Source: an uncultured Burkholderiales bacterium (lineage in GTDB: Bacteria > Pseudomonadota > Gammaproteobacteria > Burkholderiales > JAEUOS01). Taken from it: a stretch of DNA of 64,000 nt. Below the pieces are notes generated by a model. That model was not told the origin of the DNA and did not search any database. It was given only the letters and a program-made list of their open reading frames with translations. The DNA is taken from the NCBI GenBank assembly GCA_964470865.1, contig CAYYFR010000005.1:10858-74857 (forward strand), written 5' to 3'. Each line of letters opens with the position of its first letter. The stretch's first letter is position 1. This document shows, one piece after another, positions 1 to 64,000 of the stretch. A program made the translations under genes and the position numbers.

Positions 1-1028
1 CTGACCCCGCAGATGGAACGGCGCATCGGTAAATCCTATTACCGCGAATTGCGGCGCGATCCGGTCTATCTGGAGGATGCGGAAGTCAAGGCGTATTGCG
101 AGGAGCGGGCAGGCGGCTGATCGCCGCCGGGCCCGATCCCGGCATGGAGGTCGCGTTTTTCGTCATGCAGGATCCGACCATCAATGCCTTCGCGATGCTG
201 GGCGGCTACATCAGCATCAATAGCGGACTGCTGCTGGCGGCAAGAGCGAATCCGAAGCCGCCAGCGTCATCGGGCATGAATTTGGCCAATTGACCCAGCG
301 CCACATCGCCCGCAGCGTCAGCGCCGGCCAGCGAACCTCGATGGTGTCGATGATCGCGATGGCATTGGCGCTGCTGGCAGCGCGCTCCAACGGGCAGGTG
401 GCCTCGGGCGTTGTGGCCGGTGTGCAGGCCTCTCAGGTGCAATCGCAGTTGGCGTTTTCGCGCGCTTTCGAACGCGAAGCCGACCGTGTCGGCTTCGAGA
501 CGCTGCGCAAGGCCGGTTTCGACGTCAGCGCCTTGCCTGCGTTCTTCGAGCGCCTGCAGCGCGCCGGACGCGTCTACGAATCCGATGCGCCGGTTTACGT
601 GCGCAGCCACCCGCTGACGACCGAGCGTATCTCCGACGTGCAGAACCGCGTCCCGGGGGGCGCGCTATCGCCAATATGTCGATAGCCTTGGGTTTCGTCT
701 GGCGCGTGTGAAATTGCGGGCCACTGCGGACGCCGGTGTGGATGGCGTGCGCAATGCCCTCAAATTTTTCGCCACCCAAATCGCCGAGCGCAACTACGCC
801 AACGAGGGTGCTGCCCGCTATGGACAGGCCCAGACGCAATTGATGGCGCGCGATTTCAAGGCCGCAGCCCAGTCGCTGGCGCTAGTCCCGAAGGATGCGA
901 CGCATCCAATGATTGACGCCCTGGGCGCGCGTATCAAGACGGCCGCCGGCGACGGCCCTGGCGCCATCGCGGCGTATCGCACCGCGCTGGTGAAATTTCC
1001 GCGCACCCGCTATCTTGAACTTAGGTAA
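1..1028 (+). pseudogene. BepA/YfgC-like M48 metalloprotease with TPR tail, disrupted (at least 3 frameshifts, degenerate zinc motif, 3' truncation); 5' end outside window
   Basis: Family-like sequence is spread over four frame segments: frame 1 (1-117, ...RELRRDPVYLEDAEVKAY, stop 118-120); frame 3 (96-293, EVAFFVMQDPTINAFAMLGGYISINSGLLLAA); frame 2 (open 224-685, SESEAASVIGHEFGQLTQRHIARS...FEREADRVGFETLRKAGFD...RSHPLTTERISDVQNR); frame 3 again (open 618-1028, RYRQYVDSLGFRLARVKLRA...). The last shift sits at a G6 run (655-660). HExxH reads HEFGQ. Confidence 0.75.
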
Positions 1029-1184
1029 AGAAACTATTGCGCGCCTGGGAGGCCCAGACCGAGCGACTCATCGGCGTACAAGTTCAGCAAGCTCGTTGAC
1101 CTCGGCATGCGCCCGGGAAATTACGCACAATCGCGGTCGGAGATGTGCGGAATGTGAGTCCTGAAGCTTCGGCTACTTGCATTT

Positions 1185-2933
1185 TCAAACCTCCAGTTGT
1201 GATGTTCGCGAGTGCTTACCATCGACCCAATTACGCCATAGGGCCCTATACGCTTTTTCGAGATTAGAGGCCATTTCGCCCCCGTTCATCGCCTGACCGA
1301 CCTGCATTTGCGGGCGCAAGTAGGAGCGCAGAAACGTCCGCCTTGCCGCGTCATCGGCAAGCGCCACCGCTGCCTCCACGTACTGCTCCGGTGAGCGCGT
1401 ACAAAGGTCCGCCAGGCCTACCCCTCCGAGCAAACCTTCCGCGACGCGCCCGATTTCATGGCTGGTCGCCATGCTGATCACCGGCACCGCCATCCACAGC
1501 GTATGCAGCGTGGTGGTGCCGCCGTTGTAGGGGAATGGGTCGAGCGCAATGTCGGCGCTCCCGACCATGCCCAGAAACCTGGCCAACGGCTGGAACCCTT
1601 CAACCACGATGCGCTGCGGGTCGATTGCGCGCGCGACGAACTTCGCACGCACCGCCGCGCGGCCGCCTGGCGTGTCGCCACCGGCAGCTATCACCAGCAG
1701 TTCGGCCGACGGCACACGCGTGAGGATGCGGGCCCAGACGTCGATGACCGCATCGGACACCTTGGTCCAGTTGTTGAACGAGGCAAAGCGCACATGGCCG
1801 CGTGCCAGGGACGGCGGCGGGCCGGGTTCGGGTGCGTCCGGGGCTGCGGACCATGCTGCGGCATGCGGCAAGCGGTAAATCGACTCGGAATAGCGCGCCT
1901 CGCAGCCCGGCGGGCACAGGCAGGCGTCGCTCAAGCGATAGTCGATGGAGGTAAGTCCGGTCGTATTCATGTAGCCAAACCAGGTTGCAGCAACCGGCGC
2001 GGGCTTCATCGCGAACAGCGGCAGGCGATTGCCCCCGGTGTGGCCGGACAAATCAACCAGGATATCGATGCGGTCTTGGCGAATCCGCCGTGCCAGCGCG
2101 GCATCGTCCAGGCCGGCGATCTTTACCCAGTGCTCGGACAACGACATCAGCCGCTTGGTAAAGGCGTCGCCCGGGCCGGCGTGGTTGTCATAGCAGGTTA
2201 CCTCGAAGCGGCTGCGATCGTGCCGCTCAAGGACCGGCGCCAGAAAGAACGCCACCGAATGGGTGCGCAAATCCGCCGACACATAACCGATCTTCAGACG
2301 GCGATCGGGATCCGCATCATTGCCGTGCGGCGTCCGTGCCGCCGCCAGCCGCGCCTCCAGCGCCCGCCCCCAGGCGAAATGCTGCTCCGCGATCTGCGTC
2401 GGCGACAGGCGGGGGTCATGGTTCAGGATGAACAGGCGATTGCTGTGAATCGCGTCCGCCAGCGGATCCATCGCGATGGCCCGGTCCATGTGGATCAAAG
2501 CCTCTTCGATATGGCCTTGCTGAAACAGGATGCCACCCACGCAAGAGATCAATTCCGGCTGCGGCTGCAACTCGACCGCGCGGCGAAAGGCCTGCAGTGC
2601 GTCATCCAGGTTGCCCAGCGCGCGGGCCGCCACGGCGCGCGTGATCCAGGCCTGCGCATGACCGGGCGCCTGCGCCAGCACCTCGTCGCACAAGCTTATC
2701 GCGTCCGCGTGATCACCGGCCAGGTGGTGCATCGTAGCGCGCCCGTGCAGTGCCGGAATCGAGGCCGGATCCAGTGCCAGCGCCCGCTCGAAGCAGATCG
2801 CCGCGTCCGCCAGCTCACCGGTATTGTTATGCGCGATGCCTTGTTCAACCCAGCGCGTGGCGGCAAGCGCAGGATCGACCGCTCGGTCTGGCGCCAGGCG
2901 CTTGCCGATTGCCCCCAGCAGCCGCCCTAGCAT
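1185..2933 (-). CDS. TPR-repeat protein with C-terminal GT41 (O-GlcNAc transferase/SPINDLY-like) glycosyltransferase domain
   Basis: ORF 1185-2963. TPR-like repeats (AICFERALALDP, AFRRAVELQP, HMDRAIAMDP) are followed by GT41-type motifs LKIGYVSADLRTHSVAFF, IDILVDLSGHTGGNRL, KPAPVAATWFGYMNTTGL, RFASFNNWTKVS..VWARIL. Start placed at ATG 2933 (MLGRLL), overlapping the upstream TAG (2927-2929) by 7 nt; an upstream alternative start at 2963 is possible. Confidence 0.85.
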   Translation of the reverse strand: MLGRLLGAIGKRLAPDRAVDPALAATRWVEQGIAHNNTGELADAAICFERALALDPASIPALHGRATMHHLAGDHADAISLCDEVLAQAPGHAQAWITRAVAARALGNLDDALQAFRRAVELQPQPELISCVGGILFQQGHIEEALIHMDRAIAMDPLADAIHSNRLFILNHDPRLSPTQIAEQHFAWGRALEARLAAARTPHGNDADPDRRLKIGYVSADLRTHSVAFFLAPVLERHDRSRFEVTCYDNHAGPGDAFTKRLMSLSEHWVKIAGLDDAALARRIRQDRIDILVDLSGHTGGNRLPLFAMKPAPVAATWFGYMNTTGLTSIDYRLSDACLCPPGCEARYSESIYRLPHAAAWSAAPDAPEPGPPPSLARGHVRFASFNNWTKVSDAVIDVWARILTRVPSAELLVIAAGGDTPGGRAAVRAKFVARAIDPQRIVVEGFQPLARFLGMVGSADIALDPFPYNGGTTTLHTLWMAVPVISMATSHEIGRVAEGLLGGVGLADLCTRSPEQYVEAAVALADDAARRTFLRSYLRPQMQVGQAMNGGEMASNLEKAYRALWRNWVDGKHSRTSQLEV

Positions 2934-4912
2934 GGCGCCGCCGCAATCTGCCGCGGCACACAAAATGCTGCGGGGGCCGCGCCAGACTGCGCCATCGTGT
3001 GCATGGTGCTGTAGGCGGCTTCGAGACGAAGGGTGTACGACTGCGTGTCGAACAAGGGGCCGTCAGACCGTGCCCGCACACAGCGGCGCCTCAAGTCGTC
3101 CATGCGCGACCGGTCATGCGCCAGGGCGATCGCCAGGTCACGATAGCTTTCAAGATTTGCACATGCCAGTTCGTCCAGCCCCGCGGCACACAGGATGCTC
3201 GCGGCCACTCGTGACGAAAAGCTGTCACCGCTTGCAGTGATCAGAGGCAAGCCGGCCCAGATTGCATCGCTTGCGGTGGTGTGCGCATTGACATAGTGCG
3301 TATCGAGAAAAAGGTCGGCCAGCGACATGCGGGCCAGATGTTGGTCCCGCGGCAGCGGGCCGGCGAAAATCAGCCGTGACGAATCAATGCCGCGCAGGCC
3401 GGCGGCATTGACCAGATTGGCGCGCGCATCATCGCGGTCGGCAAGTATCCAAAGCACCGAGCCGGGCACGGCATGCAAAATATCCATCCAGACGCCAAAG
3501 ATCCGCGGCTCGATCTTGTAGCAGGAATTGAACGAGCAGAATACGAAGCTTTGCGGCGGCAGCCCGAGTTCTGCGCGTGTTGGCACTTGCGGAGACGTGC
3601 GCTGGGCGTTGTCGGTTGGCTGATAGCAATACGGCAAATAAACCACATGTTCGGAGTACCAGGGCTCATCGCCCGGCCGCACCAGAACCGGATCGGCGAT
3701 CAGGTAATCGATGAACCCCGCGGCAACCGTGCCCGGATAGCCGAGAAAGCTGACCTGTACCGGCGCCGGCCGCAACGCGGCGATTTCCGGCCGGCCGGCA
3801 CCGGCGTAGCCGTTCAGGTCGATCAGAATATCGATGTCGTCGTCGATGATGCGTTGCGCCGTTGTCAACGGCGAGTGCAAAGCCATATCGGCAAACCGAT
3901 CAAACAGGGCCATCACCCGGTCGCGAAAGTCGCTGCCGTCACCCGCGCCCAGCGAATAGGCGAACAGCTCGAAACGGCTACGGTCGTGGCTGGCGAGCAC
4001 GCCTTGCAGCAGGTGCATGCTCGGATGCGTATGGAAATCGGCAGACAGGTAGCCGAGCCTGATCCGCGCCGGCCCGGCCTGCCGCCGATGACGATTCAGT
4101 TGCTGCGCCATAGGCGCCACCCGCGCCACGAAAGTCGCACCGCTGCGGCGCGCCACGGCGAAGCGCGCGCGACGCGAGGCAGGCACACAGTCGGCCACTG
4201 CCGGCGCCAGCAGCGGGGTGGCAGCAGGCAGCATGCCGGCCGCGTCCTGTTCGAGATACGCAACCAGCCTTGCGGTCGGAAAGCCCCAGTCGCAACGGCG
4301 CGCATACGCCATGTACCCAAGGATCGGGATCGTCGCCGAATCCGGATCAAGTGCAGTCGCCTGCCGGCAGCAGGCCGGGCCGTCGATTTGCGGAAAAAAC
4401 GCCTCAAGGCCGGCCAGCGCCAGCCACAAGCCCGCGGCGTCGACCCGCTCCAGCATGTCGCCATGGGCCAGTGCGTTGAGCAGAACCTGATGCGCACGCA
4501 GCGGGTCACCAAGGGCTAGATGAACATCCTTCAAATTCAGTGTCGGCGCGACCAGGGTCGGTGCGTCAAGCACCGCGCTCTCCAGTTCGTCGCGTGCTTG
4601 CTCCAGCTTCCCGCAGCGCCCCAGCGCCAGCCCGAGATTGGCACGAATGATCGGGTCGTGCGGATCGCTTGCCACTGCGCGGGCGATGATTGCAGCGGCT
4701 GCGGCGGGCTGGTGGTCGCTCAATTCGATCAGCCCGGCCATGTGCAGGGCCTGGGCATCCAACGGGTCTGCGCGCAGGCAGCCCGCGAGTACGGCTCGTG
4801 CAGCCGCGGTGTCGCCCGCACGAACCAGTTCACCCGCGCGCGCAACATCGAATGAAGAATGCGGCTTGGCCACTTTCGAACGCGTGAGCTGTCGATACAA
4901 GTTCTTGAGCAC
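2927..4912 (-). CDS. TPR-repeat O-GlcNAc transferase homologue (GT41)
   Basis: 661-aa ORF. The C-terminal half is collinear with the eukaryotic OGT catalytic lobes as I recall them: IRLGYLSADFHTHPSMHLL, IDILIDLNGYAGAGRP, PAPVQVSFLGYPGT, FVFCSFNSCYKIEPRIFGVWMDILHAVPGSVLWIL, DTHYVNAHTTASDAIWAGLPLIT, SRVAASIL. N-terminal TPRs. GTG start at 4912 has no clear SD, so the start is uncertain. Confidence 0.9.
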   Translation of the reverse strand: MLKNLYRQLTRSKVAKPHSSFDVARAGELVRAGDTAAARAVLAGCLRADPLDAQALHMAGLIELSDHQPAAAAAIIARAVASDPHDPIIRANLGLALGRCGKLEQARDELESAVLDAPTLVAPTLNLKDVHLALGDPLRAHQVLLNALAHGDMLERVDAAGLWLALAGLEAFFPQIDGPACCRQATALDPDSATIPILGYMAYARRCDWGFPTARLVAYLEQDAAGMLPAATPLLAPAVADCVPASRRARFAVARRSGATFVARVAPMAQQLNRHRRQAGPARIRLGYLSADFHTHPSMHLLQGVLASHDRSRFELFAYSLGAGDGSDFRDRVMALFDRFADMALHSPLTTAQRIIDDDIDILIDLNGYAGAGRPEIAALRPAPVQVSFLGYPGTVAAGFIDYLIADPVLVRPGDEPWYSEHVVYLPYCYQPTDNAQRTSPQVPTRAELGLPPQSFVFCSFNSCYKIEPRIFGVWMDILHAVPGSVLWILADRDDARANLVNAAGLRGIDSSRLIFAGPLPRDQHLARMSLADLFLDTHYVNAHTTASDAIWAGLPLITASGDSFSSRVAASILCAAGLDELACANLESYRDLAIALAHDRSRMDDLRRRCVRARSDGPLFDTQSYTLRLEAAYSTMHTMAQSGAAPAAFCVPRQIAAAPC

Positions 4913-5095
4913 GGGTGGATACTGGCGATCAGGAAAACGCTGAAAGAATCCAAGAGCGGCGGACTACCGCAAGAACGGACTCATCCATTCAATTCGACGC
5001 AACTGCCAGCGCGTGCCCGTCGCGTCTACTGAGGATTCAACTGCGGCGTTTTGGGAAGAGGCCTTGCCGCAGCACCGCCCAATGTGACAGCACCA

Positions 5096-5121
5096 ACAAA
5101 AAACCCCTCTCGCGAGGGGTC
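5096..5121 (-). terminator. Rho-independent terminator downstream of the distal pilin gene
   Basis: 7-bp GC-rich stem (5103-5109 / 5114-5120) with a 4-nt loop, followed on the minus strand by TTTTTGTTG. Lies 22 nt after the pilin stop codon. Confidence 0.7.
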
Positions 5122-5142
5122 TTTTGCGCGATCCGGCTACGC

Positions 5143-5562
5143 TTAACGGCAGGTAGCAGGCATGTACTTCGAAGGTGTTCCGAGGCACGCCCAGGTGATG
5201 GTGCCGGTACCGGTGTTGTAGGTCGGGGTGATGGTAATCGATACGTTCTGGCCAATTGAGGTAGCGAGAGTGTTGCCTTGAATGGTAATTATGCCCGGTA
5301 AGGTCACGCCGCCGCCCGATATCTTGCCAACGGTATTGAAGGTGAGGCCGGAACCCGCGGTGGTGACGTCGTTGTCGGTCTGGAACTTCTCCGAGATGGC
5401 CGTGCGATACGAGCTACCCGCCAGGATCAGTTCCGAAACGCGCGCACGCACCGTGTAATCCTGATACGCAGGCAACGCGACGGCCGCCAAGATACCGATA
5501 ATCGCAACCACGATCATCAGTTCGATCAGGGTAAAACCCTTCTGAAGCAAAATCTTATTCAT
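5143..5562 (-). CDS. pilA: Type IVa major pilin (PilA-like), copy 1
   Basis: 139 aa. Short leader MNKILLQKG followed by [27 protein letters not shown] (class III signal/N-methylation motif). C-terminal disulfide loop [18 protein letters not shown] 6 nt upstream of the ATG. Confidence 0.92.
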
Positions 5563-5615
5563 ATTGAAGCTCTCCTGTCGGAAAATGGTAATGCCGTGTT
5601 TGGCAAGTAACTATA

Positions 5616-5631
5616 TACAAGATGCGTGCCA
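5616..5631 (-). promoter_or_regulatory. Sigma54-type -24/-12 promoter candidate for pilin copy 1
   Basis: Minus strand reads TGGCACGCATCTTGTA. GG-N10 spacing is correct and the TGGCAC -24 element is perfect, but -12 is TTGT instead of TTGC. Lies 54-69 nt upstream of the ATG. The same element recurs upstream of copy 2. Confidence 0.5.
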
Positions 5632-5696
5632 AAACCTAAGCCATTGAAAATAAACGACTTCATTTATTCCATTGTCATAGAGATCAGCAGTTTTGC

Positions 5697-5725
5697 GTCA
5701 CCCGAGTGACAAAATTTGTCACTTC
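5697..5725. promoter_or_regulatory. Inverted-repeat cluster (candidate enhancer-binding-protein/PilR-type UAS) upstream of pilin copy 1
   Basis: GTCAC-ccga-GTGAC-aaaattt-GTCAC. It includes the perfect 15-bp palindrome TGACAAAATTTGTCA (5707-5721). Located 66-94 bp upstream of the -24 element. TGTC motifs occur nearby. Confidence 0.35.
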
Positions 5726-5905
5726 CCTGTCAGCCAGCCTGCCTGCATCCGCACACCGTCAATGACGACGCCAAACGCGTGCCTGCCACTTGACATGCGA
5801 CACAGTAGCGCAGCCGCGCTCGGGTGAAGCGTCCAATAGCGACCCGTTGCGCGCCCATTTCAATGCTTGTGGGCAGCGCTTCGCATCGGGTCGGGCGCAC
5901 CAATG

Positions 5906-5928
5906 AAAAAGCCCCGCTCGCGCGGGGC
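5906..5928 (-). terminator. Rho-independent terminator between the two pilin genes
   Basis: Stem GCCCCGC/GCGGGGC (5911-5917 / 5922-5928) with a 4-nt loop; a T5 tract on the minus strand (5906-5910). Confidence 0.7.
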
Positions 5929-5953
5929 CTCCTGGTTCACAGGGCGCTTGCGA

Positions 5954-6373
5954 TCAGCGGCAGGTAGCCGGCATGTACTTCGAAGGCGTGCCCAGGCAGG
6001 CCCAGGTGATGGTGCCGGTGCCGGTGTTGTAGGTCGGGGTGATGGTAATCGATACGGCCTGACCAATAGAGGTGGCGGCGGTGCTGCCTTGAATGGTGAC
6101 GATGCCACCTGCAGTCACGCCGCCCCCGGAAATCTTGCCTACGGTGTTGAATGTCAGCCCCGAACCTGCGATGGTGACGTCGTTATCGGCCTGGAACTTT
6201 TCGGAAATCGCCGTCCGATACGAGCTGCCCGCCAGGATCAACTCCGACACCTTGGCGCGAATGGTGTAATCCTGATACGCGGGCAAGGCGACGGCGGCCA
6301 GGATACCAATGATCGCAACAACGATCATCAGTTCGATCAGGGTAAAACCCTTTTGTAGCTGAACCTTGTACAT
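5954..6373 (-). CDS. pilA: Type IVa major pilin (PilA-like), copy 2
   Basis: ORF 5954-6448, trimmed to ATG 6373 ([36 protein letters not shown]) with AGGAGG 8 nt upstream. 139 aa, paralogous to copy 1 along its whole length. Confidence 0.92.
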
Positions 6374-6426
6374 CGTGACGACCTCCTGTCGAAAACTCCC
6401 AATGCCGGGCGTGGCAATCGGGTACA

Positions 6427-6442
6427 TACAAGATGTGTGCCA
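6427..6442 (-). promoter_or_regulatory. Sigma54-type -24/-12 promoter candidate for pilin copy 2
   Basis: Minus strand reads TGGCACACATCTTGTA, the same architecture and the same TTGT -12 element as copy 1. Lies 54-69 nt upstream of ATG 6373. Confidence 0.5.
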
Positions 6443-6515
6443 GGACATACCACATTGAATTTAAAGAGTTATTCCATTCTAAATGCGCGGAAAGTGGCAG
6501 TTTTGGGCCGCTTTT

Positions 6516-6532
6516 GTGACCACCATCGTCAC
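6516..6532. promoter_or_regulatory. GTGAC-N7-GTCAC inverted repeat upstream of pilin copy 2 (candidate UAS)
   Basis: Same half-site (GTGAC/GTCAC) as upstream of copy 1, at a comparable distance (74-90 bp) from the -24 element. Confidence 0.3.
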
Positions 6533-6794
6533 CAGCGACCGGAACAAGCGACGACTTGCCATCGCCTTCGCCGCGCATGCCGGCAGCGCCAGGAACATGC
6601 CAGGCTGCGCGTATGGCCGCGATCGACCATACCAGCGGCAAGCCACAGATTTGGTCTTTTATAACCATTAGTGATTTACATTACACTCATTATTATTGGA
6701 ATGTTATAAGACGTTCAGCTAGCATCGTGCCTCCCAAACGCCGGATTTGGTCACGCATGGCGAGGTGACCCGCCGCGACTCCCAGGACCGCACC

Positions 6795-8477
6795 ATGTAC
6801 CGTTACGACAAAGTCGACCAGACCCTGGTCGAACAACGGGTCGCACAGTTTCGCGACCAGACGCGCCGCTATTTCGCCGGCGAACTCGCCGAAGAGGAGT
6901 TCCGCCCGCTGCGCCTGCAAAACGGCTTGTACCTGCAGCGCCATGCGCCGATGCTGCGGGTTGCCATCCCGTATGGGTTGCTGGCAGCCGCGCAGTTGCG
7001 CAAGCTGGCTTCGATCGCGCGCACTTACGATCGCGGTTACGGCCACTTCACCACGCGCCAGAATGTCCAGTTCAACTGGCCGCGCCTGGAAGACGGGCCG
7101 GACATCCTGGCCGAGTTGGCAACGGTCGAAATGCATGCCATCCAGACCTCCGGCAACTGCGTGCGCAACACCACCTCCGACCAGTTCGCCGGGGTGGCGC
7201 ACGACGAGATCGTCGATCCGCGGCCTTATTGCGAACTGATCCGCCAATGGTCGACCTTTCACCCGGAATTCGCCTATTTGCCGCGCAAGTTCAAGATCGC
7301 CGTTTCGTCCTCTCTCGAAGACCGAGCGGCTACATTTGTGCACGACATCGGGTTGCACATAATCCGCAATGGCGCCGGCGAAATCGGTGCCCGCGTGATC
7401 GTCGGCGGCGGCCTCGGCCGCACACCGGTGATCGGCACGGTGATCCGCGAATTCATCGCGCGCGCGGAACTGATCAACTACCTCGATGCCATCCTGCGCG
7501 TCTACAACCGCTTCGGGCGCCGCGACAACAAGTACAAGGCGCGCATCAAGATCCTGGTGCGCGAACTGACGCCCGCCAGGTTCGCCGCCGAAGTCGAAGC
7601 TGAATGGGCGCACCTGCAAGGCGGATCCGCGCTCGTGCCGGATGCGGAGTTCGAGCGCATCGAATCCTTCTTTACAGCGCCGGCCTATGAAACCCTGGCA
7701 CAGGCCGACGCCGGTTTCGAGCGCAACAAGGCCCTTGACCGAGGCTTTGCGCGCTGGGTCGCGCAAAATACCTTCGGCCACAAGGTGCCAGGCTATGCTG
7801 CGGTGACCCTGTCGCTCAAGGCGCCCGGGGTGCCGCCAGGTGACGCTACTGCCGGGCAAATGGAGGCCGTGGCAGACTTGGCAGAGCGCTTTTCCTTCGG
7901 CGAAGTGCGCGTTTCCCACGAACAGAACCTGATCCTGGCCGACGTGCGAAAGGCCGACCTCCACACCGTGTGGCAGGAAGCGCGCAAGGCCGACCTGGCC
8001 ACTTCCAACATCGGCCTCATCACCAACATCGTGTGCTGCCCGGGTGGCGACTTCTGCTCGCTGGCGAACGCCAAGTCGATTTCCGTCGCAGCCGACATCC
8101 AGGCGCGCTTCGAGGACCTCGACTACGAGTACGACTTGGGGCCGATCGACCTGAACATCTCCGGCTGCATCAACGCCTGCGGCCACCACCATGTCGGTCA
8201 CATCGGCATCCTCGGTGTCGACAAGGATGGTTCGGAGTGGTACCAGGTGACCCTGGGCGGCTCGCAAGGCAGCAATGCGGCCATCGGCAGGATCATCGGG
8301 CGTTCGTTCGCCGCCAACGAGATCGCCGCTGCGATCGAAAAGATCATCGACGTCTATGTCGAATCGCGCCACGTCCACAACGACCTGAGCGAACCCTTGG
8401 TCGACACCGTGCGACGGATCGGTCTCGAACCGTTCAAGGCGCGCGTCTACGCAAGCCCCGCACTGAAGGTGGCATGA
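6795..8477 (+). CDS. cysI: Assimilatory sulfite reductase hemoprotein (nitrite/sulfite reductase family)
   Basis: ORF 6747-8477, start set to ATG 6795 (MYRYDKVDQ) with AGGA 7 nt upstream. Siroheme/4Fe-4S cysteine clusters VCCPGGDFCSLA and SGCINACGHHHVGHIG. Followed by DUF934 and cobA. Confidence 0.9.
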   Translation: MYRYDKVDQTLVEQRVAQFRDQTRRYFAGELAEEEFRPLRLQNGLYLQRHAPMLRVAIPYGLLAAAQLRKLASIARTYDRGYGHFTTRQNVQFNWPRLEDGPDILAELATVEMHAIQTSGNCVRNTTSDQFAGVAHDEIVDPRPYCELIRQWSTFHPEFAYLPRKFKIAVSSSLEDRAATFVHDIGLHIIRNGAGEIGARVIVGGGLGRTPVIGTVIREFIARAELINYLDAILRVYNRFGRRDNKYKARIKILVRELTPARFAAEVEAEWAHLQGGSALVPDAEFERIESFFTAPAYETLAQADAGFERNKALDRGFARWVAQNTFGHKVPGYAAVTLSLKAPGVPPGDATAGQMEAVADLAERFSFGEVRVSHEQNLILADVRKADLHTVWQEARKADLATSNIGLITNIVCCPGGDFCSLANAKSISVAADIQARFEDLDYEYDLGPIDLNISGCINACGHHHVGHIGILGVDKDGSEWYQVTLGGSQGSNAAIGRIIGRSFAANEIAAAIEKIIDVYVESRHVHNDLSEPLVDTVRRIGLEPFKARVYASPALKVA

Positions 8478-9011
8478 ATGAGCAATCGCATGATCCTTGA
8501 CCGCAAGATCACCGACGACCATTGGCGATTGATCGAAACCGGAGAAGCCGTTGCCGCCAACGGCGACATCATCGTGCCGCTCGCGCTGTGGCTGGACCAA
8601 CGCGCGCAATTGACCGCTCGCAGCGGGCGCAGCGGCGTCTGGCTGGCACCCGGCGACGAGCCTCGCCTGCTGGCTGCCGATACCGGCATCCTGCCCCTGA
8701 TTGCGCTGCGGTTTCCGCAATTTGCCGATGGTCGCGGTTACTCGAGCGCTCGCCTGCTGCGCCAACGTTACGGATTCGCCGGCGAACTGCGCGCCATCGG
8801 CGAGGTGCTGCGCGACCAGCTGTTCTATCTTGAGCGGGTCGGCTTCAACGCCTTCGCCATCAAGCCGGGCAAGAGCATCGAAGACGCGCTGGATGGCTTT
8901 GGCGACTTCTCGGACGCATACCAGGCGTCAGCGATGCAGCCGGCACCGCTTTATCAGCGTCGCCTGCAGAGCCAGGACCAAGCCGGCCTGGCGAGCGTGG
9001 CTGCGCCATGA
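8478..9011 (+). CDS. DUF934-family protein (sulfite-reductase-associated)
   Basis: 177 aa. The ATG immediately follows the cysI TGA. Central motif FPQFADGRGYSSARLLRQRYGFAGELRAIGEVLRDQLFYLERVGFNAF is typical of DUF934 as I recall it. Confidence 0.85.
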   Translation: MSNRMILDRKITDDHWRLIETGEAVAANGDIIVPLALWLDQRAQLTARSGRSGVWLAPGDEPRLLAADTGILPLIALRFPQFADGRGYSSARLLRQRYGFAGELRAIGEVLRDQLFYLERVGFNAFAIKPGKSIEDALDGFGDFSDAYQASAMQPAPLYQRRLQSQDQAGLASVAAP

Positions 9012-9090
9012 GCGCCGCCGCCCGGCCGCCCGAAGGCAGCGCTCATCCACCCGCGGGGAGGATGTCACGCAGTCGCAGGAAGGTAGTGCG

Positions 9091-9879
9091 ATGAGTGGAA
9101 CCGTCTACCTGGTCGGCGCCGGCCCCGGCGCACCGGACTTGATCACACTGCGCGCGGCTCGCCTGATCGAAGCCGCGGAGATTGTTTTCCACGACGCGCT
9201 GGTACACCCCGACACTTTGGCATTGGCCACCCGCGCCGAGAAAATCGCGGTAGGCAAGCGCTGCGGCGCCCACTCCACCGCGCAGCGCTTCATCAACAAG
9301 CGCCTGATCGACGCCGCCGGCAAGCATGCAAGCGTGGTGCGCCTGAAAGGTGGCGACCCGATGCTGTTCGGCCGTGCTCAGGAAGAGATCGACGCCCTCA
9401 CCGCAGCCGGCATCCGCGTTGAAATCGTGCCTGGCGTGACCGCAGCGCAGGCCGCCAGCGCGGACCTGGGCGTTTCGCTGACGCGTCGCGGCATCAGTCG
9501 CTCGGTCGCATTCGCAACACCTCGTGTAGGCAGCGAGGAACAGCCATCCGAATGGGCCGCCAGCCTGGCGCATGCCGATACGGCGGTGCTCTACATGGCT
9601 GCGCACCAGGCACGCCAGGTCGCCGCCACCCTTATGGGCCTGGGCCGGCGCGGCGATTCTCCGGTGGCGATCGTCGAATCGGCCTCACTTGAAAGCACGC
9701 AAAGTTACACCACCCTTGGCGAACTGGCACGGCAGGGCCTGGAGCCCGGCACAGGCCCGACCATTCTGATGTTTGGAGAGGTGTTCCGCGCCGCAATGTC
9801 AGCGGCACGCCTGCAAAGGCGCAGCCCGACAAGCGGCAGCTGGCGGCAGCTGGCGGGAAACCTTGCGCAAACCTGCTGA
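9091..9879 (+). CDS. cobA: Uroporphyrinogen-III C-methyltransferase (SUMT)
   Basis: ORF 8701-9879, trimmed to ATG 9091 (MSGTVYLVGAGPGAPDLITLRA) with AGGAAGG upstream. Also RLKGGDPMLFGR and VPGVTAA motifs. Confidence 0.9.
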   Translation: MSGTVYLVGAGPGAPDLITLRAARLIEAAEIVFHDALVHPDTLALATRAEKIAVGKRCGAHSTAQRFINKRLIDAAGKHASVVRLKGGDPMLFGRAQEEIDALTAAGIRVEIVPGVTAAQAASADLGVSLTRRGISRSVAFATPRVGSEEQPSEWAASLAHADTAVLYMAAHQARQVAATLMGLGRRGDSPVAIVESASLESTQSYTTLGELARQGLEPGTGPTILMFGEVFRAAMSAARLQRRSPTSGSWRQLAGNLAQTC

Positions 9880-10089
9880 CGCCAAGCCGTGCGCCCGAAT
9901 GCACGGCAAGCGGCAAGGATTCAAATCGCCAGCAGCACCCGCGGCACCCTTGCCACCGCCGCACATGGCCGCAGGTGGTGTATCTTGCGCTGCCGGGCGC
10001 AAGGCGATCGACCCGGACAGGCGTGATTACTGCCAATTACGAATCCGCCATCGCGCCAACCGCAGGCTCCCCGAAATTTTCCATCAACC

Positions 10090-10554
10090 ATGACGCACCC
10101 CATCACTGAACTCGCCAAGACCGCCGCACGCGCAAACGGCACGCCGTATGCCGGCGACCTGACACCACTCGAAGCGGGCCAACTGCTTGCCTCCGGTTCG
10201 GCTCGCATCATCGACGTGCGCAGCCGCTACGAGTGGGATTTTGTCGGCCGCATCGATCCCAGCACGCTGATCGAATGGCGTATCTACGAAGCCGACGGCA
10301 CCACCGCCATACGCAGCCGACCCAACGAGCACTTCGTCGACCAGTTGCGGGCACAGGCGCGAGCGGACCAGACGCTGCTGTTTCTGTGCCGCAGCGGCGT
10401 GCGCTCGCAGGGCGCGGCCGCAGCGGCTAGCGCCGCCGGTTTTGCCAATGCGTTCAACATCCTCGAGGGATTCGAAGGCAACCCGGACGCAAGCAAGCAG
10501 CGCAACCATGTGGGCGGCTGGCGCAAACATGGGCTGCCCTGGATTCAGGGCTGA
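10090..10554 (+). CDS. Rhodanese-domain sulfurtransferase
   Basis: 154 aa. Active-site loop LFLCRSGVRSQ, with ARIIDVRSRYEW upstream of it. Confidence 0.85.
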   Translation: MTHPITELAKTAARANGTPYAGDLTPLEAGQLLASGSARIIDVRSRYEWDFVGRIDPSTLIEWRIYEADGTTAIRSRPNEHFVDQLRAQARADQTLLFLCRSGVRSQGAAAAASAAGFANAFNILEGFEGNPDASKQRNHVGGWRKHGLPWIQG

Positions 10555-10587
10555 GGCCCACGCCGGATCACAATCCAGATCCCACAC

Positions 10588-11079
10588 ATGCCCAACTTCG
10601 CCACACGTACCTGGCTTTTCACAGGCTTCGCCGCATGCGCCGGCCTGATCGGATTCGCCTTGTACCTGCAGTATTTTGCCAACCTCGAACCCTGCCCTCT
10701 ATGCATGCTGCAACGTGTGGCCTTCATTGCGTTGGGGCTGGTGTTTCTTGTCGGCGCACTGCATGGCCCTGGCATGATCGGCGCCCGCGTCTATGCCAGC
10801 CTCGCGATACTGACCTCCGCTACCGGCATTGGCCTGGCTGCACGCCACACCTGGCTGCAATACAACCCGCCGCAATTCGCTTCCTGCGCCGGCGACCTGT
10901 ATTCGCAACTGGACCGCCTGCCGCTCGGACGCGTGATCGCCAATGCGATCCGCGCCACCGGTGACTGCGCCAAGGTCGACTGGACCCTCATGGGCTTGTC
11001 GATCGCAGAATGGTCGCTGGTCTGGTTCACGCTCTTTGCCCTGGGTTCGGTAGCGCTGCTGCTGCGCAAACGCCCCTGA
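10588..11079 (+). CDS. dsbB: Disulfide bond formation protein B
   Basis: 163 aa, four hydrophobic segments. First-loop CPLCMLQR motif and a second periplasmic Cys pair (FASCAG...GDCAKV). Confidence 0.85.
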   Translation: MPNFATRTWLFTGFAACAGLIGFALYLQYFANLEPCPLCMLQRVAFIALGLVFLVGALHGPGMIGARVYASLAILTSATGIGLAARHTWLQYNPPQFASCAGDLYSQLDRLPLGRVIANAIRATGDCAKVDWTLMGLSIAEWSLVWFTLFALGSVALLLRKRP

Positions 11080-11110
11080 ATTGCCAGGCCTGGCGTGCAT
11101 GGCGCAGCAC

Positions 11111-11320
11111 TCACTTGCGCAAGGGGTCGAGCAGCGACTTCAAACCGTTATGCTCCACCTCGTGCATCAAGGCCAGCAATCGACCCAGTTCGCCCGCCGG
11201 AAAGCCCTGGCGCGCGAACCAGTTCAGGTAATAGCCTGGCAAATCGGCGATCACGCGCCCCTTGTATTTGCCGTAGGGCATGACGCGCGTGACCAGCAGT
11301 TGCAGTGCTTCGTGATCCAT
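11111..11320 (-). CDS. DUF3820-family small protein
   Basis: ORF 11111-11404, trimmed to MDHEALQLL (11320). Motif MPYGKYKGRVIADLPGYYLNWFARQGFPAGELGRLL. Confidence 0.7.
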   Translation of the reverse strand: MDHEALQLLVTRVMPYGKYKGRVIADLPGYYLNWFARQGFPAGELGRLLALMHEVEHNGLKSLLDPLRK

Positions 11321-11456
11321 CGTGGAATGCCCTCTGGCTGGAGCCTGTATTGGATCATGATCAGCGCCGGCGCAGCCGCCTCTGCCAGCGCCGGCATGCG
11401 CCACAATAGCGCTGCCCGATGCGTAAAACGCACGACTCTCCCGTCACCAACCCGCC

Positions 11457-12416
11457 ATGACCGACACTCTGCTGCTCGCCACCAAGCTGCCGCACTCTTT
11501 TCATGCCGCGCTGACCGAACGCTACCAAGTGCTGGGCCCGCTCACCGCACCTTTTCTGGACGCCGCCAAAAACCTGCCGACCGCCGATGCCAGCCGCGTG
11601 CGCGCACTGGTCACCATCGGCTCGGTCGGGGTTGCCGCCGAGGCTCTTGAACTTTTTCCGCAGCTCGGTCTGATCAGTTGCCTGGGCAGCGGCTACGAGG
11701 GCGTGCCCATCGCCGCGGCGCGCGAGCGCGGTATCACGGTAACCAACAGCCCCGGCGCCAACGCTTCCGCAGTGGCCGACCTGGCGCTGGGCCTCTTGAT
11801 ATCGGCCGTGCGTGATTTCGACGGCGCGCGCGCCTACCTGCGTGCCGGCAAGTTCGAAGGCAACGCCGGCGTGCGCCTGCCTGCGGTGCGCGGTCTCACC
11901 GGCCGCAAGTTGGGCATCTATGGCCTGGGCGCCATCGGCCTGAAGATCGCCCGCCGCGCGGCGGCCTGCGAGATGGAGGTCGCCTATCACAGCCGCAAGC
12001 CGCGTGAGGATGTCGCCTACCCCTGGCACCCGACGCTGGCCGCGCTGGCCGAATGGGCGGACGTGCTGATGGTGGCGGTGCGGGCGGACGCCAGCAATCG
12101 CCATGCGGTCAACCGGCAGGTCCTTGCCGCACTAGGTCCCGACGGCATTCTGGTCAACATTTCACGCGGGTCGGTGGTCGATGAGGCGGCGCTCGTCAGC
12201 GCCTTGCAGGAAGGCCTCATACGAGGCGCCGGGCTGGACGTCTACGAACGCGAGCCGCAGGTCACGCCGGCCTTGTTTGACCTGGCGCACGTGGCATTGA
12301 CACCGCACATTGGCGGCAACACGCACGAGGCGCAGAGCGCGATGCATGCGATCGTGCTGGCCAATCTGGCGGCGTTTTTCGCCGGGCAACCGCTACCCAC
12401 GCCGGTGCCGCTTTAG
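11457..12416 (+). CDS. D-isomer-specific 2-hydroxyacid dehydrogenase (glyoxylate/hydroxypyruvate reductase-like)
   Basis: 319 aa. NAD fold GIYGLGAIGLKIARRA. Catalytic-region motifs NISRGSVVDE and ALTPHIGGNT. Confidence 0.85.
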   Translation: MTDTLLLATKLPHSFHAALTERYQVLGPLTAPFLDAAKNLPTADASRVRALVTIGSVGVAAEALELFPQLGLISCLGSGYEGVPIAAARERGITVTNSPGANASAVADLALGLLISAVRDFDGARAYLRAGKFEGNAGVRLPAVRGLTGRKLGIYGLGAIGLKIARRAAACEMEVAYHSRKPREDVAYPWHPTLAALAEWADVLMVAVRADASNRHAVNRQVLAALGPDGILVNISRGSVVDEAALVSALQEGLIRGAGLDVYEREPQVTPALFDLAHVALTPHIGGNTHEAQSAMHAIVLANLAAFFAGQPLPTPVPL

Positions 12417-12444
12417 TCACGCCCCAACCCGCTACCAGGCCCAC

Positions 12445-12843
12445 ATGACTCTGTGCATCAGCAGCTACCACGCCCACATCTACTACGACCTTGCGAGTTC
12501 GCGCGGCGCGGCCCAGCGTTTGCGCGAGGGCATCGCCGAACGCTTCTCGGTGCGCCTCGGACGCTGGCACGATGTTCCGGTTGGCCCGCACCCGGGCCCC
12601 ATGTTTCAGGTGGCATTCCTGCCAGCGCTGTTCCCGGCTTTCGTGCCGTGGCTGATGCTCAACCGCGCCGGCCTCACCGTGCTGGTGCACCCGAATACCG
12701 GCGCGCCGCGCGATGACCACCTGGTGCATGCGCTATGGCTGGGAAGCGTGTTGCCGCTCAACGGTGATGTCCTCAGGATGGAAGAGGACGTGGCGGCGAT
12801 GGAAACCGAGCCCAATACCCACCCTGCGCTTCGCGCCAACTGA
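12445..12843 (+). CDS. DOPA 4,5-dioxygenase-family protein
   Basis: ORF 12310-12843, trimmed to ATG 12445. N-terminal SYHAHIYYD and HDVPVGPHPGPMFQV resemble the family as I recall it. Confidence 0.65.
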   Translation: MTLCISSYHAHIYYDLASSRGAAQRLREGIAERFSVRLGRWHDVPVGPHPGPMFQVAFLPALFPAFVPWLMLNRAGLTVLVHPNTGAPRDDHLVHALWLGSVLPLNGDVLRMEEDVAAMETEPNTHPALRAN

Positions 12844-12852
12844 AACGGGCGC

Positions 12853-12879
12853 GCCCTGCCGCATGCACGGCGGCAGGGC
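12853..12879. terminator. GC-rich hairpin between convergent genes (possible bidirectional terminator)
   Basis: 10-bp perfect stem GCCCTGCCGC/GCGGCAGGGC with a 7-nt loop. U-tracts are weak on both strands. Confidence 0.4.
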
Positions 12880-12893
12880 AGAGGCGATGTCGG

Positions 12894-13736
12894 CTAAGCC
12901 GCGATCGCGTCAGCCAGGCCGCCCCTTGCCGGCAGCACCGAAGCAATCGCCGCGCCGGCCTGGCTGCTCCACACCTCGGCGCCGTCAACCAGCACCTTGA
13001 GTTCGTTGCGCGAAAAGCGCGTCCACGTCTCGCCATGGGTGAGCGGCTCGGTAGCCACCAGAACCATATGGTCTTGCGTGCGATTGGCCTCGCTCAGATT
13101 GATACTGAGATCGTGATCCACCAGCTTGACACGGGGAAACGGATGCCGGCGCGCCATCCAGGTGAGATCGGTGGCGCAGTGGGCGAACAGGGCTTCGCCG
13201 TTGCCCATGAGAAAGTTGAACACGCCATGCGCGGCTACCCGAGGTGTCAATTCGGCCAACGCGTAGGCGATCTGCTGCCAACCGGGGCGCCCGGATGCAC
13301 CAAACCGTGCGCGCAGTTCCTGCAGCAGCCAGCAGAACGCGCGCTCGCTGTCGGTGCTGCCGACCGGTTCGAAATCACCATTGAGGCGCGGCTGGAAATC
13401 ACCTAGATCGCCGTTGTGGCAAAAGGTCCAGTGCCGCCCTTTCCATTCGCGCACAAACGGATGGCAATTCGACAAATGCACCTGTCCCTGGGTGGCTTTG
13501 CGAATGTGCGCCAGAACGATGCGCGAGCGGATCGGGTTGTTGCGCAAAAACTCCGCCAGAGGCGAGTCACTGGCACGCCGCTCGTCGATGAACACCCGAC
13601 AGCCGCTTGCATCATGAAAGGCGATACCCCAGCCGTCGACGTGTTCCCCGGTCCGACCACCGCGCGCCGAGAAGCCGGTAAACGAAAACGTCACCGCGGT
13701 AGGTGCGCTGCTGGAAAGGGCGAACAACTGGCACAT
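12894..13736 (-). CDS. Class II (Ntn) glutamine amidotransferase, YafJ-like
   Basis: ORF 12894-13760, trimmed to MCQLFALS (13736) so that Cys2 is the N-terminal nucleophile. Also GWGIAFHD and SNCHPF motifs. Confidence 0.85.
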   Translation of the reverse strand: MCQLFALSSSAPTAVTFSFTGFSARGGRTGEHVDGWGIAFHDASGCRVFIDERRASDSPLAEFLRNNPIRSRIVLAHIRKATQGQVHLSNCHPFVREWKGRHWTFCHNGDLGDFQPRLNGDFEPVGSTDSERAFCWLLQELRARFGASGRPGWQQIAYALAELTPRVAAHGVFNFLMGNGEALFAHCATDLTWMARRHPFPRVKLVDHDLSINLSEANRTQDHMVLVATEPLTHGETWTRFSRNELKVLVDGAEVWSSQAGAAIASVLPARGGLADAIAA

Positions 13737-13861
13737 GCTGCCACTTTGCCTCAACCCCACACCTGACAGTGCCCCGAAAAGACCCTGAATCGTGCCTCAC
13801 CGTGCCGTTACAGCAGACTGCCCCAACCCGGCGAAAAGGCGCGCGCGGCCCTGGCGTGCCG

Positions 13862-15415
13862 TCAAAGCGCGCCGGTCGCACCCTTGCCGCCGAAGCGCTG
13901 CCTGAGATCCGCCTTGAGCACCTTGCCCAGCGCACTCTTGGGCAGAGCGTCCACAAAGGCGAAGCGTCGCGGAATCTTGTAGCCGCCGATAGCGCCGCGG
14001 CAGTGTGCAATCAGCCCGGGAGCATCGAGTGTCACACCAGGTTTGGGAATGACCACCGCGAACACCGCCTCGCCATAGGTTTCGTCCGGCACGCCGATCA
14101 CCGCCGCCTCGGCAACACCGGGATGCGTGAACAGGGCCGCTTCAACCTCCGACGAATAGACGTTTTCGCCGCCAGTCACGATCATGTCCTTCTTGCGGTC
14201 GAGCAGGTACAGAAACCCTTCCCCGTCTTCACGGCCGATGTCACCGGTATGGAACCAGCCGTCGCGAAAGGTCTCGCGGTTGGCCTCCGGCAAACCGTAA
14301 TACCCCGGCGTGACATTCGGGCCGCGCACGATCACCTCACCCGAGGCGCCGCTCGGTACCTCGCGGCCGGCGTCGTCGACGATGCGCAGATCGACGCCCG
14401 GCAGCGTCTTCCCGGCGCATGCCAGGCGTGCCGTATTGCCGCTGGCGAGCGCCTCCAGATGGTGGCGATGTTCGAAGAACGAGAGGATCGGCGCGGTCTC
14501 GGTCAGACCGTAGCCTTGCGTGACGCTGGTCGCGGGCAAGGCTTCCAGGGCACGCCGGATCCAGGTCTCGGCCATGGGTGAACTGCCATACACCTGGATA
14601 CGCAACGAAGACAGGTCGAACTTCGCGAAATCCGCATGCTGCAGCACCATGATCAGCATGGTCGGGGCCAGCATGGTGAAGCTGACCCGATGCCGCTCGA
14701 TCGCCGCCAGGAACGCCGTCGGGTTGAACTCCGGCAGATAGACGTGGGCGCCGCCGGTCAGGGTGAGGGCAGACCCGAGCAAGTCCGCCGAATGGAACAT
14801 CGGGGCGACGTGCAGGTAGATGTCGTCGTGCCGGATACCCAATGTGAGGCCGACCTGCAATCCGTTGCATGCGATGTTGCGGTGGGTGAGGCGAACCCCT
14901 TTGGCACGCCCGGTGGTACCCCCGGTGTAGAGCAGGATCGCGTCGTCATTTTCGTCGGCATCGCGTGGCGGAAGTGCAGCGGCGGAATCGATCAGATCAT
15001 CATGCGAGCGCCGACCGGCGCCGTTTGCACCGAGCACGAAAGCATGCTCTCGCCAGGGTGCGAGCTCATCGCGGTCCAGCAGCGCCAACAACAGTGGATC
15101 GATGGCGAGCAGCGCACAGTCTGCGTCCTTGAGCACAAACGCAATCTCGCGCGGCGCCAATCGAACGTTCACCGGCACCGGAATCACACCCGACCAGTAG
15201 CCCGCATGCAGCAATTCGGCCTGGCGAAACGAGTTGCGCGAAACAATGCCGATGCGCGCCCCCGGTGCCAGGCCCATTTTGAGCAGTGCACCGGCAAGGC
15301 ATGCCACCCGGTGGACGTGCTCCGCCCACGAATGGATGCGCTCGGGTTCAATGATTGCCGGCCGGCTGGCGTGTTGACGACGCGCGCGTTGCAGCGCCGA
15401 AGACATCGAGAGCAT
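13862..15415 (-). CDS. Adenylate-forming acyl/aryl-CoA ligase (ANL superfamily), paralogue 2
   Basis: ORF 13862-15760, trimmed to ATG 15415 (MLSMSSAL), 13 nt after the upstream stop. Motifs LLYTGGTTGRAKGV, GYGLTETA, WFHTGDIG, DRKKDMIVTGGENVYS, PKSALGKVLK. Confidence 0.9.
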   Translation of the reverse strand: MLSMSSALQRARRQHASRPAIIEPERIHSWAEHVHRVACLAGALLKMGLAPGARIGIVSRNSFRQAELLHAGYWSGVIPVPVNVRLAPREIAFVLKDADCALLAIDPLLLALLDRDELAPWREHAFVLGANGAGRRSHDDLIDSAAALPPRDADENDDAILLYTGGTTGRAKGVRLTHRNIACNGLQVGLTLGIRHDDIYLHVAPMFHSADLLGSALTLTGGAHVYLPEFNPTAFLAAIERHRVSFTMLAPTMLIMVLQHADFAKFDLSSLRIQVYGSSPMAETWIRRALEALPATSVTQGYGLTETAPILSFFEHRHHLEALASGNTARLACAGKTLPGVDLRIVDDAGREVPSGASGEVIVRGPNVTPGYYGLPEANRETFRDGWFHTGDIGREDGEGFLYLLDRKKDMIVTGGENVYSSEVEAALFTHPGVAEAAVIGVPDETYGEAVFAVVIPKPGVTLDAPGLIAHCRGAIGGYKIPRRFAFVDALPKSALGKVLKADLRQRFGGKGATGAL

Positions 15416-15428
15416 GGACTCTCCCCGC

Positions 15429-15779
15429 TCAGGTGGAGCCTGAGGCCTTTGCCGCCTTGGCGCGATCGATGTACTTCTTGGTCGCATAAGCAACGCCGCT
15501 TTCGGCATAGCCCTTGCAAGCGCGATCCTTGAACTCGAGCGCGCGCTCCCATTCATCCACCGGGTAATACTCGCGTTCGGCCACGCAGCGAATTTCTCGT
15601 ACAACGCGCTCTTCGATGCCGAGCTTTTCGGCAATCTGGCGATCGGAAAAACCCGGCTGGCGCTTCTCCGGCGGCAGGTGCTCGGGATAGTTGATCTGGA
15701 TCGCCTGCGACATCGACAACACCTGTTCCTTGTACTGCCGGTACAGCTCGGGATCGACAAAATAGAAACCCATTCGCAT
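15429..15779 (-). CDS. Small hypothetical protein with a helix-turn-helix-like segment
   Basis: 114-116 aa. GGGAG is placed best for the second ATG (15773). The segment FSDRQIAEKLGIEERVVREIR resembles a sigma-r4/LuxR-type HTH. No family recognised. Confidence 0.6.
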   Translation of the reverse strand: MRMGFYFVDPELYRQYKEQVLSMSQAIQINYPEHLPPEKRQPGFSDRQIAEKLGIEERVVREIRCVAEREYYPVDEWERALEFKDRACKGYAESGVAYATKKYIDRAKAAKASGST

Positions 15780-15898
15780 GCTCCCTAAGAAAACCCTGAA
15801 ACAGTCCCCGTATCGCGGACTCGCGGACGGCAGTCTGGAATCAAATCAAGACCATGCAAAAGCGACTCGTGTTCCATACGGACTTATGCGGCGTTTCG

Positions 15899-16765
15899 TC
15901 AAAGCAAATTGCGCTGCGTGGAGCCGACCGGGCACACCCTCATGCATTCGAAGCACTGACCCTGGCTCACATTCGAGTACGACATCGACCACAAAGTGCG
16001 GGTGAACTGCGAGGAATAGAGGATCATCTTGCGCTTCTCCTTTTCCGGCTCGTCGAACACCGCTTCCAGCGCCTTCTGAAAGCCCGGGATGAACGAGGTT
16101 TGCACGCGGGTGGTGCAGCGCGCAACATCATAGCGACGCTCCTTGACGCGGCCGCCCTCGAGCTTGCCGCCAAGACACCCACCATCGTCGATCGGGCAGG
16201 TCGCCATGCACGGCGTGGTGCCCAACTCATCCCACATCGAGACACACTCGGGTGCGGGACAGGCCGGTGTCGAAAGCGGCGCGTCCACCGGCAAGGGCAA
16301 GGTGGTCAGCACGGCGGTGTAATACATGAAGCCGAATTGCGGATGCAATACCGGCCCGGCCAGGCTCGGCGAACCGCAGCCCGCAAGTTCGGCGGCAAGC
16401 GCGATGTTCAAGAACGGCCGGCGCGCCCGGTCCACGCCCGGCGGGATGGTGACCGCGTAATAGCCGAAGCGCCGTTCGATGTGCTGCGCGATGCGGTTAC
16501 CCATCGCGGTGACGCGGTCGGAGGTCGAGGTCGTTTCCATGTGGCGATAGCTCGGGCTGGCCCAGTCGCCGGCGCGCGGCTGGGCGCCGCCAAGCACGAA
16601 TACGGTTTTGCAACCCGGCAGCAGTTCGCCCGGGCGCTGTCCCTCCATGGCTGCGGTGAACGCGTTGGCGTCCGCCACACCCGACACCAGTGCCCCGGCC
16701 TTCTTCGCCAGTTCGCCCAGCTCGCGCTTGTGGGCTTCCATCAGGTCCAGATCCGCTGCGCTCAT
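15899..16765 (-). CDS. RdhA/QueG-superfamily Fe-S protein, short paralogue B
   Basis: 288 aa. The ATG overlaps the upstream TGA (ATGA). Collinear with paralogue A and with the core of the 19225-20487 protein. Cys pattern CPAPEC-x11-C-x3-C-x6-C ... C ... CFECMRVCPVG. Confidence 0.8.
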   Translation of the reverse strand: MSAADLDLMEAHKRELGELAKKAGALVSGVADANAFTAAMEGQRPGELLPGCKTVFVLGGAQPRAGDWASPSYRHMETTSTSDRVTAMGNRIAQHIERRFGYYAVTIPPGVDRARRPFLNIALAAELAGCGSPSLAGPVLHPQFGFMYYTAVLTTLPLPVDAPLSTPACPAPECVSMWDELGTTPCMATCPIDDGGCLGGKLEGGRVKERRYDVARCTTRVQTSFIPGFQKALEAVFDEPEKEKRKMILYSSQFTRTLWSMSYSNVSQGQCFECMRVCPVGSTQRNLL

Positions 16766-17673
16766 TTGAGCTTCCTTTCAGCCCGGCCGATCGGGCATAC
16801 GCGCATGCATTCGAAGCACTGCGCCACACTTTCCTTGTAGAAGGCGATGGCCGACGCCGAACGGGTAAAGAAGTCGGAGTGGATCATCATGCGGCGGCGC
16901 TCGTCATCATCTTCGTTGGCGATCTGCTCCAAGGCCTTCTGGAAACTGTTGATGCCGAAATTCATCGCACGCGAAACGCAGCGCTCGCGATCGTAGTAGG
17001 TCGATTCAATCCGGTTGTCCGGGCCGATCGTCCCGTGCAGGCAGCCGCCGTCGTCCGACGGGCAGGCCGCCTGGCAGGGTGTCCTGCCGCCGGCCTTGTA
17101 GACCTGCACGCACATCGGCGCCGGGCACACGTCCTGCTCCAGCATCGGATCGACCGGCAACGTAAGCGTGGTCAGGCAAGCGGAGTAATACAGCAGGCCG
17201 TACTGCGGATTGAGGATGATGTTGGCGGCGAACGAACGCGTGCCCAGACCTGCAAGCACCGCCGCCAGCATCATCGAGAACGCCGGCTGATGCCCGCCCA
17301 CCGGCAGGCCCGGCGCCTGGATCGCCTGGTAACCGTATTCCTGCTCGATGTGGTCGGCCACCAGATGAATCACGCGATCGTTGGCGAAGTCGTAGCCGTT
17401 CATCTCGATCAGCCGGTGGTCCGGTGACTGCCATGCACCGGCCGAAGGGCCGCGCACGCCGACCACCACCACCGACTTCGCGCCCGGCAGGATGTCGTAG
17501 GGCCGCGAGCCTGGCGGCACGAATTCGTCCCAGCGCTCGACCGGTGCGATGCCCACCACATCCACACCGGATGTCAGTGCGAGCTTGCGGAGTTCGTCGG
17601 CACGCGCCATCGCGATGGCCGTTTCCGCGTCGGGGGCCAGCGCCGCACGTACCAGCTCAGCCAGATTGGACAT
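16762..17673 (-). CDS. RdhA/QueG-superfamily Fe-S protein, short paralogue A
   Basis: ORF 16762-17823, trimmed to ATG 17673 (MSNLAEL, GGGAGA upstream); 17-nt overlap with the ligase stop. GVDVVGIAP, AKSVVVVGV, AGLGTRSFAANII. Cys pattern CPAPMC-x11-C-x3-C-x6-C ... C-x53-CFECMRVCPIG. Confidence 0.8.
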   Translation of the reverse strand: MSNLAELVRAALAPDAETAIAMARADELRKLALTSGVDVVGIAPVERWDEFVPPGSRPYDILPGAKSVVVVGVRGPSAGAWQSPDHRLIEMNGYDFANDRVIHLVADHIEQEYGYQAIQAPGLPVGGHQPAFSMMLAAVLAGLGTRSFAANIILNPQYGLLYYSACLTTLTLPVDPMLEQDVCPAPMCVQVYKAGGRTPCQAACPSDDGGCLHGTIGPDNRIESTYYDRERCVSRAMNFGINSFQKALEQIANEDDDERRRMMIHSDFFTRSASAIAFYKESVAQCFECMRVCPIGRAERKLK

Positions 17674-19228
17674 GGTGTTTCTCCCGCAGACTGGACCGTC
17701 GGAGCTCACCCTTGAGCACCTTGCCCAGCGCGCTCTTGGGTAATTGATCAACAAACTCGAAGCGACGCGGCACCTTGAACCCTCCGAGGTATGCCCGGCA
17801 GTATGCGGCAATCTCTTCGGCACTGGGCCGCATTCCCGGCTTTGCCACGATCACCGCCGTGACCATTTCCCCCAGGCGCTCATCCGCAACGCCTACGATC
17901 GCCGCCTCGGCGATGGCGGGATGACGATGCAGCACGGCCTCCACTTCGGAAGAATAGACATTCTCGCCACCGGTGATCACCATGTCCTTGAGGCGATCCA
18001 GCAGGTAAACATACCCTGCGGCGTCGATACGTGCCACATCGCCAGTGTGCAGCCAGCCGTCGCGCAGGGCTGCGCGCGTTTCCTCGGGACGGTGGTGATA
18101 GCCCTTCATGATGTTCGGGCCGCGCGCGATCAATTCACCCGCTGCGCCCGGCGCAACCTCGCTCCCATCCGGCGCCACCACCCGCAACTCATTGTGCGCA
18201 TTGGGCTTGCCGACCGAAAGCAGCGGCCCGTCGCGCTCACCGGTGACTGCCATGTGTTCGATGGCGGAGCGAAACTCGCGCGAATTGAAAATCGTGAGAT
18301 CGGGCGCGGTCTCGGTCATGCCGTAGCAATTGAACAGCTCAACAGCGGGAAACGCACCCGCGACCCGTTCGATCCATTCAAGCGGCAGCGGCGCTGCGCC
18401 ATAGATCAGAACCCGCAACGACGAAACATCGGCCGCCGCGAACTCAGCGCAGGAAACAGTGCCGATCAGCATGGTCGGCACCGTTACCACCGCGCCGACC
18501 CGATGGTATGCGATGGCCTGAAGGAAGGCCTGGGGTGAGAACATCGGCAAGAAACACTGCGCGGCCCCCTGCAGGAACCAGCCCATTGCCAGCAGGTCGG
18601 CCGAATGGAACATCGGTGCTGCATGCAGGTACACATGTTCGGGTCGCGCACCCACTGCAAGGCCAAACGCCAGGTTGTTGGACAGAATATTGGTGTGCGA
18701 CAAGCGCACACCCTTGCTGCGGCCGGTGGTACCCCCGGTGTAGAGCAACAGTGCGTCCGCATCCGCATCGGGATCGCTCGCGGCAATCGGCGCTGTCTCG
18801 GCAAGCATCGCTTCGTAGGCGGCCGCGTTGGCGCCGGCACTTTCGCCAAAGATGGTGATGCGGGCGCGCCAGGCGGCAAGAGCAGGATGTTCAAACATCG
18901 GCGCAAACACGCTTTCCACCATGACGCAGGTGCATTGCGCATCTTCGAGAATCTGCAGAAGCTCCGGCGCGGCCAGGCGAAAATTGAGCGGTACCGGAAT
19001 CGCACCGAGCCAGAAACCGGCCCACTTGAGTTCTTCGAAGCGAAAGCCGTTGCGCGCAAGAATGCCGAAGCGTTCATCGGGCAATGCGCCCAGGCGCCTG
19101 AGCATGCCGGCAGCACGTGACACCCGCACCCCGAATTCGGACCATGTGTAGGTTCGTGCAGTGTCCTGCATGGCCGGCCGCGGGCCGTGGTGCCGTACCG
19201 TCGAGGCGAGCGCCCTGACCAGATTCAT
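17657..19228 (-). CDS. Adenylate-forming acyl/aryl-CoA ligase (ANL superfamily), paralogue 1
   Basis: ORF 17657-19471, trimmed to ATG 19228 (MNLVRAL), which forms an ATGA overlap with the upstream stop. Motifs LLYTGGTTGRSKGV, CYGMTETA, WLHTGDVA, DRLKDMVITGGENVYS, PKSALGKVLK. Confidence 0.9.
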   Translation of the reverse strand: MNLVRALASTVRHHGPRPAMQDTARTYTWSEFGVRVSRAAGMLRRLGALPDERFGILARNGFRFEELKWAGFWLGAIPVPLNFRLAAPELLQILEDAQCTCVMVESVFAPMFEHPALAAWRARITIFGESAGANAAAYEAMLAETAPIAASDPDADADALLLYTGGTTGRSKGVRLSHTNILSNNLAFGLAVGARPEHVYLHAAPMFHSADLLAMGWFLQGAAQCFLPMFSPQAFLQAIAYHRVGAVVTVPTMLIGTVSCAEFAAADVSSLRVLIYGAAPLPLEWIERVAGAFPAVELFNCYGMTETAPDLTIFNSREFRSAIEHMAVTGERDGPLLSVGKPNAHNELRVVAPDGSEVAPGAAGELIARGPNIMKGYHHRPEETRAALRDGWLHTGDVARIDAAGYVYLLDRLKDMVITGGENVYSSEVEAVLHRHPAIAEAAIVGVADERLGEMVTAVIVAKPGMRPSAEEIAAYCRAYLGGFKVPRRFEFVDQLPKSALGKVLKGELRRSSLREKHHVQSG

Positions 19229-20487
19229 TTGGAGCGAAACTGCTGCCAGAACCGGGCGGGCTTCATGCGCTCGCCGAACTTGAGCTTGACATCGAGCCAC
19301 AGCGCCAGCTTCTTGAAAGGTGAAGCCGCCAGCCGTTGCCAGGCACGGTAATACCAGCGCGACCACCAGCGCGAGATGTCCTTGTTGTAGGGGCAAACAC
19401 GCATGCAGATACCGCATTCGGTCGCCTGGTTGACCCAGAACTTGAAGCATTTTTCCGCATCGATCTGCCACTTGCGAATGCCGATGATCGAGGACTGGTT
19501 GGGAATCACCTCGGTGGGCGGGCCCTGCGGAATCGCTTTCGGCGGGCAGGCATCGGCGCAGCGGCGGCAGGTTGTATCGCAGAACTCGCGCACGCCGAAC
19601 CTGATCGGCTCATCATGGTCAAGCGGCATGTCGGTATGGATCCGGCCGATTCGCACGCGCGGACCGAAGTCCTTGGTGATCAGAAGCCCGTTGCGGCCAT
19701 ACTCTCCCAGCCCGGCCTGGATCGCATAGGGAATCGCCAGCGATGAGTCGTTGACACTGGCAATCGCGCGATAACCCAGGTTGAGAATGTAGGTGGCGAT
19801 GCTTTGCACCAGTTCGCAGTCGCGCGAGTAGCCATGGCCCACGGCGATGCCGGCGGTAGCCGAGGGATAGCACTTGACGGCGTCGTAGTGCATCGCTGTG
19901 ACGATCACGATCACGTTGGGCAAACCTTCCGGAATCGAGTAGGGTTTCTCGGCCAGGGCCTTGGTTGCAAAACTGTGCGTGTAATGCCAGCGCGGATCGG
20001 AATGGGTGATGCCAACCCCGTCAGCCCCGAACAGGCGACTGACACGCTTGATCTCTTCGGCCATGGCAGCCGGCGACTCGACCGCTACCTGTTCCGCGCT
20101 GGGCTCCGAATAAGGCTGGATATAGTCGAGAAAACCATCGACCCGACCCTGGTGCAGGCTGCGCTGGATGGTCAGGTTGGCGCCCATCCAGCCGGCATTG
20201 CGCAAGGCGAAGTCGCGTACCGAATAGCCATCCGCGTTGCGCGCGCCCAGGCCGGGCTTGAACATGCCCTTGAACCAGTTGAGCACCTTCTCCGAGCGGA
20301 TCCGCGAATCCCACTGGCCGCGCGTGTAGATGTCGTTGGACTGGTTGAAGCGTTCGAAGGTATCGAGCACCTCGAAGCCGCAGGCTTCGTCCTTGGCATG
20401 CCGGAGCGCGGCCTTCAGGCGATAGGGCCCCTCGTTCCGCGGTTGCCGCTCCTGCGTCAACCGCCCCATTTCCTCAAGCGCACCCAT
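19225..20487 (-). CDS. Reductive dehalogenase (RdhA)-family protein, cytoplasmic type (no Tat signal)
   Basis: ORF 19225-20613. The predicted promoter (20557-20585) would start transcription near 20550, inside the longer ORF, so the start is set to ATG 20487 (MGALEEMGRL, GAAGG upstream). C-terminal Fe-S motifs CDTTCRRCADACPPKAI and C-x12-CGICMRVCPYN, preceded by an AGLGEYGRNGLLIT core typical of RdhA/QueG. Confidence 0.8.
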   Translation of the reverse strand: MGALEEMGRLTQERQPRNEGPYRLKAALRHAKDEACGFEVLDTFERFNQSNDIYTRGQWDSRIRSEKVLNWFKGMFKPGLGARNADGYSVRDFALRNAGWMGANLTIQRSLHQGRVDGFLDYIQPYSEPSAEQVAVESPAAMAEEIKRVSRLFGADGVGITHSDPRWHYTHSFATKALAEKPYSIPEGLPNVIVIVTAMHYDAVKCYPSATAGIAVGHGYSRDCELVQSIATYILNLGYRAIASVNDSSLAIPYAIQAGLGEYGRNGLLITKDFGPRVRIGRIHTDMPLDHDEPIRFGVREFCDTTCRRCADACPPKAIPQGPPTEVIPNQSSIIGIRKWQIDAEKCFKFWVNQATECGICMRVCPYNKDISRWWSRWYYRAWQRLAASPFKKLALWLDVKLKFGERMKPARFWQQFRSK

Positions 20488-20539
20488 GGCGAACCCTTCA
20501 CGAATTGCCTGTCGCGGGAACTTCTGTCCGCCTCGGCCC

Positions 20540-20556
20540 GGTACCTGACAAGTACC
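20540..20556. promoter_or_regulatory. 17-bp near-perfect palindrome abutting the -10 of the rdhA-like promoter (candidate TetR operator)
   Basis: GGTACCTGACAAGTACC: 7 of 8 arm positions pair around a central A. It covers the predicted transcription start of the minus-strand operon. Confidence 0.4.
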
Positions 20557-20585
20557 AGAATATAACGTTGGTTCAGTATCGTCAA
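20557..20585 (-). promoter_or_regulatory. Sigma70-type promoter of the rdhA-like operon
   Basis: Minus strand: TTGACG (20585-20580), 17 nt, TATTCT (20562-20557). Confidence 0.55.
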
Positions 20586-20635
20586 GCGCTGATTCCACTA
20601 CGGAAAGCGTCACTTTATGAGACTTGAACGACGGA

Positions 20636-20664
20636 TTGACACGGGAAATTCCGCAACCTATACT
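20636..20664 (+). promoter_or_regulatory. Sigma70-type promoter of the tetR/TRAP-SBP unit
   Basis: TTGACA (20636-20641), 17 nt, TATACT (20659-20664). It lies back-to-back with the rdhA-like promoter, with the two -35 boxes about 50 bp apart. Confidence 0.6.
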
Positions 20665-20676
20665 CGAAATAATTCT

Positions 20677-20686
20677 AACGATCGTT
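20677..20686. promoter_or_regulatory. Perfect 10-bp palindrome AACGATCGTT just downstream of the tetR promoter (candidate autoregulatory site)
   Basis: Read directly from the sequence. It sits about 6-15 nt after the predicted start site. 8-bp inverted arms TTGAACGA (20624-20631) and TCGTTCAA (20682-20689) bracket the promoter. Confidence 0.3.
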
Positions 20687-20693
20687 CAACGAC

Positions 20694-21404
20694 TTGAGAA
20701 CCTCACCGGCAACTTCGAAGTTGGCCAACAAGCCTACCGCCGGCCAGGCCCAGCGGCGCGACGAGTTCTTGCGCGCCGCAGCCGATGTGTTTGCCGAGCG
20801 TGGATATCACGGCGCCGGCATGCGCGAAATCGCCGATCGCTGCGGCGTACAACCGGCAGCGCTTTACTATTACTTTCCATCCAAGGCCAGCATTCTTGAG
20901 GCGATCTGCTATTACGGCATCACGCAGTTCGTCGAACGCCTCGCGGCGATACAGGCAGCGGCGCTTCCGGTCGAGGACAAGGTTCGTCAGGCCGTGCGTG
21001 CGCACCTCGAACCCCTGCTCGAAAACCGCTTCTATGTCCATGCCTTCCTGTTTCAGCGCCGCGAGTTGCCTGCGGCGGTGCGGCGACCGCTTGACACGCT
21101 GGCGCGCAACTATGAGGATTTGTGGCATGCGCTCCTGGTTGAAGGCCAGACCCGCGGCGTGATCGCCAGGGAAATTGACCGCAAGCTCACCGTACTGGCC
21201 ATTTTGGGCATGTGCAACGCCGTTGCCCGCTGGTCCGGCGTCGCCGCCGACCAGGGCCTGGACGCGGTTGCCACCACCTTCACCCGATTGATTTCATCCG
21301 GGCTGTTTGCCGATCGAGCCGAAACTACCAGGCCTGACCTGAGTCTGGTCAACACAAAACAGCGCCGCAAGCGTGCTGCCAACCGAGGAGAAAACTCATT
21401 ATGA
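20694..21404 (+). CDS. TetR/AcrR-family transcriptional regulator
   Basis: HTH region RRDEFLRAAADVFAERGYHGAGMREIADRCGVQPAALYYYFPSKASIL. The only in-frame starts ahead of the HTH are TTG 20694 or TTG 20721, so the start is uncertain. Confidence 0.85.
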   Translation: MRTSPATSKLANKPTAGQAQRRDEFLRAAADVFAERGYHGAGMREIADRCGVQPAALYYYFPSKASILEAICYYGITQFVERLAAIQAAALPVEDKVRQAVRAHLEPLLENRFYVHAFLFQRRELPAAVRRPLDTLARNYEDLWHALLVEGQTRGVIAREIDRKLTVLAILGMCNAVARWSGVAADQGLDAVATTFTRLISSGLFADRAETTRPDLSLVNTKQRRKRAANRGENSL

Positions 21405-22426
21405 AAAGTACTTTTCGCGCCTTGATCGCCGTCATTGGGGCGTCGATACTAGCCGCCGCACCTGCGGCATCCCAAACCATTCTGGATCTGAGCTCCTGGG
21501 TACCCGCCAGCCATCCTCTGGTTGCCGAGATGACTGTGCCGTACTGCAAGGAGATCGAGGCCGTTACGCAGGGGCGGGTGAGTTGCCGCATGCTGGCCAA
21601 ACCGGTTGCCAACCCGCCCGGCACCTTCGACGCGATTCGTGACGGCGTGGCCGATATCTCGTTCATGGTGCATGGCTACACGCCGGGGCGTTTTCCGCTG
21701 GCCGAAGCGGTCGAACTTCCGTTCATGGCCGATTCGGCCGAGGTGATGTCGGTCGCCTATCAGCGGATCTACGAGCGCCTGCTTTCCAGATACGACGAGC
21801 ACAAGGGCGTACTCACGCTCGGCGTGTTTACCCATGGTCCTGGCCAGGTTTACAACTCGCGCCGACCGGTTGTCGCGATCAAGGATTTCGAAGGTCTCAA
21901 GTTGCGGATTGCCAGCGGGGTCGTCAGCGACGTGACCCGAGCCGTGGGTGCCACGGCGGTACTCAAGCCAGCCTCCGAAAGCTATGAACTGATTTCCTCG
22001 GGTATCGTCGACGGCACCATGCTGCCCAAGGAAAGCCCGGTAGGGCTCAATCTGATGCGTGTGATCAAGCATGTTACCTATGTCCCGGGCGGGCTGTACA
22101 ACGTCAGTTTCGCGCTGATCGCCAACCCGGCGAAATGGTTGCAGATTTCGCAGGCGGACCGCGACGCGATAGCCCGAATTTCAGGCGAAGCGCTCGCACG
22201 CCGCTTCGGTCGGGCATGGGATGCCGCCGATGGCCGCGGTCAGAAGGCCGTGGCGGAAAACAACATACAGGTGGTGAACGCCAGCCCGCAGCTGGTGACT
22301 GACCTCAAGGCACGCACCGCCGGCCTTGAACAGGCATGGGTGGAAAAGGTCAAGAGCAGAGGCGCGGATGGAAAGGCCATTTTGGACGCACTACGTAGCG
22401 AGATCACGGTTCTGCAGAGAAAATAG
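21401..22426 (+). CDS. TRAP-transporter solute-binding protein (DctP family); no DctQ/DctM genes adjacent
   Basis: 341 aa. Signal peptide MKSTFRALIAVIGASILAAAPAASQ. DctP-like body (GTFDAIRDGVADISF, AEAVELPFM). The ATG overlaps the tetR TGA (ATGA). Confidence 0.8.
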   Translation: MKSTFRALIAVIGASILAAAPAASQTILDLSSWVPASHPLVAEMTVPYCKEIEAVTQGRVSCRMLAKPVANPPGTFDAIRDGVADISFMVHGYTPGRFPLAEAVELPFMADSAEVMSVAYQRIYERLLSRYDEHKGVLTLGVFTHGPGQVYNSRRPVVAIKDFEGLKLRIASGVVSDVTRAVGATAVLKPASESYELISSGIVDGTMLPKESPVGLNLMRVIKHVTYVPGGLYNVSFALIANPAKWLQISQADRDAIARISGEALARRFGRAWDAADGRGQKAVAENNIQVVNASPQLVTDLKARTAGLEQAWVEKVKSRGADGKAILDALRSEITVLQRK

Positions 22427-22656
22427 CCGATAGCCTGAACGCGGCCGAAGGCAAGACCAGGATCGCACGCCCCCCCACCATTGCAGCGGACCTTTGCCTG
22501 CAGGCACCTGCAAAATCAAGGGAGCGGGCAAGCCTGATATGCGGCCCCGTGAAGTGCGCCGCGACCGCGAATCGGCTAAAATTTGGTGCTTGGTCGCCTC
22601 ATAGCCTAAACATCCATCCGACTCATTCGTTTAGTCCGCCCATAAGCAATGGCGGC

Positions 22657-22684
22657 TTGACTCCATCGCCGCGCCGGTTATTCT
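22657..22684 (+). promoter_or_regulatory. Sigma70-type promoter candidate for fdxA
   Basis: TTGACT, 16 nt, TATTCT, ending 35 nt upstream of the fdxA ATG. Confidence 0.4.
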
Positions 22685-22718
22685 CAAGGCGTCGGCCCGT
22701 ACCAAGGACACCCGTTTC

Positions 22719-23045
22719 ATGACCCACATCGTCACCGAACCCTGCATCAAGTGCAAATATACCGATTGCGTCGACGTCTGCCCGGTGGATTGCTTCCGCG
22801 AAGGGCCGAACATGCTGGTGATCGACCCCGACGAATGTATCGATTGCGCGGTGTGCATTCCCGAATGCCCGGTCAACGCGATCTATGCCGAGGAAGACGT
22901 GCCGGACGGCCAGAAGCACTTCTACGATCTCAATGTCGAACTGGCCAAGGCCTGGAAGTCGATCACCAAGACCAAGGGCCCGCTGGCGGATGCCGAGGAC
23001 TGGAAAGACAAGGCCGACAAGCTGCCGCTCCTGGACCGGGGTTAA
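22719..23045 (+). CDS. fdxA: 7Fe ferredoxin (Azotobacter FdxA type)
   Basis: 108 aa. [18 protein letters not shown] and [16 protein letters not shown] are the classic [3Fe-4S][4Fe-4S] pattern. Confidence 0.95.
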
Positions 23046-23068
23046 GACCCGCGCGCAGCCCCCGAATG

Positions 23069-23095
23069 GGCCGCCCGCGCGGCCTTTTTGTTTTT
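23069..23095 (+). terminator. Rho-independent terminator after fdxA
   Basis: Stem GGCCGC/GCGGCC with a 4-nt loop, then TTTTTGTTTTT. Ends 15 nt before the next start codon. Confidence 0.65.
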
Positions 23096-23109
23096 ACGGA
23101 CATTCCCTG

Positions 23110-26100
23110 ATGCTCAATCTGGCCTTTGACCTGCAATTTCCTGATCTTTACAACCTGCCCGGGCTTTCCCGGGTCGACGCGGCCTTTCTCGCGCACCTGG
23201 CGGAGTCCGACATGGGCTTGCGGGCCAGGCTAGGTGAAGCGCGCAAGAATCCCGCGGCCCAAGATGCCAGGGCCGAGTCGGAGTTGTTGCTGGACTTGAG
23301 CCCGCACATGGACGATTTTCTGGGCCAGCTCTTCGGCATTTCGGCCGAAGTAAGCGCCCTGGCCGAACGCCACCATGAACTGGCGCCGCTGTTCGAAGTC
23401 AAGCGCCAGTTCGTGCAGCGCAAGGCCGCCAAGACCCATGATGCGGTGGCGGCCGCAAGCTTTGACGGCGCCGCCCTTGGTGCCGAACTGGGCAGCCTGT
23501 TAGGCGCTGCCGCAAGCGATGTCGCTGCCTTCGAACTGGCGTTCGCGCGCCAGGTGAAGCGCTGGCAAGCCGACGAAACCGGCTTTGCCGGTAGCCTCGA
23601 CCTGGCACTCAAATATGCTGCCTGGGCCCTTTTGACTGAAGCTGGCGCGCACCACCACGCCCCCGGCGTGCTGTTCAAGGCGCCGCGCAAGATCGACCCG
23701 CTGACCGTGATCGATCACGCCATCGAGCGCCGCCAAGTCGACGGCACCACCACCTTCACCATCAAGCCTGCGCATATTCGCCGCCGCCAGGGCTTCAAGC
23801 TGACCGACGCCGGCACCGATCTGACAGGCGCCCTGGACCAGGCCAATTACTGTATCTGGTGCCACAAGCAGGGCAAGGATTCGTGCTCCACCGGGCTCAA
23901 GGAAAAGCCGGCGGCCGACGGCGGCGTAGCTTTCAAGCGCACCGTTTTCGGTGTGCGCCAGGCCGGCTGCCCACTGGAAGAAAAGATCAGCGAGTTCCAT
24001 ATGGCCAAGGTGGCCGGCAACGCCATTGGCGCCCTGGCCATCATCGCGGTGGACAACCCGCTGGCCGCCGCCACCGGGCACCGCATCTGCAACGATTGCA
24101 TGAAATCATGCATCTACCAGAAGCAGGAACCGGTCAACATACCGCAAGCCGAGACCCGCACCCTGAAGGACGTGCTGGAACTGCCCTGGGGCTTCGAGAT
24201 CTATTCGCTCCTGACGCGCTGGAACCCGCTCAATCTCAGGCGCCCATTGCCGGCTGTCCCGAGCGGCTACAAGGTACTGGTGGCGGGCATGGGCCCGGCC
24301 GGATTCGGCCTGTCGCACAACCTTCTGAATGACGGCCACACCGTGGTCGGCATCGACGGCCTGAAAATCGAACCGCTTGCGCAATCGCTTTCCGGCGTGC
24401 GCCTGGATGGTTCGCGCACCGCGTTCGAGCCGATTCGCGATTTCGCCGAGATCAAGGAAGAACTCGACGAACGCACCATGGCCGGATTCGGCGGTGTTGC
24501 CGAATACGGCATCACGGTGCGCTGGGACAAGAGCTTTCTCAAGGTGATACGCCTGCTGCTCGAGCGTCGAGCGGAGTTCGCGCTGTTTGGCGGCGTACGC
24601 TTTGGCGGCACCGTCACCCTCGATGATGCGTGGGCGCTGGGATTCGACCATGTCGCGCTGGCCATCGGTGCCGGCCGCCCGACAGTCCTCGACATTCCCA
24701 ACGGCTTTGCGCGCGGCGTGCGCACCGCCTCCGATTTTCTGATGGCGCTGCAACTGACCGGCGCAGCCAAGGCCGATTCCATCGCCAACATGCAGTTGCG
24801 CCTGCCGGTGGTGGTGATCGGCGGCGGCTTGACCGCGATCGACACCGCCACCGAGTCACTGGCCTACTACCAGGTACAAGTGGAAAAGTTTCTCGCGCGC
24901 CACGAGATCCTGGTCAAGGAACAGGGCATCAGCGCGGTGCGCGCCGCCTGGCGCGACGAAGAACGCGAAGTCGCGGAGGAGTTTCTGGCACATGCGCGCG
25001 CGATTCGCGCCGAGCGTGAGACCGCCGCGCGCCAGGGCCGCGAGCCGCGCGTAATCGAGTTGCTCAGGAACTGGGGCGGCGTGACCATTGCCTACCGCAG
25101 GCGCTTAGTCGACAGCCCGTCCTACACCCTCAATCACGAGGAAGTGGAGCTTGCCCTGCAGGAAGGCATCAGCTTCGCCGAAGGCCTGACGCCCAAGCGC
25201 GCCGACATCGACAACTACGGTGCGGTCAAGGGCATGGCGTTCGCCCGCAGTCGCATCAAGGCCGATGGCAAGTTCGAAGGCGATGGCGACACCTGGCTGC
25301 CGGCACACACCGTGTTCGTGGCCGCCGGCACCCAGCCGAACACGGTGCTGGCGCGCGAGGGCGACGCTGCCGCACGCGCGCAATTCAAGGTCGACGGCAA
25401 GTATTTCGCCGCCTGTGATGAAGACGGCCAAGCGCTCAAGCCTGAAAGCTCGATCTCGAAGCCGCGCAAGGCCGACGTGCTGCTAGCGAAAACCGCCGAC
25501 GGCCGTTTTGTCTCTTATTTCGGCGATGTCCATCCTTCGTATTTCGGCAACGTCGTCAAGGCACTGGGTTCCGCCAAACAGGGTTTCCCGGTGGTCACGC
25601 GCGTGCTCGCGCAGCGAGCGCCGTCGCTCTGCGCAGCGGCCAGTGCGGGCGCGGCGCATGGCGTCACTCACCCCAATCCATTCATCGCCCACCTGAACTC
25701 CGACTGGCGTGCCACGGTTCATGAGGTTGTCCGACTCACACCCACCATCATCGAAGTGGTGATCAAGGCGCCGGCTGCGGCGCGCAAGTTCGAGCCCGGC
25801 CAGTTTTACCGGCTGCAAAACTTCGAATCACTGGCGCCTTTTGTCAAGGACACGCGCCTGCAAATGGAAGGCCTGGCAATGACCGGCGCCTGGGTCGACC
25901 GCGAGGCCGGCCTGGTCTCGACCATCGCGCTTGAAATGGGCGGTTCGTCAAACCTGTGCGCCTCGCTCAAGCCCGGTGAAGCGGTGATCCTGATGGGCCC
26001 GACCGGCGCGCCCACCCACATCGTGCCCGACCAGACCGTAGCCCTGGTTGGCGGCGGCCTCGGCAATGCCGTGCTGTTCTCGATCGGCCAGGCGTTCCGC

Positions 26101-26667
26101 AGTGTCGGCTCGAAAGTGCTGTATTTCGCCGGCTACAAGAAAACCATCGACCGCTACAAGGTCGAGGAAATCGAGCGTGCCGCCGACCTGGTGGTGTGGT
26201 GTTGCGACGAAGAGCCCGGCTTCGCGCCAACGCGCCCGCAGGACCGCACTTTCGTGGGCAACATCGTGCAGGCGATGGACGCCTATGCCTCCGGGCGCCT
26301 GGGCGACATCGGCATCCGGCTTGAAGATGCCGACCGCATCATCGCCATCGGCTCGGACCGCATGATGGCCGCGGTCGGGCGCGCGCGCCACCATGTGCTG
26401 AAACCGCATCTGAAGGTGCAACACATCGCCCTGGGCTCGATCAATTCGCCGATGCAATGCATGATGAAAGAGATCTGCGCGCAATGCCTGCAGCCGCACC
26501 ACGACCCGGTGACCGGCGAGACGACTTACGTGTTCTCCTGCTTCAACCAGGATCAGGAACTCGACCGCGTGGATTTCGGCATCCTGAATGACCGGCTGGC
26601 GCAGAATTCCTTGCAAGAGAAGCTCACGGCCAAGTGGATTGCGCGCTGCCAGGCTGGCGGCGCTTAG
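23110..26667 (+). CDS. Large multidomain flavin/Fe-S oxidoreductase: Cys-rich segment, GltD-like NAD(P)/FAD module and PyrK/FNR-like C-terminal module
   Basis: ORF 22885-26667, trimmed to ATG 23110 (MLNLAFDL). Cys-rich segment (CIWCHKQGKDSC, GCPLEE, CNDCMKSC). Dinucleotide folds VLVAGMGPAGFGLS and VVVIGGGLTAIDTA. FNR-like GQFYRLQ...ALVGGGLGNAVLFSIG and terminal CMMKEICAQC. Confidence 0.8.
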   Translation: MLNLAFDLQFPDLYNLPGLSRVDAAFLAHLAESDMGLRARLGEARKNPAAQDARAESELLLDLSPHMDDFLGQLFGISAEVSALAERHHELAPLFEVKRQFVQRKAAKTHDAVAAASFDGAALGAELGSLLGAAASDVAAFELAFARQVKRWQADETGFAGSLDLALKYAAWALLTEAGAHHHAPGVLFKAPRKIDPLTVIDHAIERRQVDGTTTFTIKPAHIRRRQGFKLTDAGTDLTGALDQANYCIWCHKQGKDSCSTGLKEKPAADGGVAFKRTVFGVRQAGCPLEEKISEFHMAKVAGNAIGALAIIAVDNPLAAATGHRICNDCMKSCIYQKQEPVNIPQAETRTLKDVLELPWGFEIYSLLTRWNPLNLRRPLPAVPSGYKVLVAGMGPAGFGLSHNLLNDGHTVVGIDGLKIEPLAQSLSGVRLDGSRTAFEPIRDFAEIKEELDERTMAGFGGVAEYGITVRWDKSFLKVIRLLLERRAEFALFGGVRFGGTVTLDDAWALGFDHVALAIGAGRPTVLDIPNGFARGVRTASDFLMALQLTGAAKADSIANMQLRLPVVVIGGGLTAIDTATESLAYYQVQVEKFLARHEILVKEQGISAVRAAWRDEEREVAEEFLAHARAIRAERETAARQGREPRVIELLRNWGGVTIAYRRRLVDSPSYTLNHEEVELALQEGISFAEGLTPKRADIDNYGAVKGMAFARSRIKADGKFEGDGDTWLPAHTVFVAAGTQPNTVLAREGDAAARAQFKVDGKYFAACDEDGQALKPESSISKPRKADVLLAKTADGRFVSYFGDVHPSYFGNVVKALGSAKQGFPVVTRVLAQRAPSLCAAASAGAAHGVTHPNPFIAHLNSDWRATVHEVVRLTPTIIEVVIKAPAAARKFEPGQFYRLQNFESLAPFVKDTRLQMEGLAMTGAWVDREAGLVSTIALEMGGSSNLCASLKPGEAVILMGPTGAPTHIVPDQTVALVGGGLGNAVLFSIGQAFRSVGSKVLYFAGYKKTIDRYKVEEIERAADLVVWCCDEEPGFAPTRPQDRTFVGNIVQAMDAYASGRLGDIGIRLEDADRIIAIGSDRMMAAVGRARHHVLKPHLKVQHIALGSINSPMQCMMKEICAQCLQPHHDPVTGETTYVFSCFNQDQELDRVDFGILNDRLAQNSLQEKLTAKWIARCQAGGA

Positions 26668-26798
26668 CCTTGGTGCCGGAGCAAGCGCTGCAGCTATCGC
26701 GGGCCGTGACGTTTGCAGCAAGACTCGGCATGGACCGTTGGCGACAACATGTCGCCAAGCGCCGGTCGCGCCCCGGTCACCCGGCTGAACCTGCGCCG

Positions 26799-29700
26799 CT
26801 AAAAAGGCGCAGCCCCGGTTTTCTCGAACAGCTCGCGCGCGCGGCCGGCATGCGTGGCGTCTCCGGTCCGCGACGCAAATTCATGGTGCGTGCGCGCCAG
26901 CACGTACAGGGCGCCAACAGCCTCCGCTGCGTGTTGCGCGGCATGCCACAGCCGCGTCGCGCGCGCCGGATTTCCGCTCAGCCAGGCATGCACGCCCTGC
27001 AGTCGCAAGGCCTCGGCCGCGCTTTCATCGTGCACCGCGCGCCCATGCCGGCCAGCACGGGCACAGGCGCTGGCCGCCTGTCGCAGCATGGCATGGCGTC
27101 GCGACGCGTCGCTGATGCGCTCTACCAGGCACAAATAAGCATCGGCTGACACCAGCACCGGCGCCGATGCCGACATGCCGCTGATGCGGTAGTCCCTGAT
27201 CAGCGATTCGCAACGGTCAAGCAAGCCGATTGCGGTGTCGACCTGCCCGGCCAGGGCATGACACAGAGCCCGTCTGGCACACGCGCCCGCCAGAAAGCGG
27301 TAATCCGGAATTGCCTCGTATGCGGCGCTGGCCGTCTCGAACATGCCGAGGGCGGCGGCATGTTCGCCGCGATACAGGTGCGCCACGCCGGCGGCGTTGA
27401 TGCCCCAGGCCGTTACGTGGTCGTCACCGATCGCGGTGCCGACTTCCAGTTGCCGCGCTGCCAGGTCCATCCAGCGCACGTCGCCCATGGAGCGCAGGAC
27501 AAAATAGGCCGCGCCGGTGCACGATGCCCACCAGCGCAAGTGACCTGCGGCATCGAGTTCCCGTGCCCCGGCATCGAGTGTCGCGAGTGCGCCCGCCCAA
27601 TCCCCGCGACTGTATTGATGCATGCCCCGCAGGTGAAGGCAATAGCCTTGCGCCAGCCTGTCATCGAGTTGCCGCGCGGCACGCAACGCTCGCCGATGCA
27701 GCATCGCACCGATCCGGTACAGCCCGAGCGAATCGCAGATCAATCCGAGCGATGCGGTACTGATCGCCAGCCCGCGCGACAAGGGCCGCCGCTCGGCCTC
27801 GTCGAGCATGGTGAGAATGTCAAATGCAAAACGCGTCGGATGCAGGAAGTAGTCGATGGAACCGATCACCTCGAACAACTGCGAAGCTGTCGCATAAGCC
27901 GGATCCGCCGGACGGGCACCACCCAACCCTGCGGGATGGAACGGGCGCAGCACTCGTCGTACCGAGCGTCCAAGCAAGGTGCGGACAATCGCCACATAAG
28001 TGGCTTGAGGCGTGACTGGATAGGGGAACCCGAGCTCGGCCAAGGCCCCCAACGCATGCTTCAGGGCGGCTTCATTGCGCCCCAGGCGATGCATGGCTTC
28101 GGCCATGTGCGTGGCCACCTGCGCGCGTCGCACGCGGTCCATCGGGCGCGACGACGCCAGCGCCGCACCCAGCGCGCTTTCGTAGAGATCCAGCGCCTCG
28201 GTGTCAGCTGCGATCCGCCCAGCCTCGCCACCGGCAAGAAACAGGTATTCCTGGGCGCGGTCCCATTCCTGGGCGCAGGCGAAATGATGCGCGAGCAGTG
28301 GATAGATTTCCTGCAAACGATCAGCGCACAATCGCTCGAACGCAGCCCCCACCTGGCCATGCAACTGGCGGCGCTGCTCTTCGAGCAGGCTGTCGTAGAC
28401 CGCCTGCTGGATTAGCGGGTGGCAGAAAGCGCAGCCCGGATCCTGCGACGTCGGCGCGTCGGCGAGCAATTCCGCGGCCTTGAGCCTTGCGAGATCGCCG
28501 TCCAGGTCGGGATGCGCCTGCGCGACCGCCTCAAGCACGCGCAAGCTGAAGCTGCGCCCGATAACCGCCGCCAGTTTGAGAAGTTGTTTGGCGCGGCCGT
28601 CGAGTCGATCGACGCGCGCCAGAATCACTCCTTCAATGCGGTCGGGTAGCAGATTCGCATCCAGGCGCCCGGTGGTGCGCCATCCGCCTCCCAAGCGGTC
28701 AGGTTCGATCGCCTGGGTTGCCACCAGGGTGCGCACCAGTTCTCCGAGGTAAAACGGATTGCCGCCCGAGCGGCGCAACAAGTAGGCTTCGAGTGTGCTC
28801 GGCACGGGGCCAGGCGGCAGCAGCTGAGCAACCAACGCGCGCACCTCGGTCTGGTCAAGCGGCGCCAGCGCGATCGCAGCATGCAAACCTGCCAGCTGCC
28901 CGTCGCCGCGAAGCGCATGCGCCAGGCCAGCGACGCTGCCGCTTTCGCCACCTGGTCGATATGCGATCACGAAAAGTATCGGCAGTTTCAACGCCAGCGG
29001 CAGCAAATGCTGTAGCAAGGCCGCGGAGGAGCTATCGGCCCACTGCCAATCGTCCAGCACAAACGCAAGCGGGCGCGCCTGCGCCAAGCGCTCCACCACG
29101 CGCAGGCTGGTGAAAAATATCTGGTGCCCGGTCGCCTGGCCTTCGAGCGCCTGCAGGCGCTGCGCGTCCGCGCCCTGGGGATGAAGCCCTAGCAGCAAGG
29201 AGACAAACGGCGTGATGTCCGCCGACTCCGCGCCGAACAAATCGTCGATTGCTCTTGCCACTTTGCGCAAGGCGCTTGCTTCGTCGTCCTCTTCAGCGAT
29301 GCCCAATGCGTCACGCATGAGCGCGCGAAACGGCAGGTAGCTGATGGGTTTTCCATACGAGACGCAGGTGCCCTGCACCCAGCGCACACCGTTGGCCAGC
29401 GCCAGCATCTGCGCTTCAGCCAGCAGCCGGGACTTTCCCAGCCCGGCCTCACCCACGATGCTCACAATGCCGCCGATACCGCCGCACGCCCTTTCCATCG
29501 CCGCCCGCAGGGCCGCCCACTGACTGCCGCGGCCGACCAATTCTGCGTCGACATCAAATCCCGCCGGGCGGTGCAGGGCCTGCGCCCCCTCTGCGATGAG
29601 CTCAAACACCTCGATCGGCAGGGCCTTGCCCTTGACTTTGCGCGCACCGAGCGCGCGGATTTCCACAAACGCTGCAATCGCCTTGGCCACCGGCACGCTG

Positions 29701-30278
29701 CAAACCACCTGACCCGGTTGTGCCTCGGTTTGCAGGCGGGCCGCCACGTTTGCCGTGTCGCCGATCGCAGTCACACTCGCGCCCTGCTTGTCGCCCACTG
29801 GTCCGAACACGACCGGGCCGCTGTTGAGGCCGATGCGAATACGCAACTGCTCGCCCGCAGGCAGTGTGGACCAGACACGCGCAGCCACCGCGTCGCGAAT
29901 CGCCAGCGCGGCCAGCGCGGCCCGCCGGGCGTGATCCTCGCGGGCGATCGGCGCACCGAACAGCGCCATGAAACCATCGCCAAGAAACTGGTTCAGATCG
30001 CCGTCGTACTGGCGCACATGGGCTTCGGCGACCGGCATGAACTCGTTCAACACACGATGCATGCGATCAGCGCCCAGCTTCGCCGCCAGCGAAGTCGAGC
30101 CAACAATGTCGCAAAAGAGGATGGTGACCTGCTTGCGTTCGCCGCCGGCAACTCCGCCCAACTCGGCGTCGGCGCTAGGCACCGCTTCCGGCAATAACCG
30201 ACTCCCGCACTCGCCGCAGAATTTCTGACCGGGCGAAAAGGCCGAACCGCAAGCGGCGCATTGCGTAGCTGCCGTCAT
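26799..30278 (-). CDS. Zinc-ribbon / class III nucleotidyl cyclase / STAND (AAA) NTPase / TPR-like multidomain signalling protein
   Basis: ORF 26799-30338, trimmed to MTAATQCAACGS...CGECG (30278). Cyclase motifs TILFCDIVGST, FLGDGFMALFG, GDTANVAARL. Walker A GEAGLGKSRLL and Walker B FVLDDWQWAD. Long helical-repeat C-terminus. Confidence 0.85.
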   Translation of the reverse strand: MTAATQCAACGSAFSPGQKFCGECGSRLLPEAVPSADAELGGVAGGERKQVTILFCDIVGSTSLAAKLGADRMHRVLNEFMPVAEAHVRQYDGDLNQFLGDGFMALFGAPIAREDHARRAALAALAIRDAVAARVWSTLPAGEQLRIRIGLNSGPVVFGPVGDKQGASVTAIGDTANVAARLQTEAQPGQVVCSVPVAKAIAAFVEIRALGARKVKGKALPIEVFELIAEGAQALHRPAGFDVDAELVGRGSQWAALRAAMERACGGIGGIVSIVGEAGLGKSRLLAEAQMLALANGVRWVQGTCVSYGKPISYLPFRALMRDALGIAEEDDEASALRKVARAIDDLFGAESADITPFVSLLLGLHPQGADAQRLQALEGQATGHQIFFTSLRVVERLAQARPLAFVLDDWQWADSSSAALLQHLLPLALKLPILFVIAYRPGGESGSVAGLAHALRGDGQLAGLHAAIALAPLDQTEVRALVAQLLPPGPVPSTLEAYLLRRSGGNPFYLGELVRTLVATQAIEPDRLGGGWRTTGRLDANLLPDRIEGVILARVDRLDGRAKQLLKLAAVIGRSFSLRVLEAVAQAHPDLDGDLARLKAAELLADAPTSQDPGCAFCHPLIQQAVYDSLLEEQRRQLHGQVGAAFERLCADRLQEIYPLLAHHFACAQEWDRAQEYLFLAGGEAGRIAADTEALDLYESALGAALASSRPMDRVRRAQVATHMAEAMHRLGRNEAALKHALGALAELGFPYPVTPQATYVAIVRTLLGRSVRRVLRPFHPAGLGGARPADPAYATASQLFEVIGSIDYFLHPTRFAFDILTMLDEAERRPLSRGLAISTASLGLICDSLGLYRIGAMLHRRALRAARQLDDRLAQGYCLHLRGMHQYSRGDWAGALATLDAGARELDAAGHLRWWASCTGAAYFVLRSMGDVRWMDLAARQLEVGTAIGDDHVTAWGINAAGVAHLYRGEHAAALGMFETASAAYEAIPDYRFLAGACARRALCHALAGQVDTAIGLLDRCESLIRDYRISGMSASAPVLVSADAYLCLVERISDASRRHAMLRQAASACARAGRHGRAVHDESAAEALRLQGVHAWLSGNPARATRLWHAAQHAAEAVGALYVLARTHHEFASRTGDATHAGRARELFEKTGAAPF

Positions 30279-30369
30279 CGCGGGGCAGCGTCGCGCAATG
30301 TCCGGGACAAGCTTTTGCGACCGCCCAACCTGCACCACCGAAGCATCATCGCCCCTCGCTTATCCGGTG

Positions 30370-30391
30370 ATTTGCATCGCCTTATGCAAAT
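30370..30391. promoter_or_regulatory. AT-rich inverted repeat ATTTGCAT-N6-ATGCAAAT upstream of the cyclase-STAND gene
   Basis: Perfect 8-bp arms, located 92-113 bp upstream of ATG 30278 and 89-110 bp downstream of the parC stop. No U-tract, so it is more likely a binding site than a terminator. Confidence 0.3.
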
Positions 30392-30479
30392 TACCTCGAA
30401 TTCATGCGCGGCGAAAGCCGCAGCAGCGTGGCGCCCCCGGGGCACAACCCTCGCGCGGACATCCAGGCGTATGGCAGCG

Positions 30480-33056
30480 CTACACCACGCCTACGCCCCG
30501 CAACCCGGCCGCCTTGATCTTCTCCACCAACATCTTCCCCTTGCGTGCCCGCCTGCCTTCGTAGGTCTTGAGCGCGCGCAAGCTAAGCGGCACGTTGAAC
30601 TCCTTGCCGCCACGCCCGGCGCCTTCGACGACGATGCCGCTGGCGCCCACCGCGGCCACCGCCAGCAGGGTCTCGCGCAATTCAAGCTCCATCAGGATCA
30701 CGCCGCGCCCGCTGCTCAGGGTGTTCACCTCGTCGACGCCAAACACCAGCAGGCGCTGCATGCTGCCCATCACCGCCAGCCTGGTCTGCCCGTCTTGCAC
30801 CAGGGCCGGGCGCACCGGTTCGCTCTTCTCGTCAAGCTTCTGAAAAGCCTTGCCGCCCTTGACGCGCGACAACATATCGCCCACCTTGCACTGAAAACCA
30901 TAACCATTGCTGCCGGCCACCAGCACACGCAGCTCCGCCGCTGCGGCCAGCATGTGCACCACCCGCGTGCCGGCCTCAAGGTCGATGAGGGAAGTGAGCG
31001 GTACACCATCGCCACGCGCACCCGGCAGTTGCGCCACCGGCACCGAATAGGCGCGGCCGTTGGAGCCCAGGAACACCGACTGGTCGACCGTGCGACATTC
31101 GAAGGCGCCGTACAACGCGTCACCTTCCTTGAAATTGAACAGGGCGGTGTCGTGGCCATGCCCCGAGCGCGCACGAACCCAGCCTTTTTCGGAAAAGATG
31201 ACCGTGACCGGTTCGTCGAGCACGGTTTGCGTCACCACCGAGCGCACGGCTTCTTCGATCAGGGTACGGCGCTCGTCGCCGAATTGCTTCGCGTCCGCCT
31301 CGATCTCCTTGATGACCAGTTTTTTCATCGCCGCTTCGTCGGCCAGCAGGTGCTGCAGATCCTCCTTCTCGCCCCTGAGGGACTGCAACTCCTGCTCGAT
31401 CTTGATGCCTTCCAGGCGCGCCAGCTGGCGCAGGCGGATCTCCAGAATGTCTTCTGCCTGAATCGCGGTGAGTTTGAACGCCTCGATCAACGCCGGCTTG
31501 GGTTCATCCGACTTGCGGATCACGCGGATCACGCGGTCGATGTTCAGGTAGACGATCATCCGCCCTTCGAGGATGTGGATGCGCTCGTCGACCTTGCCCA
31601 GCCGATGCTGCGTGCGGCGGGTCACCGTGGCGAAGCGGAACTCGCACCACTCGGCCAATACGTCCCTTAAAGACTTCTGTCGCGGCCTGCCGTCCAGGCC
31701 GATGGTCACCATGTTGAGCGACACCGACGATTCCATGCTGGTGTGTGCCAGGAGAGCGGTCATGAACTCGGTTTGGTCGATCTTCGAAGTCTTGGGCTCG
31801 AACACCAGGCGCACCGCAGCGTCCTTGCCGGATTCATCGCGCACCGCATCCAACAGCGACAGCACCAGCGCCTTCAGGTTTTGTTGCTCCAGGCTCAAGG
31901 CCTTCTTGCCGATGCGGATCTTCGGATTGGTAAGCTCCTCGATCTCTTCGAGCACTTTTTGCGAGGAAGTGCCGGGCGGCAGCTCGCTCACCACCAACTG
32001 CCACTGCCCGCGCGCCAGCTCTTCGACCGACCAGCGCGCGCGCACCTTGAGCGAGCCGCGTCCGGCAGCATAGACGTCCGCGATCTCGGCGCGTGATGAA
32101 ATGATCTGCCCGCCACCGGGAAAATCCGGGCCCGCCACATGTTCGAGCAATTCGTCGCTGCCGATTTTGGGTTTCCGCATCAGCGCCACTGCAGCCTTGG
32201 CTACTTCACGCAGATTGTGCGAAGGAATCTCGGTGGCCATGCCGACCGCGATGCCCGAGGCGCCATTGAGCAGGAGCATCGGCAGCCGTGCCGGCATGCG
32301 TTTGGGTTCTTCGAACGAACCGTCGTAGTTGGGCGCGAAATCAACCGTGCCCATGCCGATCTCGTCCAACAGCAGGCGGGCAATCGGCGTCAGCCTTGCC
32401 TCGGTGTAGCGCATCGCGGCGGCGCCGTCGCCGTCACGACTGCCGAAGTTGCCCTGGCCGTCGATCAGGGGGTAGCGCATCGAGAAACTCTGGGCCAGGC
32501 GCACCAGCGCATCGTAGGCCGATTGGTCGCCATGCGGGTGGTACTTGCCAAGCACATCACCCACCACGCGTGCGCTCTTGACCGGTTTGGCGCTGGCCGC
32601 CAAACCCATTTCGTGCATCGCGAAAATGATGCGCCGCTGCACCGGCTTCTGACCGTCGGCCACGTCCGGCAGGGCACGGCCCTTGACTACCGAGACCGCG
32701 TAGTCGAGATAGGCGCGCTCCGCATAGAGCGCCAGGGGCAGGTAGTCGCCGTCGGGCAACGGCGGCAGCGGCCCGCCACCACCAGTCGGTGGTGCAGCGC
32801 CACCACCGCCGTCGAGATTGTGGCCTGCTTCGTCGGTGACTCCAGACATCAGGGTTGGTGTCGGCGCCAGCGCATGCGTGTCGTCTTGCACTTGCAGCGC
32901 TTCCTCGTGCGCCTGCGCCGAAGCCGATGAATTGCTGTCCTGCTGGTTCAAATCGGAATCTTCCACTTCGTTGGGTTCTTCAATGGCGGCAAATAGATCG
33001 ACTTGCGCCGACGGCCGCCTGACCGAAGCCTTGGCCTTCAGACGCAACTTGCTCAC
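30480..33056 (-). CDS. parC: DNA topoisomerase IV subunit A
   Basis: [32 protein letters not shown] and the active-site region [10 protein letters not shown]. parE lies 4.7 kb upstream. GTG 33056 overlaps the upstream stop (GTGA). An internal ATG at 32849 is an alternative start. Confidence 0.9.
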
Positions 33057-33862
33057 AAGGGTGCGGGCTGGCCCGGGGCAAGAGTGCCCGGTCTGGGCTC
33101 GACCATCAGGCCGGGCGCGGTCATGCCCTCTGGCGGCAGATTGCGGCGGCCGGGAATGGTGAGCCGGATGCGTCCGCTCTCCTGCACCCTGACCACCTTC
33201 TGCACCGGCTGCACGCCACCGCCGAAATGCTCATAGAACTGCATCACCAGCTTGACATAGGCCTGTGTTTCGGGGAACGGCGGGATGGTGTTGCGATATC
33301 TCTGCACCGCGCCCTCGCCGGCGTTGTAGCCGGCCAGTGCCAGTGACAAGTTGCCATCGAACATCTTGAGCAGGTCGCGCAAATAGCGCGTGCCGCCACC
33401 GACGTTCTCGATCGGATCCGTACTTTTCTTTACGCCGTAGCGCGCAGCGGTGCCGGGAATGAGTTGCATCAGCCCCACCGCACCCTTGGGCGAAACCGCC
33501 GCCGGATCGTAGGCCGACTCGACTGCGATCACCGCCTTGACCAGCGCAGGTTCAAGCTTCTGGCGCGTCGCTTCCTGGTGCACCAGGGATTCGAATTTGG
33601 CGACATTTGGTGTTTTCTGCAGGCGCTTGTAGATGATGTGGTCGCGCAATGCGTCGGTCGGCGGCAGGTACTTGAGCTCCGACGACAGCTTGAATTCGGT
33701 CTTGGTCTCGCCCTTGACGAACAACTCATAGCGGGCATCGAGCTTTTCATTGGCCAGATGGATTTTCCCCTGGTCGTCGACAAAACCATACAGATCCGCC
33801 AGCGCCGGCGACGCGCCGGCAGAAAGCAGCATGGAAACCATGGCGCAAGCAAGAAGCCTCAT
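33053..33862 (-). CDS. Lytic transglycosylase (SLT domain), secreted
   Basis: Signal peptide [25 protein letters not shown] motifs [22 protein letters not shown] and [10 protein letters not shown]. Confidence 0.85.
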
Positions 33863-33997
33863 GGCGCCATTCTAGAGGATGCGCCGGCTCCGGCCATCCA
33901 TGGAACTGCGCCAACAGGGCGCGCCACTATTGAAAATTGCGGAAAGCATGAAAAAAAGCGCCTCTGGCGGGACTGCCGTGTCTTTGGGTATGGACAA

Positions 33998-34666
33998 TCA
34001 ATCGAATTCCGGCCGCTCGTGCTTTTCGCCGAGGATGCGCATGTTGGTCGCAAGCGACGCCATGAAGGTTTTCTTGTCACCGCCTGCCGAATCCTGGCCC
34101 CATTGCATGGCCTGGCCTACGTATACGTCGACAAAAAACGGTACCGGTACAAACGCCCCCCGCGGCATCGCACGGCCCAGGCCGTGCATGAAGATCGGCA
34201 CCACCGGAACCAGAGGAAACTTCGAGGCCAGTACTGCCACTCCGGACTTGAGTTCCTGCATGCGCTCGGGCTCGCCGCGCGTACCTTCGGGAAAGATGAT
34301 CAGTATCTCGCCGCGTGCAAGCGCCGCATAGCACTCGGCCAGCGGATCGGCCTGGTCGGCGCCGCGCTTGCGGGCGATCGGAATGATGCCCACAAAATTG
34401 AGCGAGAACCAACCCAGCAAACCGGTCTTGAGAAAGTAGTCGGCGGCGGCCACCGGCCGCACCTTGGGGATCTGGCGCCACGGAAACAGGGTCAACATCG
34501 CCAGTGTGTCAAGGTGACTGTTGTGATTGGGCGTGACGATCGCAGGCCCCTGGCGCGGCAAACGGTTGCGGTGCCGCACGTTCATGCCCAGCACCACCAG
34601 ACAGATCGGCCAGGCGACCAGGATGAGGAAGGCCCAGCGGCACAGGGCACGCAAGAAAGGCGGCAT
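33998..34666 (-). CDS. Lysophospholipid (1-acyl-sn-glycerol-3-phosphate-type) acyltransferase, PlsC family
   Basis: ORF 33998-34888, trimmed to MPPFLRAL (34666; 1-nt TGATG overlap with the upstream stop). HX4D motif NHNSHLD and FPEGTRG. Confidence 0.85.
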   Translation of the reverse strand: MPPFLRALCRWAFLILVAWPICLVVLGMNVRHRNRLPRQGPAIVTPNHNSHLDTLAMLTLFPWRQIPKVRPVAAADYFLKTGLLGWFSLNFVGIIPIARKRGADQADPLAECYAALARGEILIIFPEGTRGEPERMQELKSGVAVLASKFPLVPVVPIFMHGLGRAMPRGAFVPVPFFVDVYVGQAMQWGQDSAGGDKKTFMASLATNMRILGEKHERPEFD

Positions 34667-35673
34667 CAGTAATGAAGGAAATACACGAAATGAAAAAAAG
34701 CCGGCGCGGTAAAGGTAAGGCTGTCGACCCGCCCGAGAATGCCGCCGTGCCCCACCGTCAGGGAATCGCCTTCCGACACCCCGAGATCGCGCTTGATCGC
34801 GGTGATGATGATGTCGCCCAGAAAGCCGCCAAAACCGATCAGAAGGCCTGCACCCAGCGCGTCGTAGAGCGACAAGGGGGTGAGCCACGGCGCCAGCAGC
34901 AGCGCCAGCGCGACTGTCACCGCCACCCCGCCCAGCAAGCCCTCGGCAGTCTTGCCCGGGTGCACCGAGGGCGTCACCTTGCGTCGCCCGATCAGTTTGC
35001 CCGCGACATACTGCGCGACATCGTTGAACTGGGTCAGAAACACCAGGTAGAACAACAAGGCCACGCCACCGCCCTGCGGATTGCCGGCCTCGGGCAGAGC
35101 CAGCAGGTAAGCCATGTGCGACAGGGAAAATACGCAGGTCATGAGGCCAAACTGCAACAGGCCGACCGCGCGCAGGAAGCCCCTGGTCTCGCCGATCAGC
35201 ACCATGCGCATCGGCAACGCCAGAAACCAGAACACCGGAATGAAAATGATGAACAGGCCATACCAGCCGGACCCGGCCAGCAGGTATTGCACGGGGATCG
35301 CCATATAGGCCCAGAACAGCACGCGATGATCAGCGCGCCGGGTCGGGATCAGCGACAGGTATTCCTTGAAGGCCACGAAGCTGATGAATGCGATGCAGAC
35401 AATGGAGAACCAGCGCGCGAACCCGAGCGCAAGCGTGGCCAGTATCACGATGAACCAGAAGCTGCGAACGCGCAGTCGAATTTCATTGAAGCCACGCGCG
35501 GGATTGCGGCGCCGCAAAAGCGCGATGGTCAGCGTCACCACGGCCAACAGGATGTAGCAGCCGAGAAACGTGTAGCCGACCGCCTGCGGAAACACCGGCG
35601 TCGGCAGCGCCTCGATGCCTTGTCGAATGGCATTGGCGCCCTTCTCGACCGGCCCCGCCCACGCCTCGGCCAT
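34666..35673 (-). CDS. Phosphatidate cytidylyltransferase-family (CdsA-like) membrane protein, divergent
   Basis: Polytopic protein. C-terminal family block GDIIITAIKRDLGVSEGDSLTVGHGGILGRVDSL. Start set to ATG 35673 (GAAGG upstream); TTG 35688 is also possible. Confidence 0.8.
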   Translation of the reverse strand: MAEAWAGPVEKGANAIRQGIEALPTPVFPQAVGYTFLGCYILLAVVTLTIALLRRRNPARGFNEIRLRVRSFWFIVILATLALGFARWFSIVCIAFISFVAFKEYLSLIPTRRADHRVLFWAYMAIPVQYLLAGSGWYGLFIIFIPVFWFLALPMRMVLIGETRGFLRAVGLLQFGLMTCVFSLSHMAYLLALPEAGNPQGGGVALLFYLVFLTQFNDVAQYVAGKLIGRRKVTPSVHPGKTAEGLLGGVAVTVALALLLAPWLTPLSLYDALGAGLLIGFGGFLGDIIITAIKRDLGVSEGDSLTVGHGGILGRVDSLTFTAPAFFHFVYFLHY

Positions 35674-35684
35674 GATGGGCGCCT

Positions 35685-37349
35685 TCAACCCCCGAAACCG
35701 TCGGCCACCGCGATCTCGATCAGGTTGGGCTTGCCGCTGGCAAGCGCTGCCCGCAACGCCGCGCCGACATCGGCCGGATCGCTGATGCGACTGGCCGAAA
35801 GCCCGAACGACTCGGCCAGCTTGCAGAAATCGATCGCCGGATCACGCATGTCCATGCCCACAAATCGATCCGAACCCTGCATTGCCACCAGGCGTTCCTT
35901 GATGATGCGGTAGCTGCGGTTGTTGGTGATCACATAGGTGATCGGCAAGCGCAGGTGGGCCGCCGTCCACAGGCCCTGGATGCCATACATCGCGCTACCG
36001 TCACCAACGATCGCCACTACCGGCCGGCCCGGCTTGGCCAGGCTGATGCCGACCGCGCCCGGCACCGCGAACCCGAGCCCGCCACTGGCCAGGCCGAACA
36101 GACTGCAGGGGTCGTGCTGGTGCATGAAGTGGGGCAAGCTGGTGGCCGAGGTCAAGGCCTCGTCGACCACGATAGCGTCCGGCGGCAGGTTTTCGGCCAA
36201 ACGCAGCATCAGTATCGTGGGGTCCATCGGGCGCTCGGCTTGGCGCAGCAGGGCGCGGTCGCGCGCCAGCATGCGGCGCACGCTCCAGTTGTCGGCGGCA
36301 ATGCGCGCACATCGCTCTTCGGCGGCATTCCGGCAGGCCGCATCCGCAACCGCCTTGAGCGCGGGCAACAGCACCATGAGGGTCTCGCGCACGTTGGCGG
36401 CGATCGCAAGGTCGGTGCGGTAATTCTTTCCAAGCTCCCACGGCCGCTCGCTCAAATGCACCACGGCCACGTGCTCCGGCAGTGGTTCAACCGGGCTGTA
36501 GACCGACATGCGCAGCAGGTCGGCGCCCAGGCAGATCACCATGTCGTAGGGCTCGAGCAGCGCACGCACCGCTTTCTGGCTGCGCGTGAGCGCACCCACG
36601 TATTGCGGGTGCGCGGTCGGAAACGACGCCGCATATGGCACCGGCTCCTGGTAGACCGCCGCGCCCAGCATGGCGGCCAGTTCACCGGCCTGCCCGAACG
36701 CATGGTGGGTGGCCAGTTCCTGCCCGGCGATGATGGCCGGCCGCTTGGCCGAAAGCAGCAGGCGCGCCAGTGCACCGATCGACTCGTCCGACGGCCGCAC
36801 ACGATCATCGATGCGCACGCTGCGACCCAGGTCGAGGTCGGCGCATTCGTTGAGAATGTCGCCGGGCAGGCTGATGAAGACCGGCCCGGTCGGGCGCGTC
36901 ATCGCCACCTTGGCGGCGCGCCGCATGATGCGCGACAGGTCCTGCACACGACCCACTTCGACTGCCCACTTGACCAGGGGTGCGGCGATTGGCGGCAGGG
37001 GCTCGTACAACAGCGGTTCGAGCAGACCGTGGCCCTGCTCCTGCTGGCCGGCGGTGACGATGATGGGCGAGCCGGAAAACTTGGCGTTGTACAGCGCCCC
37101 CATCGCGTTGCCCAAGCCAGGCGCCACGTGCACGTTGGCCGCAGTCAAACTGCGCGAGGCACGCGCGAAGCCATCAGCCATGGCGACAACGACGGATTCC
37201 TGCAGGCCCAGCACGAACTGCAATTGCGCGAAATCAGGCAGCGCCTGCATGATAGGCAGTTCAGTGGTGCCCGGATTGCCGAACAGGTGCGTCACGCCCT
37301 CGCTTACGAGCAAGTCCAGAAAGGCCTGGCGGCCATACAATCTTGTCAC
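35685..37349 (-). CDS. Thiamine-diphosphate-dependent decarboxylase, benzoylformate decarboxylase-like
   Basis: 554 aa. HLFGNPGTTELP, GLGNAMGALYNA, and the TPP motif GDGSAMYGIQGLWTAAHLRLPITYVITNN. Collinear with P. putida MdlC as I recall it. Confidence 0.85.
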   Translation of the reverse strand: MTRLYGRQAFLDLLVSEGVTHLFGNPGTTELPIMQALPDFAQLQFVLGLQESVVVAMADGFARASRSLTAANVHVAPGLGNAMGALYNAKFSGSPIIVTAGQQEQGHGLLEPLLYEPLPPIAAPLVKWAVEVGRVQDLSRIMRRAAKVAMTRPTGPVFISLPGDILNECADLDLGRSVRIDDRVRPSDESIGALARLLLSAKRPAIIAGQELATHHAFGQAGELAAMLGAAVYQEPVPYAASFPTAHPQYVGALTRSQKAVRALLEPYDMVICLGADLLRMSVYSPVEPLPEHVAVVHLSERPWELGKNYRTDLAIAANVRETLMVLLPALKAVADAACRNAAEERCARIAADNWSVRRMLARDRALLRQAERPMDPTILMLRLAENLPPDAIVVDEALTSATSLPHFMHQHDPCSLFGLASGGLGFAVPGAVGISLAKPGRPVVAIVGDGSAMYGIQGLWTAAHLRLPITYVITNNRSYRIIKERLVAMQGSDRFVGMDMRDPAIDFCKLAESFGLSASRISDPADVGAALRAALASGKPNLIEIAVADGFGG

Positions 37350-37780
37350 TGCATTCTCCCCGTTGGTGGCGTCGTCTTGGCGCGGCGGTCAGGCTTGCGT
37401 GACCGGCATTGCTTGCGAATGCACAAAAAGCGCCGAAAGTGCCGGACAAGCCAAACCTTTAGCATAACGAGAATTGGGCAGCGTTGCCAACCCGACCAAA
37501 AAAGCCAAGCTTGGCCGGCTGACCAACGCCAAATACTACGTCCGTAGGGAACAAAAGCCGCTTTTGCGATGGTTTGTCTTGTTGCAACAAACCCGTTCGA
37601 GCGTCCGCGGTAGAGGGATTTGTTGCGCCTTTTCCAACGGCCTGGCGTGGAAAACGCCAAGCCAACTCATCAGGCGGCGCCGAACGCGCGATAGTGGCAA
37701 CGCCAAGACCACGGCGGCTCTGCCAAAGCGCACCAATGCCGCCTTGAGTGACATTCGCAACGCGGCGCAAGCACTGCGCT

Positions 37781-39739
37781 TCAAATATCGGCTTCCGCTT
37801 CGTTGCCGTGTTCCTCGAGCCAGACCCGCCGCGCTGCCGCCTCGCCCTTGCCCATCAGCATGTGAAACTTCAAGCCGGTGCCGGCGAAATCGAGGTTGCC
37901 GAAACGAACCGGCAACAGCCGCCGCGTATCCGGATTCATGGTGGTTTCCCATAGCTGCACGGAACTCATTTCGCCCAGGCCCTTGAAGCGCGAAATCTGC
38001 CACGAACCGGGGCGCACACCCTCCTTGGCAAGCTTGTCCTCGGCGATCTCGAGTTCGGTGTCGTCCAGGCAATAGAGCTTGCGCATCGGCCGTTTGCCGG
38101 CGGCCGGCACATCGATACGAAACAGGGGCGGCCGTGCCACGTAGATGTTGCCGGCGACGATCAACTTCGAAAAGTGCTTGAGGAATAGCGTCAGCAGCAG
38201 AACCTGAATGTGCGAGCCGTCGACATCGGCGTCGGACAGGATGCAGATCTTGCCGTAGCGCAGGCCGCTCAAGTCCGGCGTGTCATGCGGGCCGTGCGGA
38301 TCGACGCCGATGGCCACCGCGATATCGTGCACTTCGTTGTTGGCAAACAGGCGGTCGCGCTCGGTCTCCCAGGTATTGAGCACCTTGCCGCGCAGCGGCA
38401 GGATTGCCTGGAAACCCTTGTCGCGGCCCATCTTGGCACTGCCGCCGGCCGAATCACCTTCGACCAAAAAAACCTCGGTGCGCGCAACGTCACTGGATTC
38501 GCAATCCGTAAGCTTGCCGGGCAGCACCGCGACGCCGGAGCCCTTGCGCTTCTCGACTTTTTGGCCCGCACGCATGCGCACCTGCGCCTGCCTGACCACC
38601 AGGTCGGCCAGCTTCTTGCCCTGGTCTACGTGACTGTTGAGCCAGAATTCGAGCATGGGCCGCGTCTGTTGCGCCACCAGGCGCACCGCATCACGGCTGT
38701 TCAGACGCTCCTTGATCTGCCCCTGGAACTGCGGGTCGAGCACCTTGGCCGACAGCACGAAAGAGGCGCGCGCGAACACGTCTTCGGGCAGTAACTTCAC
38801 GCCCTTGGGCAGGAGGGAATGCAACTCGATGAAAGTCTTGACCGCACCGAACAAGCCTTCGCGCAAGCCCGCTTCGTGGGTGCCGCCGGCGGAAGTCGGG
38901 ATCAGGTTGACATAGGACTCGCGCGCGGTGGCGCCGTCTTCGGTCCAGGCCACCACCCATTGCGCGCCCTCGCCTTCGGCAAAGGCATCATCGGCCGCGC
39001 CTACGTATTTCTCACCCTCGAAATACGGAATCACCGGCTCGGCACCGGACAAGGCTTCCTGCAGATAGCCGCGCAGGCCGTCGCGATACAGCCAGCTCTG
39101 GACCTCGCCGGTTTTCTCGACCGTGAGGGTGACGGCAACGCCGCTCAGAAGCACCGCCTTGGAACGCAAGAGCCTGCGCAATTCCTCCAGCGGCACCACG
39201 CCCGAATCAAAATACTTCGGGTCCGGCCAGGCGCGCACCAGCGTGCCGTGACGATCGGATTTGCCAACCCGCTTCAAGGGTTCAGCGACCTGGCCACCGT
39301 CGTTGAAGACGATGCGATGCTCGCCGCCATCGCGCCACACCACCACCTCAAGCCGCGTCGACAAGGCATTGGTCACCGATACGCCCACGCCGTGCAGGCC
39401 GCCGGAAAAGGTGTAGGCGCCGCCGCCTTTCTTGTCGAACTTGCCACCCGCATGCAGGCGTGTGAAGACGATCTCGATGACCGGCACCTTTTCCTCGGGA
39501 TGCATGCCCACCGGAATGCCGCGCCCGTCGTCGACCACCGACACCGAACCGTCGGCATGCAACACCACCTGCATTCCCTTTGCATGCCCGGCCAGTGCCT
39601 CGTCGGAGGCGTTGTCCAACACCTCCTGGATGATATGCAGCGGGCTTTCGGTACGGGTGTACATGCCGGGTCGCTCGCGCACCGGCTCAAGACCCTTCAA
39701 CACACGGATCGAGGATTCGTTATATGCGTTTTTTGCCAT
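37781..39739 (-). CDS. parE: DNA topoisomerase IV subunit B
   Basis: ORF 37781-39814, trimmed to MAKNAYNESSIRVLKGLEPVRERPGMYT (39739). Toprim LVEGDSAGGSA and PLRGKVLN. Confidence 0.95.
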   Translation of the reverse strand: MAKNAYNESSIRVLKGLEPVRERPGMYTRTESPLHIIQEVLDNASDEALAGHAKGMQVVLHADGSVSVVDDGRGIPVGMHPEEKVPVIEIVFTRLHAGGKFDKKGGGAYTFSGGLHGVGVSVTNALSTRLEVVVWRDGGEHRIVFNDGGQVAEPLKRVGKSDRHGTLVRAWPDPKYFDSGVVPLEELRRLLRSKAVLLSGVAVTLTVEKTGEVQSWLYRDGLRGYLQEALSGAEPVIPYFEGEKYVGAADDAFAEGEGAQWVVAWTEDGATARESYVNLIPTSAGGTHEAGLREGLFGAVKTFIELHSLLPKGVKLLPEDVFARASFVLSAKVLDPQFQGQIKERLNSRDAVRLVAQQTRPMLEFWLNSHVDQGKKLADLVVRQAQVRMRAGQKVEKRKGSGVAVLPGKLTDCESSDVARTEVFLVEGDSAGGSAKMGRDKGFQAILPLRGKVLNTWETERDRLFANNEVHDIAVAIGVDPHGPHDTPDLSGLRYGKICILSDADVDGSHIQVLLLTLFLKHFSKLIVAGNIYVARPPLFRIDVPAAGKRPMRKLYCLDDTELEIAEDKLAKEGVRPGSWQISRFKGLGEMSSVQLWETTMNPDTRRLLPVRFGNLDFAGTGLKFHMLMGKGEAAARRVWLEEHGNEAEADI

Positions 39740-40145
39740 TGTCAATATGCGGGACGGCGAATGATGGGCCTGAGTTATCCACAGAAAAGGTGGAAAAAGC
39801 CGGCCCGAAAACAAAAAAAGCCAAGCCGGTCAACGGTCTTGCTGGGGCGCTGAAAAATCAGGCGGACCTTGACGACTAGCCGCAAAAAATCATGTTCGCA
39901 AGGTCGAACACCATGTTGGGTCGCAACCAGGCGGCGAAGGTAAGTGCGAACAGAGCGCTTGCCACCACTACCAGTGCGTAGCGCCAGGCACGCACGGCCG
40001 GCAGCCAGCGCAGGGGTTCATCTGGCGCGGCGGCTTGCAACATCGATTCGTGGCGCATGGCTTGGTGGTTGAACCGAGCCAGCGCGGTCCGGACAGTCGC
40101 TGGCTTCAAGCGCAAATTATACGCGGCGGGCTACGCCAGGCCAAT

Positions 40146-42059
40146 TCAGGCCCGCGCCTTTTCAAGCAAATCCCAGCGCTCCAGTGCAAGCAGAAGTTCG
40201 CGTTCGATCGCTTCGATGCGCGCGCTGGCAAGCGCCACTTCGTGCGGTGCCTTCACATAAATGTCGGGATCGGCCAGACGCGCGTTGAGCGCCACCTGCT
40301 CGGCCTCGAGAGCGTCGATCTGCCCGGGCAGGGCCTCAAGGGCGCGCGCGTCCTTGTACGAAAGCCTGGGTCGCCGTGCCTGCGCCGCGGGCGCGGCGAC
40401 CCTGGCGTTAGCCTGCGCGGCGGCCGCCGCGGCATCCTTGCCTGGCGCCCGCGCGCGGCGCGCAAGTACCGCCTGCCACTCGCTGTAGCCACCAGGATTG
40501 GCGGTCCAGCGCCCGTCGCCTTCGAACGCCAACACCTCGGTGACGACGTTATCGAGGAAGGCGCGGTCATGGCTGACCAGAATCACGGTACCGGAATAGT
40601 CTTGCAGCATCGATTCGAGCAACTCCAGCGTATCGATATCGAGGTCGTTGGTGGGTTCGTCGAGTATCAGCAGGTTGGCCGGCCGCGCGAACAGGCGTGC
40701 CAGCAGCAAGCGGTTGCGCTCGCCACCGGACAGCGCTCCCACCTTGGCCTGCGCGCGCTCCGGCGGAAACAGAAAGTCGGCCAGATAGGTCATCACATGC
40801 TTGCGTGCCACGCCATCCGGCCCGCCGGTTTCAACCCATTCGGAGCCGGGGCTGATAGTGTCGATCAGGGTTGCGTTGTCGTCGAGCACGGCACGAAACT
40901 GGTCGAAATAGGCGATCTCCAGCCGCGTGCCCAAGCGTACCTCGCCGGCATCCGGTTCGATCTGGCCCAGCAGCAGGCGAATCAGGGTCGACTTGCCGGC
41001 GCCATTCGGCCCGATGATGCCGATCTTGTCGCCGCGCATGATGGTGGTGGTGAGCTCGCGCACGGCAGTGACCTGCTCCCAACCCTTTGACACCGCCGTG
41101 AATTCCGCCACCAGCTTGCCCGAACGCGCCGAGTTGTCGACTGCCAGCACCACCGCGCCCTGACGTTCGCGACGCTCGCTGCGCGCGCGGCGCAGGCGTT
41201 CAAGCCGCCGCACCCTTCCTTCATTGCGCGTGCGGCGCGCCTCGACGCCCTTGCGGATCCACACCTCTTCGGCCTTGAGAAACTTGTCGAACTTCGCGTT
41301 GACCACACGCTCGACTTCGACCTGCTCCGCTTTGCGCGCCTGGTAGGCGGCGAAGTTGCCGGGAAATGACAACAGGCGGCCGCGATCGAGCTCGACCACG
41401 CGTGTTGCCACGCGATCCAGGAAGGCGCGATCGTGGGTGATCAGCAGTACCGCACCACGAAAGCCGACCAGCAAGTCCTCGAGCCAGGCGATGCCTTCGA
41501 TATCCAGATGGTTGGTCGGCTCATCAAGCAACAGGAGCTCCGGTTCGCCGACCAGCGCGCGTGCCAGCGCGATGCGCTTCTTGGTGCCGCCGGAGCATTC
41601 GCCGACCACCGCATCGGCGGCCAGCCCAAGGCGCTCCAGCGCCGCCTCGACCCGCCGCGGCACGTCCCAGGCACCGCTTTCGGCCATGCGCGCTTCCAGC
41701 TCACCCAGCCCGGCCAGCGCGTCGGGCTCATCGGCACCCCGGGCGAGAAGCGCTTCGTATTGCGCCAGCAAGGCGCTTTGCAGGGCCAGGCCGCCGGCGA
41801 CCGCGGCAAACACCGTATCGGAGGGCAGCAAGTCAGGCTCCTGATCGACTACCGCCAGCCGCAGCCCGGGCCGCAACCATACTGCTCCATCGTCGAGCTT
41901 GCGCTTGCCCGCGAGCACCGCGAGCAGGCTGGACTTGCCGACACCGTTGCGGCCGATCAGCGCGACCCGTTCACCACTATCGATTGCGAAATCCGCGTGA
42001 TCAAGCAGCGGCACATGGCCATAGGCCAAGTCTGCTGCGTCCAGTGTTGCCAGCGGCAT
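40146..42059 (-). CDS. uup: ABC-F family ATPase (Uup-like)
   Basis: Two ABC cassettes (GRNGVGKSSLL; GPNGAGKSTLI), signatures CSGGTKKRIALA and LSGGERNRLLLA. No TM domain. Coiled-coil C-terminus. Confidence 0.9.
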   Translation of the reverse strand: MPLATLDAADLAYGHVPLLDHADFAIDSGERVALIGRNGVGKSSLLAVLAGKRKLDDGAVWLRPGLRLAVVDQEPDLLPSDTVFAAVAGGLALQSALLAQYEALLARGADEPDALAGLGELEARMAESGAWDVPRRVEAALERLGLAADAVVGECSGGTKKRIALARALVGEPELLLLDEPTNHLDIEGIAWLEDLLVGFRGAVLLITHDRAFLDRVATRVVELDRGRLLSFPGNFAAYQARKAEQVEVERVVNAKFDKFLKAEEVWIRKGVEARRTRNEGRVRRLERLRRARSERRERQGAVVLAVDNSARSGKLVAEFTAVSKGWEQVTAVRELTTTIMRGDKIGIIGPNGAGKSTLIRLLLGQIEPDAGEVRLGTRLEIAYFDQFRAVLDDNATLIDTISPGSEWVETGGPDGVARKHVMTYLADFLFPPERAQAKVGALSGGERNRLLLARLFARPANLLILDEPTNDLDIDTLELLESMLQDYSGTVILVSHDRAFLDNVVTEVLAFEGDGRWTANPGGYSEWQAVLARRARAPGKDAAAAAAQANARVAAPAAQARRPRLSYKDARALEALPGQIDALEAEQVALNARLADPDIYVKAPHEVALASARIEAIERELLLALERWDLLEKARA

Positions 42060-42089
42060 GGTGATGGTCCTGACGAATCCCGGTTGCGC

Positions 42090-42491
42090 TCAATCGCGCC
42101 AGGGCTCGGCAATCTCGATCAAATTGCGATCGGGATCGCGCAGATAAATCGAACGGATCGGCCAGCGCGCGCCGGTGCGCTTTACCGGACCAAGCTCCAC
42201 CGCGATACCCTGCCTGGAAAGATGGACGAGCAGTTGGTCCAGCGGCACGGCTGCGATCAGGCAGATGTCCAGTGAGCCGGGCGTGGGTACAGTGGCATAG
42301 ATGTCGGTGACGTTGGCGTCGCCGGCCTGATGCAGATTGAATTTTTGATCGCCAAACCGCAGCGCCTTGCGCTGCGGTTTGGGCGGCTCACCGAAGGTTT
42401 CGAGCCGCATGCCGAGCACGCGGGTGTAGAAATCGATGGTCGCTGCCAAGTCTTTACACGTGATGACAATGTGATCGATGCTTTGGATCAT
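42090..42491 (-). CDS. VOC (glyoxalase/bleomycin-resistance/dioxygenase) family protein
   Basis: ORF 42090-42590, trimmed to MIQSIDHIVITCKDLAATIDFYTRVLGM (42491). C-terminal IYLRDPDRNLIEI. Confidence 0.8.
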   Translation of the reverse strand: MIQSIDHIVITCKDLAATIDFYTRVLGMRLETFGEPPKPQRKALRFGDQKFNLHQAGDANVTDIYATVPTPGSLDICLIAAVPLDQLLVHLSRQGIAVELGPVKRTGARWPIRSIYLRDPDRNLIEIAEPWRD

Positions 42492-42764
42492 GATGTGGCT
42501 GGGAAGTTCGCAGTGCCGGCGACGGATCGCGCATGCGTCGGACGCTGCAAGTAAGAAGGCGCGCATCATACCAGCGCTCCCGGCCGGCAATCCGGGTTTA
42601 CTGCGCCGACTGGTTGCACACCGCGCTTGTGAGGTGCGGCTTTGCGCCAGACATGGCGCTACTTTCCCCGCCGCTCGCTGTCGTTCAACGGGTGCTTTCA
42701 GTTCGTCGGCAACTACCGCGCAGGCACGCGGATTGGCGTGCGCCGCAATTGGCCGCTCGATGGT

Positions 42765-44288
42765 TCAGGCCGCGGCCAGGTTCAGCCCGAGCTGCACGCC
42801 ATCCTCTTCACCTTCGTCGCCGGTATCGCGATGCTGGTCGCGCTGCGACTCGACGCCCGACAGGTATTCGGTGGTGACATCACCGGTGACATAACAGCCC
42901 GAAAAACATGAAGCCTCGAACGAGGTCAGCTTCGGGTTGAGTTCACGCACCGCGCGTTCGAGCGCGTCCAAGTCCTGGTAGATCAGCTCGTCGGCACCGA
43001 TTTCGCGCGCGATTTCCAGGACGCTGCGTTCGTTGGCGATCAGTTCGTGCCGGGTCGGCATGTCGATGCCATAGACGTTGGCGAAGCGCACCGGCGGCGC
43101 AGCGGAGGCGAAATAGACCTTGCTGGCACCGGCCTCGCGGGCCATGTTCACGATTTCGCGTGAGGTGGTGCCGCGCACGATCGAGTCATCGACGATCAGC
43201 ACGTTCTTGCCCTTGAATTCCACCGCAATGGCGTTGAGCTTCTGGCGCACGGTTTTCTTGCGCAGGGCCTGGCCGGGCATGATGAAGGTTCGGCCGATGT
43301 AGCGATTTTTGATGAAACCTTCGCGGTAATCGAGCTTCAGCTTCATCGCCAGCTGCATCGCCGCCGGGCGGCTCGAATCGGGAATCGGCATGACCACATC
43401 GATTTTCGAGGTCAGCCCCAGGGCTTCGATGCGATCGGCCAGAAATTCGCCCAGCTTGAGACGCGCCGCGTAGACCGAAACACCATCGAGCGAAGAGTCC
43501 GGCCGCGCCAGGTATACGTATTCGAAAATGCAGGGATTCAGGCTCGGATGGCGCGCGCACTGCTGCGTCTTCACGTTGCCGTCCAGATCAATGAACACCG
43601 CCTCGCCGGGCGCCACGTCGCGCACCATCTCGAACCCCGAGCCCTCGAGCGCCACCGACTCGGAGGCCACCATGTGCTCTTCACCAAGACCCGAACCACG
43701 GCGCCCCAGGCACAGCGGCCGGATGCCGAACGGATCGCGAAACGCCAACAAGCCATAGCCGGCGATCAGCGCCACCACCGCGTATGCGCCACGCAGGCGC
43801 TCATGCACCCGCGCCACCGCCTGAAAAATCGCGGCCGGGTCGAGACGATAGTTCCTGGTGGCCTTTTCCAGCTCGTGCGCCAGCACATTGAGCAGCACTT
43901 CGGAATCGGATTCGGTATTGATGTGCCGCAGGTCCTGGCGGTACATGTCGATCTTCAATTGCGCGGTATTGGTCAGGTTGCCGTTGTGCGCCAGCGAAAT
44001 GCCGAACGGCGAATTGACATAAAAAGGCTGCGCCAGGGCGGCGTTGGACGATGAGCCGGCGGTCGGATAGCGGCAGTGGGCGATGCCGATGTTGCCCGGC
44101 AGGTCGCGCATGTTGCGGGTGCGAAACACGTCACGCACAAAACCCATGTTCTTGTGCATGTGAAACGAGTTGTCGCTGATGGTGGCGATGCCGGCCGCAT
44201 CCTGCCCGCGGTGCTGCAACAGCAGGAGCCCGTCATAGAGCAACTGATTGACCGGGGTTTTCGCAACCACGCCTATGACACCGCACAT
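42765..44288 (-). CDS. purF: Amidophosphoribosyltransferase
   Basis: MCGVIGV N-terminal nucleophile. PRPP loop VLIVDDSIVRGTTS. Conserved purF-cvpA-dedD-folC neighbourhood. Confidence 0.95.
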   Translation of the reverse strand: MCGVIGVVAKTPVNQLLYDGLLLLQHRGQDAAGIATISDNSFHMHKNMGFVRDVFRTRNMRDLPGNIGIAHCRYPTAGSSSNAALAQPFYVNSPFGISLAHNGNLTNTAQLKIDMYRQDLRHINTESDSEVLLNVLAHELEKATRNYRLDPAAIFQAVARVHERLRGAYAVVALIAGYGLLAFRDPFGIRPLCLGRRGSGLGEEHMVASESVALEGSGFEMVRDVAPGEAVFIDLDGNVKTQQCARHPSLNPCIFEYVYLARPDSSLDGVSVYAARLKLGEFLADRIEALGLTSKIDVVMPIPDSSRPAAMQLAMKLKLDYREGFIKNRYIGRTFIMPGQALRKKTVRQKLNAIAVEFKGKNVLIVDDSIVRGTTSREIVNMAREAGASKVYFASAAPPVRFANVYGIDMPTRHELIANERSVLEIAREIGADELIYQDLDALERAVRELNPKLTSFEASCFSGCYVTGDVTTEYLSGVESQRDQHRDTGDEGEEDGVQLGLNLAAA

Positions 44289-44437
44289 GAAGCTCTCCGC
44301 GAGAGGGTGACAACCGCGTTAAGAAAACACTGATTGAGTCTCTGTGCCACGGACTCCCGAACAGCAGTCTTGGATCCATACCACACACTGCACAAGCGGC
44401 TCCCGCTCCCTGCCTGCTTGTTCAGTGTTTTCCTGAA

Positions 44438-44926
44438 TCAGAAGTTTACCTTGCCTGCGATGGTGTCAGGCAGCCAGGGCTTGACTGTACGCACCGCAGT
44501 TTCGGCCAAAGGGCTGAACAAGGCATGTTTCCAGAAATCCATTTGCGGCAACTTGGTCATGCCGGCCACCATCACCAACGCCAATACGATCACCACGCCG
44601 CGCGCAAGCCCGAACAAGCCGCCCAGGCCGCGATCGGCGAGGCTCAACCCGGCTGCCTGCACCGCGCGCATGATGCCCCAGCTGACCAGCGCCATCAGCA
44701 AGGCCATGCCCAGTAGCAGCAGCAGGAATGCGACGATGGTGCGCAGTACCGGGTGGGATGGCAAAAACACCAGCATGCCGGCGAATTGCTCGGCGAACAG
44801 GCTGGCCACCACGAAGGCCGCGACCCAGCCGATCAGCGAAAGTATTTCGCGTACCAAGCCGCGCAATACCGATACGGTGATCGATAACAGCAGGATCGCC
44901 AGCACGGCGTAATCGAAAATGGTCAC
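44438..44926 (-). CDS. cvpA: CvpA-family membrane protein
   Basis: 162 aa, four hydrophobic segments, MTIFDYAVLAILLLS...VLRGLVREI. Positioned upstream of purF. Confidence 0.9.
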   Translation of the reverse strand: MTIFDYAVLAILLLSITVSVLRGLVREILSLIGWVAAFVVASLFAEQFAGMLVFLPSHPVLRTIVAFLLLLLGMALLMALVSWGIMRAVQAAGLSLADRGLGGLFGLARGVVIVLALVMVAGMTKLPQMDFWKHALFSPLAETAVRTVKPWLPDTIAGKVNF

Positions 44927-44932
44927 GCGAAC

Positions 44933-45676
44933 TCAGCGGGCAACCACTGCTGCGCTGCTGAAACCAAGGGTACGGATTTTATCGCGCGCGGCTTCGGCCG
45001 CCTCGCGACCGGCGAAGGGTCCGGCGCGCACGCGTGTGCGTTCCCCATCTTTGGAATCGAGCTTCTCGACGTAGCTCTTGAAGCCGGCAACGGCCAGTTT
45101 GTCGCGTGCTTCGCGTACCTTTTCCTCGCTGGCGAAGGCACCGATCTGCACCGCAAAACCAGCGGCATCCTTGGTGCCGGCTGCGGCGGCCGCCTTGTCG
45201 TCCAGAATCGCCTTGACGCGCGTTTCTTCGCGCTGTGGCGGCTGCGGGGTCGGATCCGGCTTCGGATCGGCCTTCGGCACGACTTTCGGGTCGGCTTTGG
45301 TGGCCGCCCTGGAATCCGCTTTCAGTTCCACCTTGGGTTCACGGTTCGCCTCGGCCCTGGCAGCAGTGCCAGATGCCACTGGCGCAGGGGGCGCGCCGGC
45401 CTCACGCTCGATCGCAGTCGATGGCGGCGCTTTTGGCTCCTTGGGCTCGACGCTTTTCGGCTTGGCACTGCCGGCGGCGGGAGGACGCACGGTCACAACA
45501 TCCTGACTCGGAATCTGCACAGACACATCCTGGTCGAGCGGCTTCTTCTCGGCATCGAAAATCCACGGCAGCGCGATTACGGCGACCAGCACGAGCGCGA
45601 TCGAACCGATCAGGCGGCGGCGGGCGCGACGTTTGAAAGTGGAATCGGCGGAATCTGGCGGGGAACTGGACGCCAT
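44933..45676 (-). CDS. dedD: SPOR-domain cell-division protein (DedD-like)
   Basis: N-terminal TM segment, Pro/Lys/Ala-rich linker, C-terminal SPOR domain (FAVQIGAFASEEKVREARDKL...RVRAGPF). Position between folC and cvpA as in E. coli. Confidence 0.8.
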   Translation of the reverse strand: MASSSPPDSADSTFKRRARRRLIGSIALVLVAVIALPWIFDAEKKPLDQDVSVQIPSQDVVTVRPPAAGSAKPKSVEPKEPKAPPSTAIEREAGAPPAPVASGTAARAEANREPKVELKADSRAATKADPKVVPKADPKPDPTPQPPQREETRVKAILDDKAAAAAGTKDAAGFAVQIGAFASEEKVREARDKLAVAGFKSYVEKLDSKDGERTRVRAGPFAGREAAEAARDKIRTLGFSSAAVVAR

Positions 45677-45696
45677 GGGCTGGGGCTGTGCGCGCG

Positions 45697-47088
45697 TCAG
45701 GGCCGGTTGACAACCTGCAAGACCCCGGCTACGGTCAGAAATGAACCGAACACCACGATTCTATCATTCTCGGCAGCGCTCTCCCGCGCCGCCGCATAGG
45801 CCGCCTGCGGATTTGCGTGCTCGAAAACCTCGCCGCCCACCTGTTCGGTCGCCAAAATTTGCCGCAATCGATGTGCCGGCAGTCCGCGTGGCCCGGTCAG
45901 GTCGGTCAGATGCCAGACATCGATCTTTCCGCGCAACAAGCGCACCACGCCAGCGACATCCTTGTCGGCCAGCATGCCGAATACCGCGTGCGTGTAGGAG
46001 GCAAAGCCGATGTTCGACAGGTTCTCCGCCAGCACCGCGGCGGCATGCGGGTTATGTGCGACATCGAGCACCACGACGGGGCGGCCCGGCAAGAGCTGGA
46101 AGCGGCCCGGCAACTCGACGCCGATCAGGCCCTCGCGGATGGCCTGCATCGACACCGGCAGGTGCGGGCGCAGTGTCTCAAGCGCCGCCATTGCCGCCGA
46201 GGCATTGAGCAACTGGTTGGCTCCGCGCAGCGCCGGATACGACAGGCCGTTGCGCGTCACCGGGCCGCCACCGGCATGGAACCAGAATTTCCACTGTTGA
46301 ACCTGTGCATCATGCTGCCCGGCAAACCCGAAATCGACACCAAAGCGCAAGAGGCGTGCGCCAATGCCGGACGCCACTTCGCCCACGCTGGCGGGGGGTT
46401 GCGGATCGGCACAGATCGCCGGGCGGCCGGCCCGGAAGATATGCGCCTTCTCCCAGCCGATCTGCTCGCGCGTATCGCCCAGGTACTCCTGGTGGTCAAG
46501 GTCGACGCTGGTGAGGATCGCACAGTCGGCATCGATGATGTTGACCGCATCCAGGCGCCCGCCCAATCCCACTTCGAGCACCGCGCAATCGAGATGCGCT
46601 GCGGCGAACAGCGCGAACACCGCCAGCGTGGTGAATTCGAAATAGGTGAGTTCCACGGCCGCGTCGCGCGAACGCGCCGTCTCGACCTGCGCGAACGCAC
46701 CAGTCAGCGCAGCGTCGCTGACTTCAACCCCGGCGATGCGCGCGCGTTCGTTGAATCGCAGGAGGTGCGGCGAGGTGTACAGCCCGGTGCGGTAGCCGCC
46801 GGCGCGCAGGATCGCGTCGAGCATGGCGCAGGTCGACCCCTTGCCGTTGGTGCCGCCGACAACTATGGTCACGCATCCGAGCGCAAGACCCATGCGTCGC
46901 CACACCTGAGCCACCCGCTCAAGGCCGAGTTCGATGCCGCGCGGATGCAGTCGCTCGATGTAGGCGAGCCACGCAGCCAGCGCGGCGTCGGCATCAGGCG
47001 CCGGAGTCGGGGATTGTGGCGTAAGCGGAAGCACGGGGAAGAGCACGAGACACCGAATTCGCGGCCGGCGCAGTGCCAACACGTGCAA
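45697..47088 (-). CDS. folC: Bifunctional folylpolyglutamate synthase / dihydrofolate synthase
   Basis: P-loop VGGTNGKGSTCAML with a Mur-ligase-like body. Start uncertain: 47088, or in-frame GTG 47034. Confidence 0.85.
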   Translation of the reverse strand: MHVLALRRPRIRCLVLFPVLPLTPQSPTPAPDADAALAAWLAYIERLHPRGIELGLERVAQVWRRMGLALGCVTIVVGGTNGKGSTCAMLDAILRAGGYRTGLYTSPHLLRFNERARIAGVEVSDAALTGAFAQVETARSRDAAVELTYFEFTTLAVFALFAAAHLDCAVLEVGLGGRLDAVNIIDADCAILTSVDLDHQEYLGDTREQIGWEKAHIFRAGRPAICADPQPPASVGEVASGIGARLLRFGVDFGFAGQHDAQVQQWKFWFHAGGGPVTRNGLSYPALRGANQLLNASAAMAALETLRPHLPVSMQAIREGLIGVELPGRFQLLPGRPVVVLDVAHNPHAAAVLAENLSNIGFASYTHAVFGMLADKDVAGVVRLLRGKIDVWHLTDLTGPRGLPAHRLRQILATEQVGGEVFEHANPQAAYAAARESAAENDRIVVFGSFLTVAGVLQVVNRP

Positions 47089-47260
47089 TCATTATCCCGC
47101 AAGTGGCAGCCATTGCGACAGACTGGAACCGCAGCGTCGCCGGTAGCATGAGCGATGCATGCCAACTTGAGACGAGCGCCCGTGCAAATTCACTGGCGCA
47201 GCTGCAGCCTTTCCGGGCAAGCCGACCCGCCCGCCCAAGCACCGCGACTGGTGCGCCATT

Positions 47261-47632
47261 TCAGGCGCTTGTGGCAATGTGGCCGCGCCGCTCGCGCGCA
47301 GCCTGACACACCACACAGGTAAGTGCGGCGGGCTGGGCCAGCAGGCGCGCGGCGGGAATATGCGCGCCGCAGTCGGCGCATACCCCATAATTTCCATCGG
47401 CGATGCGCAGCATCACCTGTTCGATACCACGCAACTCGAAGATATCGCGCCGCGCCTCGGCGTACTCCACGCCTGCTTCGGCGAATGCCGCACCGGCATC
47501 ACTCCATTGATGGTCGGTGGCCAACACGGAATCCGCAGCTTCACCAATCTTGCCGCGGATTTGCTCCCGCAAGTCTTCCGCCCGTGCCGCCAAGTGGCGG
47601 GAAATTGCATCTAGCTGCTGCGCCTCAAGCAT
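47261..47632 (-). CDS. TraR/DksA-family C4 zinc-finger protein
   Basis: ORF 47261-47713, trimmed to MLEAQQL (47632). C-terminal CADCGAHIP-x14-CVVC zinc finger. Confidence 0.8.
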   Translation of the reverse strand: MLEAQQLDAISRHLAARAEDLREQIRGKIGEAADSVLATDHQWSDAGAAFAEAGVEYAEARRDIFELRGIEQVMLRIADGNYGVCADCGAHIPAARLLAQPAALTCVVCQAARERRGHIATSA

Positions 47633-47778
47633 TGCCTTGCTCCAATCAGTGTTCTGCCATAGTGGAACATTAACGACGTCAAGCAAGCACGGATTGACAC
47701 ATGTCAAAGACACGTGTCATTGCGGTGCAGCGCAGGTCGCGTATGCGAAGCCGTGGCGAGCGCAGCAGCCCTCGAACG

Positions 47779-48657
47779 TCAGGCCGGCGCCACCGCTTCG
47801 GCGGGCAAGTCCTGCAACAGCGCCAGCAGATGGGCCAGCTTGGGCGTGAGCTCGCGGCGATCAACGATCATGTCGATCGCACCTTTCTCCAGCAGAAACT
47901 CGGAGCGCTGAAAACCCTCCGGCAGCTTTTCGCGCACGGTCTGCTCGATCACGCGCGGCCCGGCGAAACCGATCAGCGCCCCGGGTTCGGCGATCACCAC
48001 GTCGCCAATGAACGCGAAGCTGGCGGAAACACCGCCCATGGTGGGGTCGGTCAGCACCGAAATGAAAGGCAGTTTGCGCGCCGACAAACGTGTCAGCGCA
48101 GCGGTAGTCTTGGCCATCTGGAACAGCGAAAACAAGCCTTCCTGCATGCGCGCACCACCGCTGGCGGCAAAGCAGATGAACGGCAGTTTCTGTTCCACCG
48201 CGCAATCGACCCCGCGCACAAAACGCTCACCCACCACCGAGCCCATCGAACCGCCCATGAAGCCGAACTCGAACGCGGCGGCGATCACCGGCAAAGTCCT
48301 GATCGCCCCCTGCATCACCACCAGCGCATCGGTCTCGCCAGTGACCTCGATCGCCTCCTTTAGCCGCTCGGGGTATTTGCGGCTATCCTTGAATTTCAGG
48401 CTGTCCAGCGCTCGCACTTCAGGTCCGATCTCGAAACGCCCTTGCGCGTCAAGCAGGCGATCGAGCCGCTCGCGTGCACCGATCCGGTGGTGATGGCCGC
48501 ACTTGGGACAGACCTGGGCGTTGTTGCTCAAATCGACGGCATACAGCGTCGCCTCGCAAGCGGGGCATTTGACCCAGATGCCTTCGGGCACGCTTTTCTT
48601 GGGCCCGCCGTCGGCGCGGTTCATTTTCGGCGGCAGCAGCTTGTCGATCCAGCTCAT
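47779..48657 (-). CDS. accD: Acetyl-CoA carboxylase carboxyltransferase subunit beta
   Basis: N-terminal zinc ribbon CPACEATLY...CPKCGHH. Carboxyltransferase body [10 protein letters not shown] and SGGARMQEG. Confidence 0.95.
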
Positions 48658-48795
48658 GTTCGCTCCCCATTGATGAGTAATGCGGAAACAGCGGCAACGC
48701 GCTGCGCAGCCAACGTGCTCAGGTACGCAAGAGAATCCAGCGTCACCGTTCGCATCCGTCCACTTGGTAGCGCCGACATCGCCCCAGCTTGACTA

Positions 48796-49602
48796 CTAAG
48801 CCCCTGCCTGGTCCATCGCGGCACGGATGCCGGACATGAAGCGACGCACGTTCTCGACTTCGCTGCCGGGCGCGGAGGTCTCGATCTCCTGGATGATGCG
48901 ACTGCCGATCACCACCGCGTCGGCAACCGCGGCGATGGCTTTGGCGCTGGCGCCGTCGCGAATGCCGAACCCTACGCCGACCGGGACCGAGACGCGGGCC
49001 TTGATCTGCGGAATCCGCCGCGCCACTTCGCTCACGTCCAGCGTGGCCGACCCGGTGACCCCCTTGAGCGAGACATAGTAGATGTAACCCGAAGCGACAC
49101 GCGCAACAGCGTCGATGCGCGCTTCGGTGGAGGTCGGCGCGAGCAGGAAGATCGGGTCGAGGCCATTGCCGCGCATGGAGGCGGCGAAGGCTGCGCATTC
49201 TTCCGGCGGATAGTCCACCACCAGCACGCCATCGACTCCGGCGGCCTTGGCGCGTGCGGCGAACACATCCACACCCATGTGCTCGAGCGGATTGGCGTAC
49301 CCCATGAGCACCACCGGCGTCCGCTCGTCGGTCGCGCGGAACTCGACCACCATGTCAAGCACGCCGGCCAACGAGACGCCATGCCTGAGCGCGCGCTCGG
49401 AGGCGCGCTGGATCACCGGGCCATCTGCCATCGGATCGGAGAACGGCACCCCGAGTTCGACAACATCGGATCCCGCATCGACTAAGGCATGCATCAGCGG
49501 CACAGTCAACGCGGGATACGGATCACCCGCACAAATATACGGAATCAGCGCCTTGCGGCCGCGTGCCGCGACCGCAGCCAGTACTTCCTTGATGCGTGAC
49601 AT
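48796..49602 (-). CDS. trpA: Tryptophan synthase alpha chain
   Basis: [17 protein letters not shown]; YANP; GFGI motifs. Directly downstream of trpB. Confidence 0.95.
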
Positions 49603-49611
49603 GGGCGCTTT

Positions 49612-50841
49612 CTAGAAATTCAAGCCGGAGCGCTCGGCCACCGTATGCATGTCCTTGTCGCCACGGCCGGACAGGTTCACCAGCAAGGCATGATCCTTGG
49701 GCATGGTCGGCGCCATCTTCATCGCCTGCGCCACTGCATGACTGGATTCGAGCGCGGGAATGATGCCCTCGATACGGCACAACTGGTGGAATGCATCGAG
49801 TGCCTCATCGTCGTTGACCGCCACATATTCGGCGCGGCCGATGTCCTTTAGCCAGGCATGTTCGGGACCGACGCCCGGGTAGTCGAGGCCGGCGGAAATC
49901 GAATGGGTTTCGATGATCTGGCCGTTTGCATCCTGCAGCAGGTAGGTACGATTGCCGTGCAGGACACCGGGCGTACCGGCTGACAGCGATGCCGCGTGCT
50001 TGCCACTGGCGATGCCGGAACCACCCGCTTCGCAACCGATAAGGCGCACTTCCCTGTGCCCGATATAGGGGTGAAAGATGCCCATGGCGTTGGAACCGCC
50101 GCCGACGCAGGCAAGGATAGCATCAGGCTGGCGGCCGATCAGTTCGGGCATCTGGGTCAGGCATTCCTTGCCGACCACCGAATTGAAATCACGCACCATC
50201 ATCGGGTAGGGATGCGGCCCGGCGACGGTGCCAATGATGTAGAAGGTATTTTCGACATTGGTGACCCAGTCGCGCATGGCCTCGTTGAGCGCATCTTTGA
50301 GGGTCTTGGAGCCGCTTTCGACCGGCACCACGGTGGCACCCAGGAGTTTCATGCGGTAGACGTTGGCCGCCTGCCGCTTGATGTCCTCGCTGCCCATGTA
50401 AACCACGCATTCGAGTCCGAAGCGCGCCGCCATGGTGGCGGTGGCTACACCGTGCTGGCCGGCGCCGGTCTCGGCGATCACCCGCGGCTTGCCCATGCGG
50501 CGGGCCAGCAGGGCTTGGCCCATCGTATTGTTCACCTTGTGCGCGCCGGTGTGGTTGAGGTCTTCGCGCTTGAGGTAGATCTGCGCCCCGCCCTGGATCG
50601 CCGACAGGCGCTTGGCATGGTAAATCGGGCTCGGCCGGCCCACATAGTGCTTGAGTTCGGATTCGAATTCGGCCATGAATTCGGGATCGGTGCGGTAATG
50701 CGCGTAGGTGCACTTGAGTTCGTCAAGCGCGTGCATCAGGGTTTCGGAGACAAAGATGCCGCCATAGGGCCCGAAGTGTCCGTTGGCGTCAGGCAGGTCG
50801 TAACCTGCCGCCGAGGCAGGGGGGAGATCGTTGATTTTCAT
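49612..50841 (-). CDS. trpB: Tryptophan synthase beta chain
   Basis: PLP-lysine motif [11 protein letters not shown]; [10 protein letters not shown]; GGGSNAMG. Confidence 0.95.
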
Positions 50842-50842
50842 G

Positions 50843-51529
50843 TCAAGTGTCCTTGCGTGCGCCGTCGCCGGCTGCGAGTTGCTGGTCCGCCGCCCTGACC
50901 GCCGCCACGAAGGCGCGGATCAGGTTGGCATCCTTGATGCCACGGGCGACCTCGACACCACTGGAAACATCGACTCCCAATGGCGCCTGCCGAGATGCGC
51001 CCAAATGTCTAAGCGCAGCAATCCCTGCAGCGACATTTGCGGCATGCAACCCACCAGACAAAACGGCCCGAGCCGCGATTCTTGCCGGAATCAGAGACCA
51101 ATCGAACACCTCACCGCCGCCGCCATAGCCTGTAACGAATGCATCGAGCAGGATCGCGCGCGCAGATTTGAAATCGTCACCGTATTTTAGCAAATCCAGG
51201 TCCGGGTGCACCCTGGCAGCCTTGATGAATGGCAGCGCAAACCTGTTGCAGAAAGCGGCATCCTCATCGCCGTGGAACTGCAGCAACTGCAAGCGGGCCT
51301 GTGCTGCGGTGTCCCGCACCAGCGCGGCTTGGGCATTCACAAACAGGCCCACCGCGGTCACGAACGGCGGCATGCGCGAAATCAGGCGCGCGGCGGCGGC
51401 CGGTGTCACGTAGCGCGGACTGGGCGGATAGAACACGAATCCGATCGCATCCGCTCCGGCCTCCACGGCGGCGTCGACGTCGGCAGGACGCGTTACCCCG
51501 CATATCTTGATTCGGGTTCGGTCGCTCAT
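50843..51529 (-). CDS. trpF: Phosphoribosylanthranilate isomerase
   Basis: [24 protein letters not shown]. Position upstream of trpB. Confidence 0.9.
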
Positions 51530-52317
51530 GCGCTAGCGGCCATGAATGGGCGGCGCCCGCGCAATATCGGCAATTGCCAATGCGGCGCATAGTCAACCGC
51601 AGTCAGGTACAGGCCCTGGGGTGCGAAGGTCGGCGCCGCCAGGCTGCGATCGCGCGAGCGCAGCAGATCCCCGATCCAGTCAGGGTCGAACCTGCCCTTG
51701 CCGACGTAGACCAGGCAGCCAATGATGTTGCGGACCATATGATGCAAAAAAGCGTTCGCTTCGAGGCAAAAACGGATCATATCGCCATCGCGCTCAATCA
51801 CCAGGCAGCGCAGGTCACGTAGCGGTGATTTGGCCTGGCATTGAGACGAGCGGAAGGCGCTGAAGTCATGCGTTCCCACCAGGTGGACGGCCGCAGCGCG
51901 CATGGCGGCAAGATCAAGGCGTGAAGGAAACCAGCCGCAGATTGCTGCCCCGAGCGCAGGGCGCACCGCGCGGTTGACAAGCAAATACTCGTAGTGGCGA
52001 CCCACAGCGCTGAAGCGGGCGTGGAAATCGTCAGGCACGACGTGTGCCCACAAAACGGCAATGCTGCCGGGCAAATGGGCATTGACGCCCCTGATCCAGG
52101 CGCTCGGCGGTCGTTGGGCCAGGGTGTCGAAGTGTGCCACCTGTCCCAATGCATGGACGCCTGTATCGGTACGGCCGGCACAAACCAGGCGGACCTTTGT
52201 GCTCGCTATACGCGCCACGGCCGCCTCGACTGTGTCCTGTACCGTGGGGCGCTGCGGTTGCGTCTGCCAGCCGCAGAACGGCGCACCGTCGTATTCAATC
52301 CCCATTGCTATACGCAA
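51526..52317 (-). CDS. truA: tRNA pseudouridine(38-40) synthase
   Basis: YDGAPFCGWQTQP and the catalytic GRTDTGVHA motif. Confidence 0.95.
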   Translation of the reverse strand: MRIAMGIEYDGAPFCGWQTQPQRPTVQDTVEAAVARIASTKVRLVCAGRTDTGVHALGQVAHFDTLAQRPPSAWIRGVNAHLPGSIAVLWAHVVPDDFHARFSAVGRHYEYLLVNRAVRPALGAAICGWFPSRLDLAAMRAAAVHLVGTHDFSAFRSSQCQAKSPLRDLRCLVIERDGDMIRFCLEANAFLHHMVRNIIGCLVYVGKGRFDPDWIGDLLRSRDRSLAAPTFAPQGLYLTAVDYAPHWQLPILRGRRPFMAASA

Positions 52318-52326
52318 GCTGACTCC

Positions 52327-52356
52327 AAAAAAAAACGGGCGGCCAGCCGGCCGCCC
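52327..52356 (-). terminator. Strong rho-independent terminator after fimV
   Basis: 8-bp stem GGGCGGCC/GGCCGCCC with a 4-nt loop, followed on the minus strand by nine T residues (52327-52335). Confidence 0.75.
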
Positions 52357-52378
52357 GCTGCCTCCACGCGCTGCTCTC

Positions 52379-55357
52379 TCAGCCGAGCGCGGATAGCAGG
52401 TTCTGCGCTTCCGCTTGCTGCGTCGCGCTGCCTTCTTTCAATACTTCCTGCAACAATTCCCTGGCACCTTCCTTGTCGCCCATATCCTGATAGGCCTTGG
52501 CGAGGTCAAGCTTGGTGGCAGCGTCGTCCACGGGCCCTTCGTTACCGGGAGCGGCTTGGGCGTCGACCGGCAAATCCAGGTTGATGCCCGAAAGGTCGAA
52601 GTCCATCATATTGCCGGCTGCAGCAGTCGATGCTGCTGCGCCACTCGACGCCGGCGCATCTGCGCCCAGATCAAAGTCAAAATCGATCGTCGGCGAAGGC
52701 AACTCCGGCGGCCGTACATCCGCCAGCGGTTGGGTCTCGTCCATCGAGTGATCAAGAGCATCGCCTGAAAGTGCCTGCGGGGCGTCCATGATCAGGGTTC
52801 CGCCAGGCGCGAAGTCGGTCACCGGCGTGACCGCAGGGGCGGCCACCGGCACGGGATCGGACCCGCCGATGTCGAAATCCAGGCTCATGCCCAGATCGCC
52901 TTCCGGCGCTGCCGCGCCGATATCAAGTTCAAAGTCAGGGGTGCTTGTAGTAAAGGCAAGCGGCTGCGTCACCGCCCCACCGAGGTCGAAATCGACGTCG
53001 ACGGACGGCGCCGCAGCCTGCACCGGAGCGAGTGACAGCGTCTTGGTCATGCTGTCAGGCGCAACCGCAGCGGCACCAGGAAAGGCCGCCATTTGCATGG
53101 TCGATTCCATGTCCGCTGGCGCCGATGCGGCCGCCGCCGCCGCCAACGTACCTGCACCGAGAGTCACTGTCGATGTCACCGCAGAACCGGCGGGCGATTT
53201 GCCTGCGCCGGAGGCGCTGAACAAAGGGTTGCCCGGCATCAGGGCGCGCCCGAGTTCGGCAGCACGGGCCCAATGTTCGCCCTGCCCGCCGGTGGCAGCG
53301 TGCAAATCCCTGGCATGGCTTTCGAACGAAGCCGCATCGGCACGCTGGCTGTAGATTTCCATCAGTTTGGTGCGAACGGCGTGCCGCGCCGGATCTTTCT
53401 GCAGCGCCTCCTTCAAAATTTCCTCGGCCTGGGCGTCACGCCCATAAGCCATGTAAACATCTGCTTCGGCAACCGGGTCGACCTCGTCGGCATCGATGGA
53501 GCCACTGCTGACCTGACTGAAATCGCTCTGGAACGAGCTGTTGCCGGTATCCACACTCTGACCACCGGTGTTGCCAAATACCGAATTGGCTTTGAGGTCG
53601 CCGCCGGTGATGATGCTGTTCTCGAACTTCTCGACCTTGCGCTTGCGGCGCACGGCGTAGGCAGCATAGCCTCCCAGTAGCGCAAGTACGCCAGCGCCGC
53701 CGGCGAGATACGCAGGGTTGTCGAGGAACTCGTCCATCAGGCTCGGCTCGGGCGGCGGCGGAGGCGGTGGCGCCATGGCCTTCTTGGGCGGTGCCTTGGC
53801 CGCATCTGCGGGCGCTGGCGTTGTCGCCTGGGCGGGGTCCGCGGCCTTCGGTGCGTCCGTAGGCTTGGGCGCCTCTGCCACCACCGGCGGCGCGTCAGCC
53901 GCTTTCGGTGCATCTGCAGGCTTGGGTGCATCGGCGGTTTTGGGCGCGTCCGCAGCCTTGGGCGGCTCCGCTGCCTTCGCAGCTTCAGCAGCCTTCATTG
54001 GTTCGGGCGCCTTCGGTGGTTCTGCTGCCTTGGGAGGCTCTGGCGCCTTTGCCGGCTCGACCGCTTTGGGAGGCTCCGGTTTGGCCGGCGGGGTCGCCGC
54101 CGCCATCTTTGGTGCTTCAGCCTTGGGCACATCGGCTTTTGGCGCCGGCGCGGCCGGGGCTGCGGCCTTGGCTTGCGCCTGTTTCTGCATATCCGCAAGT
54201 TGCTGGTTTTTCACTTCCGCCAGTTTCTGCAGATCCTTGACATTCTTTTCGAGTTCGGCCTCACGGGCTTTCGCGTCCTTGAGAGCCCGCTCCTTGGCGA
54301 CCTTGTCTTCCTCGGGAGCCTTGGGTTTGCCTTTGCCGCCATCCTTCGCGGCGCCCGGGTCCGCCTTCGACAACTTCAGTTGATCCTTGGCATCGCCTTT
54401 CTGCGCCTTGTCTTCAACTTTTGCGGTGATGCGGCCTTGCGCAGCCTGCTTGGGCGCATCGGCCTTGGCTGCAGGCGCTGCCTGCACGTTGCCTGCGAGC
54501 TTGTCTTGATACGCGCGCCAATCCGCCGCTTGCGCGGTGACCACCCGCCGCGCATCATTCTGGGCCACGCCGGCCGCATTGTCCTTGTCCGGCAAATTCA
54601 GAATCACGCCGCTTTTCATGCGGTTGATATTGCCGCCGACAAACGCATCCGGATTGCTGCGCTGGATCGCCACCAGCATTTGCTCCAGAGTGACGCCCTC
54701 AGGCTTGGACTGGCGGGCAATCTTGCCCAGGGTATCGCCCCTCTTGACTTCGTAGCTGCCGGCAACCTTGGGGGCAGCTTCGGGTTTGGCCGCAGGCGCC
54801 GGCTTGGCCGCCGGTGGCGCTGGCTTGACTGCAGGCGCAACGGCAATTGGCGCACGGGCAGCGGGTGCTTCAACCATACGCGGAGCTTCTACAGGCGCTA
54901 CCGGCTTGGGCTCGGCGGTGGCAACTTGCGGCACCATCGGCTTCATGTCGGCCGGATCGAGCAGGAAGGTGTATTCGCGGATTAGCCGCCCGGTAGCCCA
55001 GTTCAACTCGACGAGCATGTCGAGGAACGGTTCGTTGATCGGCTGGCTGGAGACGAGGTTGATGAAAAATTGGCCGGATGGGCGTCGCGCGACGCTGAAC
55101 CGGATGCCGAGCAGCGCCGGGTTGTAGTCGATACCGGCCTGCCGGAATGCATCGGGCGAAGCCAGGCGCGACGTCAGGCTGGTCGCCTCCTCGCGCGTAA
55201 CGGCCGTCAAGTCAATCTCGGCCCGCAGCGGTTGGCCAAGCGCCGATGTAACGGTCAGCTTGCCAAGGCCTGCAGCACCGACGGGCGCTGTCAACGCCAA
55301 GCCCGCGAGAGCCAACGCGGCGGCAACAACGATCTTCTTGAGTTTGTGTTGTCTCAC
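52379..55357 (-). CDS. fimV: FimV/HubP-family polar landmark protein
   Basis: Signal/TM N-terminus; FimV N-domain (LTVTSALGQPLRAEIDL); LysM (YEVKRGDTLGKIARQ); long Ala/Pro/Lys low-complexity linker; TM segment; acidic repeats; C-terminal motif KLDLAKAYQDMGDKEGARELLQEVL. Confidence 0.85.
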   Translation of the reverse strand: MRQHKLKKIVVAAALALAGLALTAPVGAAGLGKLTVTSALGQPLRAEIDLTAVTREEATSLTSRLASPDAFRQAGIDYNPALLGIRFSVARRPSGQFFINLVSSQPINEPFLDMLVELNWATGRLIREYTFLLDPADMKPMVPQVATAEPKPVAPVEAPRMVEAPAARAPIAVAPAVKPAPPAAKPAPAAKPEAAPKVAGSYEVKRGDTLGKIARQSKPEGVTLEQMLVAIQRSNPDAFVGGNINRMKSGVILNLPDKDNAAGVAQNDARRVVTAQAADWRAYQDKLAGNVQAAPAAKADAPKQAAQGRITAKVEDKAQKGDAKDQLKLSKADPGAAKDGGKGKPKAPEEDKVAKERALKDAKAREAELEKNVKDLQKLAEVKNQQLADMQKQAQAKAAAPAAPAPKADVPKAEAPKMAAATPPAKPEPPKAVEPAKAPEPPKAAEPPKAPEPMKAAEAAKAAEPPKAADAPKTADAPKPADAPKAADAPPVVAEAPKPTDAPKAADPAQATTPAPADAAKAPPKKAMAPPPPPPPEPSLMDEFLDNPAYLAGGAGVLALLGGYAAYAVRRKRKVEKFENSIITGGDLKANSVFGNTGGQSVDTGNSSFQSDFSQVSSGSIDADEVDPVAEADVYMAYGRDAQAEEILKEALQKDPARHAVRTKLMEIYSQRADAASFESHARDLHAATGGQGEHWARAAELGRALMPGNPLFSASGAGKSPAGSAVTSTVTLGAGTLAAAAAASAPADMESTMQMAAFPGAAAVAPDSMTKTLSLAPVQAAAPSVDVDFDLGGAVTQPLAFTTSTPDFELDIGAAAPEGDLGMSLDFDIGGSDPVPVAAPAVTPVTDFAPGGTLIMDAPQALSGDALDHSMDETQPLADVRPPELPSPTIDFDFDLGADAPASSGAAASTAAAGNMMDFDLSGINLDLPVDAQAAPGNEGPVDDAATKLDLAKAYQDMGDKEGARELLQEVLKEGSATQQAEAQNLLSALG

Positions 55358-55425
55358 AATGTGTAACCCCCGGCTCCCGCATGAATCTTTGGGCGGCCCT
55401 AAACGAAGACTTCAACCCCGATCGT

Positions 55426-55464
55426 CGACCTACTGGGCGACCTACTGGGCGACCTACTGGGCGA
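55426..55464. repeat. Perfect tandem repeat, 12-bp unit CGACCTACTGGG x 3.25
   Basis: Read directly from the sequence. Intergenic, 69-107 bp upstream of the fimV start. Flanked by CGATCGT / CGATCGACG. Confidence 0.95.
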
Positions 55465-55532
55465 TCGACGATGCTGATAACAGGGGCAAAAAGCCCAAGA
55501 TAACGGTTTTCCCCAGATTATGAAGTTAACAT

Positions 55533-55558
55533 CAAAAGGTTAGCGATGCAAGCTAACC
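55533..55558 (-). terminator. Rho-independent terminator after asd
   Basis: Stem GGTTAGC/GCTAACC (55538-55544 / 55552-55558) with a 7-nt loop, then TTTTGAT on the minus strand. Confidence 0.6.
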
Positions 55559-55641
55559 CTTGACTTGAAGTGTGACGTGTGCCACGACTGATGCACGCCT
55601 GTTGGGTCGGCGCAACGCCACCTTGCGAACAGCCCCGTGAA

Positions 55642-56757
55642 TCAGCGGTCAAGCACAATCCTCAGCATGCGCCGCAAAGGCTCGGCCGCGCCCCACAACA
55701 ACTGGTCGCCAACGGTAAAAGCAGAAAGGTATTGCGGCCCCATCGACAACTTGCGCAAGCGGCCCACCGGAATACCAAGGGTGCCGTTGACCGCTGCCGG
55801 TGAAAGCGCCTTTACAGTTTCTTCGCGCCGGTTGGGAACGACACGCGCCCATGGGTTGGCGGCCGCCAGCATGCCTTCAACCTCGTCTAACGGCACATCG
55901 CGCTTGAGCTTGATGGTCAGGGCCTGCGAATGGCAGCGCATGGCGCCGATGCGCACGCATAGTCCATCGATCGGAACCGGATTCGCGGAGCGCCCGAGAA
56001 TCTTGTTGCCTTCGGCACCGGCCTTCCATTCTTCGCGGCTCATGCCGTTGCCCAAATCACGGTCGATCCAGGCGATCAGGCTGCCTGCAAGTGGCGCACC
56101 GATCTCCCTGGCGGGGAAGGCGGGGGCACGCAGCAGTGCGGCAACCTCGCGGTCGATATCAAGAATCGCCGCAGCCGGATCATCGAGCATGGCCTTGGCA
56201 ACCTGATGCGCCGCACCCATTTGCACAAGCAACTCGCGCATGCTGGCCGCCCCCGCCCCGGAGGCCGCCTGATAGGTCATGGCGCTCAGCCATTCAATCA
56301 GATCCGCCTTGAACAGCCCGTCGAGCGCCATCAGCATCAGACTCACGGTGCAGTTGCCGCCGATGAAGTCACGCATACCGGCCGACAGGCCATTCTTGAT
56401 GACCTCCATGTTGACCGGGTCAAGGATGATGATGGCGTCGTCCTGCATGCGCAACGCCGAGGCTGCGTCAATCCAGTAGCCGCGCCAGCCGGCGGCGCGC
56501 AGCTTCGGGTAGATCTCGCCGGTCCAGTCGCCTCCCTGGCAGGTCAGGATGATGTCCATCGCCTTGAGGGCCTCGATGCTGCCCGCATCGTGCAGCTTGC
56601 CAGTGCCCTTGCCTGCCACTGCCGGGCCATCGGCACCGACGGCGGATGTCGAGAAGAAATACGCTTCGATGTGGGCAAAATCCCCTTCGTCCTGCATGCG
56701 CTGCATCAGCACCGAGCCCACCATGCCGCGCCATCCGACCAAGCCTACTTTTTGCAT
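55642..56757 (-). CDS. asd: Aspartate-semialdehyde dehydrogenase
   Basis: ORF 55642-57351, trimmed to [21 protein letters not shown] (56757). Active-site [13 protein letters not shown]. Confidence 0.95.
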
Positions 56758-56837
56758 GTCCTGCCTCACTTGCTGGTTGTCAATCCATCCCGGCCCGGCC
56801 GTCAGCGGCCGTAAACCCTGACAACCGAAACGCTGTG

Positions 56838-57905
56838 CTACAGCGCTTTCAACACCGCGTCGCCCATTTCGACGGTGCCCACCTTGGTGGTACCGGTCTC
56901 GAAAATGTCGGCGGTCCGCAAGCCTTGCGCCAGCACCTTGCGCACCGCTGCCTCGATACTCAGCGCTGCCGCCTCTTGCTCGAACGAATAGCGCAGCATC
57001 ATCGCCGCCGAAAGGATTGTCGCCAACGGATTTGCAAGGTTCTTGCCGGCGATATCCGGCGCCGAACCGTGTATCGGCTCGTACAAACCCTTGCGGGTCT
57101 CGTTGAGCGAAGCCGAGGGCTGCATGCCGATCGAACCGGTCAGCATCGATGCCTCGTCGGAAAGTATGTCGCCGAACATGTTGCCGGTGACAATCACATC
57201 GAACTGCTTGGGGTTGCGGATCAGTTGCATTGCAGCGTTGTCGACATACATGCTCGAATATTCGATATCCGGATACTCGGTGGCGACCGCAGCCGCGATC
57301 TCTTTCCAGAACTGCATGGTTTCGAGCACATTGGCCTTGTCGACCGAGCACAGGCGCCGCTTGCGCTTGCGTGCCGCCAGAAACCCGACGTGCATGATGC
57401 GCCGGATCTCACCTTCGGCGTAGCGCATGGTGTCGAAGCCTTCGCGCTGCCCCTTGAAGGGTCCATCCTCGACTACCCGGACGCCGCGCGGCTGGCCAAA
57501 ATAGATATCGCCGGTGAGTTCGCGCAGGATCAGGATATCCAGCCCCGACACGATCTCCGGCTTGAGAGTGGAAGCGTTGACAAGCTCGGGATAAACAATC
57601 GACGGGCGCAGGTTGGCAAAAAGGTTCAGGTGTTTGCGCAAACCCAATACCGCCTGCTCGGGCCGCTTGGCCCGCGGCAGGCTGTCGTATTGCCAGCCAC
57701 CCACCGCGCCGAACAGGATGGCGTCGGCCGCCTTGGCCAGAGCCAGCGTCGAATCCGGCAGCGGGTCACCGAGCTGATCGAACGCGGTGCCGCCAACCGG
57801 CGCCTCCTCGAGCGTCAGCGGCAAAGCCAGCGCCTTTAGAACCCGCACCGCCTGGGTCGTGATTTCCGTGCCGATGCCGTCACCCGGCAATACTGCGATC
57901 TTCAT
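56838..57905 (-). CDS. leuB: 3-isopropylmalate dehydrogenase
   Basis: [15 protein letters not shown] and [20 protein letters not shown]. Confidence 0.95.
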
Positions 57906-58555
57906 GCGACGATCCTGGTATTGAAATAATAGGGATGGCGCGCACGGCGCTCAGCTTCAAAGGCGCGAATCTTGTCGGCCTGCCTCAAGGTCAGGCCGAT
58001 ATCGTCAAAACCGTTGGTCAGACAGAACTTGCGGTGCGGCGTGATATCGAACCCGTAGCTCTCGCCATCCGGCGCCAGCACCACCTGGCTTGCGAGATCG
58101 ACCGTTAGCTGATATCCGACGAAACCGTTGATGCCGTCGATCAGGCGTCGCACCGTGCTCTCCGGAAGAACGAGCGGCAACAGGCCATTTTTGTAGCAGT
58201 TGTTGAAGAATATATCGGCGAACGAGGGGGCGATCACACTGCGAAAACCATATTGCTGCAGGGCCCACGGCGCGTGTTCGCGCGAAGACCCGCAGCCGAA
58301 ATTCTTGCCGGCCACCAGGATCGACGCACCGCGGTAGCGTGGATAGTTGAGCACGAAATCCGGATTCGGCACGCGAGAGGCAGGGTCCTTTCCCGGTTCG
58401 CCCACGTCCTTGTAGCGCCAGGCATCGAACAGGTTCTCGCCGAAGCCGGTGCGATGAATCGACTTGAGAAACTGCTTGGGAATGATCGCGTCGGTATCGA
58501 CGTTGTCGCGATCCATCGGGGCCGCAAGGCCTTTGTGCAAAACGAACTTGTCCAT
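57902..58555 (-). CDS. leuD: 3-isopropylmalate dehydratase small subunit
   Basis: ORF 57902-58786, trimmed to MDKFVLHKG (58555). [13 protein letters not shown] and [17 protein letters not shown]. Confidence 0.95.
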
Positions 58556-58602
58556 CGATGGGTTCCTTGTCGGGCACCCGCGATCCACGCGGGTGCCGTC
58601 TT

Positions 58603-60024
58603 TCAAATGAGCTTGCGAACGTCGGCGAATTTGCCCTCGATGGCAGCCGCTGCCGCCATTGCCGGGCTCACCAGGTGGGTGCGGCCACCGGCGCCCTGGC
58701 GCCCTTCGAAATTGCGGTTCGAGGTCGAGGCACAACGCTCGCCCGGCTCCAGCTTGTCGGCGTTCATCGCCAGGCACATCGAGCATCCGGGTTCACGCCA
58801 TTCAAAGCCGGCATCGATGAATACCCGATCCAGCCCCTCGGCTTCGGCCTGCGCCTTGACCAGGCCCGATCCGGGCACAACCAGCGCAAGCTTGACATTG
58901 GCGGCAACCCGCCGTCCGAGACGCTTGACCACCCACGCGGCCTGACGCATGTCCTCGATGCGCGAATTGGTGCAGGAGCCGATGAACACCTTGTCTATGC
59001 GGATGTCGGTAATCGCCATGTTCGGCTGCAAACCCATGTAGGTCAACGCACCCTCGATACTGCTGCGCCGCGCGGCATCCTTTTCGCGCTCGGGGTCCGG
59101 GACCCGGCCTTCGATGGTGGTCACCATTTCAGGCGAGGTACCCCAGGTGACATGCGGCAGGATGTCCTCACCGCGCATTTCCACGGCGGCATCGAACTTC
59201 GCGCCGGGGTCAGACTTGAGCGTTTTCCAGTATTCCACCGCGACATCCCATTGCGCGCCCTTGGGCGCGAACGGACGCCCCTTGAGGTAGGCCGCCGTCG
59301 CTTCGTCAAACGCCACCAAGCCGGCGCGCGCGCCGGCTTCGATGGCCATGTTGCACAGGGTCATGCGGCCTTCGAGCGACAACGCGCGCACCGCGCTGCC
59401 GGCAAACTCGATGGCGCAACCGGTGCCACCGGCAGTCCCGATCCTGCCGATGATCGCCAGTGCCATGTCCTTGGCCGTCACCCCTGCTGGCAGCTTGCCA
59501 TCGACCTTGACCAGCATCGACTTCATTTTCTTGGTGACCAGGCACTGGGTCGCCAGCACATGCTCGACTTCCGAGGTACCGATGCCGTGTGCCAGGCAGG
59601 CAAAGGCGCCATGGGTCGAGGTATGCGAATCGCCGCACACCACCGTCATGCCGGGCAGCGTGGCGCCCTGCTCCGGTCCGATCACGTGCACGATGCCCTG
59701 GCGTTTGTCGAGAAACGGAAAGTAGGCAAGCGCGCCGAAGGCCTTGATGTTGCGATCAAGCGTAACCACCATCTCGCGCGCGACAGTATCGGTAATGCCA
59801 TCGATGCCCAGATCCCAGCCGGTGGTGGGCGTGTTGTGATCGGCGGTACAGACGATCGAATCGGTGCGCCACACCGGACGCCCGGCGGCCCGCAGCCCGT
59901 CGAATGCCTGCGGGCTGGTGACCTCATGCACCAGATGCCGGTCGATGTACAACAGGCCGGTACCGTCTTCCTCGGAATGCACCAAGTGTGCATCCCAAAG
60001 TTTGTCGTAGAGCGTTTGCGACAT
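58603..60024 (-). CDS. leuC: 3-isopropylmalate dehydratase large subunit
   Basis: ORF 58603-60465, trimmed to [13 protein letters not shown] (60024). [40 protein letters not shown]. Confidence 0.95.
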
Positions 60025-60163
60025 GGGAAAGATGCCCCTTTTTGCAGCAATGGTGTGACTGGGAAGAGACTTGGAATTATGCCATACCGGGCGGCCCCAA
60101 ACTCCGTGCTGCGGCCACGTGCTGCGGCCACCACTTGCGCTTGTGGGCACCACTGCGCGCGGA

Positions 60164-61339
60164 TCAGGCTTGTGCCGCCATGCGGAACTGGCGGTTCGCC
60201 TCATCGGTGCGGCCCGCAGCGTCATGGACGCGCGCCAATGCAACGTGCACGCGCGCCGCCGGCCGCAATGCCAGCGACAGTTCGAGATACTCCTGCGCCT
60301 TGCCCCACAAGCCCTTGGCGGCGCAAATCCGCCCAAGCGTGAACAGCAGGCCCGCCTCGCCCGGGTAGCGCGCGCGCCATGCCTCGCAGCGTTCCAGGCG
60401 CGCGCTGCCACCGGCGTCGTCGCAATCCGCGTACAGGGCGCCAAGCTCGTCGTCCCAGACCACATCCAGCGCGGCCTCGATCAATTCACCGGCTTCGGCG
60501 AAAACACCTGCTGCGATCAGGGCCTGCGCGATGATTCGCGCCACCGGCACCATCAATCGCTCATCGCGCGGCACGCGCCGCAAGCGGTGGCGCAGAATTT
60601 CCTGGTCTGCAGTGGCGAACAAGCCTGCATACGCCGCTTCACGGGTCTTGTGCATCAGCGCGGGATGGATGGCCTTGTGTTCCTCCAGTTGGCGCGCGGT
60701 GCGCAGGGCCTCGTCCCAGGCGCCTGACCGCGACATCGAGGTGAGCGCAAGGCGCTGGGTTGCGATGTGGCGTGCCCCGCCGCGCTTGAGTTCTGCCAGC
60801 ACTTCCAGTGCTTCGGCATCGCGCCGCTGCTCCGACAGCAGTTCCGCACGGGTCATGAGAACGGCATGCAACAAGGACTTTCCGCCATCCCTGGTGGCCG
60901 CCCGCGAAGCGCGCTCAAGCCACTCTTCACGCAACTCCGAACGACCCAGCTGATGCGCCGCGCGCGCCGCCACCAGTGCTGCAAGAGCGGGCTCTTCACC
61001 GGTGTCATGCGCCAGTCGCGCTGCGCGTTCGGCACGTGTGTAGCGCCCTTCGTGCGTGCTGACCAGGGCGTCGAACAGCGCGTGGCGCGCTTTCTGGCGC
61101 AAGCGCGTGGCGCGAAACTCGCGCACCATGTCGGGCAAGCGCAGGGTGTAGGCTGCGGCGCGCACGAAAAAGTACAAGAGCACGAACGCGCTTATCTGCA
61201 GAATCGCAAACAGGGTCAGTGAAAGCTCGATGCGCTTGGGCGCCACGAACAGCAGCACGTAACCATCGTTGTAGCGCGCCGTAAGTGACAGGCCAACCGC
61301 GGTGGCGAACAAGGCCAGGATCCAGAACAGGCCGCGCAT
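60164..61339 (-). CDS. hemY: HemY-family protein (TPR-like, membrane-anchored)
   Basis: N-terminal TM pair ([17 protein letters not shown]...) and a TPR-like C-terminus. Position after hemX. Confidence 0.8.
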
Positions 61340-61340
61340 G

Positions 61341-62510
61341 CTACCTGGGCGGCGGGCGCGCCGGCGCCTTGAAGTTGCGTACCGCGTTGAGGCTGTCGGC
61401 CAGCGTCGGCAGTTCGATGCTCACCGCGCTTGCCACCAGCGCGTTCAGGCTCGACACCGCGGCGGCACCGGCGCGCGAACGCACATCGAAGTAGCGCATC
61501 AGCCATTGGTTGGCCGACGCCAGGTCTTGCCGAAACAGGGCCTCGTTGCGCTGCAACAGGGCGATGCGCGCATTCAGCAGGCGCAGCTTCAGGTTCTCAC
61601 GCAGAAAAAACGCCTGCGAGGGATTGAGCAACACCGGATCGGCGTTCTCGATGTCGCGAATCCGGACCATCTGGCGGAACTGCTCCCAGGCGTCTTCACG
61701 CAGCCGTTGCCACAGGGATGGCACTGGCGGCTCAGCGCCCTTGACACCCGGAGCTTCACGCGCGCCCGGACTGGACCTTCCCGCTTGCGGCTGCAGCTTT
61801 TCGTCGAAGATCAGCGGCAACGAATCGGCGCTGGCTATGACAGCATCGAGCTTGATGGCAATGCCGGCGGTGTCGACCTGGGGCAGCGCTTGCAGGCGCT
61901 CGATGTCCTTTTGCAGCGTGCGACGCACCGATATGAACTGTACCCGGTCGGCGCGCCCGAGACGCGCATCGGCGTTTTGCAACGCCAGCAGCGCACCGCG
62001 CACGTTGCCGGCAAGCTGCAATTGCTGGGCCGCCAGGGTCAGGGTCTGCTCGATCTCGGACAAGGCCCAGTCATCGCGGCTGCGCGACAGGTCCTGGACC
62101 ATGTTCTCGAGCGCCGCCTGGCGGCTTTGCGATTCGACCAATCGCGTTTCCAGTGCAGCCATCTTCACCAATGCGTCGCGCATCCGTTCCTGTGCCTCGC
62201 GCGCGCTCGCCTGGGTCTGGCGCGAAAGGTCTTCTTCCTGTTTCAGGCGGGTGGCCATTTCGGCGCGCAAAGCCGTGACCTGCGAACGCGAATCCCACCA
62301 GCTGACGGCGAACAGCAAGGCCAGCAAAAGCATGCCAAGGCGCGCACCGCTCCACCAGGAACGCCAGGCGGCCACTCGACCAGACGCGCGCCCGACCGCG
62401 CCGCCTGCTGTGCCGCCGTGCGCCGCCGTCGCCTTGGTGGCGCTTTCTGCCGCCGCGCTTGCGGGCGTGCCCGCGGCCTGGTCCGCTGCCGTCGCAGTGC
62501 TGTCAGTCAT
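61341..62510 (-). CDS. hemX: HemX-family protein (annotated in databases as uroporphyrinogen-III C-methyltransferase HemX)
   Basis: Low-complexity N-terminus, a single TM segment, a coiled-coil region and a HemX-like body. Position between hemD and hemY. Confidence 0.75.
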   Translation of the reverse strand: MTDSTATAADQAAGTPASAAAESATKATAAHGGTAGGAVGRASGRVAAWRSWWSGARLGMLLLALLFAVSWWDSRSQVTALRAEMATRLKQEEDLSRQTQASAREAQERMRDALVKMAALETRLVESQSRQAALENMVQDLSRSRDDWALSEIEQTLTLAAQQLQLAGNVRGALLALQNADARLGRADRVQFISVRRTLQKDIERLQALPQVDTAGIAIKLDAVIASADSLPLIFDEKLQPQAGRSSPGAREAPGVKGAEPPVPSLWQRLREDAWEQFRQMVRIRDIENADPVLLNPSQAFFLRENLKLRLLNARIALLQRNEALFRQDLASANQWLMRYFDVRSRAGAAAVSSLNALVASAVSIELPTLADSLNAVRNFKAPARPPPR

Positions 62511-63375
62511 GTGCGCGCCCGCGAAAATGCCCGATCAGCCCGTTCATGATGCCGGCGTCGCCACCCGCAGTCAGATGCACGTCGGCAAGGCCGATGGCGC
62601 GCATGCTCTCGGCGATGCGCGAGTGGGGCACGAATGTGGGCACACCTCGCAGCCAACGCAGCCCCTTGCCACCCAACAGATGCACAAGGCGTTGCCCACC
62701 TTCGGAACTTGTCACCACCAGCGCATCCGGCGCGCGCCGCGCCAATAGCGCATCGACCTCACCGGCTGCGAACCGCACGTGACTACGCCGGTAGCTGGCA
62801 ACCACCTCGACTACCGCGCCGTGCTTGACCAGCCATTCGCCAAGCTGCTGCCTGCCACTACCGGCCGTGCCATCGCCAACCTCATCGGCGCCGCGCAGGA
62901 TCAATACGCCGGGAAATTTCAAGCCGACGGCATCGATGGCCTCGATCAGGCCATCGCTGTCGAAGCGCGAGGATGGCGCAATCACGCGCACGACCCCGAG
63001 CCTGGCAAGCGCCGACGCGGTGCCGGGGCCGGGCGTCGCGGCACACCGCACCAGCACCAATCCTGGCAAGCCAAGCACCGCGCAACGCGCCGCGGCCTGT
63101 TCTGCCGCATTGGCGCTGACGAACACGACCAGATCAAAATCAGCGAGACGACGCAGGGCGGCGTCCAGCGCGGTGAATTCCGCCACCGGCTCAATGGACA
63201 GTATGGGAAAACGCCATGCCACCCCGCCGGCCGCAGCAATCGCGTCGACCAGGGCTGCAGCCTGTGCGCGCGGGCGGGTCAGCAGAACTTCGCGCCCGAG
63301 CAGCGCATTTTCGGAAGCGTCGCCGCGTGTGGCCAGGTCGCCTGCCGGCGGCGCAATCTTCGCCATTGCAATCAT
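62503..63375 (-). CDS. hemD: Uroporphyrinogen-III synthase
   Basis: Weakly conserved family. Called mainly from its position between hemC and hemX and an LLTRP-type N-terminal motif (VLLTRPRAQA). Confidence 0.7.
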   Translation of the reverse strand: MIAMAKIAPPAGDLATRGDASENALLGREVLLTRPRAQAAALVDAIAAAGGVAWRFPILSIEPVAEFTALDAALRRLADFDLVVFVSANAAEQAAARCAVLGLPGLVLVRCAATPGPGTASALARLGVVRVIAPSSRFDSDGLIEAIDAVGLKFPGVLILRGADEVGDGTAGSGRQQLGEWLVKHGAVVEVVASYRRSHVRFAAGEVDALLARRAPDALVVTSSEGGQRLVHLLGGKGLRWLRGVPTFVPHSRIAESMRAIGLADVHLTAGGDAGIMNGLIGHFRGRAHD

Positions 63376-63385
63376 CGCCTGCGCG

Positions 63386-64000
63386 TCACGCCGCCGGGTT
63401 CAGCGCGTTCAGGATGCGCTCCGCACCACGCCCCAGCAAGTCATGGGCTACCGCATGCGCCAGCGCGTCAGCATCCGCCCGCGCTGCGGTCGAATCCGCG
63501 TGGATCAATTCCGCACCGTCTGGCGAAGCCACCAGCGCGCGCAGGCGCAGGCGCTCGCCTTCGAGCTCGGCATAGGCGGCCAGCGGCACGCTGCAGCTGC
63601 CGCCGAGCACCCGGCTGATGGTACGTTCGGCGCGCACGCAGATCCCGGTGTCCGCATGGTTCAAGGGACCCAGCCAGGCTTCCAGATCGACGCGACCGGC
63701 GCGTATCTCGATGGCCAGCGCGCCCTGGCCCGCAGCGGGCAACATGTCGGTCGGCGTCAGCACGCTGCGGATCCGTTCGGCCAACCCCAGGCGTTTGAGT
63801 CCGGCGGCGGCCAGCACGATGGCAGCATACTCGCCGGAATCGAGCCTGGAGAGCCGCGTGTCGAGATTGCCACGCAGTGCCCGCACCACGAGTCGTGGAA
63901 ACATGCGCCTGATCTGCGACTCGCGGCGCAGGCTGGAGGTGCCGACGACAGCGCCCGCAGGCAGGCTTGCCAGATCGGCATATCGACTGGAGACGAAAGC
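63386..64000 (-). CDS. hemC: Hydroxymethylbilane synthase (porphobilinogen deaminase), C-terminal 204 codons; 5' end outside window
   Basis: The frame is open to the window edge. [50 protein letters not shown]. Confidence 0.9.

Follow-up and report, generated by a model that had tools for sequence, protein, structure and literature searches.

The locus described here has about an even chance of being the pilin-side end of an island that O-glycosylates protein in the cytoplasm and is devoted to the type IVa major pilin of an uncultured Burkholderiales bacterium. On the minus strand of the 64,000-nt stretch of DNA that was analysed (the window), the order is pilA2, terminator, pilA1, terminator, GT41-A, GT41-B, and all four genes lie where the initial annotation had placed them, in the order that it had given. 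The source genome is a fragmented MAG (501 contigs, 6.9% contamination). The features of the locus are as follows.

6428..6442, minus strand: sigma-54-like promoter element of pilA2 (TGGCACACATCTTGT), an exact match to TGGCAC-N5-TTGY
5954..6373, minus strand: pilA2, type IVa major pilin paralogue, 139 aa (PF00114, E 2.9e-10; PF07963, E 9.3e-10; prepilin motif)
5906..5929, minus strand: intrinsic terminator after pilA2 (GC-rich 10-bp stem and U-run)
5617..5631, minus strand: sigma-54-like promoter element of pilA1 (TGGCACGCATCTTGT), an exact pattern match
5143..5562, minus strand: pilA1, type IVa major pilin, 139 aa (PF00114, E 3.7e-11; PF07963, E 3.3e-09)
5098..5126, minus strand: intrinsic terminator between pilA1 and GT41-A (14-bp stem and U-run)
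2927..4912, minus strand: GT41-A, predicted soluble TPR and OGT-type (SEC-type) GT41 glycosyltransferase, 661 aa (PF13844, E 4e-94)
1185..2933, minus strand: GT41-B, predicted soluble TPR and SPINDLY-type GT41 glycosyltransferase, 582 aa (PF13844, E 9e-51, and TPR)

The two pilins are 90.6% identical and both have the features of type IVa pilins: a short leader (MNKILLQKG) ending in Gly, Phe at +1 and Glu at +5, the prepilin motif KGFTLIELM, a hydrophobic α1 helix and a C-terminal disulfide loop with its Cys pair in WAC...ATCR. They had been described as Ser/Thr-rich, and Ser and Thr make up 23% of the mature protein. The sigma-54-like elements of pilA1 and pilA2 (TGGCAC-N5-TTGT) have equal spacing to the ATG; taken by itself, the motif shows no excess in the window (8 matches versus 12 expected). 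The terminators have fold energies of -33.1 kcal/mol (z -3.34) for pilA2 and -27.4 kcal/mol (z -3.89) for pilA1, with 0 of 200 shuffles as good in either case. The gap from pilA1 to GT41-A is 230 bp, and no sigma-54 or sigma-70 match was found 5' of GT41-A; as a strong terminator follows each pilin gene and no promoter match precedes GT41-A, co-transcription of the pilins with GT41-A is only putative. The stop codon of GT41-A (2927-2929) overlaps the start of GT41-B by 7 nt, and this overlap is kept in three sister genomes, a conserved translational coupling of the two genes. GT41-A starts at a GTG codon; GT41-B starts at the ATG at 2933, with a longer frame from a TTG at 2963.

GT41-A and GT41-B are both predicted to be intact soluble TPR-GT41 proteins. 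The claim of two TPR/GT41 glycosyltransferases is borne out by the PF13844 and TPR matches, the intact residues and the solubility: GT41-A has neither a TM segment nor a signal peptide and GT41-B has no TM segment. Sequence comparison and modelling class GT41-A as a member of the OGT-type subfamily. It matches human OGT with an E value of 1.5e-90 and SPINDLY with 4e-47; PF13844 is found in two stretches together with TPR_19/16/17, and the AF2 model (pLDDT 85.7) has a TPR superhelix and two Rossmann-like lobes, with a Foldseek TM of 0.80 to Drosophila and human OGT. The stretches that had been quoted as collinear with OGT align with the human enzyme exactly as quoted. Residues K466, H296, H525, H544, T545, T546 and D549 align with K842 (the catalytic lysine), H558, H901, H920, T921, T922 and D925 of human OGT, and these catalytic and UDP-GlcNAc-binding residues vary little or not at all in 12 relatives; the Y841 equivalent is also kept, as in the OGT/SEC branch (human and Drosophila OGT, Xanthomonas XcOGT). 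Human OGT K898 and Q839 are substituted by Arg and Ser, the H498 equivalent of the human enzyme is not kept, and unlike human and Drosophila OGT and XcOGT the protein lacks an intervening domain and has only about 5-6 TPR-like repeats. The donor of GT41-A is probably a UDP-HexNAc. Its nearest homologues beyond the genus include Nostoc proteins, with 38-39% identity.

GT41-B is assigned on the same two grounds to the SPINDLY-type subfamily, being most like Arabidopsis SPINDLY (a protein O-fucosyltransferase; 7Y4I, 8DTF-8DTI) and Thermobaculum TtOGT (5DJS) in sequence and fold. The E values are 1e-90 to SPINDLY (7y4i), 1.6e-89 to TtOGT (5djs) and 1e-60 to human OGT, and the AF2 model (pLDDT 83.1) has a TM of 0.80-0.82 to SPINDLY versus about 0.6 to OGT. 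SPINDLY residues H495, S496, N661, the essential K665, Y744 and T748 are retained; K391 and H225 of GT41-B are invariant in nine relatives, and S226, Y469 and T473/T474 are present. The GDP-binding, purine-stacking H728 of SPINDLY, which is reported to be dispensable (PMC9715652), is absent from GT41-B, falling in a 4-residue deletion in the alignment, and the substrate-binding TPR asparagine ladder of SPINDLY (N334, N367, N368) is not kept, the residues aligning with G, I and T; a GDP-fucose donor is therefore not implied. That the pair combines two GT41 subfamilies had escaped the initial annotation.

Directly downstream of GT41-B in sister genomes, and in the same orientation, come genes for FabH, SDR, SDR, PglD-like acyltransferase and Rieske proteins, and the same sugar cluster is found here at contig C5:1-9730, just outside the window. 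Besides a FabH-like KAS III and two SDRs, the cluster encodes PglD-like acyltransferases, methyltransferases and Rieske oxygenases, and relatives also have a DegT aminotransferase there; the gene set resembles vioA/B/S/R/M of flagellin glycosylation (PMC3927599). This larger island, with its viosamine-like sugar-modification cluster, was also missing from the earlier description. All of the island proteins examined are soluble; no membrane protein, flippase, polyprenyl-phosphate transferase or O-oligosaccharyltransferase was found in the island, and no polytopic Wzy_C-type or GT-C enzyme of the periplasmic route adjoins pilA there. Searches with PglL_A and Wzy_C_2 gave no match, as was also the case for the control genomes, and five Wzy_C-family proteins are encoded elsewhere in the genome, on other contigs.

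The two enzymes could instead be OGT/SPINDLY-like regulators of cytoplasmic proteins (for example the pilus motor, PilR/PilS or metabolic proteins) that add single sugars as in eukaryotes, with pilin not a substrate. This would suit two cytoplasmic enzymes, one of which keeps the UDP-GlcNAc-binding residues of human OGT, and it removes the topological difficulty that an exported substrate poses; most bacterial GT41 genes have no filament gene beside them, and the Synechococcus ogt mutant has pleiotropic phenotypes (PMC9306852). We nevertheless regard a regulatory role as unlikely. In sister genomes GT41-B precedes a multi-gene cluster devoted to a modified sugar, a feature that belongs typically to surface glycans and not to signalling, and TPR-fused transferase arrays recur around PilA genes. 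The enzymes also diverge much faster than their neighbours, as is usual for surface-glycan loci: identities are 49-64% for GT41-A and 54-87% for GT41-B, compared with 79-91% for the NirA-like neighbour and 78-94% for the pilin (pilA1 orthologues in the genus). The genomic context of GT41-A, unlike that of human and Drosophila OGT, points to an exported filament protein and not to nucleocytoplasmic signalling.

A GT41 pair dedicated to pilins had been put forward as an undescribed route, and this novelty does not stand. Cyanobacterial Ogt/OgtA are TPR-GT41 enzymes, often encoded beside pilA, that are needed for PilA glycosylation (Suban 2022, PMC9306852). In Synechococcus elongatus both PilA glycosylation and normal piliation depend on the glycosyltransferase activity of Ogt (Synpcc7942_0051; catalytic lysine K445), and ogt-pilA adjacency occurs in 77 of 201 cyanobacterial genomes (PMC9306852). 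Nostoc punctiforme OgtA is a second cyanobacterial case; a cytoplasmic GT41 pilin route has so far been demonstrated only genetically, in cyanobacteria. The locus shares with these systems a soluble TPR-GT41 protein with no secretion signal or TM segment, encoded beside a major pilin gene. It differs in being proteobacterial (Burkholderiales), with putative sigma-54 promoters for the pilins, in having two translationally coupled enzymes of different GT41 subfamilies in place of a single Ogt, and in the attached viosamine-like sugar-modification cluster.

The initial annotation had proposed that conservation of the pilin-GT41 adjacency be checked across related genomes, and no evaluable genome of the genus departs from it. 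Wherever the contig allows, the pilin gene or genes are followed by GT41-A and then GT41-B (G010, G008, G005, G006, G007, G004 and G002, with G005 a single-contig genome), and in G009 the pilin and GT41-B are at facing contig ends. A third GT41 lies between the pilin and GT41-A in G007 and G004, and upstream of the pilin G005 and G010 have a gene for a TPR protein whose resemblance to GT9 is weak (E about 1e-5). Pilins adjoin SPINDLY-type GT41 genes in genus g4 (G015, G018, G013), and GT41 arrays are 0.8-4.3 kb from PilA genes in G035, G055 and G109, from other families; other relatives have, in the same slot, a TPR-methyltransferase, TPR proteins with weak GT9-like matches, DegT, or GT2 and GT-C genes. 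On the GT41 tree, context labels are clustered (12 changes versus 24 in shuffles). OGT-type relatives of GT41-A beyond the genus are pilin-linked at 1 of 79 loci. Genus-level synteny may reflect inheritance only and, since the frame moaC, (M48), slot, pilA is common to several families, the pilin-linked cases are not fully independent. That the linkage is more than chance is partly supported by the block kept across the genus and by the TPR-fused transferases that flank PilA, in varying arrangements, in related genera.

It is conceivable, though improbable in our view, that the adjacency has no functional meaning and that the moaC/M48-pilA region is a variable slot collecting glycosylation-type cargo, the two enzymes acting on an unassigned substrate. 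The content of the slot differs between genomes and bears the marks of rearrangement (a second, diverged copy of GT41-B, a moaC gene with a DegT fragment fused to it and an M48 gene split over frames); GT41-B with the viosamine-like cassette is also present in three other genomes, where neither a pilin nor a flagellin gene is nearby, and here the terminators isolate the pilins. However, the cargo is never random, consisting only of TPR-fused transferases and sugar-modification genes, with no transposase or phage genes, and SPINDLY-type loci have prepilin genes nearby about ten times as often as the baseline of roughly 1%. The situation is comparable to that of Pseudomonas aeruginosa, with its pilin-specific slot for accessory genes (tfpO/tfpW). 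Modification genes lie directly 3' of pilA in a variable slot for TfpO/PilO, TfpW and PglL too, and G034 carries a GT2 and GT-C (PMT/TMEM260-like) set in its pilA slot; TfpO/PilO, TfpW and PglL, however, are polytopic membrane enzymes that act in the periplasm with lipid-linked donors, whereas the island proteins here are all soluble.

Caulobacter FlmG and the fgt/viosamine island of Pseudomonas syringae resemble the locus in joining TPR and GT-B domains and in direct cytoplasmic transfer before export, and the P. syringae island has a similar donor cluster (aminotransferase, hexapeptide acyltransferase, KAS III, SDR, methyltransferase); the TPR domain of FlmG binds flagellins for cytoplasmic glycosylation (PMC7591256). 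GT41-A and GT41-B might glycosylate flagellin or another exported filament protein, the position beside pilA being historical. FlmG modifies short flagellins, the genome-wide PF13844 search also matches a Caulobacter control genome, the neighbouring sugar cluster is like a flagellin glycosylation island, and the two flagellins encoded here (275-277 aa) have no transferase gene nearby. Of 65 further SPINDLY-type loci in the order, eight are 0.4-6.5 kb from flagellin genes and three are near PilA, most being near neither. Against this, no GT41 gene is near the flagellin genes here or in single-contig G005 (about 2 Mb apart), and the same PF13844 search found unlinked GT41 paralogues (C20, C130, C52) that are available for flagellin. 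GT41-B of this genome groups, with 100% support, in a clade whose eight sequences come from two genera and are all pilin-linked, and G035, which is 98% complete, lacks any flagellin gene but carries GT41 genes linked to a pilin. We give flagellin a low probability as the substrate. The FlmG/fgt substrates exit by the flagellar type III export channel and not by Sec and membrane insertion, and the filament gene linked here is a pilin gene. The dedication of the pair to pilins, as distinct from its novelty, is strengthened by the genus-wide order, the PilA-flanking TPR-fused transferases in other genera and the flagellin-free G035.

If the island does serve the type IVa major pilin, the N-terminal TPR domains of GT41-A and GT41-B would bind the protein substrate, and both enzymes would move sugars singly from nucleotide sugars to Ser/Thr residues of the new prepilin before its insertion into the inner membrane. 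If the viosamine island is a guide, the neighbouring cluster would provide an amino-deoxy sugar modified by N-acylation and methylation. We infer pilin as the substrate, as well as the order of action, the donors and the continued export of the modified prepilin. SRP/Sec inserts type IV prepilins as they are translated, with the globular domain in the periplasm, which leaves little time for a cytoplasmic enzyme.

A bolder and less likely version is that the pilin carries a composite cytoplasmic glycan built jointly by the OGT-type and SPINDLY-type enzymes, partly of a viosamine-like acylated, methylated amino sugar, and that insertion, processing and assembly of the prepilin follow its glycosylation. 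If true, proteobacteria would have a route of pilin glycosylation that needs no lipid carrier, and OGT and SPINDLY homologues would in nature act on a common substrate.

The open reading frames and Pfam matches agree with the minus-strand gene order that the initial annotation gave (pilA2, pilA1, GT41-A, GT41-B), comprising tandem type IVa major pilin genes and two TPR-GT41 glycosyltransferase genes:

5954-6373, minus strand: pilA2, Pilin (PF00114) and N_methyl (PF07963) domains, prepilin motif KGFTLIELM
5143-5562, minus strand: pilA1, Pilin (PF00114) and N_methyl (PF07963) domains, prepilin motif KGFTLIELM
2927-4912, minus strand: GT41-A, 661 aa, PF13844 (E 4e-94), TPR
1185-2933, minus strand: GT41-B, 582 aa counted from the ATG, PF13844 (E 9e-51), TPR

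The start of GT41-B overlaps the stop of GT41-A by 7 nt, as first annotated; the identical overlap is kept in three genomes of the same genus (G010, G005 and G008), and the translational coupling of the two genes is thus conserved. A TGGCAC-N5-TTGT element was found by pattern matching at each of pilA1 and pilA2, and the terminators proposed at both pilins are confirmed by their fold energies (strong hairpin and U-run; -27.4 and -33.1 kcal/mol, z -3.9 and -3.3). Upstream of GT41-A, neither a sigma-54 nor a sigma-70 promoter match was found. A NirA/sulfite-reductase-like gene and cobA lie upstream of the block in divergent orientation. On the downstream side (96-1028, plus strand) an M48 (BepA-like) peptidase with its TPR part is split among three short frames (96-293, 290-685 and 708-1028), representing either a pseudogene or frameshift errors in the source genome, a 6.8-Mb MAG of 501 contigs.

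Judged by sequence, GT41-A and GT41-B are not duplicates of one another and belong to different GT41 types. GT41-A is OGT-type: it matches human OGT (E 1.5e-90) and XcOGT (5e-77) but SPINDLY only with 4e-47, and its AF2 model (pLDDT 85.7) has a TM score of 0.80 to Drosophila and human OGT versus 0.57-0.64 to SPINDLY. It does not have the metazoan intervening domain and retains the counterparts of human OGT H558, Y841, K842, H901, H920, T921, T922 and D925. GT41-B is SPINDLY-type, matching SPINDLY (E 1e-90) and Thermobaculum OGT (1.6e-89) better than human OGT (1e-60), with a predicted model (pLDDT 83.1) that has a TM score of 0.80-0.82 to SPINDLY. Taking the key SPINDLY residues as defined in PMC9715652, where K665 is essential, GT41-B retains H495, S496, N661, K665, Y744 and T748, whereas the purine-stacking H728 falls inside a four-residue deletion and the asparagine ladder of the TPR domain is not conserved; a GDP-fucose donor is therefore not implied. 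Neither enzyme has a signal peptide or hydrophobic segment (top 19-residue hydropathy values 1.50 and 1.25).

In the textbook view, proteobacterial pilins are glycosylated in the periplasm from lipid-linked glycans. The initial annotation took a cytoplasmic GT41 route to pilins to be undescribed, but Synechococcus elongatus Ogt, a TPR-GT41 enzyme without a secretion signal that is encoded beside pilA, precedes it: its catalytic K445 is needed for PilA glycosylation and normal piliation, and ogt-pilin adjacency occurs in 77 of 201 cyanobacterial genomes (PMC9306852). A further cyanobacterial case is Nostoc OgtA, and Caulobacter FlmG illustrates how a filament subunit can be brought in by a TPR domain to be glycosylated in the cytoplasm (PMC7591256). 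The pilin-glycosylation reading is thus supported in part. Our literature searches found no reports of such a pilin-linked route outside cyanobacteria; what is new is the proteobacterial setting, the coupled OGT-type and SPINDLY-type pair, and the attached sugar-modification cluster.

Comparison with related genomes upholds the pilin-GT41 adjacency within the genus, where pilin(s), GT41-A and GT41-B follow one another in this order wherever the contig permits (G010, G008, G005, G006, G007, G004 and G002). A further genome of the genus, G009, has a GT41-B (87% identical) ending 52 bp from a contig end, and its pilin starts another contig; we dropped G009 as a member having pilin without GT41-A, since the gene's position is an assembly gap between two contig ends and is not evidence of absence. 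Within the genus the enzymes diverge faster (identity 49-64% for GT41-A and 54-87% for GT41-B) than the pilin (78-94%) and the neighbouring NirA (79-91%). In G005 and G010 the pilin is also preceded, on its upstream side, by the gene of a TPR protein whose GT9-like match is weak (E about 1e-5). Extra pilin paralogues (59-65% identity) without the prepilin leader and Glu+5 motif, at fetched loci L096 (G009:C108) and L097 (G010:C105), may be silent or decayed copies. The locus lies on very short contigs or contig ends in many MAGs (G001:C144, G002:C278, G006:C375, G009:C109/C188, G015:C198/C295/C305 and G018:C315), consistent with variation of the island between strains or with assembly breaks that repeats cause there.

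Beyond the genus the pilin link is mixed. Among relatives of the OGT-type GT41-A (35-52% identity; Nostoc, Alphaproteobacteria, Bryobacterales and others), a survey of genome contigs found a prepilin gene within 10 kb at just one of 79 loci. This is about the baseline, given by the seven prepilin ORFs in four loci of the source genome (roughly 1% per 20 kb), and we abandoned the idea of a general link between OGT-type enzymes and pilins. No pilin was found within about 8 kb of the best GT41-A matches outside the genus (about 40% identity). SPINDLY-type relatives are present in 47 of 151 sampled genomes of the order, often as arrays. Some prepilin gene occurs at eight of 65 further SPINDLY-type loci that were fetched, and a flagellin gene lies 0.4-6.5 kb off at eight of the 65. 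The prepilin is PilA-type at three of the former (0.8-4.3 kb away in G055 and G109, from other families, and 8.1 kb in G118); at one of the eight, in G035, the GT41 gene sits within a cluster of other pilins.

Searching from the pilin side in related genera, we found SPINDLY-type GT41 genes flanking PilA genes in G015, G018, G013 and G035; other flankers are TPR proteins whose GT9-like matches are weak (E about 1e-5), TPR-methyltransferases, DegT, and a GT2 and GT-C set. The border of the pilA-side region is formed by moaC and/or M48 in several families. The region behaves as an old, variable accessory slot beside pilA, and the cases of pilin linkage are therefore not fully independent. A conserved protein of ~100-125 aa without a Pfam match (M..F...DVDAFAK.LA...RLG...KAKLGN.F.W.LKE.GY) stands beside pilin-linked TPR-fused transferase arrays elsewhere (L092:6400-6705, L093:10957-11304, L100:5474-5851, also L098, L202, L207 and L210); in the source genome it is found apart from the island (C26:16039-16362), with a T2SSE-family ATPase gene 1.7 kb away. 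The pilin/GT41 island of G035 is bordered by a gene for a GAF and HD-GYP-type regulator by Pfam (L092:13702-15327), and ORFs with similar N-termini (L104:8631-10307 and L101:5278-6843) stand beside the pilins of G034 and G012.

In a tree of 110 GT41 sequences, GT41-B belongs to a clade (100% support) whose eight sequences, from two genera, are all pilin-linked, and the six GT41-A orthologues form a separate clade beside unlinked paralogues. We rejected one common pilin-specific clade for the SPINDLY-type enzymes, since context changed at least eight times on the tree. Context is clustered yet changes repeatedly, so the family looks like a toolkit of glycosyltransferases tied to filament-subunit genes, its target being suggested by local context and not by phylogeny.

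In G010, G008, G005 and G009 the same-strand genes directly after GT41-B encode a FabH-like KAS III and two SDRs, together with a PglD-like hexapeptide acyltransferase, a Rieske oxygenase and additional acyltransferases; in G007 and G004 the gene adjoining GT41-B is that of a DegT aminotransferase, and the order in G015 is pilin, DegT, GT41-B-like, FabH. The source genome has the same cluster on its contig (CAYYFR010000005.1, C5):

C5:1-9730, just outside the window, opposite strand: sugar-modification cluster with FabH-like KAS III, two SDRs, three hexapeptide acyltransferases (one PglD-like) and two Rieske oxygenases, extended relative to sister genomes by an O-methyltransferase and an FkbM methyltransferase

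At the contig start this cluster opens with a partial second gene resembling GT41-B, to which it is only 66% identical. One open frame at C5:9742-10815 (minus strand) joins a complete MoaC domain in frame to the C-terminal third of a DegT aminotransferase and looks like a rearrangement scar at the island edge; moaC and a DegT-homologous segment are about 0.7 kb apart at the corresponding position in G007 and G004. The gene set following GT41-B parallels the vioA/B/S/R/M island of Pseudomonas syringae, which makes N-(3-hydroxybutyryl)-2-O-methyl-viosamine for flagellin (PMC3927599). None of the cluster proteins is membrane-bound, and the island has no flippase, polyprenyl-phosphate transferase or oligosaccharyltransferase, which fits direct transfer from nucleotide sugars. 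Searches for PglL-specific domains (PF15864 and PF11846) gave no match in the control genomes themselves. Three loci from another family of the order (L223, L226 and L230, in G153, G051 and G105) have the same SPINDLY-type GT41 with the FabH, SDR, acyltransferase and Rieske cassette, and neither a pilin nor a flagellin gene in the surrounding 10 kb or so.

We put at about even the chance that GT41-A and GT41-B glycosylate prepilin in the cytoplasm before its insertion. Their TPR domains would bind newly made prepilin and both enzymes would add O-linked sugars to Ser/Thr residues in its globular part (23% Ser+Thr), one probably with UDP-HexNAc and the other with a sugar from the viosamine-like cluster; the prepilin would then be inserted, processed by PilD and assembled. 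The mechanism has weak points: terminators stand between the pilins and GT41-A, and prepilins are inserted co-translationally. In addition, links of the SPINDLY-type family to flagellin genes are no rarer than those to PilA genes, and the source genome has flagellins and Wzy_C proteins elsewhere. Against flagellin as the alternative target of the pair, the GT41 genes of G035 are pilin-linked in a genome where flagellin is absent, and the flagellin genes of G005, a single-contig genome, are about 2 Mb from the island.

Interest in prepilin glycosylation by the pair is limited by a principle already published for cyanobacteria, and the present case consists of genes and predicted proteins. If true, it would provide bacterial substrates amenable to genetics for the OGT and SPINDLY branches of GT41, and a small soluble enzyme set for glycoengineering. 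It would also mean that a flagellin-like, carrier-free cytoplasmic route serves a Sec-inserted protein in many environmental Betaproteobacteria, raising the question of when prepilin is modified and whether a glycosylated globular domain crosses the membrane.

Follow-up and report, generated by a model that had tools for sequence, protein, structure and literature searches.

An operon joining RdhA/QueG-fold proteins to two acyl-CoA ligases: candidate cytoplasmic corrinoid/iron-sulfur reductases of CoA-activated acids

Six packed genes on the minus strand of an uncultured Burkholderiales bacterium raise the question of what a reductive dehalogenase-like (RdhA-like) protein, two short paralogues (A and B) and a small protein (C) do beside two acyl-CoA ligases. 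The stretch of DNA analysed, 64,000 nucleotides long, is referred to as the window, and the loci compared with it carry L numbers. The best explanation, given a probability of about one half, is that the operon would be a TetR-controlled catabolic unit of two joined modules, each combining an ANL ligase with a cytoplasmic class-III reductase of the corrinoid/[4Fe-4S] fold.

Gene order and the divergent regulatory region

The ORF listing reproduced, base for base, every coordinate of the six minus-strand genes and the overlaps described for them (Table 1). ATGA overlaps join rdhA to ligase 1 and A to B, ligase 1 and A overlap by 17 nt, and gaps of 119, 13 and 125 nt separate B from C, C from ligase 2 and ligase 2 from the GATase_4 gene, respectively. 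Since the homologues of C begin at MGFYF, its start is probably at 15773. Scans revealed no promoter-like site within the operon, and no terminator-like site between its genes or ahead of the amidotransferase gene, where the original prediction had seen none either. The amidotransferase gene is possibly co-transcribed with the operon; it lies outside the conserved gene set, being detected only in L014 (80% identity), besides four metagenome contigs with the window's own sequence and all genes 100% identical (L007-L010).

Table 1. Features of the operon and its surroundings (positions in the window)
Feature	Positions	Strand	Description
GATase_4 class II amidotransferase-like gene	12894-13736	-	PF13230, E=4.5e-102
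Ligase 2, partner in the A-B-C module	13862-15415	-	517 aa, ANL acyl-CoA synthetase family, PF00501 + PF13193
Small protein C	15429-15773 (ORF to 15779)	-	114 aa, all-helical, HTH-like segment
Short paralogue B	15899-16765	-	288 aa, paralogous to A
Short paralogue A	16762-17673	-	303 aa, RdhA/QueG fold
Ligase 1, partner in the RdhA module	17657-19228	-	523 aa, ANL acyl-CoA synthetase family, PF00501 + PF13193
RdhA-like protein, first operon gene	19225-20487	-	420 aa, cytoplasmic RdhA-family
Operon promoter	20557-20585	-	-35 TTGACG, 17 nt, -10 TATTCT; consensus scan 9/12
Palindromic operator candidate 2	20563-20575	-	TGAACCAACGTTA, inside the operon-promoter spacer
tetR promoter	20636-20664	+	TTGACA-17-TATACT, 11/12 matches
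Palindromic operator candidate 1	20676-20688	-	TGAACGATCGTTA, just downstream of the tetR -10
Divergent TetR-family regulator	20694 (or 20721)-21404	+	PF00440, TetR_C_24, YsiA-like TetR_C_4
Orphan DctP-type TRAP solute-binding protein	21401-22426	+	PF03480; NF037995 TRAP_S1 61.8 vs cutoff 50

The sigma70 promoter predicted ahead of rdhA was found; by itself it is not beyond chance (3 sites found, 1.9 expected), and both of its hexamers are kept in related species: L011-L013 conserve them, and L097 has them in altered form. Within the 64 kb, the palindromic pattern TGAACSNNCGTTA has just two occurrences (0.05 expected), and this intergenic region contains both. The two operator candidates overlap the divergent promoters and are kept in the orthologous intergenic regions. 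The divergent regulator appears to be of the acyl-CoA-sensing FadR/YsiA type; among NCBIfam models it scores best with that of the acyl-CoA-sensing Bacillus FadR, though under the cutoff of that model. Wherever RdhA identity is at least 73% and the locus has room, a TetR gene lies divergently beside RdhA. The DctP-type gene overlaps the tetR stop and is syntenic in Burkholderiales loci; L017 has a 44%-identical copy after ligase 2. Counting against a corrinoid role, a search for cobalamin riboswitches in the window and 11 related loci gave none, and the recurrent neighbours include no gene for the transport or biosynthesis of B12.

The RdhA-like protein and its short paralogues

The RdhA-like protein scores 174.5 bits against the TIGR02486 RDH cutoff of 160.35 and is thus a family member, with PceA (8q4h, E=3e-50; 4uqu, 2e-42) and NpRdhA (2.5e-26) as PDB matches. 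In the alignment, the residues matching PceA Tyr246, Asn272 and Arg305 are retained, as are the two Fe-S motifs; its homologues of ~420 aa in MAGs bear the NCBI name 'reductive dehalogenase'. An RR-type Tat motif is absent at both possible N-termini. The 206-bp promoter region upstream and the overlapping gene downstream leave no space for rdhB beside rdhA. The predicted lack of both export signal and anchor gene was thus confirmed, and the three proteins are accordingly cytoplasmic.

The original prediction had placed all three proteins in the RdhA/QueG fold from collinear motif matches, which were recovered by profile-profile alignment (hhalign) of A (E=1e-6, 91% probability) and B (E=4.5e-5) to RdhA. 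The shared fold was borne out by the TIGR02486 score of the 420-aa protein, and by Foldseek, hhalign and weak HMM matches for A and B. The two paralogues align to each other with E=7e-93 and 41% identity; A has no Pfam match, and neither is assigned to a curated family. In the HMM searches, TIGR02486 matches A (E=2e-3) and B (E=7.6e-6) weakly, at 18-26 bits against the cutoff of 160, and the QueG model matches B (5e-4), TIGR00276 scores being far under cutoff. Both models match A, B and ten remote relatives weakly and consistently, the matched region being in each case the cobalamin core. The first 46 Foldseek PDB matches of the AF2 model of A are QueG, PceA or NpRdhA, the best being QueG (5d08, 5d6s; E=1e-6), followed by MMACHC; the moderate confidence of this model (pLDDT 65) counts against the corrinoid reading. 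So does the marginal similarity of A and B to solved class-III enzymes (E=0.01-0.25). In the PDB profile search with B, PceA ranks first (0.011), and QueG takes the next two places (0.098 and 0.45).

A and B each carry nine conserved cysteines, those of A being invariant; their first Fe-S motif is non-canonical (C-x4-C-x11-C-x3-CP), again counting against the reading. The aligned catalytic Tyr position is occupied by Phe in A and Asp in B, and the Arg position by Tyr-Tyr in both. The segment G-L-L-Y-Y (A) or G-F-M-Y-Y (B) matches G-S-Y-x-Y of QueG, where RdhA has G-P-x-x-R. The lack of the PceA-type Tyr and Arg speaks against classical dehalogenase chemistry for A and B.

These observations would also suit an explanation considered unlikely, in which A and B kept the fold and lost the corrinoid, serving either as an Fe-S-only electron-transfer or activating partner, for example of cytoplasmic RdhAs without a reductase domain, or as an MMACHC-like corrinoid-processing or chaperone factor. 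The weak similarity to B12-binding enzymes, the replaced Tyr and Arg, MMACHC among the fold matches of A, the missing riboswitch and the repeated occurrence of short paralogues beside Tat-less RdhAs without a reductase domain point in this direction. However, A-B-C stands with a ligase and without any RdhA in 72 of 80 species loci, and of the segments that A/B have in common with RdhA and QueG, the cobalamin-core motif region AGLG...N/H-P-x-x-G is the best conserved. Furthermore, an identity of 60-75% across phyla is more in keeping with an enzyme specific for its substrate than with a redox partner of general use.

Protein C directly follows B in 73 of the 74 loci with room (median gap 17 nt) and is conserved as strongly as the cassette enzymes. 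This small protein, noted earlier as HTH-like, belongs to the core of the cassette and is no incidental regulator. Its homologues form 190 clusters, all close relatives, outside any Pfam or NCBIfam family. The AF2 model (pLDDT 75) has no significant PDB fold match, the best being sigma region 4-like (E=1.5), and the JGI name is aMBF1-like. Given its HTH-like segment, C may have a regulatory role instead of being a subunit.

That segment, the QueG fold match and the QueG-like G-x-x-Y-Y of A and B, as against G-P-x-x-R of RdhA, would agree with A-B-C being an RNA- or nucleoside-modifying analogue of QueG, with C as its nucleic-acid-binding subunit. This is highly improbable: A and B lack the DUF1730 signature and the HEAT tRNA-binding domain, TIGR00276 stays far under cutoff, the cassette is steadily linked to ANL ligases and catabolic genes, and it occurs in only ~0.2% of species genomes. 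In common with QueG, the A/B family has the cobalamin-core motif and a high conservation, which would fit a single substrate; it differs in the non-canonical first Fe-S motif, in being paired, in the presence of a third small protein and in its linkage to ligases instead of queuosine genes.

Two separable modules and a recurrent cassette

As predicted, the two ligases are paralogues, 48% identical to each other and both containing AMP-binding and AMP-binding_C domains (Pfam, NCBIfam); the nearest solved structure of ligase 2 is a feruloyl-CoA synthetase/fatty-acyl-CoA synthase (8wev/8weu, E ~1e-85). Homologues of A fall into 722 clusters, the best 120 of them at 64-94% identity. The A-B-C cassette was found in ~370 species genomes, nearly all uncultured, of Proteobacteria, Acidobacteriota, Planctomycetota and Myxococcota. 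B comes next after A in all 80 loci, 24 of them with ATGA-type overlaps. Of the 80 loci, 44 have a ligase resembling ligases 1 and 2 beside the cassette and ~12 more a PaaK-like one; altogether, at least 55 have an adjacent ligase, and these ligases represent at least three ANL subfamilies. Likewise, a ligase-1-type gene lies directly downstream of RdhA homologues (identity at least 53%) in ~20 of 23 metagenome loci with room, and also in L091.

RdhA adjoins A-B-C in L011-L017, L045, L097 and L098. Apart from a clade of Burkholderiales, two further lineages are the only ones with this junction. A parallel layout of RdhA, ligase, single short paralogue and ligase is seen in L094, L099, L107, L121, L123 and L124. 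The operon is a fusion of two separable modules, a divergent TetR with RdhA-ligase 1 and A-B-C with ligase 2, and the evolutionary unit is A-B-C(+ligase), not the six-gene set. Regarding neighbourhood conservation, the combination of RdhA, ligase and short paralogue does recur elsewhere, whereas the set of six proved to be a lineage-specific fusion.

As the cassette mostly occurs without RdhA, a pathway common to both is not obligatory. The modules may, with a rather low probability, be mere neighbours, an RdhA-ligase pair having been inserted beside an unrelated A-B-C-ligase unit with C as its transcription factor, and with no common pathway or ternary complex. The modules are far commoner apart than together, TetR accompanies RdhA-ligase and not A-B-C, the B-C gap of the window is unusually long for the cassette, and the HTH-like element and JGI name of C fit a regulator. 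Against this, ligase 1 and A overlap with no internal promoter- or terminator-like site in the operon, and the ligases are close paralogues. Moreover, several independent arrangements and lineages bring RdhA together with A-B-C or with single A/B-like paralogues (L017, L045, L093, L094, L107, L117 and L123). K-mers upstream of A are common to at most 13 of 78 loci, compared with a maximum of 11 in shuffles, which gives no sign of a common C operator.

The genes past the ligase vary by lineage around A-B-C, so that no substrate can be named; beta-oxidation-type neighbours are found at L005, and P450, Rieske and SnoaL genes in gamma-proteobacterial neighbourhoods. The latter would suit a biosynthetic or tailoring cluster, with ANL enzymes that activate acids as adenylates for making amides or esters, and reductases that tailor a (halogenated) natural product. 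A Chitinophagales contig, where a related RdhA has as neighbours a WelO5-type halogenase, PhyH-family oxygenases, KAS III, an AMP-binding protein and a 77-aa product without Pfam match, suggests the same. Many hosts also seem to be associated with sponge or coral, an impression from MAG isolate names alone, one being Candidatus Entotheonella. Such a role is nevertheless improbable, as no NRPS/PKS, carrier protein or condensation domain occurs near A-B-C in the examined loci, in both ligases the C-terminal domain characteristic of CoA ligases is complete, and the FadR-type TetR, TRAP binding protein and beta-oxidation-type neighbours suggest catabolism.

Relation to known systems and proposed function

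The 420-aa protein resembles the respiratory RdhAs of PceA type (8q4h, 4uqu) in its cobalamin core, two Fe-S motifs and Tyr246/Asn272/Arg305 equivalents, and differs from them in lacking Tat and RdhB and in its genetic coupling to an acyl-CoA ligase and TetR; A and B have only the fold in common with them, without the aligned Tyr and Arg. NpRdhA and BhbA (4ras, 6zy1) are catabolic enzymes of the cytoplasm that tolerate oxygen and use halogenated aromatic acids as substrates (PMC10463259, PMC12219181). NpRdhA matches the RdhA of the window and is also among the fold matches of A. However, NpRdhA and BhbA have at least ~700 aa, a vestigial second cobalamin-like domain and free-acid substrates, with an NAD(P)H reductase domain added in self-sufficient forms, whereas the proteins described here, with 288-420 aa, lack both extra domains and come with CoA ligases as partners.

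'Simplified cytosolic' RdhA-like proteins of ~395 aa, without Tat signal or vestigial domain and known solely as sequences, have been described from cold-seep metagenomes, mainly in Desulfobacterota and Chloroflexota (PMC12219181). By that description, the RdhA of the window is like them in its shortness and in lacking Tat and the vestigial domain. Beta-oxidation genes and IclR/MarR regulators were reported near cytosolic rdhA-like genes, and 'CoA' and 'ligase' receive no mention in the text of that paper (PMC12219181).

Ligase 2 is related to 4-chlorobenzoate-CoA ligase (E ~1e-49). In the 4-chlorobenzoate pathway, FcbA, FcbB and FcbC are the ligase, the 4-chlorobenzoyl-CoA dehalogenase and the thioesterase, and CoA activation precedes carbon-halogen cleavage. 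The operon may follow a similar logic, the acid being activated to a CoA thioester before cleavage. The dehalogenase of that pathway belongs to the crotonase family and works by hydrolysis instead of corrinoid/Fe-S reduction, and, unlike in FcbA/B/C, no thioesterase was identified in the operon.

Judged from sequence and predicted structure, the A-B-C proteins and RdhA are best read as putative cytoplasmic corrinoid/Fe-S reductases acting on CoA-activated acids. A carboxylic acid would be imported, possibly aided by the DctP-type binding protein, and then converted to its CoA thioester. RdhA would remove a halogen or other leaving group reductively, and A-B-C would cleave a C-X or C-O bond of a CoA ester in a second two-electron reduction, in an active site unlike that of dehalogenases and locally QueG-like; A and B most likely form a heteromer with C. 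Ferredoxin may be the electron source, and binding of an acyl-CoA or acid effector would free the TetR repressor from the two palindromic operators.

In accordance with the original prediction, neither the A-B-C cassette nor a pathway of such composition is described in Pfam, NCBIfam, the PDB or the literature searched. The A-B-C(+ligase) cassette is widespread and yet has apparently never been studied, and its joining, with a second ligase, to an RdhA homologue and ligase points to a third, unexplored branch of the B12/iron-sulfur reductase class.

Fold assignment of the short paralogues

No Pfam family was found for the short paralogues A (303 aa) and B (288 aa). The HMM comparison proposed with the original prediction gave a divided result, as the 420-aa RdhA-like protein lies above the cutoff of the reductive dehalogenase model TIGR02486 (174.5 bits vs 160.35), while A (17.8 bits, E=2e-3) and B (26.0 bits, E=7.6e-6) fall below it. 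B reaches 19.1 bits (E=5e-4) of the 200 required by the QueG model TIGR00276, which A does not match. A and B do not match PF08331 (DUF1730), and both end directly after the second Fe-S motif. The TIGR00276 score, the DUF1730 signature and the HEAT tRNA-binding domain, used as markers of QueG, indicate that A and B are not QueG equivalogs.

That A and B are paralogues is beyond doubt (hhalign E=7e-93, 41% identity). The collinear motifs predicted to connect them with the RdhA-like protein were reproduced by profile alignment (A, E=1e-6 with 91% probability; B, E=4.5e-5). The AlphaFold model of A has a moderate pLDDT of 65, with Foldseek TM-scores of about 0.4-0.5, and its PDB matches 1-46 are exclusively QueG, PceA and NpRdhA (E 1e-6 to 4e-3), followed by the B12-processing MMACHC. 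When the profile of B was compared with PDB sequences, the top three matches were PceA and two QueG entries. A direct sequence search of A against the PDB yielded no match, and a profile search reached NpRdhA at just E=0.25; homology was therefore established by fold search and profile-profile comparison. The claim of an RdhA/QueG fold common to all three proteins thus holds, through TIGR02486 for the 420-aa protein and through Foldseek, hhalign and nine conserved Cys for A and B. The predicted structure and the profiles place A and B in the RdhA/QueG class-III cobalamin fold superfamily, B being assigned via its identity to A. Members of this superfamily are marked by a cobalamin-binding core of nitroreductase-like type, to which a ferredoxin-like domain with two clusters is joined C-terminally.

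The nine Cys conserved in each of the A and B families are arranged as C-x4-C-x11-C-x3-CP, two single Cys and C-x2-C-x3-CP, and would suffice for two [4Fe-4S] clusters. The first motif is non-canonical, and Pfam Fer4 models may miss it for that reason. A and B are each predicted to bind a corrinoid and two Fe-S clusters. Points against the model are the similarity of A and B to the solved enzymes, which is marginal at the sequence level, the moderate confidence of the structural model, and the negative riboswitch search described below. In weak alignments, the position of the dehalogenase catalytic Tyr is occupied by Phe96 in A and by a gap or Asp in B, and that of the dehalogenase Arg by Tyr162 in A and Tyr in B, the first residue of an invariant Tyr-Tyr pair. 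The segment around this pair, in equally weak alignments, is locally nearer to QueG (G-S-Y-x-Y) than to RdhA (G-P-x-V-R).

In an exhaustive A/B profile search, 1103 representative proteins reached E<=1e-3, and 61 of them reached E<=1e-30; many were single short proteins and some were tandem forms, and all QueG and RDH matches were sub-threshold. Eight long proteins (P0427, P0434, P0439, P0454, P0462, P0473, P0481 and P0484; 670-813 aa) have two to five A/B-profile stretches each; four were scanned with Pfam, and Fer4 was present in all four and QueG_DUF1730 in three. These appear to be tandem multi-domain QueG-like proteins. The 600-aa apparent A-B fusion P0362 was discarded as evidence for a heterodimer, because its Arg-rich out-of-frame stretches and missing cysteines suggest that neighbouring A and B genes were probably joined by a frameshift in the assembly.

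The A-B-C cassette across phyla

In a survey of one genome per species, a relative of A was found to be encoded in 370 species genomes, almost all MAGs, belonging to Gamma-, Alpha- and Betaproteobacteria, Acidobacteriota, Planctomycetota, Myxococcota and Candidatus Entotheonella. The single isolate with the cassette is Halieaceae bacterium WSDMB12, and the nearest genome to that of the window is a Burkholderiales MAG whose A is 97% identical. In the best 80 loci, B always follows A (ATGA-type overlaps, n=24). Of the 74 loci with room for it, 73 have the small protein C after B, at a median gap of 17 nt. In C, originally described as a "small HTH-like protein", only a short HTH-like segment is similar to sigma region 4. 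A, B and C each display 55-75% identity across phyla, and this conservation, together with the constant position after B, points to C as a core member of the cassette rather than an accessory regulator. No family was found for C, and structure prediction with fold search gave no significant match (best E=1.5).

Two exceptions to the arrangement were recorded: a Planctomycetaceae locus (L087) with A and B and no detectable C, and a Thermoanaerobaculia locus (L088) with about 2.8 kb between A and B. In the window itself, the B-C spacer (15780-15898) measures 119 nt, or 125 nt if C starts at 15773, vs the median of 17 nt in other genomes; neither unusual RNA structure (z=0.77) nor a promoter-like match was found in it.

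A ligase similar to ligases 1 and 2 of the window adjoins A-B-C in 44 of the best 80 loci, and in about 12 more, mostly alphaproteobacterial with one from Terriglobia, a PaaK-like AMP-binding protein takes its place. An RdhA of >45% identity is present in only 8 of the 80. Clustering of the neighbours revealed that just A, B, C and the ligases recur broadly, the others being lineage-specific. Gammaproteobacterial neighbours include NmrA, DUF6632, P450, Rieske oxygenases, isochorismatase, SnoaL-CDGSH and UbiD, and those elsewhere beta-oxidation-type genes, SDR, MFS and a luciferase-like monooxygenase. A shared operator upstream of A was not detected in 78 loci, where no k-mer was common to more than 13 loci vs a maximum of 11 in shuffles. 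In gammaproteobacterial MAGs (L002/L003, 12092-13534; L037, L050, L056 and related loci), variable inserts separate C from the ligase, comprising a UbiD-family decarboxylase, Rieske oxygenase alpha subunits, a SnoaL-CDGSH fusion, DUF3179 and DUF6632, with NmrA on the upstream side and genes for P450, isochorismatase and Rieske proteins on the downstream side.

Two modules in one operon

The gene map originally drawn for the operon was reproduced exactly by the ORF table in all coordinates and junctions (table below). The start of C probably lies at 15773, giving 114 aa, because its homologues start at MGFYF. As predicted, no terminator-like site precedes the amidotransferase (GATase_4) gene, and none was found between the operon genes.

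Features of the operon and of its flanking region
Feature	Position	Strand	Junction or remark
RdhA-like gene (420 aa)	19225-20487	minus	ATGA overlap with ligase 1
Ligase 1	17657-19228	minus	17-nt overlap with A
A (303 aa)	16762-17673	minus	ATGA overlap with B
B (288 aa)	15899-16765	minus	119-nt gap to C
C, small protein	15429-15779	minus	13-nt gap to ligase 2
Ligase 2	13862-15415	minus	125-nt gap to GATase_4 gene
GATase_4 gene	12894-13736	minus	-
Candidate operator palindrome	20563-20575		in spacer of operon promoter
Candidate operator palindrome	20676-20688		just downstream of tetR -10
DctP-type TRAP solute-binding protein	21401-22426	plus	start overlaps tetR stop by 4 nt
FdxA ferredoxin, proteobacterial	22719-23045	plus	NF045490 above cutoff; beyond DctP gene
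GltD-like Fe-S flavoprotein (1185 aa)	23110-26667	plus	PRK06567-like, below cutoff; after FdxA

With PF13486 alone, the 420-aa protein remains below the cutoff (13.1 vs 24.3). In the PDB, it aligns with the catalytic core of PceA from Dehalobacter (8q4h, E=3e-50) and from Sulfurospirillum (4uqu, E=2e-42), and more weakly with NpRdhA (2.5e-26) and QueG (3.5e-11). It has two [4Fe-4S] motifs, C-x3-C-x2-C-x3-CP and C...C-x2-C-x3-CP, and sequence alignment places Tyr, Asn and Arg opposite Tyr246, Asn272 and Arg305 of PceA, the catalytic residues of the cobalamin pocket. The original prediction of a missing twin-arginine signal and a missing rdhB is borne out, as the N-terminus (MGALEEMGRLTQERQ) shows no RR-hydrophobic motif from either of its candidate starts, and the genes on the two sides lie too close for an rdhB; the family consensus likewise has no twin-arginine motif. 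Lack of both the motif and the space for rdhB identifies the protein, by its sequence and setting, as a cytoplasmic RdhA of ~420 aa and not of the respiratory subtype. It differs from NpRdhA and BhbA, which possess an N-terminal vestigial cobalamin-like domain and/or a C-terminal NAD(P)H-ferredoxin reductase domain; the NpRdhA match covers just the core of that enzyme (residues 345-575), and Pfam detects no reductase domain in the 420-aa protein. It resembles the 'simplified cytosolic' RdhA class described from cold seeps on sequence only (PMC12219181). Its family comprises 2581 clusters at E<=1e-10, and many of the MAG members are named 'reductive dehalogenase' by NCBI.

The two ligases are paralogous CoA ligases, as had been proposed: both carry AMP-binding and AMP-binding_C domains of the ANL superfamily (ligases 1 and 2, respectively: PF00501, E=3e-70 and 1e-77; PF13193, 2e-21 and 2e-22), and they are 48% identical to each other. 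The best NCBIfam model is PRK06187 (long-chain FadD; 421 and 457 bits, under the cutoff of 476), and no named CoA ligase subfamily, such as PRK06187 FadD or feruloyl-CoA synthetase, reached its cutoff with either.

The RdhA module was surveyed by a metagenome scan with the RdhA-family profile. A ligase lies directly downstream of RdhA homologues of at least 53% identity in about 20 of the 23 loci with room, and homologues of at least 73% identity have a divergent TetR as well. The 52 marine homologues of at most 52% identity have neither. In six loci (L094, L099, L107, L121, L123 and L124) the RdhA-ligase pair precedes just one short A/B-like paralogue, after which comes a second ligase. This paralogue shares 32-39% identity with A and with B alike and matches both family HMMs (E about 1e-61 to 1e-66), and the four-gene layout is that of the window, RdhA-Lig1-[A-B-C]-Lig2. 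RdhA directly adjoins A-B-C without ligase 1 in L017 and in the gammaproteobacterial contig L045. The operon of the window is thus a fusion, since its two modules also exist apart, and the proposed six-gene set is not the evolutionary unit. The pairing of a Tat-less RdhA with one or more short paralogues and two ligases has nevertheless arisen repeatedly, which favours a functional link over chance adjacency.

On a Chitinophagales-like contig (L095, 7001-8215 and flanks), the genes around an RdhA homologue of 57% identity encode a WelO5-type Fe/2OG halogenase, five PhyH-family proteins, an AMP-binding protein, a 77-aa product without Pfam match and a KAS III. This context hints at a link of this RdhA clade with naturally halogenated lipids or natural products.

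The promoter described as good was located by consensus scan (TTGACG-17-TATTCT, 20585-20557); such matches are, however, not rarer there than by chance. Its hexamers are conserved in an alignment of the rdhA-tetR intergenic regions of related species. The same alignment revealed two conserved palindromes, TGAACG-NN-CGTTA (TGAACSNNCGTTA), a pattern found nowhere else in the 64 kb (0.05 expected). These are conserved operator candidates overlapping the divergent promoters. A 5-bp repeat after the -10, GGTAC-N7-GTACC, was rejected as an operator candidate for lack of conservation. The divergently encoded regulator belongs to the TetR family (PF00440, E=2.5e-19), with C-terminal domains of YsiA/FadR type, and its best NCBIfam model, below cutoff, is the acyl-CoA-sensing Bacillus FadR.

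Near the DctP gene, the window contains no membrane genes for DctQ or DctM. FdxA and the GltD-like flavoprotein could supply electrons to the reductases, their synteny holding within the Burkholderiales clade only. The rest of the window is ordinary chromosome with housekeeping genes (sulfite reductase, topoisomerase IV, a PurF-like amidotransferase, a FolC-like Mur-ligase-family protein, a PLP-dependent enzyme and an aconitase-family protein), and these gave no functional clue to the operon. A siroheme-type sulfur assimilation cluster (sulfite/nitrite reductase, DUF934 and the uroporphyrinogen methyltransferase TP_methylase) lies a few kb from the operon, in the window (region 6747-9879, plus strand) and in contig L007, which carries the window's own sequence (17795-20879). 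Tetrapyrrole methylation in this cluster serves siroheme and is not evidence for B12 synthesis.

Predicted chemistry and its meaning

To our knowledge, the class-III cobalamin fold has been linked to just two types of reaction, reductive dehalogenation and the reduction of epoxyqueuosine. The fixed order, translational coupling and equal conservation of A, B and C suggest that they would form a heteromer. CoA thioesters from the neighbouring ligases would be the substrates; in this operon, RdhA and A-B-C may carry out successive reductive steps on related acids. A single common substrate would be in keeping with how strongly A-B-C is conserved, a feature that it shares with QueG. The active-site positions, which appear altered in the weak alignments, speak against classical dehalogenation by A-B-C, and reductive elimination of another kind is favoured, with low confidence. 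No Rfam match to a cobalamin riboswitch was obtained at the gathering score in the window and 11 related loci, a result that is uninformative, being neither support for nor an argument against B12 regulation.

On sequence evidence, A-B-C may be classified as a family of class-III corrinoid/Fe-S reductases with a new subunit composition and a new genetic context. A more far-reaching possibility, given roughly three chances in ten, is that it represents a third functional class of class-III cobalamin enzymes beside reductive dehalogenases and QueG. The enzyme would then be a corrinoid/Fe-S reductase of the cytoplasm, heteromeric and oxygen-compatible, with a small subunit of its own, and would perform non-dehalogenating reductive elimination (e.g. 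epoxide or beta-hydroxy deoxygenation, or other C-heteroatom cleavage). It would act on one widespread natural acid in the form of the CoA thioester, in uncultured bacteria of marine, sediment, sponge-associated and soil origin.

The view that no characterised pathway has this composition agrees with the searches, as neither the A-B-C cassette nor RdhA-ligase operons are described in Pfam, NCBIfam, the PDB or the literature searched. Of the original interpretation, the superfamily assignment and the lack of a published description are retained. Three points are revised, namely which genes form the functional unit, what part the small protein plays and which chemistry is likely.

A highly conserved, putatively heteromeric cassette of the class-III cobalamin fold, carried by about 370 species genomes that are nearly all uncultured, is now delimited by its fixed gene order, its small partner protein and its ties to ligases and Tat-less RdhAs. 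Automatic labels such as 'QueG' or 'ferredoxin' on A/B-type proteins are misleading. Three small genes and a ligase make a clonable target for finding what else the class-III fold does, and a published route (PMC7585037) exists for expressing class-III cobalamin enzymes. The cassette could reveal how aerobic bacteria handle halogenated or otherwise activated acids as CoA esters.

Follow-up and report, generated by a model that had tools for sequence, protein, structure and literature searches.

To our knowledge, the reductive dehalogenases (RdhA) and the epoxyqueuosine reductase QueG are the only class III cobalamin/Fe-S proteins with characterised, structurally solved members. The fold of this class is derived from flavin nitroreductases (PMC4646009). 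QueG is a cytoplasmic, soluble protein whose eight cysteines follow the topology C188-x2-C191-x2-C194-x3-C198-xn-C214-xm-C240-x2-C243-x3-C247 (PMC5175355). It has a catalytic D-Y-H motif (PMC4646009) and a C-terminal helical (HEAT-like) tRNA-binding domain (residues 257-385, PMC5175355). Among the dehalogenases, PceA forms a homodimer and NpRdhA a pseudo-dimer in which the second cofactor domain is vestigial (PMC12219181). The human B12-processing protein MMACHC/CblC also has a cobalamin-binding nitroreductase-like fold, but it lacks a ferredoxin domain and carries out another reaction (decyanation/dealkylation). Finally, the AlvinFdx ferredoxins (Allochromatium vinosum Fdx and P. aeruginosa Fdx1) tolerate an insertion of 6-8 residues, which shifts their potentials to very low values (PMC2984482).

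Here we analyse two adjacent genes, A and B, in a 64,000-nucleotide stretch of DNA from an uncultured Burkholderiales bacterium (the window; Table 1). Their products are 41% identical over the full length (BLASTP E 1e-74), and the stop codon of A overlaps the start codon of B in an ATGA that couples their translation, as a sequence-only reading of the window had suggested. A is the better-conserved subunit, with orthologues that are 59-97% identical (median 69%).

Table 1. Positions of genes A, B and C, of the cysteine codons and of the neighbouring genes in the window
Feature	Position	Strand	Details and evidence
Gene A	16762..17673	-	303 aa, ATG at 17673; ORF
Gene B	15899..16765	-	288 aa; ORF
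ATGA, A stop/B start overlap	16762..16765	-	Read directly in the sequence
A motif 1, codons C183-x4-C188-x11-C200-x3-C204-x6-C211	17041..17127	-	Counted from the ATG at 17673
A C232, equivalent of QueG Cys214 (fifth ligand, proximal cluster)	16978..16980	-	Superfamily-invariant
A C286-x2-C289-x3-C293-P294 (CFECMRVCP), end of motif 2	16792..16818	-	Alignments; weak Fer4_7 match
B codons C169-x4-C174-x11-C186-x3-C190-x6-C197 (CPAPEC...TPCMATCPIDDGGC)	16175..16261	-	Alignments
B fifth ligand C217	16115..16117	-	
B C271-x2-C274-x3-C278-P279 (CFECMRVCP)	15929..15955	-	Alignments
Gene C	15429..15773	-	114 aa, all-helical, without the Cys array; third member of the triad
Downstream acyl-CoA ligase, FadD/PRK06187-like	13862..15412	-	NCBIfam NF004837, 457 bits
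Upstream acyl-CoA ligase, paralogue of the downstream one	17657..19177	-	Start codon uncertain
RdhA-like gene	19225..20487	-	TIGR02486 174.5 bits (>160 cut-off); Fer4_16 E 8e-9

Fold and family placement of A and B

No family-level match to A or B was found among the curated Pfam and NCBIfam models or the PDB sequences. The NCBIfam RDH model (TIGR02486, cut-off 160) gives 17.8 bits for A (E 2e-3) and 26 bits for B (E 7.6e-6), and the QueG model (TIGR00276, cut-off 200) gives 19.1 bits for B (E 5e-4) and no match for A. Searched alone against PDB sequences, A has no match even at E 10; only its family profile (A1) reached PceA (E 6.8e-5) and QueG (E 2.6e-4), in alignments that span the common AG(L/I)G...PE(F/Y)G core. 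The window's own RdhA-like protein aligns with A in hhalign at a probability of 88.6%, and intermediate relatives score up to E 1.5e-27 with the QueG model and E 4.5e-32 with the RDH model.

The AF2 model of A has a pLDDT of 74.9 overall and a mediocre Fe-S domain (pLDDT 49-88). Its best Foldseek match is QueG (5t8y/5d0b, E 1e-8), followed by PceA, NpRdhA and MMACHC (E 2e-4 for the last); QueG, PceA, NpRdhA and the RDH complex are matched at E 1e-8 to 1e-5. The best 50 of the 55 matches at E <= 0.001 are all cobalamin proteins. Foldseek, profiles and intermediate sequences all give the class III layout, in which a two-[4Fe-4S] ferredoxin domain comes after a nitroreductase-like cofactor domain, and the product of gene A is modelled as a QueG/RdhA-fold N-terminal domain with an expanded two-cluster ferredoxin domain. 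On these models and profiles, A and B are a separate, uncharacterised clade in the RdhA/QueG class III fold superfamily. They share fold and redox-chain architecture with RdhA (PceA 4UQU, catabolic NpRdhA 4RAS and the RdhA-like protein of the window), but they are shorter (about 300 aa versus 420-700 aa), have neither a TAT signal nor an RdhB, and low-confidence alignments give no evident counterpart of the catalytic Tyr/Arg(Lys) pair.

The Tyr, Asp and Arg residues of RdhA and QueG were sought in A and B with HMM and hhalign. Since the resulting loop alignments are of low confidence and disagree by 2-3 residues, we do not name a catalytic subunit. In the low-confidence hhalign loop alignment, F96 of A and S82 of B lie opposite the RdhA Tyr above the corrin; Y94 of A is near this position and is conserved in less than 97% of sequences, and the column of PceA Arg305 holds a Tyr in A. 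A has an invariant D95-F96-x-N98-D99 segment; in B, D83 and D112 are invariant, and a low-confidence alignment puts D112 near the QueG Asp134 column. Each subunit has its own set of invariant polar residues, different from that of the other, in the loops that build the QueG/RdhA active site.

The fold and one common core motif, AGxG...PxxG, suggest that A and B bind cobalamin. The fold could also have been retained without cobalamin, as an Fe-S-only or other-cofactor module for electron transfer or redox chemistry. The very low RDH and QueG scores (26 and 19 bits versus 160 and 200) would fit such a loss, as would a catalytic Tyr that is not clearly kept (hhalign, low confidence) and a sister-clade pair whose second protein has lost two proximal-cluster cysteines; the nitroreductase ancestry of the fold (PMC4646009) points the same way, and NpRdhA is a precedent for vestigial, cofactor-free copies of the domain (PMC12219181). 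However, the N-terminal domains of A and B match the Fe-S domains in conservation and retain the AGxG...PxxG core, and both the uniformly cobalamin-binding best 50 of 55 Foldseek matches and the invariant polar residues of the active-site loops argue against a cobalamin-free module, which we regard as unlikely.

The nine-cysteine array

A and B have the common spacing C-x4-C-x11-C-x3-C-x6-C-x20-C-x53-C-x2-C-x3-CP, which places the nine cysteines at positions 183, 188, 200, 204, 211, 232, 286, 289 and 293 of A. The sequence-only reading had noted the identical spacing of the first five of these, and its quoted peptides are present as given, CPAPMCVQVYKAGGRTPCQAACPSDDGGC in A and CPAPECVSMWDELGTTPCMATCPIDDGGC in B. 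The lone cysteine that follows is C232 in A and C217 in B, and CFECMRVCP(I/V)G lies 53 residues further on. The same reading had proposed an alignment with homologues; across 10 homologues of A type and 10 of B type, all nine cysteines are invariant. Of 239 full-length homologue representatives (90% clusters), 238 have the complete spaced pattern (A-type 119/120, B-type 119/119), a conservation that far exceeds chance. As the reading suggested, the nine cysteines are enough for two [4Fe-4S] clusters. On top of the nine, B has a subunit-specific invariant Cys130 in an AGCG motif. One apparent A-B fusion from the core clade (P0243, 600 aa) lacks most of the cysteines and was left out of the evidence.

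No Pfam ferredoxin model reaches A or B; the strongest match, to Fer4_10 (E 0.07), covers the final motif alone, and neither protein matches Fer4_16 (gathering score 30 bits). Relatives with shorter spacers do match Fer4_16 (P0336 with 35 bits, P0308 with 40 bits). In a 30-sequence alignment of the superfamily, the invariant cysteines are C183, C188, C200, C232, C286, C289 and C293, with C204 conserved in 90% or more. The cysteine columns of A and B align with relatives that have C-x4-C-x2-C-x3-C, and then with relatives that have the canonical C-x2-C-x2-C-x3-C. Because the columns connect through these graded intermediates to the QueG topology, the array can be read as the family motif with insertions and one clade-specific cysteine. 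Eight of the nine cysteines are co-linear with the QueG ligands in a 4 + 1 + 3 arrangement and are, by this alignment, homologous to the ligands, also eight, that hold the two [4Fe-4S] clusters in the QueG/RdhA domain. The idea that an unrecognisable geometry replaces the first ferredoxin motif is therefore not upheld: the motif is canonical with insertions, and the array matches a described cluster-binding family in eight of its cysteines, with the ninth not covered.

Compared with the x2, x2 and x25 spacings of QueG, A and B have x4, x11 and x53, in addition to the ninth cysteine. Motif 1 of A contains insertions of 2 and 9 residues and then the extra cysteine in CPSDDGGC; the x11 spacing is the 9-residue insertion, which separates ligands 2 and 3, and x53 reflects a helical insert in motif 2. 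The RdhA-like protein of the window has the near-canonical first motif that the sequence-only reading reported (CDTTCRRCADACP), and an insertion interrupts its motif 2 as well (C-x10-C-x2-C-x3-CP). The closest precedent for the C-x11-C loop is the AlvinFdx insertion, which separates two cysteine ligands of a single cluster in a motif of otherwise clostridial type. Only the principle of insertion is common to both: AlvinFdx proteins are small stand-alone ferredoxins of at most about 100 aa with a C-terminal helix, whereas A and B are two-domain proteins of 300 aa with a 9-residue insertion and two further residues between ligands 1 and 2.

The ligand map depends on the intermediate sequences, since pairwise hhalign of A with the RdhA-like protein places the first RdhA cysteine opposite C188 and leaves C183 unpaired. 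We prefer the multiple alignment through intermediates because C183 is invariant in the superfamily.

The column of the ninth cysteine (C211 in A, C197 in B) is the one that holds Ala in the canonical CPxxAI. In clostridial-type ferredoxins, this Ala occupies a packing position and not a ligand position. In both subunits, the cysteine is embedded in a conserved acidic Gly-Gly loop, D-(D/E)-G-G-C, and sister clades have an extra cysteine at +7, +3 or +4 from the CP cysteine, or Ala instead. From these alignments, C211 is most likely a second-sphere or spare residue beside the cluster and not a required ligand. It could nevertheless be a real ligand, given that P0250 lacks C204 yet keeps the extra cysteine and that the pattern is invariant in 238 of 239 sequences. 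The array might then build more than plain cubanes, either as a five-Cys-ligated or otherwise non-standard cluster or with an extra metal or inter-subunit site. Two sister sub-clades also have a cysteine in the C211 column, the P0250 case hints at ligand swapping, and the tenth invariant cysteine of B lies in a loop that borders the proximal cluster in QueG/RdhA (PMC4646009); but the eight canonical ligands are already fully conserved, the C211 column is that of the CPxxAI Ala, and the full-length relatives P0261, P0263, P0264, P0274 and P0280 have the x11 motif with Ala at this column and eight cysteines only. We consider such a non-standard site quite improbable. It is close to the idea of the sequence-only reading, and the extra metal or inter-subunit site would be built from the D-(D/E)-G-G-C loops, which are invariant in both A and B.

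A conserved triad beside acyl-CoA ligases

The scan of the genome collection found 452 stretches that encode a relative, and homologue clusters in the protein library run into the hundreds. Representative hits number 1305 in all. Gene B is directly downstream of A in 78 of 80 loci, and a third gene, C, is directly downstream of B in 76 of 77. In about 97% of the 83 loci, which represent at least seven groups at phylum or class level, A, B and C are colinear, and carriers include Proteobacteria, Acidobacteriota, Planctomycetota, Myxococcota and Entotheonella/Tectimicrobiota. A sister clade likewise has a pair with a C homologue, and in distant relatives two modules are naturally fused into one protein (for example, P0308 and P0303). 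The A-to-B gene order, the full cysteine set in both proteins and the fused double-module relatives back the 1:1 heteromer that the ATGA overlap had suggested to the sequence-only reading. The two proteins are most likely subunits of a cytoplasmic heteromeric oxidoreductase that contains or works with protein C. By analogy, an A-B heterodimer would be intermediate between the PceA homodimer and the NpRdhA pseudo-dimer, with the difference that A and B both have full Fe-S sets.

Protein C is 105-115 aa long across the loci, with 52-92% identity between phyla, and has no Pfam or NCBIfam family match. Its AF2 model (pLDDT 78.8) consists of six helices. Foldseek against the PDB found nothing significant for it, the best match being at E 0.84, with weak pieces that resemble sigma-region-4 or DeoR helix-turn-helix (HTH) structures. 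JGI labels the protein 'aMBF1'; because the Foldseek pieces are weak, both this label and an HTH role are putative. Protein C may be a subunit or a helix-turn-helix-like partner.

An acyl-CoA ligase lies within 7 kb in 43 of 55 loci (78%; 34 FadD-type and 10 PaaK-type), and a PaaK-like ligase adjoins the fused distant relative P0308. Around one-fifth of the loci, mainly from Acidobacteriota, Planctomycetota and Myxococcota, have no ligase nearby. Orthologues of the downstream ligase of the window (42-50% identical) adjoin A-B-C in many loci, and by these comparisons the two are orthologues: the window's ligase and the one found with A-B-C in other genomes. The 3' end of the upstream ligase overlaps the start of A by 17 nt, and a ligase in this position is limited to Burkholderiales loci that also carry the RdhA-like gene. 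The variable neighbours are catabolic (Rieske oxygenases, P450, UbiD, enoyl-CoA hydratase and HpcH-type lyase). No dedicated electron donor is conserved beside the triad in the loci compared, and an Rfam scan of the window found neither a cobalamin riboswitch nor any other RNA family.

The RdhA-like gene is, by its profile score, a true member of the RDH family and stands outside the conserved triad. It shares a minus-strand gene string with A and B in the window and in close Burkholderiales relatives, so that A and B might be accessory proteins of this dehalogenase, such as an electron donor or a maturation factor. However, it accompanies only 9 of the 83 A-B-C loci, and in the window it comes with a TetR, a TRAP binding protein and a 1260-aa NAD(P)H Fe-S flavoprotein module of its own. 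We rejected a role for A and B in serving the adjacent RdhA on the co-occurrence, and regard it as very unlikely.

The resemblance to QueG is the closest among known structures (B. subtilis 5D08/5T8Y and S. thermophilus 5D6S), and extends to the domain order, the eight-Cys 4 + 1 + 3 topology, the AG(I/L)G...PEYG core and a cytoplasmic, soluble location. A and B differ in forming an obligate paralogous pair with protein C, linked to CoA ligases and not to tRNA modification. Both end 10 residues past the last CP and, as they stop just after the last Fe-S motif, they are without the tRNA-binding domain of about 130 residues. That they are genuine epoxyqueuosine reductases, the JGI name of many homologues, is therefore extremely unlikely despite QueG being the top structural match, given the missing C-terminal domain, the absence of the D-Y-H motif from both proteins in alignments, the TIGR00276 result (B far under the cut-off, A without a match) and the obligate pairing with C and CoA ligases.

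Proposed reaction and place in the superfamily

On balance, we favour a cytoplasmic AB(C) reductase in which each subunit has two standard clusters; it is probably cobalamin-dependent and would act on a CoA thioester. Each subunit would hold two ordinary cubane [4Fe-4S] clusters on the eight QueG/RdhA-homologous cysteines. By homology to QueG, the distal, electron-entry cluster would be bound by C183, C188, C200 and C293, and the proximal cluster by C204, C232, C286 and C289. The odd spacing would come from two additional residues between ligands 1 and 2, from a 9-residue helix-forming loop between ligands 2 and 3 that ends in an invariant Thr-Pro, and from a helical subdomain of about 40 residues that precedes the last CxxCxxxCP. 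The N-terminal domain would hold a base-off corrinoid, and electrons would pass from the distal to the proximal cluster and on to the cobalt. Co(I) could then drive a two-electron reductive elimination of the dehalogenation, dehydroxylation or epoxide deoxygenation type. The ligase neighbourhood points to a CoA thioester as substrate, presumably an acyl- or aryl-CoA made by the neighbouring ligase.

A more far-reaching possibility, which we hold as doubtful, is that A-B-C is a new heteromeric branch of cobalamin/Fe-S reductases that performs reductive elimination on CoA thioesters in bacteria from the sea, from sponges and from soil, most of them aerobic and largely uncultured. A candidate reaction for such a branch is the NADPH-dependent reductive ortho-dehalogenation of 2,4-dichlorobenzoyl-CoA. 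The biochemistry of this dehalogenation was described in coryneform bacteria in the 1990s, and we know of no gene to which it has been assigned. Our literature searches found no relevant heteromeric QueG/RdhA-like enzyme linked to CoA ligases, and a survey of cold-seep RdhA does not cover the A/B clade (PMC12219181). If the new-branch interpretation is true, the ninth cysteine, together with the tenth in B, would form a cluster environment unseen in RdhA and QueG.

The A/B pair is a third, well-conserved clade beside the reductive dehalogenases and QueG, covered neither by Pfam or NCBIfam models nor by a solved structure, and its recognition corrects a recurrent misannotation as 'QueG'. Its quaternary design is distinct, with two paralogous subunits and a small helical protein, and its genes are consistently linked to CoA ligases. 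The graded cysteine spacings indicate that a canonical CxxCxxCxxxCP motif can drift past the reach of profile models while the ligands are retained, which is helpful for the annotation of Fe-S proteins. If A and B bind B12, the chemistry and ecology of B12-dependent reduction would extend to aerobic marine and soil bacteria.

The gene string and its nine-cysteine array

Paralogues A and B (41% full-length identity, E 1e-74) lie in a tight minus-strand gene string that, on reading the sequence, spans about 13.8-20.5 kb of the window. The stop codon of the upstream ligase (17657-17659) and the start codon of A (17671-17673) are placed such that 17 nt of A are overlapped, and the A/B junction is an ATGA overlap; translation of all three genes, ligase included, is thus linked in this genome.

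Features of the window around paralogues A and B
Feature	Position	Strand	Remarks
Two neighbouring TPR + glycosyltransferase-family-41 genes	1185-4912		O-GlcNAc-transferase-like; no relation to A/B
Nitrite/sulfite reductase haemoprotein gene	6747-8477
Tetrapyrrole methylase gene	8701-9879		CobA/CysG-like
DOPA 4,5-dioxygenase-family gene	12310-12843	+	3' of operon
Class-II glutamine-amidotransferase-like gene	12894-13760	-	3' of operon; weak EgtC similarity, 52 bits
Second, downstream acyl-CoA ligase	13862-15412	-
ORF C	15429-15773	-	114 aa
Paralogue B	15899-16765	-	288 aa
Paralogue A	16762-17673	-	303 aa
Upstream acyl-CoA ligase	about 17657-19177	-	precedes A
RdhA-like gene	19225-20487	-	TIGR02486, 174 bits; no TAT-like N-terminus
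TetR regulator	20694-21404		divergent; flanks RdhA-like gene
TRAP-type solute-binding protein	21401-22426		near RdhA-like gene
1260-aa NAD(P)H/FAD/Fe-S protein	22885-26667		glutamate-synthase-beta + ferredoxin-reductase-like; NF005128, 762 bits
1179-aa adenylate/guanylate cyclase + AAA_16 protein	26799-30338		no relation to A/B

Both proteins carry the spacing C-x4-C-x11-C-x3-C-x6-C-x20-C-x53-C-x2-C-x3-CP (183, 188, 200, 204, 211, 232, 286, 289 and 293 in A), and the cysteine peptides quoted in the sequence-only reading, with identical A/B spacing, were confirmed as written. In word-indexed searches of 5.8 billion proteins, A had 722 matches and B had 546. For each query, the top 120 show 62-97% identity, lack a precomputed Pfam domain, and are named 'hypothetical' or, in JGI, 'epoxyqueuosine reductase QueG'. 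All nine cysteines are invariant in an alignment of 20 A and B sequences, and a regular expression detected the complete pattern in 238 of 239 full-length representatives: the array first noticed in this one genome is real and conserved across homologues. None of the Pfam ferredoxin models is reached by A or B, the last CxxCxxxCP alone giving a sub-threshold match.

The RdhA-like gene, TetR regulator, TRAP protein and 1260-aa reductase (19225-26667) co-occur in Burkholderiales loci L007-L012 (L008 ends before the reductase position), and this set resembles a dehalogenase module of the catabolic, aerobic type whose reductase is separate. The amidotransferase-like and DOPA 4,5-dioxygenase genes also adjoin the cluster in some Burkholderiales loci (L010-L012). 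The haemoprotein and methylase pair is probably siroheme-related; the methylase is the sole tetrapyrrole gene seen in the window, where no cobalamin riboswitch was found.

Fold and proposed cluster ligands

The AF2 model of A (mean pLDDT 74.9; N-terminal domain high, Fe-S domain 49-88) matches QueG best (E 1e-8), then PceA, a membrane reductive dehalogenase (RDH) complex, NpRdhA and MMACHC; of 55 structural matches at E <= 0.001, the 50 listed are all cobalamin proteins. The family profile matches PceA (6.8e-5) and QueG (2.6e-4), over a core that includes AG(L/I)G...PE(F/Y)G, and hhalign against the window's RdhA gives probabilities of 88.6% (A) and 71.8% (B). Membership in the named QueG or RDH families fails on several counts: A and B score 18-26 bits, below the cut-offs of 160 and 200 for the RDH and QueG models, lack the C-terminal tRNA-binding domain and D-Y-H motif of QueG, and show no evident RdhA Tyr/Arg pair in hhalign alignments, where these loops are of low certainty. 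The JGI name 'QueG' is therefore a superfamily-level over-annotation. The JGI names of C homologues, 'ribosome-binding protein aMBF1' and 'NIF3 family GTP cyclohydrolase', are also unsupported by family tests.

Among 1.84 billion cluster representatives searched exhaustively with the profile, 1305 relatives were identified at E <= 1e-3 (441 at E <= 1e-10), and their cysteine positions form a graded series. In the core clade the ninth cysteine is at +7 from the CP cysteine; sister clades keep C-x4-C-x11-C-x3-C and have the extra cysteine at +3 or +4 or lack it (eight cysteines); remoter relatives have C-x4-C-x2-C-x3-C or C-x4-C-x3-C-x3-C, and other relatives the fully canonical C-x2-C-x2-C-x3-C. 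The short-spacer relatives match Pfam Fer4_16, the QueG/RdhA double-cluster domain, and reach E 1.5e-27 (QueG model) and 4.5e-32 (RDH model), never exceeding curated cut-offs. Across groups, a 30-sequence alignment shows C183, C188, C200, C232, C286, C289 and C293 to be invariant and C204 at least 90% conserved.

These eight columns correspond to the published ligand scheme of QueG (Cys188-x2-Cys191-x2-Cys194-x3-Cys198-xn-Cys214-xm-Cys240-x2-Cys243-x3-Cys247), in which the first three and the last cysteine bind the distal cluster and the other four the cobalamin-adjacent cluster (PMC5175355). By homology, C183, C188, C200 and C293 of A would be the distal ligands and C204, C232, C286 and C289 the proximal ones. 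The non-canonical array thus amounts to motif 1 carrying insertions of two and nine residues, and the geometry that had seemed unrecognisable resolves to the standard eight ligands of the family, insertions and one extra cysteine. The nine-residue insertion is predicted to be helical, with an invariant Thr-Pro at its end, and has a precedent in AlvinFdx ferredoxins, where 6-8 residues inserted between ligands of one cluster accompany very negative potentials (PMC2984482). A helical insert, about 40 residues long, interrupts motif 2 (spacer x53 in A/B, compared with x25 in QueG and, in the window's RdhA, x10). Pairwise hhalign of A with that RdhA pairs the first RdhA cysteine with C188, not C183; the intermediate sequences, on which the ligand map depends, were judged better evidence because C183 is invariant everywhere.

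The ninth cysteine (C211) occupies the column of the Ala in canonical CPxxAI, preceded by a three-residue, acidic, Gly-Gly-containing insertion (CP-x-D/E-x-G-G-C), and the simplest reading makes it a spare or second-sphere thiol next to a cluster. There are hints that it can serve as a ligand instead: P0250, a full-length relative with the x11 motif, lacks the CP cysteine (C204 column) and retains the extra one, a single sequence in which a sequencing or assembly error is possible. It may also form part of a new site. A tenth cysteine, C130 of B (16376-16378; AGCG), is at least 97% conserved in B-type subunits, and A-type subunits have Leu (AGLG) at this position of the AG(L)G core motif; the equivalent loop of QueG/RdhA borders the proximal cluster and the corrin. 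A and B also have different invariant residues in loops that form the active site of QueG/RdhA (R74, R87, D95, F96, N98 and D99 in A; R64, D67, D83, D112 and, again, C130 in B), in alignments too uncertain for naming a catalytic subunit, if either is one.

The conserved triad and its neighbours

With one genome scanned per species, 452 stretches with a relative were found. Of the 80 best loci, nearly all come from metagenome-assembled genomes; the lineages represented are Burkholderiales, Alpha- and Gammaproteobacteria (Woeseiaceae, Halieaceae, Rhodospirillaceae and several sponge-derived bins), Acidobacteriota, Planctomycetota, Myxococcota and Entotheonella; L007 (Burkholderiales) is 97% identical to the window, and a Tectimicrobiota genome also has the A-B-C triad. 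Among 83 non-redundant loci, B lies directly 3' of A in 78 of the 80 with room, C directly 3' of B in 76 of 77, and an AMP-forming ligase within 7 kb in 43 of 55 (34 FadD-type, orthologous to the downstream ligase of the window, and 10 PaaK-type). An RdhA-like gene is present at only 9 of the 83 loci, and unbiased clustering of neighbouring ORFs turned up no further gene that is widely shared. Neighbours that vary between loci are catabolic: Rieske oxygenases, P450, SDR, isochorismatase-like, UbiD, enoyl-CoA hydratase, carboxyltransferase and a methylmalonyl-CoA-mutase-like protein. Protein C, with 52-92% identity across phyla, is predicted to be all-helical and has no Pfam family or significant structural match.

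A C homologue (40% identity, E 8e-14) also accompanies the sister-clade pair L087, which adjoins an HpcH/HpaI-type lyase. In this clade the extra cysteine follows three residues after the CP cysteine, and the second L087 subunit (3476-4339) lacks equivalents of C232 and C286, two proximal-cluster cysteines, which may mark the degeneration of one subunit and recalls the vestigial domain in NpRdhA.

Among the distant relatives are single chains that join two complete QueG/RdhA-like modules, both with a set of eight cysteines (P0303, P0308, P0289, P0304, P0322, P0325 and P0345). P0308, which adjoins a PaaK-like ligase, and P0303 are fusions of about 670 aa, and a group of 750-830 aa joins a QueG-like N-terminal half to an RDH-like C-terminal half; all stay below the curated family cut-offs. 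Known RdhAs are dimeric or pseudo-dimeric (PMC12219181). Together with the fusions, the strict co-linearity and the stop/start overlap, this supports a predicted A/B heterodimer.

Proposed mechanism and significance

Beyond the established eight-cysteine homology to two-cluster ligands, superfamily fold, conserved triad and frequent ligase neighbour, a mechanism can be proposed. A and B would each hold two cubane [4Fe-4S] clusters, with a base-off corrinoid in the N-terminal domain. Electrons would enter at the distal cluster, whose potential the x11 loop may tune, and reach cobalt by way of the proximal cluster; Co(I) would then carry out reductive elimination, a two-electron step, on a CoA thioester that the neighbouring ligase provides. 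Aerobic coryneforms have an NADPH-dependent activity for the reductive ortho-dehalogenation of 2,4-dichlorobenzoyl-CoA to which, to our knowledge, no gene has been assigned.

The clade is missing from curated family libraries and from the PDB. It is a widespread, uncharacterised and apparently heteromeric variant of the cobalamin/Fe-S reductases, and the interest now lies in the clade itself, with its dedicated small partner and its link to CoA ligases.
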